Part shown: positions 1-16,998 of the stretch, in pieces
Layout of the letters: each line of letters starts with the position of its first letter
How positions within the stretch are numbered: position 1 is the first letter of the stretch
Origin: a virus
Lineage: Duplodnaviria > Heunggongvirae > Uroviricota > Caudoviricetes
Strand: one strand, 5' to 3'
IMG/VR virus record: IMGVR_UViG_3300020049_008481
DNA: 16,998 nucleotides
Notes under the pieces: generated by a model
What the model saw: the letters and a program-made list of their open reading frames with translations, nothing else
Told to the model about the DNA's origin: nothing
The model's database searches: none
Translations under genes and position numbers: made by a program

Positions 1-211
1 ACACACTAGGTTGGCAAAGAGTGAGACAGCCAACCAAGACGGGAAAGCCGAGCGACCCGGAAGCCACAAGGGCGACCGGGCCGACGACCGACACACTAGG
101 TTGGCAAAGAGTGAGACAGCCAACCAAGACGGGAAAGCCGAGCGACCCGGAAGCCACAAGGGCGACCGGGCCGACGACCGACACACTAGGTTGGCAAAGA
201 GTGAGACAGCC
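1..211. repeat. 90-bp exact tandem repeat (copies 1-90, 91-180, partial 181-211); the array may continue left of the window
   Basis: The unit beginning ACACACTAGGTTGGCAAAGAGTGAGACAGC recurs at 1, 91 and 181 with identical intervening sequence. Each unit contains a GGTTGGC/GCCAACC stem around a 13-nt loop. Confidence 0.97.
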
Positions 212-475
212 TACCGGGCGAGCAGTTCGGCCACCCGGTAGGAACCATCCCGGATGGAACCACGTCGCACCAGTGCCCCGTCCTTGCACAACCGGCCAAG
301 GGTAGCGACCGAACAGCCAAGGAATGCCATCGCATCGGACGCACTGCACCAATCAGCCGCGTCCATGCCATCCAGCCGGGATGAATCGGCTGTTGTGCCC
401 TTGTTCTTGGCTCGCTTCTGGGGCGTCGTGCCGTCCGCACATACGTCAAGTAACCGTCAATAGAGTCTCAACAGT

Positions 476-1990
476 ACGGCTTTGCTAAGGAGGCAGAGCC
501 TATCTGTGGACATTCTGTTGTCCAGATAGAACACGTTTCGCCAACGTGACTATTACTCGGCATCCTTGCGAGGATATCGAGACATTCCATTGTTAGGTTA
601 TTCTCCTTTGGAATGAGGCTCCTTGTCAGTAATATCGACAAGAGGTGAACCTAGTATCTCCGAAATAACAGGATAGGTTCGCTCCCCACGTGCGTTTAGA
701 GGTATTGTCCCTACACTCGCCATAGCGGCGTGACCTGGACTGCCACCACTCATAGGCCACATATCGCCAACGTGAGTAGGTGTCTAGTCAAATCAGTGTC
801 ACTTTAGGACATTACCCCCGTCCTAGTGGGGTTTGGTTGTCAGGTGAGATAGGCTGAAAGTTGCTTGTCTCACTCTTTGGCAACCTGTTGTGTCGGATCG
901 GTTCGGCTTTCGGTCGCGCTAATTCGGCATGCCCTAGGTTTAGGTAGCGTTGTCATAACGCCTAGGGGAAACTATCTGAATCAGCAAGTGAATCAGATAG
1001 ATCGCAGTAGGAAAGGGAGACGCACATACATAATATCCCTACTGCGTGCGTGCTAGTACGCTAAGACTAGATACAAGGGTGACATTCCCTATAGGTACAT
1101 CACGTTTCACCTATGACACAAATGACGTGAGAACGACACTACCCTAGCGCCCATGAATCGGTCGTATAGGCATCAGGTGTGGGCTGAAACCTAACGAAGA
1201 TTAGGCATGTAGTACCGGGTGATACCGGAATGCTGAAACACAATAGGTGAACGCTAGAATGTGCAGTCAAGACCGAGAAACCTTGGCTGTGCAGCGTGAG
1301 GAATAGTTTAGAAGAGCATTCCTCAGAACCTAAGGCGTGAGGGTATACCCTACCTAATCAGTAGGGTATTTGGCAACCCTTGCAATATAGGTGAGCGGTC
1401 TTTCCTATGGCGAAGATGGGATAGACATAACATAGCCTCTATAACTAAGACCTAGTGAAAGAGTCGATGCTCACATGCTACATGTGACTTCTAACTAGAC
1501 TTGGGGTATTCACAAGAACCCTGGGCCTAAACGTGAAGTGTGTGAGTAATGTTCGGGAACGAAGTCCCATAAGTAGAGGAAATCCAAGTTCGGGTAGACA
1601 TATGCCGGATGAGGATAATCGGATTAGGAATCTTCGGATACCTTCGCTGCACCGATCGGTAGGAATACCATACTGTTTCGGAATAATGTAGCAATCTGGT
1701 TACCCTTAGCAACAGAAGGCACAGTGGGCCGAACGAGGATTCACGGGGTTCTAGCGAATCTCTGCAACTAGCCTGGGGCAGCCAGCAACATACTGCCACG
1801 AAAGTTAGGCGTCTGGTCATATCGCTGCTATGACTACAGGTTGCATCATACCTGGGGTGAGAAATGATGCAATGCGCACTAGCATACGGCTTAGAGTTGG
1901 CGCAGTCATAATCTAAGCATGAGCAATAGGCTCCCTCTCATAGAAGCAACGGGGCCTGTGTCGGTCAGTTGAGCATACTGACAGAAGTAA
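476..1990 (+). ncRNA. Candidate large structured ncRNA (family not recognised; boundaries approximate)
   Basis: No ORF of 100 aa or more lies inside, and the short ORFs lack RBS and codon bias. About 20 hairpins were found by eye, e.g. 478-485/493-500, 532-537/543-548, 583-589/609-615, 647-653/674-680, 932-938/961-967, 972-979/993-1000, 1003-1011/1038-1046, 1297-1304/1318-1325, 1345-1353/1361-1369, 1471-1477/1481-1487, 1841-1849/1864-1872. The strand is inferred from G-U pairs and the flanking genes. Confidence 0.7.
861..920 (-). repeat. Diverged inverted copy of ~55 nt of the 90-bp repeat unit
   Basis: The reverse complement of 866-896 (CCGACACAACAGGTTGCCAAAGAGTGAGACA) matches the repeat (CCGACACACTAGGTTGGCAAAGAGTGAGACA) at 28 of 31 positions. 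Gapped similarity extends to about 920. Confidence 0.9.
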
Positions 1991-1997
1991 ATGCTCC

Positions 1998-2053
1998 GGT
2001 ATGTGGCAGAAGTTGGTGCCAGAGTTTCCGTTCGACCCGGAGGCATACCGCCA
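1998..2053 (+). ncRNA. tRNA-like element lacking an anticodon arm (56 nt, CCA encoded)
   Basis: Acceptor stem GGTATGT(1998-2004)/GCATACC(2043-2049), G discriminator and CCA (2051-2053). Canonical T-arm TTCCG-TTCGACC-CGGAG (2026-2042). Only one D-like hairpin, GGCA-GAAGTTGG-TGCC (2005-2020), lies in between. Confidence 0.8.
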
Positions 2054-2099
2054 TGCGTAGTAGATAGCTGCGCAGTGGCTAGCAGGAGCAAGTGCCCAA

Positions 2100-2624
2100 A
2101 TGAGCAAGAACATCACCTGGGTCGATTCCCCGACCCTCAAGCAGAACGTCCTCAACGGGGTCGAGGGAGCAGCCGACATGTGTCGGGATCGGCTCCTGAA
2201 CAACTCGATCCGGGCGTTCGCCGTGGACTACCTCGTCACGGCGATGGAGTCCGTGGGGGAGCCGTTCCGGCTCGGCAAGGCGAACGAGGCGAAGCTCAAG
2301 AGCTTCCGTGCCTCTGCAGCCAGCGCCCGTCCGGTCAAGTCCGCCGAAGAGAAGCAGGCCATCTCCGAGGCGCAGGACAAGCGTGCCGAGTCCGCCCTGT
2401 TCGGCACCTGGATGTATCGCCAGGACACCCCGATCGCCCGGTGGGAGGCGCTGGAGTTCTTCGGCGTCGAGGCCGCACGTGAGGACACCATCGTCAAGTA
2501 CGCCGCCCAGAAGGCGAAGTACCTGTCGGTCGAGGCCAACCAGAAGGCGTACAACGCCCGCAAGGAGGCCCGCACGGAGCTGATCGAGCAGTTCCGTGAC
2601 GAGTCCGCCGAGGCGGCTGCCTGA
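2100..2624 (+). CDS. Hypothetical protein, 174 aa, Ala/Lys/Glu-rich and probably helical
   Basis: AGGAG RBS upstream, very strong GC3 codon bias with no TTA/ATA/AGA codons, and a terminator hairpin downstream. Confidence 0.9.
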   Translation: MSKNITWVDSPTLKQNVLNGVEGAADMCRDRLLNNSIRAFAVDYLVTAMESVGEPFRLGKANEAKLKSFRASAASARPVKSAEEKQAISEAQDKRAESALFGTWMYRQDTPIARWEALEFFGVEAAREDTIVKYAAQKAKYLSVEANQKAYNARKEARTELIEQFRDESAEAAA

Positions 2625-2643
2625 TCCATCCGAAGCTGTCAGA

Positions 2644-2673
2644 CCTGGGGAGGGGAGCAATCCTCTCCCCAGG
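2644..2673 (+). terminator. GC-rich hairpin terminator (no U-tract)
   Basis: 13-bp stem CCTGGGGAGGGGA/TCCTCTCCCCAGG (one G-U pair) with a GCAA tetraloop, 20 nt after the stop of 2100-2624. Confidence 0.7.
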
Positions 2674-2677
2674 CAGG

Positions 2678-2705
2678 CTGACAACCGTCAGTGTCCAGCT
2701 ATAAC
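2678..2705 (+). promoter_or_regulatory. Possible sigma70-type promoter
   Basis: CTGACA (2678-2683), 16-nt spacer, TATAAC (2700-2705), directly after the terminator. The -10 overlaps a 16-bp inverted repeat. Confidence 0.35.
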
Positions 2706-3228
2706 AGCCCTAGTTACGCTTGCGATGGGTTTGAGCAGCGTAGTAAGTGGGAGTGGTGTCCCCACTAGGGCTGTTATAGGTGCATACCGGCATTGGTTGC
2801 ACTAGCGAAAGGGGAGTGATCCTAAATGGCCTAGTTTCTTCTTTCTCACCTAACATACGACATCCCTGCGGATCGCTAGTATCCAGCAGGTTCAACCTCG
2901 CTTGAGGCTTGCCGTTGTAACTCGTCCGAAAGGATAGGGCTGCAGGACACAAGTAGATTCCTGGCCTCCTGAGTAGGGAGTTGCATAAAGGCAAATGCGC
3001 CATAGTGGCAACCCTATGGGAATCAAAGTTGCATACGGGTTTCCTGCTTTGCCCAAATCTAAAGCAGGTGGTGGAAGCGGACTCTACACGAGTCAGCCCC
3101 AAAGGCGATCAAGAAATGCTATCTCCCCCCTGGAATAGCTGCCTTGTACTGATCTGGAAGCCGTGCACGGTAAAGGGGGCCTTTCTCTGGCAGCTTTGAG
3201 CGCCGATGATTTACCCAAACACCCAACA
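2699..3228 (+). ncRNA. Second candidate structured ncRNA (~530 nt; family not recognised)
   Basis: No credible CDS. Perfect 16-bp stem 2699-2714/2764-2779. Other stems: 2865-2869/2886-2890, TCC-GAAA-GGA at 2925-2934, 3000-3005/3014-3019, 3043-3050/3061-3068, 3080-3084/3090-3094, and long-range 3025-3032/3190-3197 and 3169-3174/3210-3215. Confidence 0.6.
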
Positions 3229-3241
3229 AGGAGCAAGTGCC

Positions 3242-3481
3242 ATGAATACCCTCGTCCCGTTCCTCGTCCAGACCGTCCACACCGAGAAGGGCAACACCCT
3301 CTCCGGTGAGACGGCGAAGCGCCAGGTGCCGTCCAGCCGTGTGGTCATGGCCACCAGCAAGAAGCTGGCCATCGACCTCGCCATCGAGGCGCATCGGGAG
3401 CAGTTCTTCCTCGCCCCGACCGTCTGCATCCTGTCCAACGGATGCTTCGCCAAGCCGAGCCGTGTCCCGGTTCCGGCCTGA
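3242..3481 (+). CDS. Hypothetical protein, 79 aa
   Basis: AAGGAG RBS before the ATG at 3242 and strong GC3 bias. The ORF track's upstream start at 3206 is unlikely. Confidence 0.85.
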   Translation: MNTLVPFLVQTVHTEKGNTLSGETAKRQVPSSRVVMATSKKLAIDLAIEAHREQFFLAPTVCILSNGCFAKPSRVPVPA

Positions 3482-3635
3482 CCGCAAGCTGCGGTTGGAA
3501 GCAGCACGCAACATCCGTAAGGCGACCGACCCAAACTTCGGCAAGCGTCGTCCGACTGCCTTGGATGTGAACAAGTCCAGGGCTTTCATGGACAAGAACG
3601 CCTGTCGAAGCCGATTCAGCAAGAACTGGGAGTAG
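3462..3635 (+). CDS. Small basic hypothetical protein, 57 aa (weak ArfA-like resemblance)
   Basis: GTG start overlapping the upstream gene. It fills the gap 3481-3640 and has phage-like codon use. The start position is uncertain. Confidence 0.55.
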   Translation: MSRFRPDRKLRLEAARNIRKATDPNFGKRRPTALDVNKSRAFMDKNACRSRFSKNWE

Positions 3636-3639
3636 AGTC

Positions 3640-3795
3640 ATGGATGAAGAAGAAGCCCTTCAGATCCTCATCGAAGCAGCCAGCAGCCACGCCTACTACC
3701 TCGATTCCAGGGGTTACAAGGAGTTCTCTGGCTTCCGGCAGGAGATGGAACGTATCCACCAGGCGATCAGCGTGATCGAGAGGAACCTGTCATGA
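3640..3795 (+). CDS. Hypothetical protein, 51 aa (MDEEEALQIL...)
   Basis: Open frame translated by hand, with an ATGA overlap to the next gene. Confidence 0.75.
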   Translation: MDEEEALQILIEAASSHAYYLDSRGYKEFSGFRQEMERIHQAISVIERNLS

Positions 3796-3941
3796 CAACC
3801 AAGACGTTCACCTGCACGGAAGGTCATGAGTCATGGTCCCCGAAGCAGCCCAGCAAGTGCCCACACGCCCCGAAGGGCGTACCGTGCAAGGCCACTCTGA
3901 GCCAGACGGGTGGCCCAGGAAGCCGTGGAGGCAAGTCATGA
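3792..3941 (+). CDS. Small putative Zn-ribbon protein, 49 aa (C-x3-H...C...C)
   Basis: ATGA overlaps at both ends; MTTKTFTCTEGHESW...KCPH...PCKA. Confidence 0.75.
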   Translation: MTTKTFTCTEGHESWSPKQPSKCPHAPKGVPCKATLSQTGGPGSRGGKS

Positions 3942-4240
3942 GCCGCAGGCTTCATCCCGACATGCTCCGTTCGCTCATCGGGGGCGGTGTCGCTGTCGTC
4001 ACCACCCCCATCACGTTCTCGATGCTCGTAGCATCCCTGCTCAACGGGAACACGCTGCTCGGGATCGTAGCCCTGCTCGGATTCACTCTCCAGTGTATCG
4101 GGATCGCTGCCCCATTCATCACCTGGGGCAACGGTGACGTGTGGATAGTCGAACGAACTGCCCGCCAGAAGGCACGAGACGAACTGGCTGCAACACTTCA
4201 GCCAGTTGTGATCGACCCATCACACTACGTGGGGCCATAA
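3938..4240 (+). CDS. Membrane protein, 100 aa, about 2 TM segments
   Basis: The ATGA overlap gives a start at 3938. Long hydrophobic stretches. Confidence 0.75.
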   Translation: MSRRLHPDMLRSLIGGGVAVVTTPITFSMLVASLLNGNTLLGIVALLGFTLQCIGIAAPFITWGNGDVWIVERTARQKARDELAATLQPVVIDPSHYVGP

Positions 4241-4249
4241 GGAGACATC

Positions 4250-4468
4250 ATGTCTGTGCAAGTGGAAGTCAAAGACGCAAACGGATTCACGACAGGGTTC
4301 GTGGCCGTTGGGACGCTCACCGAACGTGAGCAGTTCCTGCAAGCACGAGACTTGCGGGAAGGCGAAACATCCAGAGAAACCACTGGCCTCGTCCGGTCCT
4401 ACCGGATGAATGGCAACTGGGACATCTTCCGTGACGGGAAATACCTGTTCACATACTGGACCGGATAG
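4250..4468 (+). CDS. Hypothetical protein, 72 aa
   Basis: AAGGAG RBS and codon bias. Confidence 0.85.
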   Translation: MSVQVEVKDANGFTTGFVAVGTLTEREQFLQARDLREGETSRETTGLVRSYRMNGNWDIFRDGKYLFTYWTG

Positions 4469-4477
4469 GAGAGATTC

Positions 4478-4750
4478 TTGTCAGCAGACAACTACATCCT
4501 CATTCGCAACCATCATGGTGGGCTGCTTACCACGATGGAATCCTTCTCTGCCGATGAACCATCAGATGCGGAAGAAGCATGGCAGCGTGCGCTCTCTGAC
4601 AAGTCCAGGTTCGCAGATGGATTCTTCAACCTGTCCGAGCAGGCCGAAGATTGGGTGGACTACCTGTATGATGATTACGATGATCATGGGGTGTTCATCG
4701 AGTACGGTCCTGATTGGCAAACCAATGACAGAAAGGACTCATTCACATGA
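4478..4750 (+). CDS. Acidic hypothetical protein, 90 aa (TTG start)
   Basis: AGGAGAG RBS and an ATGA overlap with the next gene. Confidence 0.8.
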   Translation: MSADNYILIRNHHGGLLTTMESFSADEPSDAEEAWQRALSDKSRFADGFFNLSEQAEDWVDYLYDDYDDHGVFIEYGPDWQTNDRKDSFT

Positions 4751-5086
4751 GTTACCATGTAGCAACGCACAAGGCAGACGACATCGTTGTCCGTGATGGC
4801 ACAGTGACTGCCCTGGGTGTCACTCGGCATCTAGCAAAGCCACCGGCAATGCCCGTGATCGGCAAAGATTTCTGGGTTGTTGTTCGCAGCCCGTGGGGAC
4901 CCAGCCAGTTCAACCTGGGTCGAGTGGTGGGTTTCCCCCGGTGCGCGGCACGAACGTGCCCAACCCACTGTCAAGCCCAAGCCGGTCAAGCCCGCCAGGC
5001 CACAGTTCAAGTTCGGACTCCCCACTGGCATTATCGGTCGGGACACGCTGGCAGATCGCCTGCTGGCAGGAACCTTCCCAGCCTGA
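4747..5086 (+). CDS. Hypothetical protein apparently split by a +1 frameshift at TTTCCCCC (4932-4939)
   Basis: After 4939 the phage-typical codon usage moves to the +1 frame, which ends at TGA 5084-5086 overlapping an ATG at 5086. Confidence 0.55.
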
Positions 5087-5331
5087 TGGCAGCATGTCTG
5101 AGTGCCAGGGCGGTCACTCTTGCCCTACGTCACAAGTTCGAAGGTGCAGAAGAACGTACCTACACGGTCATCTGTCCGAGCGGTTGGTCCAAGTCAACTT
5201 TCCTCAAGTACGTGCGGAGATACCATCCACATGAGACTGCAAGGATCGTAGAATGGCCTCAGCCGAGCCAGTGGCTTGTGAACCCTGACGGGTACGAGAA
5301 CTACAGAACAGGAACAGGATGGACTGAATGA
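5086..5331 (+). CDS. Hypothetical protein, 81 aa (MAACLSARAV...)
   Basis: TGATG coupling at 5084-5088 and an ATGA overlap with the phosphoesterase. It forms the 3' part of the track's 194-aa ORF. Confidence 0.6.
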   Translation: MAACLSARAVTLALRHKFEGAEERTYTVICPSGWSKSTFLKYVRRYHPHETARIVEWPQPSQWLVNPDGYENYRTGTGWTE

Positions 5332-5897
5332 GCAACATCTTCTACACCTCGGATCTTCACTTCTCACACACCAACATCCTCACCTACTGCAATCGCCCTT
5401 GGGACAGCGTCCTCGAGATGAACGAGGGGCTGATTGACAACTGGAACAGCGTCGTTGGTGCAGATGACATCACCTACATCATCGGTGATGTGTGTATGGG
5501 CCGACGTGATGAGACTGTCCCGTTGGTGTCCCGGCTGAACGGACGCAAGATCCTGATCCCTGGGAACCACGATGACTGCCATCCCATGTACGCTTCCCGG
5601 AACAACTTTGTGAGGCGTTGTGTGTTGTACTCTGAGCACATGGAGATTACAGAAGTGCAGGGAGTTATTGACACGCCCCCTGTAGCTTCAGTATGTCACT
5701 TCCCTTTCGCTGGGTCAGGTGACCACACAGACGAGGAACGCTACACGGAATGGCGTCCAGTAGACCACGGCCAATGGCTGATCCACGGTCATATCCATGA
5801 CCTATGGAAGCAGAATGGCCGCATGATCAACGTAGGTGTGGACGTTTGGGATTACCGCCCTGTCCACACCGATCAGCTCTTGGAGTTGATGAGCTAG
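5328..5897 (+). CDS. Calcineurin-like metallophosphoesterase
   Basis: Motifs SDLHFSH, GDV, GNHD, CH and HGHIH appear in canonical order. Confidence 0.93.
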   Translation: MSNIFYTSDLHFSHTNILTYCNRPWDSVLEMNEGLIDNWNSVVGADDITYIIGDVCMGRRDETVPLVSRLNGRKILIPGNHDDCHPMYASRNNFVRRCVLYSEHMEITEVQGVIDTPPVASVCHFPFAGSGDHTDEERYTEWRPVDHGQWLIHGHIHDLWKQNGRMINVGVDVWDYRPVHTDQLLELMS

Positions 5898-5909
5898 AAA
5901 GGCAACAAC

Positions 5910-6632
5910 ATGACAACCCAGTTCTTTGAAGTTGGTGGATGTGTCAGGGATTCCCTCCTTGGCCTGGAATCCAACGATGTAGATTTCACCGTTGTTGGCC
6001 CTGCCAGCTTCGATGATTTCCATGCAGAACTCACAGGTATGGGATTTCAAATCTTCGAGTCCCGTCCCGAGTTCTTCACAATCAGGGCCAAGGTTCCTGA
6101 CTCGATGCCTGAACTTCGTGCCAGGACTCGGGTTGCTGACTTCGTACTGGCCCGTAGGGACGGACCTTCCTCGGACGGTAGACGGCCTGACTTCACCGTT
6201 CCAGGGAATCTGTTCGATGACCTAGACAGGCGTGACTTCACGGTCAACGCTATGGCTCGTGGACTTGACGGTGTTCTCCATGACCCCTTCAATGGGCAAG
6301 AGGACCTAGCGAACAGGACTCTACGGTTCGTTGGTGTTGCTGCTGTGAGGATCGAAGAAGATGGCTTGCGTGTCCTTCGTGGGCTGCGGTTCATGGTCAC
6401 GAAGAGCCTGACGCCCACTCCTGAGACATTTCGCGACTTGCAGTCGGTGTTTGCAGCCGAAATGCTTGGCTGTGTGTCCAAGGAGCGTAGACGTGAGGAA
6501 CTGAACAAGATGTTGGCGTTCGATACGATGACATCTTTCGAGCTTCTTGCGAGCCTGCCCACTATCACTGTCGAGGCTATCCTTGCAGGTGGGCTTCGAC
6601 TCAAGGCTACGATGGAAGAAGGTTCGTTCTAA
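5910..6632 (+). CDS. cca: tRNA nucleotidyltransferase (class II, CCA-adding/poly(A) polymerase family), compact with no HD domain
   Basis: VGGCVRDSLLG..DVDF, DLDRRDFTVNAMA, DPFNGQEDL, EDGLRVLRGLRF, SKER..EEL. Confidence 0.92.
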   Translation: MTTQFFEVGGCVRDSLLGLESNDVDFTVVGPASFDDFHAELTGMGFQIFESRPEFFTIRAKVPDSMPELRARTRVADFVLARRDGPSSDGRRPDFTVPGNLFDDLDRRDFTVNAMARGLDGVLHDPFNGQEDLANRTLRFVGVAAVRIEEDGLRVLRGLRFMVTKSLTPTPETFRDLQSVFAAEMLGCVSKERRREELNKMLAFDTMTSFELLASLPTITVEAILAGGLRLKATMEEGSF

Positions 6633-7003
6633 TGAGTCAAGCTGGTTACAAGTCTTGTGGGGGATGCGGTCGAATGTTCAAGATCGCATCCCCCATCGAG
6701 ATGACAGTTCTCGCCTCCCATGAATGTGAATGGGATGATGAGAAGTTCAACGAATACGAGAAGCTGCTGACAGAAATGCCTGGGACGCCCCTCACATTCC
6801 TCCAGTTCAAGCAAGCCATAGCTTCCAGGCCACGACCTGACGGTCAGCGTGAAGGTCAATGGGTGATGAACTCGCTATGTGATGTTCGTCCAGACCTTTA
6901 CAGGAGGGTCACTGGTGCTGTCATTGACCCGTTCCATGTGGATCACAAACTGTGGCAGTTCTGGGCGTGGCTCGAAAGTCATTGGGAGGAAGGATGTTCC
7001 TGA
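6632..7003 (+). CDS. Hypothetical protein, 123 aa, with an N-terminal CxxC...HxC
   Basis: TAATG coupling and a coherent ORF. Confidence 0.8.
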   Translation: MSQAGYKSCGGCGRMFKIASPIEMTVLASHECEWDDEKFNEYEKLLTEMPGTPLTFLQFKQAIASRPRPDGQREGQWVMNSLCDVRPDLYRRVTGAVIDPFHVDHKLWQFWAWLESHWEEGCS

Positions 7004-7158
7004 AACACACGCAAAGCGACATCGGTACATCTGACACTTGGCAACGTCAATGGAAGTTCTGGCGCATCCAGGTAAAGATAGTTGTCTATCGGCATCGGCA
7101 TTCCGGTAGTTCAGATCGCTGGGTATTTCAGCCCCATTTCATCTACGACCGAAAGTAA
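6994..7158 (+). CDS. Hypothetical protein, 54 aa
   Basis: GGAGGAAGG before the ATG at 6994. Confidence 0.6.
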   Translation: MFLKHTQSDIGTSDTWQRQWKFWRIQVKIVVYRHRHSGSSDRWVFQPHFIYDRK

Positions 7159-7165
7159 CTGAAAC

Positions 7166-7291
7166 CTGAAACCTAACCGTTTCTACGGGAAATGCACAAC
7201 CTGCCATAACCCAGTTCCTGCCAACAAAGGCTTCATCAAAGTCTTAGGCGGTAGGTTCCTGGTCCTATGTTCCAAATGTAAAGGGGAATAA
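7166..7291 (+). CDS. Small CxxC...CxxC Zn-finger protein, 41 aa, apparent CTG start
   Basis: (L)KPNRFYGKCTTCHNPVPANKGFIKVLGGRFLVLCSKCKGE*. The stop directly abuts the next ATG, and there is no in-frame ATG/GTG/TTG upstream of the first CxxC. Confidence 0.6.
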   Translation: MKPNRFYGKCTTCHNPVPANKGFIKVLGGRFLVLCSKCKGE

Positions 7292-7525
7292 ATGTACCTT
7301 CGTGACCGTTACTGGATCAGCATAAACCGATCCAAGCTCATCCTGAGCTACCACAAGCTGGACGGTGTTCGGCTGCTGTGGATAGGGCCACTGTTCCTGT
7401 CCATCCAGTCGAAGAAGTCCACTGTCCAAGGAGTCAACAAGCTTCTTCTCTCCGTGGCGTTGCTCAGTTTCTGCTACCTCATGTGGCAGATTGTCCGTAT
7501 CCCGTTCCTTTACCCAACCAACTAA
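7292..7525 (+). CDS. Hypothetical membrane protein, 77 aa
   Basis: AAGGGG RBS and a hydrophobic C-terminal segment. Confidence 0.65.
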   Translation: MYLRDRYWISINRSKLILSYHKLDGVRLLWIGPLFLSIQSKKSTVQGVNKLLLSVALLSFCYLMWQIVRIPFLYPTN

Positions 7526-7538
7526 GAAAGGCAACAAC

Positions 7539-7805
7539 ATGACCTATAGGATGCAAACCTACAAGGCCCGTCAGGATCAGAACAAGATCATGATGGACAA
7601 TCTGGTTCCAGAAACCCGGCTGTTCGGTGTGATGCGTTCTGTTCCGATCAAGTTGCGCCGTGGGCGTTACGTGCTGGAGCAGTTGCTGGTGCGTGCACCG
7701 TCCGCTGCTGAGGCTGGACGCATCGCTGACGAGCACATCATCGACCTCAAGTTGGAGTATTGGGGCGAGAAGCATGGTCTTGACGTGACGACGTACCCGG
7801 CATGA
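7539..7805 (+). CDS. Hypothetical protein, 88 aa
   Basis: AGAAAGG RBS identical to the leader of the 5910 gene, plus codon bias. Confidence 0.85.
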   Translation: MTYRMQTYKARQDQNKIMMDNLVPETRLFGVMRSVPIKLRRGRYVLEQLLVRAPSAAEAGRIADEHIIDLKLEYWGEKHGLDVTTYPA

Positions 7806-7886
7806 GCGGCAGGTATGAGACAGTTGGGAGCCATTCAGCCGACTGGCTGGAAGGCTGCGTCAGTCAAGTGACTAAGGGAGAGTAGT

Positions 7887-8033
7887 ATGCAACAGTTTCT
7901 TGTAGTTCTGGAATGCCCAGAGGATCGTGACGTGGCAGACATTGACGATGCCTGCCGTCAAGCGAACGAGTTTCTAGCAGGTCCGAGAGGCGCATTTCGG
8001 GTTCGTCCAGTTTCTGAGATAATCGCAGCTTGA
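7887..8033 (+). CDS. Hypothetical protein, 48 aa
   Basis: AAGGGAG RBS and a TTGA overlap with the next ORF. Confidence 0.7.
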   Translation: MQQFLVVLECPEDRDVADIDDACRQANEFLAGPRGAFRVRPVSEIIAA

Positions 8034-8191
8034 CAGCTAACACTTGTACCTGTAAATGTGGCGGCGACCTGTTCAAGATCGGGACTAAGCAATACCTACA
8101 TCTTGGCTCTAGACAAGAAAAATGTCATCCTTATCATGTGAACAGTGGTAAGGCAACGCCAAAGGTCATAGAGAATCGCAGAAGGAGGTAA
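8030..8191 (+). CDS. Small Cys/His-rich basic protein, 53 aa (TTG start)
   Basis: CTCKCGG...H...CHPYH; it fills the gap and overlaps the previous stop. Confidence 0.6.
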   Translation: MTANTCTCKCGGDLFKIGTKQYLHLGSRQEKCHPYHVNSGKATPKVIENRRRR

Positions 8192-8194
8192 GAA

Positions 8195-8390
8195 ATGCGA
8201 GAATTCCTTTGAAGGGTTCTTTATCGTATTTGGCCTAATAGCCTTTATAGTACTCTTATCGTTCGGGCTAGCTTGGATGCTTCCTGAAACAACCAGTCGT
8301 TATACTGACAACTGTATTGTCATCCATCATAAAGACTGGTTCTCAGCACAGAATGATAGTCCTGTCAAATACTGTGAGGTAGAAGAATGA
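8195..8390 (+). CDS. Small membrane protein requiring a +1 frameshift at CTT-TGA (8207-8212), or a pseudogene/sequence error
   Basis: AGGAGG RBS followed by ATG CGA GAA TTC CTT TGA. The +1 frame continues for about 60 codons with a TM helix and ends in an ATGA overlap with 8387. Confidence 0.6.
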
Positions 8391-8857
8391 GTAACCCAAA
8401 CTTTCCCAATGCCCTACTCAAGCATGAGCTAGCCCCTGGTCTAAGGATCAAGGTAATCAACGAACCATCTCAGTACAGTCACAAGCGCCATGAGTTTGAG
8501 GCAGTTGTGGTTGGCCCAGAGTGGATTACCTCGGGTGGAACTACATGGTACGGGGTTGCTGGATATAACCCTGACAAGCAGTTCCTAATCATGTTCACTA
8601 TTCCAGGTTTCTGTGCCAGACTTGGCAAGCCTGGCACAGTGCTTGATGCACTCCACTTCACTGATTTTGGGGCAGCCCCTTACAAGGGAGATGAGAGAGA
8701 ATGGTGGAATCCCTCTAACCACATCGAGAGTGTCCCAGCAACACGTGCCGACGCCATGAAGGAACTAGCTAAGAACCTGACTCCGGTTGTTGCTGATCCT
8801 GCTTGGCTCGTAGAACCATTTTCATGTGAGTGTTTCCAACCAGAAGTGTGCCCATAA
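8387..8857 (+). CDS. Hypothetical protein, 156 aa
   Basis: Long ORF, GAGG RBS, ATGA overlap. Confidence 0.85.
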   Translation: MSNPNFPNALLKHELAPGLRIKVINEPSQYSHKRHEFEAVVVGPEWITSGGTTWYGVAGYNPDKQFLIMFTIPGFCARLGKPGTVLDALHFTDFGAAPYKGDEREWWNPSNHIESVPATRADAMKELAKNLTPVVADPAWLVEPFSCECFQPEVCP

Positions 8858-8973
8858 GCCAAAACGGCGGCTTCGGAACTATGTTCACGCCATAGTTAGT
8901 CGCAGACAGAAGTGACATCATAGTCTAAACAAATCGTTTAGGCTAAACCAAACAAACAGGAGAAACAAGCAAC

Positions 8974-9315
8974 ATGCCTACTGCAACTGGTATTGAAGTC
9001 ATCGCCATCAACGGAGTTGACTATGTTCGTGCCGACTCTATCCCCACGGTTGTCCCACCCGATTCGTCCATTCGCATCGTTGTGCTACAGCGTGGATGGG
9101 TTGCTGTTGGTTACTACACCGAGGACGGGGATCGAGTTCTGCTCGATAACGCATCAGTAATCCGCCGATGGGGCACTACGAAGGGGCTTGGTGAACTGGT
9201 CAACGGTCCAACCAGCAGGACCATACTGGAACCCGCTGGCCATATTGAAGCACCCAGTCTTGGGGTTGTATTGACGATTTCTGTTGATGACTCCAAGTGG
9301 ATTGGTCATCTGTGA
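8974..9315 (+). CDS. DUF6948-like phage protein, 113 aa
   Basis: AGGAG RBS. The pattern IVV..RGWV.VG......V.L.NA..IRRWG...GLGEL..GP resembles the DUF6948-type family, which I recall occurring next to Gly/Tyr-rich repeat genes (not verified by search). Confidence 0.65.
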   Translation: MPTATGIEVIAINGVDYVRADSIPTVVPPDSSIRIVVLQRGWVAVGYYTEDGDRVLLDNASVIRRWGTTKGLGELVNGPTSRTILEPAGHIEAPSLGVVLTISVDDSKWIGHL

Positions 9316-9593
9316 TCGGCCTGATAGGGTCGTTGGGAGAAGATGCCCAAGTTCTAATCGGCTACGGCAACGGCAACGGCAACGGCTACGGCTACGGCGA
9401 CGGCTACGGCTACGGCGACGGCAACGGCTACGGCTACGGCGACGGCAACGGCAACGGCAACGGCTACGGCGACGGCGACGGCGACGGCAACGGCAACGGC
9501 AACGGCTACGGCTACGGCAACGGCAACGGCGACGGCGACGGCGACGGCTACGGCAACGGCTACGGCGACGGCAACGGCAACGGCAACGGCTAG
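9312..9593 (+). CDS. Glycine-rich (G-Y/N/D)38 repeat protein, ~93 aa
   Basis: GTGA overlap with the upstream stop and 38 consecutive GGC-NAC hexamers. Confidence 0.75.
   Translation: MIGLIGSLGEDAQVLIGYGNGNGNGYGYGDGYGYGDGNGYGYGDGNGNGNGYGDGDGDGNGNGNGYGYGNGNGDGDGDGYGNGYGDGNGNGNG
9360..9590 (+). repeat. Hexamer tandem repeat GGC(T/A/G)AC x38
   Basis: Read directly from the sequence; only one position per unit varies. Confidence 0.97.
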
Positions 9594-9759
9594 GATGCCT
9601 CTCCTACAAGCGACGACTCCACCTAATACCCCAACATCTACTCTAACCTCGCCCGATGTAGATGAAATCCACATCGTCTTTACCTCCACCTTTCTACAGA
9701 AACGGTGCTGGAGTTCGTGCCATCCGTCTAGAAGAAGATGAGGAAATAGATATCATCTA

Positions 9760-9845
9760 GGGGCGATATTCAAGTCTGGTTCGAAGAAGCATGTCTTATA
9801 AACATGTGGCAATGCCCATCGTGAGTTCAAATCTCACTCGCCCTA
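9760..9845 (+). tRNA. tRNA with anticodon TAT (nominally Ile) and a class II-type long variable arm; no encoded CCA
   Basis: Acceptor GGGGCGA/TCGCCCT plus A73. 3-bp D-stem TTC/GAA. Anticodon arm CATGT-CTTATAA-ACATG. 14-nt variable region containing GGC-AAT-GCC. T-arm GTGAG-TTCAAAT-CTCAC. Confidence 0.85.
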
Positions 9846-9902
9846 CAAAAGCGTAGTCGGCGGAGGCCGATCCTCCCCGGCCCCACTAGACAAGGAGAAA
9901 AC

Positions 9903-10391
9903 ATGATAGGATACACCATCCTCCCAAACGCACAAGCCTACCCAAATGCACTACCCAGCCTGCACAAGTCCCTGAAAGAAGGAATCTCTCACGCAGCTTG
10001 GAAGGGGACCACCAGGACTGCTTTCGATCTTGGTGAAGCTGTTATCAAAATGGCTCACAGCGATGTTAGCGAATCATCTTGGGATGTACCTAGGTTTTAT
10101 GATCGTCTACCAAAGATGCGTTCAGGTGGTGTGTATGACGTTTCATGTCGGGCACAGAACGAGCAGGAGTTAGAAACCTGGCTTCAGCATCCTGACCGAA
10201 CAATCTTCGCTGAAGTTATTGGGTTCTCCCATGATTTCAAATGGCTCATAATGGAGAAATGTGCCCCCGCTGATGATAGCGCATGGGGTAAGGTGGATAA
10301 GTTCGCAAAGTTCAATTTCTCAGACCTGAATACACCGAACATGGGTATCAACAGAGATGGCGACACTGTAATGATCGACTACGCCCGATAG
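9903..10391 (+). CDS. Minimal protein-kinase-like (PKL) fold protein, 162 aa
   Basis: GTTRTAF (Gly-loop-like), VIK (beta3 Lys), QNEQE (alphaC Glu), LIME hinge, DLNTPN catalytic loop, IDYA (DFG equivalent). Confidence 0.7.
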   Translation: MIGYTILPNAQAYPNALPSLHKSLKEGISHAAWKGTTRTAFDLGEAVIKMAHSDVSESSWDVPRFYDRLPKMRSGGVYDVSCRAQNEQELETWLQHPDRTIFAEVIGFSHDFKWLIMEKCAPADDSAWGKVDKFAKFNFSDLNTPNMGINRDGDTVMIDYAR

Positions 10392-10401
10392 GAGAAAATG
10401 A

Positions 10402-10857
10402 ATGACTGTTGTAACTGTTGGGATTGGAATCCCCGGAAGTGGTAAGACCACGTTCCTCGGTAAAGATCTGAATGAAAGTTTCTACATTTGTGCGGACGAT
10501 ATCCGTAAGGAACTTACAGGCAATGCCAGTGACCAGGGTCGTAATAATGAAGTTTGGGAGCTTCTTTATGAGCGGGTTCACGACATCCTGATGGGTGAAG
10601 ATAGCCTCGTCATTGACGTAACAAATACACGACGTAGTGACCGACGTAAAATGATAGAGTTCTGTCACGAACATGGTGCAGAAGTTCACGGCATCTGGTT
10701 TGACACCCCACTCGATGTTTGCAAGGAACGGAATGCCCTGCGTGAACGGGTTGTTCCAGAACATGTACTAGACCGTATGCACAGGCAGTTGGTTGAGTGG
10801 CCGCCTTCGCTTGAGGATGGGTTCGATCGACTGCACAAGATCACGGAGATTACATAG
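10402..10857 (+). CDS. P-loop kinase, AAA_33 / polynucleotide-kinase-like
   Basis: Walker A GIPGSGKTT, DDIR, D.TN....R, and C..RN..R.R.VP. Confidence 0.9.
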   Translation: MTVVTVGIGIPGSGKTTFLGKDLNESFYICADDIRKELTGNASDQGRNNEVWELLYERVHDILMGEDSLVIDVTNTRRSDRRKMIEFCHEHGAEVHGIWFDTPLDVCKERNALRERVVPEHVLDRMHRQLVEWPPSLEDGFDRLHKITEIT

Positions 10858-10864
10858 CTGACAT

Positions 10865-10938
10865 GCCCCTATAGTCCAATTGGCAGAGACAGGAGACTTA
10901 AAATCTCTACAGTGTGGATTCGAGTTCCACTAGGGGTA
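10865..10938 (+). tRNA. trnL: tRNA-Leu(TAA), short variable loop, no encoded CCA
   Basis: Acceptor GCCCCTA/TAGGGGT plus A. Anticodon arm GGAGA-CTTAAAA-TCTCT. T-arm GTGGA-TTCGAGT-TCCAC. Confidence 0.9.
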
Positions 10939-10970
10939 CGAAGAATGGGGTTCAGTTGAGCAATCAGCAT

Positions 10971-11126
10971 ATGTTAGGGAAATGTGGTAAACCTTTCTGT
11001 GGCGACTGCTGTTCAGCCTACCCACAAGGCTCCGGTCGCAGAAACAAGCGCATACCTAAAAAGATATTCAAACAACGTGAGAAGCGTTGGTGGCAGAAAG
11101 AAGAACGTGATGAAGCGAATTCGTAA
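10971..11126 (+). CDS. Small basic Cys-rich protein, 51 aa
   Basis: CGKPFCGDCC...; Lys/Arg-rich. Confidence 0.6.
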   Translation: MLGKCGKPFCGDCCSAYPQGSGRRNKRIPKKIFKQREKRWWQKEERDEANS

Positions 11127-11256
11127 GGTTCTGGAATTCCCTGTAACAATGGCAGAGCGAACCGTCCTGGTTCCCGAGCCAGAGCAGCCAGAACATATCT
11201 ACTTCAATATTCCGGTAGATGGTTCTTTGGCTGCAACATACCGACCGATCTACTAA
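11110..11256 (+). CDS. Hypothetical protein, 48 aa
   Basis: ATG at 11110 overlaps the previous ORF's end and fills the gap. Confidence 0.6.
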   Translation: MKRIRKVLEFPVTMAERTVLVPEPEQPEHIYFNIPVDGSLAATYRPIY

Positions 11257-11267
11257 GGAGAAACACA

Positions 11268-11486
11268 ATGCCTGTATTCAAGGTGACAAAGGAAGTCGAA
11301 GTAACAGTTACGTTTCCGAATGATGGGAACGTGGAAGATGCACTAACGGCGGTTGCTGAATGGCAACAGTCAGGCCAGACTAGTGGGCAAGTCAATCCTC
11401 GATTTGTTGGAAGAAACCAAGTAGAGGGTGGGGATCGTTATTTGGTAGAAGTGCTAAATAGCAATACCAGCGTGAACGTACTCTAG
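11268..11486 (+). CDS. Hypothetical protein, 72 aa
   Basis: AAGGAG RBS. Confidence 0.8.
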   Translation: MPVFKVTKEVEVTVTFPNDGNVEDALTAVAEWQQSGQTSGQVNPRFVGRNQVEGGDRYLVEVLNSNTSVNVL

Positions 11487-11500
11487 GTGCGTCTTCTCTG

Positions 11501-11797
11501 ATGCGCTGCCCGGTAGCTGGCTGTGGTGAACCTTGGAGCACCAATGACCTGAACGAATGGTCACTGAAAAATCTCCATTCACACCCTGAATCTGCGGAAG
11601 CACAGTTTGTCGCACATACAGCGTTCAGGCTGAACGGATGTTTGTTGTTCAACAAGCCTCATATGATGGGGTTGGAAATAGTGTCCAAGGGTGACTATCC
11701 AGGGATTCCAGCGAGCATGGCTTATAATGCTCTTATAGAGATGAAAGGCAATGACTTCGATGGAATCGAAATGTTTCTGAAAGAATTGGGGCTATAA
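11501..11797 (+). CDS. Hypothetical protein, 98 aa, with an N-terminal CPxxxC
   Basis: The stop directly abuts the ligase start. Confidence 0.7.
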   Translation: MRCPVAGCGEPWSTNDLNEWSLKNLHSHPESAEAQFVAHTAFRLNGCLLFNKPHMMGLEIVSKGDYPGIPASMAYNALIEMKGNDFDGIEMFLKELGL

Positions 11798-12901
11798 GTG
11801 AAAATCTATGACCTGCTAGACGTAGAGCTTTTAGGGTCACACGTAGAAGCACGGCTCGTCAGCGAGACTGCCCACCCAACTGAGCCACTAGTCATCTACA
11901 ACTACACTCAAACCTGTCAATACACTGGTAGATGGGATGATGTGACCAAGCGATGCCGTGGGCTGATCGTCAACAGCGAAACCCAAGAGGTTGTGGCTAG
12001 ACCATTTTCAAAGTTTTTCAACCTCGGTGAACATCACGGTGGCACCCCAGCAGCAGGACCACTCAACTTACAGCCACCGCTCAGAGTCTATGACAAGATG
12101 GATGGTTCCCTAGGAATTGCGTATAGGCTGCCATCAACGGGGGCGTTAGCGTGGGCCACACGTGGATCATTCTTTTCAGAGCAGGCTGCATGGGCCACTG
12201 AATACTGGAACGAACGCTACGACATGTGCGAATTGGATGAGAATTTCACTTGGTTAGCTGAAATCATCTATCCCCAAAATCGTATCGTCGTAGACTACGG
12301 TAACTATGCCAGCCTGGTATTGTTGTCAATCATTGACACCGAAACAGGCTTGCATCATGAAACCCTAGAGTTGAAGGCACAATGGCCTGTTGACCATGTG
12401 GATTTCTTCGGTGAAGCCACCGATCCTGAGACTGTCGATCCTAACGATCGTACCGGCGCTGAGGGTTACGTTATCCTTTCAGGTGACGGGGTTACCAGAG
12501 TCAAGGTTAAGGCTGATGAATATGTCAGGCTGCACAGGCTGGTGACTGGTGTTTCTTCCCGTACAATCTGGGAGATGCTTTCCAGTGGCGCACCGTTGGA
12601 GGAACTGTATGAGAAAGTGCCTGATGAGTTCTCTGATTGGGTTAACCAAACAGTAGACTCGCTTAACAATCAGTTTCGTGAGATTGTTGAAACAGTTACG
12701 TATGATTTCATCGAAGTTCTTCACCGCACCGATCATCTTACAAGAGAGCAAGAGGTTGACCGTAGGCAATTCGCTGAGGTAGCCAAAGAGACGCAGTATC
12801 CTGGCCTGTTGTTTGCTCTACTTGACAACAAGGATATTTCTGCTAGAATCTGGAAGATGGTAAAACCTGAGTGGACTTTACCATTTAGGAAGGATGAGTA
12901 A
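11798..12901 (+). CDS. RNA ligase, T4 Rnl1-like
   Basis: KFFN, motif I KMDGSLG, ATRGSF, AEII.PQNRIVVDY, EGYV, VKVK...Y. Confidence 0.93.
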   Translation: MKIYDLLDVELLGSHVEARLVSETAHPTEPLVIYNYTQTCQYTGRWDDVTKRCRGLIVNSETQEVVARPFSKFFNLGEHHGGTPAAGPLNLQPPLRVYDKMDGSLGIAYRLPSTGALAWATRGSFFSEQAAWATEYWNERYDMCELDENFTWLAEIIYPQNRIVVDYGNYASLVLLSIIDTETGLHHETLELKAQWPVDHVDFFGEATDPETVDPNDRTGAEGYVILSGDGVTRVKVKADEYVRLHRLVTGVSSRTIWEMLSSGAPLEELYEKVPDEFSDWVNQTVDSLNNQFREIVETVTYDFIEVLHRTDHLTREQEVDRRQFAEVAKETQYPGLLFALLDNKDISARIWKMVKPEWTLPFRKDE

Positions 12902-13371
12902 TGACTGTATCTGTTATCCAGGGTAATCTGTTTGAGCAAGACGTTGACGCTATAGCTCATGGTTGCAATTGTCGTGGGGTAATGGGGGCGGGTATTGCTT
13001 ACATCTTCAAGCGACGTTATCCCCAAATGTTTAAGGACTACAAGCAACGTGTTGAGCGTGGGTTATTTATCCCAGGTGATATTTTCTTCTACGGAGGTGG
13101 CGGTGAAGTAAATTGGGGAGAATGGCAAAGTCACCCTTCGGTTTACAACCTTGCAACCCAACTTAATCCTGGCAGAAATGCAACTCTCGATGCTATAGAG
13201 ACCAGTCTCTACAGAATGGAGAAGCACGCTAAGGCTATAGGGATAAGAACAATTGCTATTCCTCGCATTGGGTCAGGCATTGGCGGTCTTCCAGTTGCTG
13301 CCATAGAGAATGTAGTTCGGGAAGTATTTGAAGATAGTGAAATCCACCTAACGATCGTTGACTATCAGTAA
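12901..13371 (+). CDS. Macrodomain protein (ADP-ribose/Appr-1''-p processing; TARG1/DarG-like signature)
   Basis: GNLF..D..AIAHGCNCRGVMGAGIA, YNLATQ, IAIPRIGSGIGGL. Translationally coupled to the ligase (TAATG). Confidence 0.9.
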   Translation: MTVSVIQGNLFEQDVDAIAHGCNCRGVMGAGIAYIFKRRYPQMFKDYKQRVERGLFIPGDIFFYGGGGEVNWGEWQSHPSVYNLATQLNPGRNATLDAIETSLYRMEKHAKAIGIRTIAIPRIGSGIGGLPVAAIENVVREVFEDSEIHLTIVDYQ

Positions 13372-13479
13372 TCTTTGGTTGGTTGGGGATTCCGATTTAA
13401 TAAGGTGGTCGGATAAGGGCTACAAGGGGATGAGGTAGCTCAAGCTCGCTAGCATACCGAGTGAAACGTATGCTACCAT

Positions 13480-13554
13480 GCCCCTGTAGCTCAGCCAGGA
13501 AAGAGCGGCAAACTTCTAATTTGCTGGTCGGGAGTTCAAATCTCTCCGGGGGCA
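13480..13554 (+). tRNA. trnR: tRNA-Arg(TCT), no encoded CCA
   Basis: Acceptor GCCCCTG/CGGGGGC plus A. Anticodon arm GCAAA-CTTCTAA-TTTGC. T-arm GGGAG-TTCAAAT-CTCTC. Confidence 0.95.
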
Positions 13555-13557
13555 CTT

Positions 13558-13752
13558 ATGATTAAAGCAACCCAAGCAGCATCACAAAGAACAAAAAACC
13601 GTGTACGAGAACACACCGACCATTGGGAACACACACAAACCAGAAACAACATCGTTTCATTTCCTGGACAGACAGTAGCAGAGTTTCGCTGCCCAGAGTC
13701 TTGTGGTTGGTTTGGATGGGTTCCCCTAAACGAAATAGATTATGGAGAATAA
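13558..13752 (+). CDS. Hypothetical protein, 64 aa, with a C-terminal CPxxC
   Basis: The ORF fills the gap. There is no room for an RBS after the tRNA. Confidence 0.6.
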   Translation: MIKATQAASQRTKNRVREHTDHWEHTQTRNNIVSFPGQTVAEFRCPESCGWFGWVPLNEIDYGE

Positions 13753-13753
13753 C

Positions 13754-13921
13754 ATGCCAGATTGGAAAACGCTTTGCACTAGGCTGAATCATGCAGTCGT
13801 TGAACTTGAGGCAGCAACAAATGCTCAGGAACGAATTGCTTGGGCTGCAGAAGTGCAGGCTCTCGTCGCTCTCAAAGAGAGTTACAGGTCTAGCGTTGGC
13901 GGCGAACGGTGGGGGTGGTAA
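13754..13921 (+). CDS. Hypothetical helical protein, 55 aa
   Basis: GGAG RBS; translated by hand as MPDWKTLCTRLNHAVVELEAA... Confidence 0.7.
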   Translation: MPDWKTLCTRLNHAVVELEAATNAQERIAWAAEVQALVALKESYRSSVGGERWGW

Positions 13922-13923
13922 TC

Positions 13924-14277
13924 ATGGAACTTGGTGATGTTTGCGAGGAATGCAACCTAGAATGCGTGGAAGTTGCTCCTGGTGGTTTAGACTGCCGCGA
14001 AATGGGGGTAGATCCATGCTTGGGACGTATGAAGGGGGTCTTGGTTGCATGCTGCGGGCATGGTAAGATGAAGGGGTACATGAATCTGGAAAGAGAAGAT
14101 GGGGGTGTCACCTCCATCGGGTTCCGCCCCATTGAGGTGACTCATAGGAAAATCATTACTGTAGAGGAACAGCTAGAACTAACTGGCCTATCATTAGATG
14201 ACATAGGGCCGGATTTCCCGGAATCCCGCTTAACGGATCGGGTTTTTTCCGTACCACATTGGGAACATGGCTTCTAA
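13924..14277 (+). CDS. Cys-rich hypothetical protein, 117 aa (DPC...GV..ACCGHG motif)
   Basis: GGGGTGG RBS before the ATG at 13924; putative metal-binding motif. Confidence 0.75.
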   Translation: MELGDVCEECNLECVEVAPGGLDCREMGVDPCLGRMKGVLVACCGHGKMKGYMNLEREDGGVTSIGFRPIEVTHRKIITVEEQLELTGLSLDDIGPDFPESRLTDRVFSVPHWEHGF

Positions 14278-14286
14278 AGGAATAAA

Positions 14287-14433
14287 ATGGTACTTAGCCA
14301 AGTTAAAGACCTAGAAACCCTAGAAATAGAATGGGCTAGGCATCATCTGTGTTCCATGGATGACAAAGTTCGTAAGGAAGCAAACCGCATCCTAGATAAG
14401 TATGATGCAACACCGTTCCTAACTAGGATCTGA
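14287..14433 (+). CDS. Hypothetical protein, 48 aa
   Basis: AAGGA RBS and an open frame up to the tRNA-Tyr. Confidence 0.65.
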   Translation: MVLSQVKDLETLEIEWARHHLCSMDDKVRKEANRILDKYDATPFLTRI

Positions 14434-14441
14434 AAATTCAT

Positions 14442-14528
14442 GAGTCGGTATGCAAGAGGCTGAAGCAAGCGGACTGTAAATCCGTGACGTAAGATACATC
14501 GTAGGTTCAAATCCTACTCGGCTCACCA
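14442..14528 (+). tRNA. trnY: tRNA-Tyr(GTA), CCA encoded
   Basis: Acceptor GAGTCGG/TCGGCTC plus ACCA. Anticodon arm GCGGA-CTGTAAA-TCCGT. Long variable arm. T-arm GTAGG-TTCAAAT-CCTAC. Confidence 0.95.
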
Positions 14529-14547
14529 ACTAAAGAAAGAAAACTAA

Positions 14548-14919
14548 ATGACACTAACAAGAGACGAAATCAAGGATCAACTCATCGCAATTTGTGAGGC
14601 CAATCCTAATACAGTCAACCCTGTAGATTATGACAAACAATGCTTATATGAGCTAGTTGTCAAAGGGTCGACAGGTGTTCGTGTAGAACACTGTCTTTTG
14701 GGGCAGCTTGCAGTCAACAATGGCTGGCCTCTAGGTAATTTAACGAGAACATACGGTTGTGATGATACTGATTACAAGTACGCATTTGCCAGTGTCAAGG
14801 CTTATGTAAATGAGTGGCCTATTGACCCCGATGACTTAGAGTTTCTGGATATAGTCCAGGCAGACGCTGATAGAGGTGTCGAGTGGGGCACTCTTGTAGA
14901 AAGGATTGAAAGATTATGA
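14548..14919 (+). CDS. Hypothetical protein, 123 aa
   Basis: Long ORF with an ATGA overlap to the next gene. Confidence 0.8.
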   Translation: MTLTRDEIKDQLIAICEANPNTVNPVDYDKQCLYELVVKGSTGVRVEHCLLGQLAVNNGWPLGNLTRTYGCDDTDYKYAFASVKAYVNEWPIDPDDLEFLDIVQADADRGVEWGTLVERIERL

Positions 14920-15044
14920 CACCTAGAGAAGCAATAGAAATTCTTGTTCATGAGGTTGAATTAACAATAGACCTAGATGACGAACTCCTAGAAGCAGTTA
15001 ACCTAGTCAAGTCGTTTTTCCTGGAAGGAAACCAATGTTCATAG
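14916..15044 (+). CDS. Hypothetical acidic protein, 42 aa (MTPREAIEIL...)
   Basis: ATGA overlap; translated by hand. Confidence 0.6.
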   Translation: MTPREAIEILVHEVELTIDLDDELLEAVNLVKSFFLEGNQCS

Positions 15045-15286
15045 CCATATTACTCACCATCTGGACCTTAGCCGTATGTAGAATATGTTATAAGGTTGGC
15101 TGGGTTGAGGGTTTCAACACTTTCAAGAATGAATCATCCGTTAGTGAGGATAACATGACTGACCTTAACGCGCATATCAGACAGGAAGATACGGCATCCG
15201 GTGCTATTCGTAAGGAGTCTAAGAGGCTTCCTTGGGTGTGGCGACGTATCGCTGAGATTAACCGACGACAAGATGAAAGAAAATGA
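15035..15286 (+). CDS. Hypothetical protein, 83 aa, with an N-terminal TM/signal segment
   Basis: GGAAGG RBS and a hydrophobic N-terminus. Confidence 0.65.
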   Translation: MFIAILLTIWTLAVCRICYKVGWVEGFNTFKNESSVSEDNMTDLNAHIRQEDTASGAIRKESKRLPWVWRRIAEINRRQDERK

Positions 15287-15346
15287 ATCCTGACCAAGCC
15301 CTAATCGAATCAGGACTATACGCCAAACCCGAATGGGAGGAAGAAA

Positions 15347-15553
15347 ATGAGCCTACTGACAGTCGCAACAGAAACCGCCAACATGGGGTTTCTGGAAGAA
15401 TTCCGAAGCATCGTAACTGACCCTGCCCACATTCTTGCAGAAGGAGTATGGGAACTTGTTACAGGATTCCTCCTGTACCCTGTCGTAGTCAAAGTGTGGC
15501 ATTACGCCATTCTTAAGCATGATAAAGAACATCACCATGAAACTAGGATATGA
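15347..15553 (+). CDS. Small membrane protein, 68 aa, with a His-rich C-terminus
   Basis: GGGAGG RBS, a TM segment, and HDKEHHH. Confidence 0.7.
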   Translation: MSLLTVATETANMGFLEEFRSIVTDPAHILAEGVWELVTGFLLYPVVVKVWHYAILKHDKEHHHETRI

Positions 15554-15603
15554 TGCTACTCTATTACGTTATCAACTTCTACTGTGCAGCCCGACTAGAT
15601 TGG

Positions 15604-15612
15604 TGCTATAAT
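15604..15612 (+). promoter_or_regulatory. Possible extended -10 promoter (TGCTATAAT)
   Basis: Perfect TGnTATAAT with a poor -35. It overlaps the ATG at 15611. Confidence 0.3.
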
Positions 15613-15997
15613 GTTCTCCTACCCTACGTTCAAGTGCAGTCATGGCCACGTTTTTACAACCTTCGGCGTTCATGATCATTGTTTGAAAGTAATTAACGGC
15701 AAACATTGTGATGGTATTGTAATAAGAGAGGCTACACAAGTATTCATGCAAGATGAAAAGAGAAAAACATGCCCATCACCATCGATGACTTCCCCGGCGA
15801 ACCCGGCACCGCCACCATCGCCACCCTGCTCGCCCGCCCCGACGCCCACGACCTACGGGTGCACTCTGTCGAAGGCTACGACTGCGGCTACGACTCATGG
15901 AACGTCTGGCCCCCCAGCCTCATCGTCCACGTCGTCATCCCCGACCCGCCGCCACCCGCCGCCGTCGCCGCCCGCGAGATGGCGTCAATCTCAGTGA
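15611..15997 (+). CDS. Zn-ribbon-like protein (F.C..GH...C...C) whose frame runs on into the GC-rich insert
   Basis: The first ~50 aa resemble 3792-3941 in Cys/His spacing. The Pro/Ser-rich tail is the shadow of the overlapping 15769 gene. Confidence 0.5.
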   Translation: MFSYPTFKCSHGHVFTTFGVHDHCLKVINGKHCDGIVIREATQVFMQDEKRKTCPSPSMTSPANPAPPPSPPCSPAPTPTTYGCTLSKATTAATTHGTSGPPASSSTSSSPTRRHPPPSPPARWRQSQ

Positions 15998-16134
15998 AGA
16001 ACCCGCCCGGGCGACCGGCCCTGCTGATCCGTCTCAGCTACCGACGGTGGGTTGCCCATCCCCGGCTCCATTGGGCGAGTAAGTCGTTCTTCGATGAGGT
16101 CGGCCAGTGGGTCGCTCATCGTCCTGCCCACTGA
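15769..16134 (+). CDS. GC-rich hypothetical protein, 121 aa, with a Pro-rich linker
   Basis: Strong GC3 bias that contrasts with its neighbours. Confidence 0.7.
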   Translation: MPITIDDFPGEPGTATIATLLARPDAHDLRVHSVEGYDCGYDSWNVWPPSLIVHVVIPDPPPPAAVAAREMASISVKNPPGRPALLIRLSYRRWVAHPRLHWASKSFFDEVGQWVAHRPAH

Positions 16135-16139
16135 CGCTC

Positions 16140-16256
16140 ATGCCACAGGCGGCGAAGGGCAACAGGCCACGGCTGGAGCGGGCTGACGAAACACAGTCGC
16201 ATTGCGAGTCCATCGGGTGCCCCTGTTACAGCGGCCTTTGGGTGGTGAAGCGATGA
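16140..16256 (+). CDS. Possible 38-aa Cys-containing peptide (HCESIGCPC)
   Basis: Short ORF in the GC-rich insert with a weak RBS. Confidence 0.3.
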   Translation: MPQAAKGNRPRLERADETQSHCESIGCPCYSGLWVVKR

Positions 16257-16298
16257 TGACTTGCCCAGCATTTAAACATGAAACTTATAGGAGAAAAT

Positions 16299-16676
16299 AT
16301 GAATAAGCAACAGTTTGATCTATCAACAGAAATCATTGAGTCCAATGGGGTAACAGCCGTTAGACTCAAGGCCGACATCGGTGGCAAGACGTTCTTTGCA
16401 AACGGAACAGCCAGACGTGACCCGGTGGACCGAAATGACCCTGAGATTGCTTACGGTCTAGCATACGGTAGGGCATTACGTCAGCTTGGTAGAGTAACTT
16501 TACACAACGCACAGGATAAGGTGCGGCGTGTCCAGCGACAGCCTGCTCCTGTCACCCCAAGTGGTGACAACCGAATTTCGATCAGCAAAGATGACCTGGA
16601 TAGGCTTATGGGGTTCTCTCTAGCTTGGGGTTCAGAAGATGCTTTCGCTCTATGCAAGAAGCTGAGTAGTGAGTGA
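16299..16676 (+). CDS. DUF1876 (Rv2632c-like, dsRBD-fold) domain protein
   Basis: AGGAG RBS before 16299. G.ARRDP.D..DPEI..GLA..RAL matches the DUF1876 signature as I recall it. Confidence 0.72.
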   Translation: MNKQQFDLSTEIIESNGVTAVRLKADIGGKTFFANGTARRDPVDRNDPEIAYGLAYGRALRQLGRVTLHNAQDKVRRVQRQPAPVTPSGDNRISISKDDLDRLMGFSLAWGSEDAFALCKKLSSE

Positions 16677-16863
16677 AATCCCTGTCCTGTACGCTCTCTG
16701 CGACTGCTACGTGTGGCCCATTCCATTAATCGAAGCGCAACATGAAAGCCGATGCGGAAGATGCAAGACAGTAGCAAAAAACCTTAGCCATATGATTTCT
16801 AAGGAAGAAGCATTGGAAATCTTCAAAGAAAAGCATGGCTCATATCCTGAGCCTATAGTATGA
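16669..16863 (+). CDS. Small Cys-rich protein, 64 aa (CxC...CxxC)
   Basis: GTG start overlapping the previous gene, and an ATG overlap with the next. Confidence 0.65.
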   Translation: MSEIPVLYALCDCYVWPIPLIEAQHESRCGRCKTVAKNLSHMISKEEALEIFKEKHGSYPEPIV

Positions 16864-16998
16864 AGTGTCCCGAGTGTCAAGTTCCCGACCATGATACCTG
16901 TCCGATGAGGAATGGCATATGCTCATGTTGTATAGCTACAATGTGTCAAATGTTTGATGATGGACAACTCGGACCCACTTCTAAATACGAAGGAGATA
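16860..16998 (+). CDS. Cys-rich small protein, partial (MKCPECQ...CSCC)
   Basis: Open frame to the window end. Confidence 0.55.
   Translation, partial: MKCPECQVPDHDTCPMRNGICSCCIATMCQMFDDGQLGPTSKYEGD

Follow-up and report, generated by a model that had tools for sequence, protein, structure and literature searches.

A non-coding, hairpin-rich gap near one end of an orphan actinobacterial phage genome

The stretch from 367 to 2099 is a non-coding gap close to an end of the 131-kb genome of an orphan actinobacterial phage, and its dense run of short hairpins is a real anomaly in this phage. It was analysed within a window of 16,998 nucleotides, the window being the whole stretch of DNA under study. 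Tentatively, the region was read as a modular, hairpin-rich early leader on the + strand or as a set of small stable RNAs, which we regard as a serious possibility.

The gene-free gap and its neighbours

The gap without genes measured about 1.7 kb, and the bounds given in an earlier note on this DNA (476–1990, called the region here) were narrower. It was flanked by a leftward 51-aa HTH_17-like ORF on one side and by a rightward orphan ORF on the other. The features around it were as follows:

1–215, no strand assigned: tandem 90-bp unit in 2.4 copies (Tandem Repeats Finder, 99% matches)
211–366, − strand: small HTH_17 (excisionase/MerR-like) DNA-binding-like ORF of 51 aa (Pfam PF12728, E 4.8e-5)
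367–475, no strand assigned: GC-rich spacer from the leftward ORF to a lower-GC block, GC falling from 0.63 to 0.48
2100–2624, + strand: first rightward gene, for an orphan helical protein of 174 aa (AGGAG 8 nt upstream, GC3 about 0.9 in frame)
2644–2673, + strand: 13-bp GC-rich hairpin directly after the orphan gene (fold of 2620–2700, −39.8 kcal/mol, z −3.5)

The earlier note had seen no credible coding sequence in 476–1990, and this was borne out. The longest ORF with an ATG, GTG or TTG start had 97 aa and lay on the − strand; its length was about the chance expectation for 1.5 kb at 48% GC, and a search of 5.8 billion proteins returned zero homologues of it, with the self match absent too. 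A single ORF of at least 25 aa in the region had a 5-nt ribosome-binding site (RBS), namely one of 40 aa on the − strand (468–590), and its spacing was long. Furthermore, the ten longest stop-to-stop frames of the region had no Pfam or PHROGs match, no pseudogene remnant was detectable in 367–2099, and codon-position GC periodicity was absent from every frame of the gap, unlike 2100–2624. The genome had also been described as otherwise tightly packed, which needs a qualifier, since a second gene-free stretch was present at 2625–3205.

The left neighbour of the gap, the 51-aa ORF, matched PF12728 with 24 bits, slightly below the 27-bit cut-off, and its stop codon overlapped the third repeat of the 90-bp array. 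The spacer at 367–475 is presumed to be a divergent promoter zone. A −10 candidate of the TANNNT type, TAGAGT, was read by eye at 461–466, about 12 nt before the first hairpin. It was left unflagged by the sigma-70 scan, which gave three sites compared with 1.5 expected, none of them convincing. On the other side of the gap, the sole match of the 174-aa protein among 5.8 billion proteins was itself, on a contig of 130,702 bp. No phage, IMG/VR or Pfam match was obtained for this protein, tblastn was likewise empty, and its look-alikes in the ESM Atlas (best 0.86, TM <0.4) were uninformative. The genes downstream of the gap were all on the + strand, and the hairpin at 2644–2673 is likely a terminator without a U-tail that would close a putative leader-plus-gene transcription unit.

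Local hairpins and strand preference

The description of the region as hairpin-saturated was well founded, as 34 hairpins of at least 5 bp were found on the + strand in 440–2100, or one every 49 nt or so. The count of perfect 7-mer inverted repeats within 40 nt was 19 against 2.9 ± 2.0 expected, and none of 200 shuffles reached 19. The density of such local repeats was about 6 per 500 nt in the region and about 1.7 in the rest of the window. The comparison of folding energy with shuffles, which had been proposed as a check, gave z values of −9.4 for 476–1475 and −5.1 for 991–1990, and the mean z of 200-nt windows was −2.34 in the region versus −0.72 elsewhere (Mann–Whitney p 1e-4). With the pair span limited to at most 50 nt, z was −9.2, and wider pair spans (>50 nt and >150 nt) gained less energy than those of the shuffles did (z +1.95 and +2.44, respectively). 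The entire stability excess was thus short-range (≤50 nt) pairing. A coding control segment, 5300–6814, reached z −5.6 on the + strand with an asymmetry z of −2.4; given this control, the region was the extreme of this window, yet not a separate class.

Folding was uneven, being strong in 401–1000 and 1201–1500 and weak in 1501–2000. The parts of the gap were as follows:

476–1000, + strand: block A, the most structured, about 12 independent hairpins (local-fold z −6.3 on the + strand and −3.5 on the − strand, asymmetry z −2.8); hairpins at 478–500 (AAGGAGG in loop), 500–529, 556–581, 814–832, 843–874, 890–930 (17 bp, 7 G-U), 932–967 and 972–1000
1001–1530, + strand: block B, again rich in strong local hairpins (local-fold z of 981–1485, −4.3 on the + strand and −2.3 on the − strand); hairpins at 1003–1046, 1210–1235, 1261–1292, 1298–1324, 1345–1369 nested in 1328–1392, 1398–1426, 1472–1486 and 1496–1529
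1531–1990, + strand: block C, gene-free and weakly structured (200-nt window z +0.1 to −1.8; local-fold z of 1486–1990, −2.6)
1998–2053, + strand: candidate tRNA-like mini-helix at the gap's 3′ edge, made up of an acceptor-like stem and a T-arm-like hairpin (loop UUCGACC) followed by GCCA

The sub-stretches 843–931 and 1255–1400 folded with z values of −4.9 and −4.95, respectively, and the perfect stems of block C were few, for example 1841–1872 (9 bp) and 1926–1959. The hairpin at 814–832 was the sole one with a T-rich tail, and a terminator-like site was called at 816–831. In the search for an array of intrinsic terminators (GC-rich hairpin plus U-tract), this was the only + strand site, and the count over 1–3000 was 2 compared with 2.4 expected. 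The sequence 1998–2053 folded into the mini-helix listed above with a z of only −0.97, its T-loop-like sequence and CCA having been seen by eye; as a tRNA, it received no ARAGORN call and no Rfam tRNA/tmRNA match at E ≤ 10.

Two structural claims of the earlier note did not hold in full. The long-range 9-bp pairing of 497–505 with 847–855 exists, but long-range 9-mers were at chance level (5 against 3.6 ± 2.4, with 31% of shuffles reaching 5). The nested multi-branch element described at 932–967, enclosing 947–961, proved to be a single extended hairpin with no junction. In addition, no motif common to the hairpin loops was found when the hairpin list was checked by eye for a protein-sponge design, and a search for antisense targets found no complementarity of the region to the rest of the window beyond chance matches of 12–13 nt.

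The + strand folded better than the − strand beyond the effect of composition, by a modest amount. For the whole region, z was −7.6 on the + strand versus −4.5 on the − strand (asymmetry z −2.9), and the asymmetry z of the successive thirds was −2.8, −2.0 and −1.0. Several stems that depend on G-U pairs collapsed on the − strand: that at 890–930 went from −17.4 to −0.5 kcal/mol, and that at 1261–1292 from −13.0 to −1.3 kcal/mol. In a strand-neutral count over gapless stems, 7 G-U were found versus 3 A-C mismatches, which was not significant (p 0.19). When only Watson–Crick pairs were allowed, the folding of the three thirds was still significant (z −4.0, −3.5 and −2.1), so the stems may also be palindromes at the level of DNA.

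The 45-nt element, known RNA families and relatives

Each 90-bp unit of the array opened with a 45-nt element, in which a 7-bp stem carries an invariant loop of 13 nt and is followed by a conserved tail. In the array, the element had the − strand sense, and a covariance model matched it at 86–130, 176–220 and 1–40 with E values of 3e-16 to 3e-19. One more copy was located within the gap:

855–899, + strand: fourth copy of the 45-nt element (model match E 8e-15, alignment of copies)

The element therefore has one and the same RNA sense downstream in each of the two divergent directions, with three copies in 1–220 (−) and one at 855–899 (+), and the covariance model search found no further copies within the window. 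The loop of the fourth copy was identical; in its stem, one G-C pair had become C-G and one C-G pair had become U-G. These counts of one compensatory and one wobble pair were equalled by 137 of 500 shuffles; covariation in the element, resting on a single event, is only suggestive. A 10-nt match to the tail at 1957–1966 was about chance level. Inside the gap, the repeats consisted of a 16-nt pair and the 45-nt element, with no repeat family beyond these.

The arrangement was compared with that of the lambda nutL and nutR sites. Much as in lambda, a hairpin with an invariant loop flanks a presumed regulatory zone in the same sense both ways, and the CUCUUU in its loop recalls boxA. However, lambda boxB has a 5-nt GNRA-like fold, whereas the loop here has 13 nt. 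Moreover, unlike the nut sites, three of the copies are in tandem and lie beyond the 3′ end of the leftward gene, and no protein like the antiterminator N was identified here. The likeness to the nut sites is geometric only.

The earlier note had seen no hallmark of GOLLD, ROOL, HEARO or OLE, in agreement with the cmscan of 1–3500 at E ≤ 10, which gave nothing inside 476–1990. At gathering scores, the cmscan of the whole window gave four tRNAs only. The region matched no known RNA family and is thus not GOLLD (RF01998), ROOL (RF03087), OLE (RF01071) or HEARO (RF02033). No homologues were found by blastn and megablast of phage records and plasmids, and a blastn search of 50,697 phage records with a word size of 11 gave no match even at E ≤ 5. 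Exact-pattern scans of IMG/VR, JGI metagenomes and GTDB genomes showed no relative, and the same was true of protein-anchored IMG/VR scans with the two nearest usable genes. Two IMG/VR contigs, L001 and L002, were rejected as relatives, having only a terminator hairpin of 19–23 nt in common. The sequencing-run records holding the stretch had no RNA run among them.

Two short public contigs from unrelated samples matched parts of the region at 97–99% identity. Contig X1, from wastewater, matched 1439–1668 with 3 differences, and contig X2 matched 1255–1411 at 97.5% identity with 4 differences. The 60 letters of X2 before 1255 were unlike the region and matched nowhere in the window, and this homology break points to a region built of modules. 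The X2 variant A1347G was the sole natural variant seen within a stem; it changes A-U to G-U, so that pairing is kept only on the + strand. Two other pieces of X2, 2254–2291 and 5928–5967, were disregarded, as they were short, less than 90% alike and had unlike flanks.

Possible functions of the gap

In the leader or small-RNA reading, the gap 367–2099 would be the untranslated head of a rightward early transcription unit near the phage end. We infer transcription on the + strand from a promoter in the 367–475 zone, which would be shared with the leftward HTH gene, as well as the stability of the RNA and any role in antitermination or processing. The product would be a long leader that folds into a chain of about 30 independent short stem-loops, and processing may yield several small stable RNAs from it. 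The hairpins would act locally: by shielding the RNA from host ribonucleases they would let it accumulate, and they would pause or gate RNA polymerase ahead of the first gene at 2100. The 45-nt element could be one discrete signal in the leader RNA, with a geometry recalling nutL/nutR. The absence of any coding sequence or remnant, the local-only excess of structure, the + strand preference, the G-U stems and A1347G argue for this reading. It is also consistent with the + strand genes downstream, the hairpin closing the first gene, the break at 1255 and the geometry of the 45-nt element, and it has a precedent in the Pleft RNA of Cluster A mycobacteriophages (PMC5712189). It is weakened by the modest asymmetry, which the coding control resembles, by the lack of a convincing promoter and by the significance of Watson–Crick-only folding. 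The loops without a common motif, the insignificant 7:3 G-U count, the single-event covariation and the absence of a homologue weaken it as well.

[quoted passage not shown] The transcription, abundance and stability of this RNA were demonstrated in L5 and D29; the absence of a canonical stem-loop terminator was noted, and a dense hairpin chain is undescribed there (PMC5712189). Like that stretch, the gap here belongs to an actinobacterial phage, is without a meaningful ORF and is upstream of the first gene of its unit. The Cluster A stretch is beside the genome end and a regulatory zone, and the gap here is near the contig start and a putative promoter. It differs in being about three times longer and in having the hairpin chain as its defining feature, and it showed no sequence similarity to the right-end region of L5/D29 in the 50,697 phage records, a set in which those phages should be present.

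A DNA-level element of the genome end is an unlikely explanation, although several features fit it. The gap would then be a replication origin, a packaging or end-recognition site or an ejection-control element, with the hairpins as protein-bound palindromes or cruciforms, as in phage T5. The left terminal repeat of T5 has a large untranslated region (the injection stop signal) rich in inverted repeats and palindromes, in which the direct repeats are ordered and eight DnaA boxes form a conserved set (bioRxiv 10.1101/866236). Both are kilobase-scale, untranslated, rich in inverted repeats and near a genome end, in large phages with tRNA genes. Here, the 90-bp tandem array opens the window, the 45-nt element recurs inverted about 650–860 bp further in (855–899), and the small HTH DNA-binding-like ORF adjoins. 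Eleven stems are perfect Watson–Crick repeats of 7–9 bp, in line with the significant Watson–Crick-only folding; two 8/9 DnaA-box-like sites face each other at 505–526, and the GC skew changes sign near 600–750. However, TTGTCCACA with at most one mismatch occurred 4 times in the window compared with 5.05 expected, 2 of them in the region, so there was no enrichment. Unlike in T5, DnaA-like boxes were at chance frequency, direct repeats were nearly absent inside the gap, and the stems favoured one strand via G-U pairs. No iterons or repeated motifs besides the 45-nt element were found inside 476–1990, and a number of the strongest stems rely on G-U and are lost on the opposite strand (asymmetry z −2.9). 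The GC content of about 48% is near that of much of the window, with no distinct AT-rich unwinding zone, and window position 1 is not necessarily the physical genome end. Template switching creates and corrects quasi-palindromes, and the gap could also be a non-functional spacer or long-decayed sequence whose hairpins arose by such mutation and were tolerated in untranslated DNA. This, too, we consider unlikely. Each hairpin is unique, with no loop motif or family in common, long-range architecture is absent, and no homologue was found in the collections searched; the genes next to the gap are orphans, in keeping with an accessory end that evolves fast, and the structure fades over 1530–1990. 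Against this, both the z of −9 and the excess of perfect local repeats, which is six-fold, are large, no protein remnant was detectable, and 1.7 kb of dead weight is rare in phage genomes. Parts of the region are also kept at 97–99% identity in two unrelated samples, though this shows recency rather than selection.

The earlier note had proposed either a giant ncRNA of a new class or a tandem series of RNAs. The non-coding nature, the excess structure and the lack of a known family stood, whereas the evidence spoke against a single giant fold. An RNA of about 1–1.5 kb with a defined global fold, as a new class comparable to GOLLD/ROOL/OLE, is quite improbable. The region is gene-free, has a strong excess of folding energy and favours the + strand, and a possible tRNA-like module lies at its 3′ edge. 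The phage also carries tRNA genes and RNA-repair enzymes, a frequent setting of GOLLD and ROOL. The region resembles the GOLLD/ROOL/OLE/HEARO group in being a large, gene-free, structured candidate in a phage with neighbouring tRNA genes, which GOLLD and ROOL commonly have close by, but differs in having no covariance-model match, no excess of long-range pairing and no junctions. There was no Rfam match even at E ≤ 10, the energy excess was short-range only, long-range pairing was poorer than in shuffles, and the cited 9-bp helix was a chance pairing. Moreover, the last 450 nt or so (the 3′ third) are barely structured, the homology break at 1255 falls within the putative RNA, no multi-stem junctions of the ornate-RNA type were in the hairpin list, and the tRNA-like module was insignificant (z −0.97, no model match). 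Several micro-ORFs, with the hairpins as their intergenic terminators or regulators, are very improbable. A perfect AAGGAGG at 487–493 lies 12 nt before a GTG opening a 7-codon frame, and the 40-aa − strand ORF at 468–590 has AAGGAG upstream; however, that was the single ORF of at least 25 aa with an RBS, at long spacing, and neither codon-position GC periodicity nor family matches were found. A bolder form of the leader or small-RNA reading is distinctly unlikely: at least the well-folded part, about 476–1530, would hold the gene, or a tandem set of genes, for a new lineage-restricted, highly stable hairpin-chain phage RNA, made at the start of infection, released from the downstream mRNA at the tRNA-like module (1998–2053) and acting in trans, for instance as a sink for a host ribonuclease or defence factor. 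In that case, the 45-nt element would be a new RNA-level control signal common to both divergent early transcripts.

The results also call for caution, as very negative folding z-scores in gene-free phage DNA can stem wholly from short local hairpins. Because such hairpins suffice, a strongly negative z alone is no sign of a giant folded RNA. Should the region prove to be transcribed and its RNA stable, no longer non-coding leader or RNA array would have been described at the genome end of an actinobacteriophage. The region would then be a second, sequence-unrelated case beside the unexplained, toxic and hyper-abundant Pleft RNA of the Cluster A mycobacteriophages, and would suggest that reliance on early non-coding RNA recurs as a strategy among these phages.

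Genomic setting and extent of the gene-free interval

The window forms the beginning of a contig whose length, 130,702 bp, was taken from the only database match of the 174-aa orphan protein encoded at 2100-2624, which was that protein itself. Gene content marked its phage as a large actinobacterial phage. The window carried four tRNA genes and genes for a metallophosphoesterase, a CCA-adding enzyme, an Rnl1-type RNA ligase and a phosphatase. The closest protein matches came from Arthrobacter, Streptomyces and Microbacterium phages with only 35-54% identity, and those of the CCA-adding enzyme, within the same range, from Synechococcus phages. Among 50,697 phage records, DNA-level likeness was limited to one tRNA and two short coding patches, and the phage is effectively a singleton. 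The region studied (476-1990) was bordered by the following features:

1-215: tandem array, 2.4 copies of a 90-bp unit
211-366, - strand: 51-aa ORF with an HTH_17 domain match (E 4.8e-5, just below the Pfam cut-off)
2100-2624, + strand: first convincing + strand gene, an orphan, preceded by AGGAG at 8 nt and with a third-position GC content of about 0.9
2644-2673: 13-bp GC-rich hairpin 3' of the orphan gene

Given these flanking genes, which are divergently oriented and whose proteins are orphans, the gene-free gap truly spans 367-2099 (1.73 kb). The GC content fell from 0.63 to about 0.48 near position 470, which is not diagnostic by itself since 45-55% GC is common across the window. Downstream of the orphan gene and its terminator-like hairpin, another interval of about 0.58 kb (2625-3205) lacked genes, bringing the non-coding share of the first 3.3 kb to about 2.3 kb. 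Its 200-nt windows at 2701-3200 lacked significant structure (z of folding energy against shuffled controls, -0.8 to -1.6), unlike 476-1530. Further, an identical 13-nt string directly upstream of the starts of two successive small genes (2084-2096 and 3229-3241) may act as a common leader in translation initiation or in regulation.

The earlier note found no credible CDS in the region, and this was upheld by ORF lengths, ribosome-binding sites, GC periodicity and family searches. The longest start-to-stop ORF had 97 aa (- strand), a length expected by chance about once per 1.5 kb of such composition, and it had no homologue or called-gene record among 5.8 billion proteins. Among ORFs of at least 25 aa, only a 40-aa ORF at 468-590 (-) had a 5-nt Shine-Dalgarno match, with long spacing. 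Codon-position GC periodicity was absent from every frame, the ten longest stop-to-stop frames matched nothing meaningful in PHROGs and Pfam, and no decayed gene was seen in the region. The first hairpin (478-500) held a perfect AAGGAGG in its loop, and a GTG 12 nt downstream of this motif started a 7-codon mini-frame ending with TAG at 527-529. This site (487-529) could be a leader peptide, a ribosome-loading site or chance.

Local and global structure

The region had been described as hairpin-saturated. The excess of local hairpins was confirmed as beyond chance; its evenness was not, since 401-1000 and 1201-1500 gave a strong signal and 1501-2000 a weak one. The proposed comparison of full-length folds with dinucleotide shuffles gave z values of -9.4 (476-1475) and -5.1 (991-1990). 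With the pair span limited to 70 nt, 34 + strand hairpins of at least 5 bp were obtained in 440-2100. Perfect 7-mer inverted repeats at most 40 nt apart numbered 19, against 2.9 ± 2.0 in 200 shuffles, and their density was about 3.5 times that of the remaining window. The mean z of 200-nt windows was -2.34 in the region and -0.72 in 136 windows elsewhere (p 1e-4). In the same 1.5-kb test, the region reached z -7.6, the coding control 5300-6814 -5.6 and three further control segments -0.7 to -3.1; the region is the extreme of the window, yet not sharply apart from the controls. The control at 5300-6814, which codes for a phosphoesterase and the CCA-adding enzyme, folded unusually strongly on the + strand, with its strongest windows near gene junctions (about 5701 and 6501-6601).

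Intrinsic terminators were not enriched, no motif common to the hairpin loops was found, and no antisense match existed between the region and the remaining window. Terminator hairpins of two unrelated IMG/VR contigs (L001, 2105-2123; L002, 6263-6285) shared an 18-nt core with the hairpin at 1349-1366, a match that is chance or convergent since the flanks lack similarity.

A single giant folded RNA, which the earlier note raised as a candidate beside several RNAs in tandem, has the weakest support among the RNA readings. With pairs limited to 50 nt, z was already -9.2. Admitting pairs of up to 150 nt, then pairs of any span, gained 54 and 37 kcal/mol, against 70 and 51 in shuffles (z of the gain +1.95 and +2.44), and long-range pairing was, if anything, poorer than random. 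The long-range 9-bp pairing cited for that reading (497-505/847-855) was present, but such 9-mers numbered 5 against 3.6 ± 2.4 expected, and the 'nested multi-branch' element at 932-967 was one extended hairpin. Thus neither span-limited folding nor long-range 9-mer counts gave a sign of a global fold; the excess structure was local, the architecture was that of beads on a string, and the giant-ncRNA label was not earned.

Relatives and candidate signals

The suggested Rfam search (Rfam 15) returned nothing in 476-1990, at gathering scores or at E<=10. GOLLD, ROOL, OLE and HEARO were thereby excluded within the sensitivity of those models, as were group I/II introns, tRNA-like RNAs, tmRNA and CRISPR repeat families. 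Searches of phage records, plasmids, IMG/VR, JGI metagenomes and GTDB genomes returned no relatives of the region. Two short public contigs matched it: a 230-nt wastewater contig (1439-1668, 3 differences) and a 219-nt contig from another study (1255-1411, 4 differences). The first 60 letters of the latter were unrelated to the window, so that a joint formed by recombination is suggested at 1254/1255, within the putative giant RNA. In phage mosaics, such joints usually lie at module boundaries. The sole in-stem difference, A1347G in the hairpin 1345-1369, changed A-U to G-U and kept pairing only on the + strand, in a single instance (n=1).

Several candidate signals were evaluated:

within the 90-bp repeats, - strand: three copies of a 45-nt element (7-bp stem, 13-nt loop, conserved tail)
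855-899, + strand: one copy of the 45-nt element
1998-2053: candidate tRNA-like mini-helix with T-loop-like UUCGACC and GCCA tail, folding as described

Given this strand distribution, the 45-nt element has the same RNA sense in both directions from the 367-475 zone. The loop was identical in all four copies, and the window held no others. The + copy differed at two stem pairs, G-C being swapped to C-G in one and C-G changed to U-G in the other, a pattern equalled in 137 of 500 shuffles, as expected of a single event. The layout might be likened to lambda nutL/nutR, as an idea from geometry. The mini-helix had z of only -0.97, no tRNA model match and no ARAGORN call. DnaA-like boxes occurred at chance frequency; a facing pair of 8/9 sites lay at 505-526. 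On the + strand, a 16-nt motif (core TCGCCAACGTGA) was present twice (537-552 and 763-778, 226 nt apart; 0.1 expected). As hairpin formation is limited to its first copy, the motif may act as a sequence-specific site and not through structure. Elsewhere, about 38.7 tandem copies of CGGCAA (9359-9590, 91% matches) were covered by two overlapping open frames, 9284-9646 and 9297-9593, and would encode a long dipeptide repeat, Arg-Gln in one frame and Gly-Asn in the other.

Strand preference and rival readings

The + strand folded with z -7.6 and the - strand with -4.5. The energy difference was -63.9 kcal/mol, where shuffles gave -29.4 ± 11.9 (z -2.9), and by thirds of the region the asymmetry z was -2.8, -2.0 and -1.0, all toward the + strand. 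Several top stems relied on G-U pairs and fell apart on the complementary strand:

890-930, + strand only: G/U-rich hairpin of 17 bp, 7 of them G-U; -17.4 vs -0.5 kcal/mol on the complement
1261-1292, + strand: hairpin, -13.0 vs -1.3 kcal/mol
478-500, + strand: hairpin, -13.1 vs -7.4 kcal/mol

The 890-930 hairpin was composed of five reiterated UCGG motifs. The + strand thus folded better than composition alone accounts for, at a moderate, not decisive level. Watson-Crick-only folding was still significant, the strand-neutral count in gapless stems was 7 G-U against 3 A-C (p 0.19), and one coding control (5300-6814) had comparable asymmetry (z -2.4).

The anomaly is real: the region is gene-free, strongly excessive in local structure and leaning to the + strand. 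The main rival explanations are two: a role of the DNA itself at the end of the genome, which may be likened to the T5 terminal repeat with its palindrome-rich untranslated region (bioRxiv 10.1101/866236), and a tolerated spacer with hairpins of mutational origin. The strand lean, moderate as it is, counts against the DNA-level rival. The most economical reading, whose function we infer, takes the region for a long untranslated leader of + strand sense or a small-RNA cluster. The closest precedent on record comes from Cluster A mycobacteriophages. At their genome end, an ORF-free stretch of about 500 bp separates the Pleft promoter from the first gene, and the non-coding RNA that it yields is the most abundant of the infection, unusually stable and toxic, with function unknown (PMC5712189). 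In the present phage, the leader or cluster would lie at the head of the rightward early unit and be assembled from independent hairpins, which would make the RNA more stable and perhaps control the passage of transcription into the first gene.

Follow-up and report, generated by a model that had tools for sequence, protein, structure and literature searches.

What is a tRNA-like element without an anticodon arm doing at the boundary of a phage gene? The question is raised by 56 nucleotides in the stretch of viral DNA analysed here (16,998 nt in all, referred to below as the window), which an earlier note had described as a 7-bp acceptor stem, a 21-nt spacer holding a single D-like hairpin with GG in its loop, a textbook T arm, a discriminator G73 and a CCA end. 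Every one of these parts can be read in the sequence, and their coordinates are collected in Table 1 together with those of the surrounding features. The acceptor stem of 7 bp consists of six Watson-Crick pairs and one wobble of the U7-G66 type, and over the three stems 16 of 16 pairs are intact. The loop of the D-like hairpin has 8 nt (GAAGUUGG) with AGUUGG at its end, and its GG occupies positions 18-19 of the element, matching G18 and G19 of tRNA, the two bases that dock on the T loop in tRNA. The T loop in turn (UUCGACC) matches the T54-Psi55-C56-R57-A58 pattern, and the G53:C61 pair is present. With a spacer of only 21 nt between acceptor and T stem, the anticodon arm is absent and there is no room for one. 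The 3:70 pair is U:A, and hence the element does not carry the alanine mark. The minimum free energy (MFE) fold of the 56 nt contains the three helices as read, with their register moved slightly (5-bp acceptor, 5-bp hairpin, 7-bp T stem), and still gives a 12-bp stack of acceptor and T stems; the stability of this fold barely exceeds that of shuffled sequences (z = -1.29).

Table 1. Positions in the window of the tRNA-like element, its parts, the adjoining features and the genes of tRNA repair and maturation.
Feature	Position	Strand	Remarks and basis
tRNA-like element	1998-2053	+	56 nt; sequence read directly
Acceptor stem, 5' strand GGUAUGU	1998-2004	+	pairs with 2043-2049
D-arm-like hairpin, 4-bp stem GGCA/UGCC	2005-2008/2017-2020	+	directly abuts the acceptor stem; direct reading and fold
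Linker, 5 nt, in the place of the variable region	2021-2025	+	direct reading
T arm, 5-bp stem and loop UUCGACC	2026-2030/2038-2042	+	direct reading and structure scanner
Acceptor 3' strand (2043-2049), discriminator G (2050), encoded CCA (2051-2053)	2043-2053	+	direct reading and structure scanner
ORF-free low-GC stretch (44-52%), possible long 5' leader or non-coding RNA	454-1991	+	no credible ORF; no JGI gene call on the identical contig L083; GC profile; ORF-free and of low GC as far as 2099
UGCUCC, last 6 nt of the 5' leader, anti-SD	1992-1997	+	exact complement of GGAGCA 2085-2090 (ribosome-binding site)
Hairpin directly 3' of the element, 8 bp	2054-2061/2067-2074	+	folds
Ribosome-binding site AGGAG (2084-2088), spacer, ATG	2084-2102	+	direct reading; leader AGGAGCAAGUGCC recurs at 3229
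Downstream gene, 174-aa orphan protein	2100-2624	+	gene call
Phosphoesterase	5328-5897		
CCA-adding enzyme	5910-6632		
Polynucleotide kinase (AAA_33)	10402-10857		
Rnl1-type RNA ligase	11798-12901		
Macro-domain protein	12901-13371		

To assess how much of this anatomy could arise at random, we scanned both strands of the window for a 7-bp acceptor and a 5-bp T stem with a TTCRANN loop. The scanner matched four real tRNAs and the element, and nothing else; when NCCA was required, only the tRNA-Tyr and the element remained. In 3000 dinucleotide-preserving shuffles the expectation per window is 0.0017 matches with CCA and 0.058 without it. The element is thus a real feature of the sequence, although the shuffle test was made post hoc. 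Its T-arm-like hairpin is the sole one in the ORF-free regions of the window, and its CCA does not reflect a habit of the genome, because only one of the four real tRNAs (the tRNA-Tyr) encodes CCA.

The element belongs to none of the familiar RNA classes against which we compared it. ARAGORN, which the earlier note had suggested running, misses it in the default, relaxed (-ps), mitochondrial and tmRNA modes alike; all that the program returns at a 50% threshold is an 82-nt fold of poor quality whose acceptor is mismatched. A search of all Rfam families gave no match at E<=10, whether with 2.6 kb or with just 81 nt. A canonical tRNA (RF00005) was rejected on this negative result and on the 21-nt spacer, which cannot hold both a D arm and an anticodon arm. 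A tmRNA, which the note had also dismissed, is contradicted by U3:A70 in the place of G3:U70 and by negative results from both the ARAGORN tmRNA mode and the Rfam tmRNA families. Moreover, of all 7-mers within 1.7 kb upstream, just the local one at 1998-2004 is able to pair with 2043-2049, and tmRNA-type closure from a distance is excluded because the local strand alone can close the acceptor. In Y RNAs of the YrlA type, a loop closes the acceptor-like stem, the RNA terminates in a Ro-binding helix, and a gene for Ro60 (TROVE) lies nearby. The acceptor end of the element is open and carries GCCA, no Rfam family matches, and the precomputed Pfam matches of the genes called on the identical contig include no TROVE gene, so that the note was right in setting this class aside as well. 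Neither mascRNA/menRNA (RF01684) nor the viral tRNA-like structures of Rfam match at E<=10.

The surroundings of the element are those of a phage genome rich in tRNA-related functions. The proteins of the window, which is phage DNA, are found on a contig of 130.7 kb. From position 433 on, two JGI metagenome contigs (L083 and L084) match the window at 100% identity, and the phage is known solely through metagenomes, the JGI samples 3300020037 and 3300005664; the closest phage proteins to those of the window are only 40-56% identical. Each of the four real tRNAs (Tyr, Ile, Leu, Arg) stands alone between plus-strand ORFs, 3-57 nt before the next start. The element ends 46 nt before the ATG at 2100, and its layout is like that of the tRNA-Ile: the tRNA is followed by a hairpin and AAGGAG, the element by a hairpin and AGGAG. 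Interleaved with the tRNAs lie genes whose predicted products (phosphoesterase, CCA enzyme, kinase, ligase and Macro protein) are, judged by their sequences, a tRNA repair and maturation kit.

Some of the real tRNAs are themselves unusual. The 'Ile' tRNA with a UAU anticodon (9760-9846) has a long variable region, and the 'Leu' tRNA with a UAA anticodon (10865-10939) measures only 74-75 nt and is without a long variable arm. The tRNA-Arg (region 13480-13560) stops 3 nt short of the ATG at 13558 that opens the following ORF, and any ribosome-binding site of that ORF would fall inside the 3' strand of the tRNA's acceptor. A further observation concerns the left end of the window. The first 432 nt diverge from the two otherwise identical contigs (window 1-438 against L083 869-1306, and L084), where the divergent stretch is inverted and lies about 650 nt further upstream; in these contigs an intact gene for a 111-aa orphan, a protein on record on 3 contigs, extends into window position 453. 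The junction of the divergence shares only the 6-nt GTCCGC, and the difference is either an inversion of roughly 1.08 kb or an assembly chimera. The same end contains 90-bp tandem repeats (window 1-215; L083 1066-1431 on the minus strand, with at least 4 copies in L083) that lie inside a called gene of 121 aa on the opposite strand; the protein it encodes is a repeat of 30 residues. Because the repeats fall within this called gene, the hairpin array at window 1-215 may be coding.

Upstream of the element extends the low-GC stretch that the earlier note had taken for a large non-coding RNA. Rfam at E<=10 finds nothing in this ORF-free stretch, and folding is better than that of shuffled sequences (z = -2 to -3.5) only for 476-1450; for 1376-1975 z is about 0, and the 600 nt directly upstream of the element fold no better than shuffles. 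Two small frames in the stretch, 677-733 and 1258-1299, have endings that resemble tmRNA tags (...AIAA* and ...GCAA*); around them we found no tRNA-like closure, and ARAGORN called no tmRNA there. Downstream, the 174-aa protein belongs to no family and has no homologue except itself, and both flanking genes (174 aa, and 111 aa upstream) are orphans among 5.8 billion proteins. No promoter or terminator could be assigned. A second ORF-free stretch of lower GC (2640-3228) ends at the second copy of the leader AGGAGCAAGUGCC (3229) and contains no tRNA-like element; the overlapping region 2576-2800, its 5' part, folds strongly, and on the minus strand z reaches -5.4.

The sequence that joins the element to the downstream gene has a feature of its own, which the earlier note did not list. 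The last six bases before the element, UGCUCC, are exactly complementary to GGAGCA in the ribosome-binding site of the gene, and the two are paired in both the MFE and the centroid folds of 1940-2100 and of 1985-2105. The latter segment (121 nt) has z = -3.64, with the element and the following hairpin closed by the UGCUCC:GGAGCA helix. The pair probability of this helix is 0.8-1.0 in contexts of up to about 220 nt and fades or is lost in 550 nt. In the partition-function model, the ribosome-binding site is unpaired with a probability of 0.00 when the leader is present and of 0.77-0.98 if the RNA starts at 1998. Because UGCUCC complements GGAGCA, a cut by RNase P between 1997 and 1998 would, in the fold model, unmask the ribosome-binding site. 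The match of UGCUCC is a post-hoc observation of a 6-mer, with a rough chance estimate of 10^-3 to 10^-2. The real tRNAs of the window show no pairing of their leaders with the next ribosome-binding site, so this arrangement is not a general rule of the genome.

We tentatively propose, at somewhat less than even odds in our own judgement, that the element is a processing signal for host tRNA-processing enzymes akin to the t-elements of plant mitochondria. The features of a minimal RNase P substrate are present, namely 7+5 bp (5+7 in the MFE register), UUCGACC, G1:C72 and GCCA, which make the element a predicted substrate; its placement is that of a t-element, a tRNA-like fold that cannot decode and stands on the coding strand where one gene borders on the next. 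Bacterial RNase P RNA cleaves an acceptor stem with T stem, T loop and 3' RCCA at the canonical site, and RNase P also processes some mRNAs and, in phages, the M3 and C4 RNAs (PMC11143913). In plant mitochondria, t-elements mark mRNA ends that are made by RNase P and RNase Z (Forner et al. 2007, PMC1920247). A signal for processing of the upstream RNA was also the first of the options raised in the earlier note, with MALAT1 and mascRNA as the model. The processing signal itself fits the context best, given the tRNA slot and the minimal substrate features, whereas MALAT1/mascRNA can serve only as an analogy, the upstream 'large ncRNA' being putative.

From the observed structure, non-randomness, tRNA-like placement and complementarity, we infer a course of transcription, cleavage and translational effect that would run as follows. 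A non-decoding module derived from tRNA would occupy a 'tRNA slot' in the early operon of the phage, where host tRNA-processing enzymes would recognise it. The region would be transcribed on the plus strand inside a long early precursor, and RNase P would cut between 1997 and 1998, detaching a non-coding leader of roughly 1.5 kb, the last six bases of which mask the next ribosome-binding site in the model. This site would then be exposed, and translation of the 174-aa gene would perhaps be turned on. Once exonucleases had trimmed the 3' side to the encoded CCA, a 56-nt CCA-ended RNA would be free, and the message of the 174-aa gene would be left starting near 2054.

Some observations run against the processing reading. 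In the precursor fold, the hairpin 3' of the element is extended by pairing of the GCCA tail (2050-2053) with UGGC (2076-2079), and in this model the paired tail should slow RNase P. The base at -1 is C, whereas the preferred base is U. With flanks of 250 nt, the pair probability of the acceptor is 0.00; three of the four real tRNAs fare better. The hexamer CAUACU (1975-1980) can pair with GGUAUG of the acceptor 5' strand and possibly forms a competing hairpin; in the folding model this competitor may explain the loss of the element in long-context folds.

No recurrence as a conserved minihelix family or as paralogues was found in the window, in the loci or in the phage, viral and metagenome collections. 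Searches with blastn of 1.75 kb and of 71 nt against 50,697 phage records at E<=10 returned no homologue, and neither an exact 29-mer nor a loops-only pattern found a relative in IMG/VR. The loops-only pattern had 77 matches in metagenome contigs, all of which are due to chance because none exceeds 9 of 12 stem pairs; the only other copies of the element are in 100% identical metagenome contigs. A covariance model built from the single sequence found no second copy in the window. The wider covariance-model search that the earlier note had suggested yielded no relative in the window or in 80 loci that surround related CCA enzymes. The structure scanner, which is independent of sequence, found no comparable short tRNA-like element in the same 80 loci (1.4 Mb), nor any in the two actinophage regions scanned, one each from Arthrobacter phage Bauer and Microbacterium phage Big4. 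A search of a limited collection of literature returned no paper on anticodon-less tRNA-like punctuation in phages, which is not proof of its absence.

The ancestry of the element can be approached through the 127 tRNAs predicted in these phage loci. The region 2004-2020 best matches the D-arm region of tRNA-Ser, one inserted A apart, and the top four of the 127 in the score for hairpin and loop are all tRNA-Ser; the GG start and the G73 of the element are typical of tRNA-Ser as well. The resemblance of the hairpin to the D arm of tRNA-Ser makes it likely that the element arose from a tRNA by deletion, and suggests that it is probably a tRNA-Ser that has lost its anticodon arm and its long variable arm. 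After the loss, the hairpin probably re-registered against the acceptor stem, without the usual linker of two bases. The T arm and acceptor of the element have no matching tRNA among the 127 in the loci, and a search of 185,579 species genomes for the exact 20-mer from the T loop to the acceptor 3' strand brought up no tRNA gene, only two chance matches, both inside coding sequence. The loss of the arms thus does not look recent, because T arm and acceptor match no tRNA examined. No further T-arm remnants were found in the ORF-free stretches of the window, and a tRNA graveyard was rejected on this ground.

Such an origin leaves room for an explanation that we regard as possible but doubtful, namely that the element is a decaying relic of a phage tRNA (probably a tRNA-Ser) after arm deletion, without a selected function, in which RNase P might still cut incidentally. 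The likeness of hairpin and loop to the D arms of tRNA-Ser, which supply the four best of 127 matches, the tRNA-Ser-like GG start and G73, the single copy without conserved relatives, the position in a low-GC ORF-free stretch that is possibly junk, and the marginal stability of the fold all speak for it. A relic would not be expected, on the other hand, to keep all its stem pairs, the T-loop consensus and the CCA, when just one of the four working tRNAs encodes CCA; a simple arm deletion would not yield a hairpin that abuts the acceptor without the 8-9 linker; and the ORF-free regions hold no other tRNA debris. The deletion does not look recent, with T arm and acceptor unmatched, and yet the fold is perfect. 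It is unlikely, in our estimation, that the element acts in trans as a 56-nt CCA-ended RNA, be it as a decoy for host toxins that target tRNA or for sensors of uncharged tRNA, or as a substrate of a CCA-adding or repair enzyme or of a synthetase. The second and third options of the earlier note, a decoy on the one hand and a primer or substrate of the phage CCA enzyme on the other, are of this kind, and the analysis neither backs nor contradicts them. A single copy with no evident strong promoter makes a poor stoichiometric sponge, both the alanine G3:U70 and the long variable arm for SerRS-type recognition are missing, the repair genes are not adjacent but 3-10 kb away, and there is no conservation. 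What recommends a trans-acting RNA is that the whole 'top half' of a tRNA is present, with a potential elbow contact between GG and T loop and a ready-made CCA, in a form immune to anticodon nucleases, and that the tRNA-repair genes of the phage imply a conflict over tRNAs; it is known that phage tRNAs counter defences that cleave tRNA (PMC11555353), which would favour a role of this kind. The toxin MenT3 requires a long variable arm (PMC11162799), and a decoy of the MenT3 type is unlikely because the element has no such arm.

The tRNA likeness might also be secondary to a role in cis. We give little credence to the proposal that the element belongs to a three-way junction in the 5' UTR of the 174-aa gene, which would hide the ribosome-binding site until opened by a protein, by temperature or by the ribosome, the resemblance to tRNA being incidental or serving autoregulation by a tRNA-binding protein in the manner of thrS. 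It is true that 1985-2105 folds as one unit (z = -3.64) in which both the ribosome-binding site and the GCCA tail are sequestered, and that this fold adjoins the start of the gene. Masking, however, has no need of a T-loop consensus, a 7+5 stack, G73-CCA and AGUUGG, which are improbable by chance; two other genes with the same ribosome-binding leader are without such a structure, and the orphan gene product shows no RNA-binding signal. Lowest in our ranking, and very improbable, stands a chance resemblance, or else a phage attachment site that duplicates the 3' portion of a host tRNA gene. That there is only one sequence and that the 56-mer alone gives a weak thermodynamic signal is in keeping with either, but chance is countered by the shuffle expectation of 0.0017 per window. 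An attachment-site copy would not bring along a matching 5' acceptor strand, the 20-mer is in no tRNA gene of the 185,579 species genomes, and the called genes include no integrase.

The processing signal, which we prefer to these explanations, may be taken one step further, into a form that we hold to be distinctly unlikely, if a little less so than masking by a 5'-UTR structure. Here the element would be a processing-gated switch that ties early expression to host tRNA processing: the last six bases of the leader would keep the ribosome-binding site shut until RNase P cuts the leader off, and the freed RNA would in addition be a tRNA mimic proof against anticodon nucleases. Should the proposed cut take place, phages would be using cut-down tRNAs for punctuation, as organelles do, and gene and tRNA finders would systematically miss a class of functional RNA signals. 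A removed leader that masks the next ribosome-binding site would, if true, be a simple coupling of translation to RNA processing.

Among known systems, the tRNA-like domain of tmRNA, including 'TLD-only' forms, shares with the element an acceptor, a T arm, a D-loop analogue, the lack of an anticodon and a CCA end, and the element differs from it in its U3:A70, in having no tag frame closed by the acceptor and in being called a tmRNA by neither ARAGORN nor Rfam. The mascRNA is a eukaryotic cloverleaf that has a short anticodon-like arm and receives its CCA after transcription, whereas the phage element has no anticodon-like arm and encodes its CCA. What the phage element would have in common with mascRNA and the MEN-beta RNA behind MALAT1 and NEAT1 (RF01684) is a tRNA-like module after a long non-coding stretch; by this analogy a cut by RNase P would form the 3' end of the upstream RNA and free a small CCA-ended RNA, with the difference that the upstream RNA of the phage is putative. 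Minihelices made of acceptor and T arm have served as model substrates of RNase P (McClain, Guerrier-Takada and Altman 1987, reviewed in PMC11143913), and the element has their 12-bp acceptor and T stack, T loop and RCCA tail, the minimal set for correct cleavage. Those minihelices are synthetic, whereas the phage element is genomic, with an extra hairpin at the junction and a GCCA that is paired in the precursor fold.

A parallel in function is provided by the t-elements of plant mitochondria and the mitochondrial model of tRNA punctuation (PMC1920247), where likewise a non-decoding tRNA-like fold stands at a gene boundary in a long transcript and is thought to direct cuts by RNase P and RNase Z. 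Transcript ends have been mapped for t-elements, whereas the phage element is known from sequence alone, and the host enzymes that would act on it would be bacterial. The phage element further differs in its D-like hairpin, its encoded CCA and its leader complementary to a ribosome-binding site. The phage element, represented by a single sequence, stands out by its retained D-like hairpin, its likely tRNA-Ser ancestry and the leader that would mask the ribosome-binding site of the next gene.

What the first reader, a model, noticed from the sequence alone, without database searches (positions are those of the whole stretch)
9760..9845. tRNA with UAU anticodon on a class II (Leu/Ser/Tyr-type) body: possible identity/anticodon mismatch
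UAU-anticodon tRNA-Ile is rare in bacteria, which normally read AUA with lysidine-modified CAU, and tRNA-Ile is normally class I. This one has a 3-bp D-stem, a large D-loop, a 14-nt variable region with a mini-stem, a G1:U72 pair and A73. Bacterial LeuRS relies on A73 and tRNA shape rather than the anticodon. By inference it might be charged with Leu or another non-Ile residue and recode or mistranslate AUA, or be a TilS-independent AUA decoder resistant to host tRNA nucleases. An unmodified U34 could also misread AUG.
Basis: partly seen in the sequence, partly recalled or inferred. Interest (0 to 1): 0.72.

Follow-up and report, generated by a model that had tools for sequence, protein, structure and literature searches.

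The report
Phage AUA tRNA with extra hairpin
This is a real phage tRNA for the rare isoleucine codon AUA that carries a small extra hairpin; it only looks like a leucine, serine or tyrosine tRNA, lacks key marks those charging enzymes use, and shows no sign of changing the genetic code.

Summary
The tRNA at 9760-9845 is real, built as described, and identical in two JGI assemblies. Leu recoding is not supported. The gene has G15:C48 and U20a, where Leu tRNAs have A15:U48 (74/83) and A20a (70/75). It has G1:U72, where Tyr (20/20) and Ser (40/42) have G1:C72, and it lacks G73 (Ser) and U35 (Tyr). Its acceptor and T stems group with short-armed phage Ile(UAU) tRNAs: 10-12 of 20 nearest neighbours, a level reached by 0 of 193 long-armed Leu/Ser/Tyr tRNAs. 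It aligns to them with a 9-nt hairpin inserted in the variable loop and 2 extra D-loop bases. ATA codons align with Ile in this phage (8 sites) and in 30 loci with long-armed UAU tRNAs (614 sites; 57% Ile, 9% Leu). Variable regions of 10 nt or more occur in about 5% of phage UAU tRNAs; this exact arm is a singleton. Best reading: a TilS-independent AUA decoder charged with Ile, perhaps weakly. It lacks all three minor IleRS determinants and has a Ser-like D arm, so poor charging or low-level mischarging is not excluded. Charging was not tested. The scan noted long-armed UAU tRNAs on other DNA before; this one lacks their GAU loop.

The parts
9760..9845 (+). tRNA gene, anticodon UAU, 86 nt to the discriminator A73, no encoded CCA
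   Evidence: identical in L221 and L223
9760..9766 (+). acceptor stem 5' strand, pairing with 9838-9844; G1:U72, G4:C69; with the T stem, of the phage class I Ile(UAU) type
9769..9788 (+). enlarged D arm: 3-bp UUC/GAA stem, A13.A22, G15 (9774), G18G19 (9778-9779), U20a; nearest D arms are Ser-type; weak in folding (pair probability about 0.04)
9790..9806 (+). anticodon arm, loop CU-UAU-AA (anticodon 9797-9799; U36-A37-A38, the context for t6A37 by general knowledge)
9807..9820 (+). 14-nt variable region: U44, a 9-nt hairpin GGC-AAU-GCC (9808-9816), then CAUC48; aligns as an insertion into a 5-nt loop ending in AUC
9821..9837 (+). T arm, identical to those of class I phage Ile(UAU) tRNAs such as L055 and L082
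10865..10938 (+). tRNA-Leu(UAA) with a SHORT variable loop but A15:U48, A20a and A73; internal control showing that Leu identity here does not ride on a long arm
13480..13554 (+). tRNA-Arg(UCU)
14442..14525 (+). tRNA-Tyr(GUA), class II, G1:C72, encoded CCA follows
5910..6632 (+). CCA-type tRNA nucleotidyltransferase (PF01743); could complete the 3' end of the three CCA-less tRNAs (inference)
10402..10857 (+). AAA_33 PNK-like kinase; 1 ATA site used in the codon test
11798..12901 (+). T4 Rnl1-type RNA ligase; best cultured matches are Arthrobacter and Streptomyces phages
12901..13371 (+). macrodomain protein with 5 ATA codons, used in the codon test

Best explanation
A phage tRNA-Ile(UAU) of the common short-armed phage type that has gained a 9-nt hairpin in its variable loop and 2 bases in its D loop. 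The steps below are inferred; none was shown biochemically. It is transcribed with the surrounding tRNA and RNA-repair region, trimmed, and given CCA by the host or phage nucleotidyltransferase. Host IleRS charges it with Ile through A35, U36, (t6)A37, A38 and A73. This works best if the host enzyme tolerates U34, as Arg/Lys-905-type IleRSs are shown to do and eukaryote-like IleRSs are suggested to do. It then reads AUA without lysidine/TilS and, with the UAA and UCU tRNAs, tops up rare A-ending codons. G1:U72, G15:C48 and A73 should keep TyrRS, LeuRS and SerRS off it. The extra arm is most likely tolerated rather than an identity switch. Charging may be inefficient.
For: Acceptor+T stems (positions not used in my search patterns): 10-12 of the 20 nearest of 1,242 tRNAs are short-armed Ile(UAU), hypergeometric p about 5e-5; 0/102 long Leu, 0/63 Ser and 0/28 Tyr reach 10, against 28/158 short UAU. 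It aligns to L044, L055, L079 and L116 with only an insertion in V and 2 nt in D (56 of 75 positions match L044, hand count). G1:U72 occurs in 34/91 short UAU tRNAs, 0/20 Tyr and 0/42 Ser; A15:U48 in 74/83 Leu; A20a in 70/75 Leu; determinants per PMC9976931. ATA behaves as Ile in this phage (8 columns; probability 0.004 for Leu sites to score as high, 0.31 for Ile sites to score as low) and in 30 loci with long-armed UAU tRNAs (614 sites: Ile 0.57, Leu 0.09; ATY 0.60/0.09; Leu codons 0.09/0.64). The phage uses ATA in 26 of 193 Ile codons, mostly in the tRNA-bearing half (22/128 against 4/65, p 0.04). Streptomyces phage Tomas carries a 74-nt Ile(tat) beside Leu(taa), plus Arg(tct). Mycobacteria have eukaryote-like IleRS, and M. 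mucogenicum expresses a probably phage-derived tRNA-Ile(TAT) (PMC6582537).
Against: It has none of the three minor E. coli IleRS stem elements (C4:G69, U12 pair, C29:G41); only 9/91 short UAU tRNAs lack all three. A whole-body profile fits no isotype well: Ser +3.7, short Ile-UAU -4.0, Tyr -8.0, long Leu -21.2 bits. The nearest D arms are Ser tRNAs. The cloverleaf (-21.5 kcal/mol) is less stable than a fold (-25.2) in which CAU of the V region displaces the anticodon stem; anticodon-stem pair probability is about 0.45, against about 0.6-0.9 for the window's other tRNAs. E. coli-type IleRS (Trp905) charges UAU tRNA poorly (PMC3575796) and the host is unresolved. The rise in ATA is part of a general rise in A-ending codons (CTA, GTA too), so it is weak evidence. 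No orthologue was found to show selection on the arm.
Confidence: 0.62

Rival explanations
1. A poorly charged, drifting or decoy tRNA: made and folded, but rarely used in translation. It could be a decaying copy, or a substrate or decoy for host tRNA nucleases beside the phage's RNA-repair genes.
For: Longest D region among 128 UAU tRNAs and no minor IleRS elements; competing fold and weak D stem; singleton arm. Six allo-tRNA(UAU) species were inactive in E. coli (PMC5389517). Kinase, ligase and nucleotidyltransferase genes lie nearby.
Against: All four stems are intact, with no mismatched pair apart from G1:U72 and A13.A22; the universal positions are kept; Rfam scores it above the window's own tRNA-Tyr, 53.8 against 49.1 bits. 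The anticodon matches a rare codon that the phage uses.
Confidence: 0.24
2. One reading: the class II-like body is charged with Leu (or Ser/Tyr) and puts that residue at some AUA codons, as nematode nev-tRNA-Ile(UAU) can in vitro.
For: A73, G18G19 and a long V region are present. E. coli LeuRS ignores anticodon and V sequence. The D arm is Ser-like and the V arm Tyr-sized. Precedent: nev-tRNA-Ile(UAU) is leucylated (PMC3333845). Codon alignments cannot see low-level mischarging, because host tRNA-Ile(LAU) would still read AUA; nev-tRNAs left no proteome trace (PMC4300185).
Against: No A15:U48, no A20a, long-Leu profile -21 bits. No G73, no G1:C72 and only a 3-bp arm with 3 unpaired bases before C48 (Ser). 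No U35, G34 or G1:C72 (Tyr). The phage's own Leu tRNA has a short arm yet keeps A15:U48 and A20a. ATA aligns with Ile.
Confidence: 0.1
3. The inserted hairpin is a helper: its AAU loop mimics an Ile anticodon and aids IleRS binding, like the GAU-showing arms that earlier notes of this scan describe.
For: The 3-nt loop reads AAU. A few other long UAU arms in my set contain GAU (L006, L010, L325, L005).
Against: A 3-nt loop on a 3-bp stem is not an anticodon-loop mimic (no 7-nt loop, no U33, no A37/A38). An xAU triplet arises by chance 1 time in 16. No GAU is present, and most arms in my set show other loops such as GAAA, AGCA and AACA.
Confidence: 0.04

Closest known systems
TilS-independent tRNA-Ile(UAU): Mycoplasma mobile tRNA-Ile2 (PMC3575796); Bifidobacterium and Neorickettsia 'Ile3' (10.1101/614032); M. 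mucogenicum tRNA-Ile(TAT) (PMC6582537); Streptomyces phage Tomas gene 116
   Same: UAU anticodon, A37/A38, A73; AUA remains Ile; carried by phages or horizontally acquired clusters, in Tomas with UAA and UCU tRNAs
   Different: Tomas gene 116 and most phage copies have 4-5-nt variable loops (I did not check the cellular genes); this one has a 14-nt V region with a hairpin and a 20-nt D region
Bacterial class II tRNAs (Leu, Ser, Tyr)
   Same: 3-bp D stem with a 13.22 mismatch, V region over 10 nt with a stem; arm size and 3-nt loop resemble tRNA-Tyr; D arm nearest to Ser
   Different: lacks A15:U48 and A20a (Leu), G73 and G1:C72 (Ser), U35, G34 and G1:C72 (Tyr); acceptor/T branch groups with Ile(UAU)
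Nematode nev-tRNA-Ile(UAU) (PMC3333845, PMC4300185)
   Same: UAU anticodon, long V arm, A73
   Different: eukaryotic, derived from tRNA-Leu(UAA), and read by a LeuRS that recognises the V-arm tip; bacterial LeuRS uses the D/T hinge, which is non-Leu here
allo-tRNA(UAU) (Mukai et al., PMC5389517)
   Same: UAU anticodon on a long-V body
   Different: allo-tRNAs have 8/4 or 9/3 acceptor/T stems, a long D stem with tetraloop and mostly G73/U73; this one is 7/5 with A73 and a large D loop
GAU-arm phage Ile(UAU) tRNAs
   Same: phage UAU tRNA with an extra hairpin in the V region; no recoding of AUA
   Different: no GAU; a 3-nt loop rather than an anticodon-like loop; 86 nt against 88-99 nt

Membership tests
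tRNA-Ile(UAU), TilS-independent | canonical 7/5 cloverleaf with UAU anticodon | tested here: met
tRNA-Ile(UAU), TilS-independent | major IleRS elements A35, U36, A37 (t6A context) and A73; also A38 | tested here: met
   sequence against PMC9976931 section 11; A38 from general knowledge
tRNA-Ile(UAU), TilS-independent | minor E. coli IleRS stem elements C4:G69, U12 pair, C29:G41 | tested here: not met
   none present; 9/91 short phage UAU tRNAs also lack all three
tRNA-Ile(UAU), TilS-independent | acceptor/T branch related to phage Ile(UAU) tRNAs | tested here: met
   10-12 of 20 nearest neighbours; 0/193 long-armed Leu/Ser/Tyr reach this
tRNA-Ile(UAU), TilS-independent | AUA still means Ile in the genome | tested here: met
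   8 sites; 614 sites in other long-arm loci
tRNA-Ile(UAU), TilS-independent | charged with Ile by host IleRS and reads AUA on the ribosome | not testable with these tools
   needs aminoacylation and decoding assays; host unknown
bacterial tRNA-Leu identity | A73 and G18G19 | tested here: met
   PMC9976931 section 12
bacterial tRNA-Leu identity | A15:U48 and A20a | tested here: not met
   G15:C48 and U20a; Leu set 74/83 and 70/75
bacterial tRNA-Ser identity | G73 and G1:C72 | tested here: not met
   A73 and G1:U72; Ser set has A73 in 0/43 and G1:C72 in 40/42
bacterial tRNA-Ser identity | long V arm and Ser-type D arm | tested here: inconclusive
   D arm nearest Ser, but the V stem is only 3 bp with 3 unpaired bases before C48
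bacterial tRNA-Tyr identity | U35 and G1:C72 (with A73) | tested here: not met
   A35, G1:U72; Tyr set G1:C72 20/20
allo-tRNA | 8/4 or 9/3 acceptor branch, tetraloop D arm, G73/U73 | tested here: not met
   7/5, 12-nt D loop, A73
nev-tRNA | descent from tRNA-Leu with LeuRS elements kept in D and V arms | tested here: not met
   long-Leu profile -21 bits; acceptor/T branch Ile(UAU)-like
GAU-arm phage Ile(UAU) group (scan notes) | second hairpin showing GAU in an anticodon-like loop | tested here: not met
   V loop is AAU, 3 nt; no GAT in the V region

The most novel reading that the evidence does not exclude
A mosaic phage tRNA (Ile-type acceptor/T branch and anticodon loop, Ser/Tyr-type D and V arms) is partly charged by host SerRS or LeuRS and makes AUA ambiguous during infection. 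This would damage AUA-containing host proteins or diversify phage proteins, at a level that codon alignments cannot see.
Probability: 0.08. Interest if true: 0.8.

Novelty: new variant of a known kind. Interest (0 to 1): 0.3.

Why it matters
As it stands, modestly. It shows that a long variable arm in a phage tRNA is not by itself a sign of Leu/Ser/Tyr identity: this phage has a long-armed 'Ile' tRNA and a short-armed Leu tRNA about 1 kb apart. I found no paper on long-armed phage Ile(UAU) tRNAs in the searchable library, so the class appears undescribed, although this scan has noted it often. If IleRS charges this tRNA, it is a natural test of how much D- and V-arm change IleRS tolerates and how phages read AUA without TilS. 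If it were mischarged, it would be a bacterial-side counterpart of nev-tRNAs and would matter much more.

Tried and rejected
No close homologue found: blastn of 50,697 phage records gave only T-arm fragments; two arm-specific patterns in IMG/VR gave 0 hits; a relaxed metagenome pattern gave 4 hits, none with this arm. No related phage sharing the gene order or the tRNA. No whole genome is held. The 130.7-kb contig that carries these genes could not be fetched, so aaRS or TilS genes elsewhere in the phage and the host were not checked. Sequencing runs: no RNA holder listed; the three DNA runs had small shares, matching mainly the low-complexity repeat at about 9360-9590, and no listed piece covered the tRNA, so they give no evidence either way. 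Origin by duplication of the phage's own tRNA-Tyr: similar D start and V end, but rank only 114 of 1,292 on acceptor+T and 9 with D and V included; not supported, not excluded. The Micrarchaeota/Iainarchaeum hits in the genome scan look intron-containing rather than long-armed, and were set aside. No sigma-70-like promoter between 8600 and 11000. An 8/4 allo-tRNA fold does not fit. The body profile was too noisy to assign identity by itself: only 46/91 short UAU tRNAs were recovered in leave-one-out. tRNAscan-SE isotype models were not available. All surveys depend on exact patterns (TGGT, CTTATAA, a T-loop motif, V region up to about 21 nt), so longer or divergent arms are under-counted.

Full report
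OBSERVATION. The gene is real. ARAGORN calls tRNA-Ile(tat) at 9760-9846. Rfam RF00005 scores 53.8 bits, above the window's own tRNA-Tyr at 49.1. The gene is identical in two JGI assemblies (L221, L223), one of which may be the window's source.

SETTING. The window is part of a phage; the longest contig on record carrying its proteins is 130.7 kb. It holds four tRNAs (UAU, UAA, UCU, GUA), a CCA-type nucleotidyltransferase, a PNK-like kinase, an Rnl1 ligase, a metallophosphoesterase and a macrodomain. The host is unresolved. The ligase matches Arthrobacter and Streptomyces phages best and one gene is Rv2632c-like, which points to Actinobacteria. The nucleotidyltransferase and the Leu tRNA match Synechococcus phages first, with actinophages further down the lists.

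HOW COMMON IS THE ARCHITECTURE? In the scan that allowed both arm lengths, 5 of 94 unique UAU tRNAs had a variable region of 10 nt or more. Other class I isotypes in the loci I hold show 17 of 812 (difference p 0.07). Targeted scans gave 35 other long-armed UAU tRNAs from viral and metagenome contigs, with 27 different arm sequences; none resembles this arm. Long arms therefore recur and are varied, and this particular one is a singleton. The counts are limited by the patterns to variable regions of up to about 21 nt.

WHAT IS THE BODY? It is a mosaic. On the acceptor and T stems, which my search patterns did not constrain, 10-12 of the 20 nearest of 1,242 tRNAs are short-armed phage Ile(UAU) tRNAs (p about 5e-5). 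None of 102 long Leu, 63 Ser or 28 Tyr tRNAs reaches that count; 28 of 158 short UAU tRNAs do. Aligned to L044, L055, L079 and L116, the gene differs in length only by a 9-nt hairpin inside a 5-nt loop ending in AUC and by 2 extra D-loop bases. An unpaired 13.22 position is already present in 15 of 91 short UAU tRNAs, and G1:U72 in 34 of 91. The D arm alone is nearest to two Ser tRNAs, and the V arm is Tyr-sized. A whole-body profile fits nothing well: Ser +3.7, short Ile-UAU -4.0, Tyr -8.0, long Leu -21.2 bits.

WHICH SYNTHETASE? I used the determinants in PMC9976931. LeuRS needs A73, G18G19, A15:U48 and A20a; the last two are missing, whereas 74 of 83 and 70 of 75 Leu tRNAs in my loci have them. 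The phage's own Leu(UAA) has a short loop but keeps A15:U48 and A20a. TyrRS needs U35 and G1:C72; both are missing (Tyr set 20/20 G1:C72). SerRS favours G73, G1:C72 and the long arm; here there is A73, G1:U72 and a 3-bp stem (Ser set 0/43 A73, 40/42 G1:C72). The strong IleRS elements in the anticodon loop and at 73 are present, but none of the three minor stem elements; only 9 of 91 short UAU tRNAs lack all three. U34 is poor for E. coli-type IleRS, good for Arg/Lys-905 types, and suggested to be accepted by eukaryote-like IleRS (PMC3575796). Mycobacteria have the eukaryote-like type, and M. mucogenicum expresses a probably phage-derived tRNA-Ile(TAT) (PMC6582537). By elimination IleRS is the most likely enzyme; this is inference.

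IS AUA RECODED? No sign of it. Eight ATA sites in three window genes score as Ile/Val columns (Ile +9.8, Leu +5.5, Met -11, Tyr -12, Ser -18 bits). Eight true Leu sites would score as high with probability 0.004, and eight Ile sites as low with probability 0.31. In 30 loci with long-armed UAU tRNAs, 614 ATA sites align with Ile 57% and Leu 9%, the same as ATT/ATC (60%, 9%) and unlike Leu codons (9%, 64%). Met sites show no excess of Ile there (8% against 9% in short-arm loci). This excludes reassignment. It does not exclude low-level mischarging, since host tRNA-Ile(LAU) would still read AUA, and nematode nev-tRNAs are leucylated in vitro yet leave no proteome trace (PMC3333845, PMC4300185). 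The window's own sample is small.

MECHANISM. Shown: gene structure, ancestry of the acceptor branch, absence of the Leu, Ser and Tyr determinants, and AUA meaning Ile. Inferred: expression, CCA addition, t6A37, charging by IleRS, and AUA decoding without TilS to support genes rich in A-ending codons. ATA makes up 22 of 128 Ile codons after position 8030 against 4 of 65 before (p 0.04), but CTA and GTA rise too, so this is a general shift. Confidence 0.62. The main rival is a poorly charged, decaying or decoy tRNA (0.24). For it: the longest D region in the set, a fold 3.7 kcal/mol more stable than the cloverleaf in which CAU of the V region competes with the anticodon stem, and the inactivity of six allo-tRNA(UAU) species (PMC5389517). 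Mischarging gets 0.10 and an AAU helper arm 0.04. AUG misreading by unmodified U34 is plausible, as seen for M. mobile tRNA on E. coli ribosomes, but is not special to this tRNA. Resistance to host nucleases is a general hypothesis for phage tRNAs (PMC10264068; the main text does not mention Ile) and was not testable.

COMPARISON AND NOVELTY. It most likely works like TilS-independent tRNA-Ile(UAU), such as M. mobile Ile2 or gene 116 of Streptomyces phage Tomas, which lies beside Leu(taa). It fails membership of tRNA-Leu, -Ser, -Tyr, allo-tRNA, nev-tRNA and the GAU-arm group noted earlier by this scan. My paper searches found no description of long-armed phage Ile(UAU) tRNAs, but most subscription papers are not searched. 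Earlier scan notes report similar tRNAs on other DNA (229 notes held my search words); these are unchecked leads, not support.

VERDICT. Observation confirmed; interpretation partly supported; a new variant of a known kind; interest 0.3.

Noticed in passing
L383:8349-8440(+), L386:2525-2616(+), L011:11302-11391(+): UAU tRNAs on Ser-like 7/5 bodies (G73, G1:C72, 19-20-nt V arm with a 5-6-bp stem). These are better mischarging candidates than the window's gene. ARAGORN also calls an 86-nt tRNA-Gly(GCC) beside the L386 copy.
   Followed up: partly
L172:641-724(+) (Gammaproteobacteria MAG), L195:5529-5617(+) (Pyrinomonadales MAG): UAU tRNAs with Leu-type features (A15:U48, A73, long V arm) in bacterial genome bins; the profile scores L172 as Leu and L195 as Ser/Leu. 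No ATA sites were available for a codon test.
   Followed up: partly
window 10865-10938: tRNA-Leu(UAA) has a short variable loop yet keeps A15:U48, A20a and A73; 43 of 147 Leu tRNAs in my loci are short-armed.
   Followed up: partly
L167, L169, L173, L176, L179, L180, L187, L190, L194, L199, L203, L207, L209, L211, L213, L216: Micrarchaeota/Iainarchaeum genomes carry tRNA-Ile(UAU) with what looks like an 11-15-nt intron just 3' of the anticodon loop; ARAGORN often miscalls them as Tyr(ata), Thr or Ser.
   Followed up: no
L227, L229, L230, L231, L234, L241, L258, L271: A conserved phage UAU tRNA family with a shortened D arm and a 12-nt V hairpin around GAAA.
   Followed up: no
L010: A phage tRNA cluster in which Gln(UUG), Lys(CUU), Lys(UUU) and Trp genes are also 81-89 nt long, besides Ile(UAU).
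   Followed up: no
window 2100-16863: A-ending codons rise after about position 8000 (TTA 0/128 to 19/181, AGA 7/118 to 32/138, ATA 4/65 to 22/128). CTA and GTA, which have no matching tRNA in the window, rise too, so the gradient is not specific to the encoded tRNAs.
   Followed up: partly
window 9297-9593: Gly-rich repeat ORF (G-x-G-x-G) just upstream of the tRNA; it attracts spurious read matches, and gene callers place a gene on the opposite strand.
   Followed up: no
window 9747-9759 and 9856-9891: Small hairpins flank the tRNA: a 5-bp stem ending just before G1, and a GC-rich stem-loop 10 nt after A73 (-17 kcal/mol); possibly processing signals.
   Followed up: no
window 5910-6632: The nucleotidyltransferase is closest to Synechococcus phages B3/B23 (54%) and then Microbacterium phages (43%), while other genes look actinobacterial.
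   Followed up: partly
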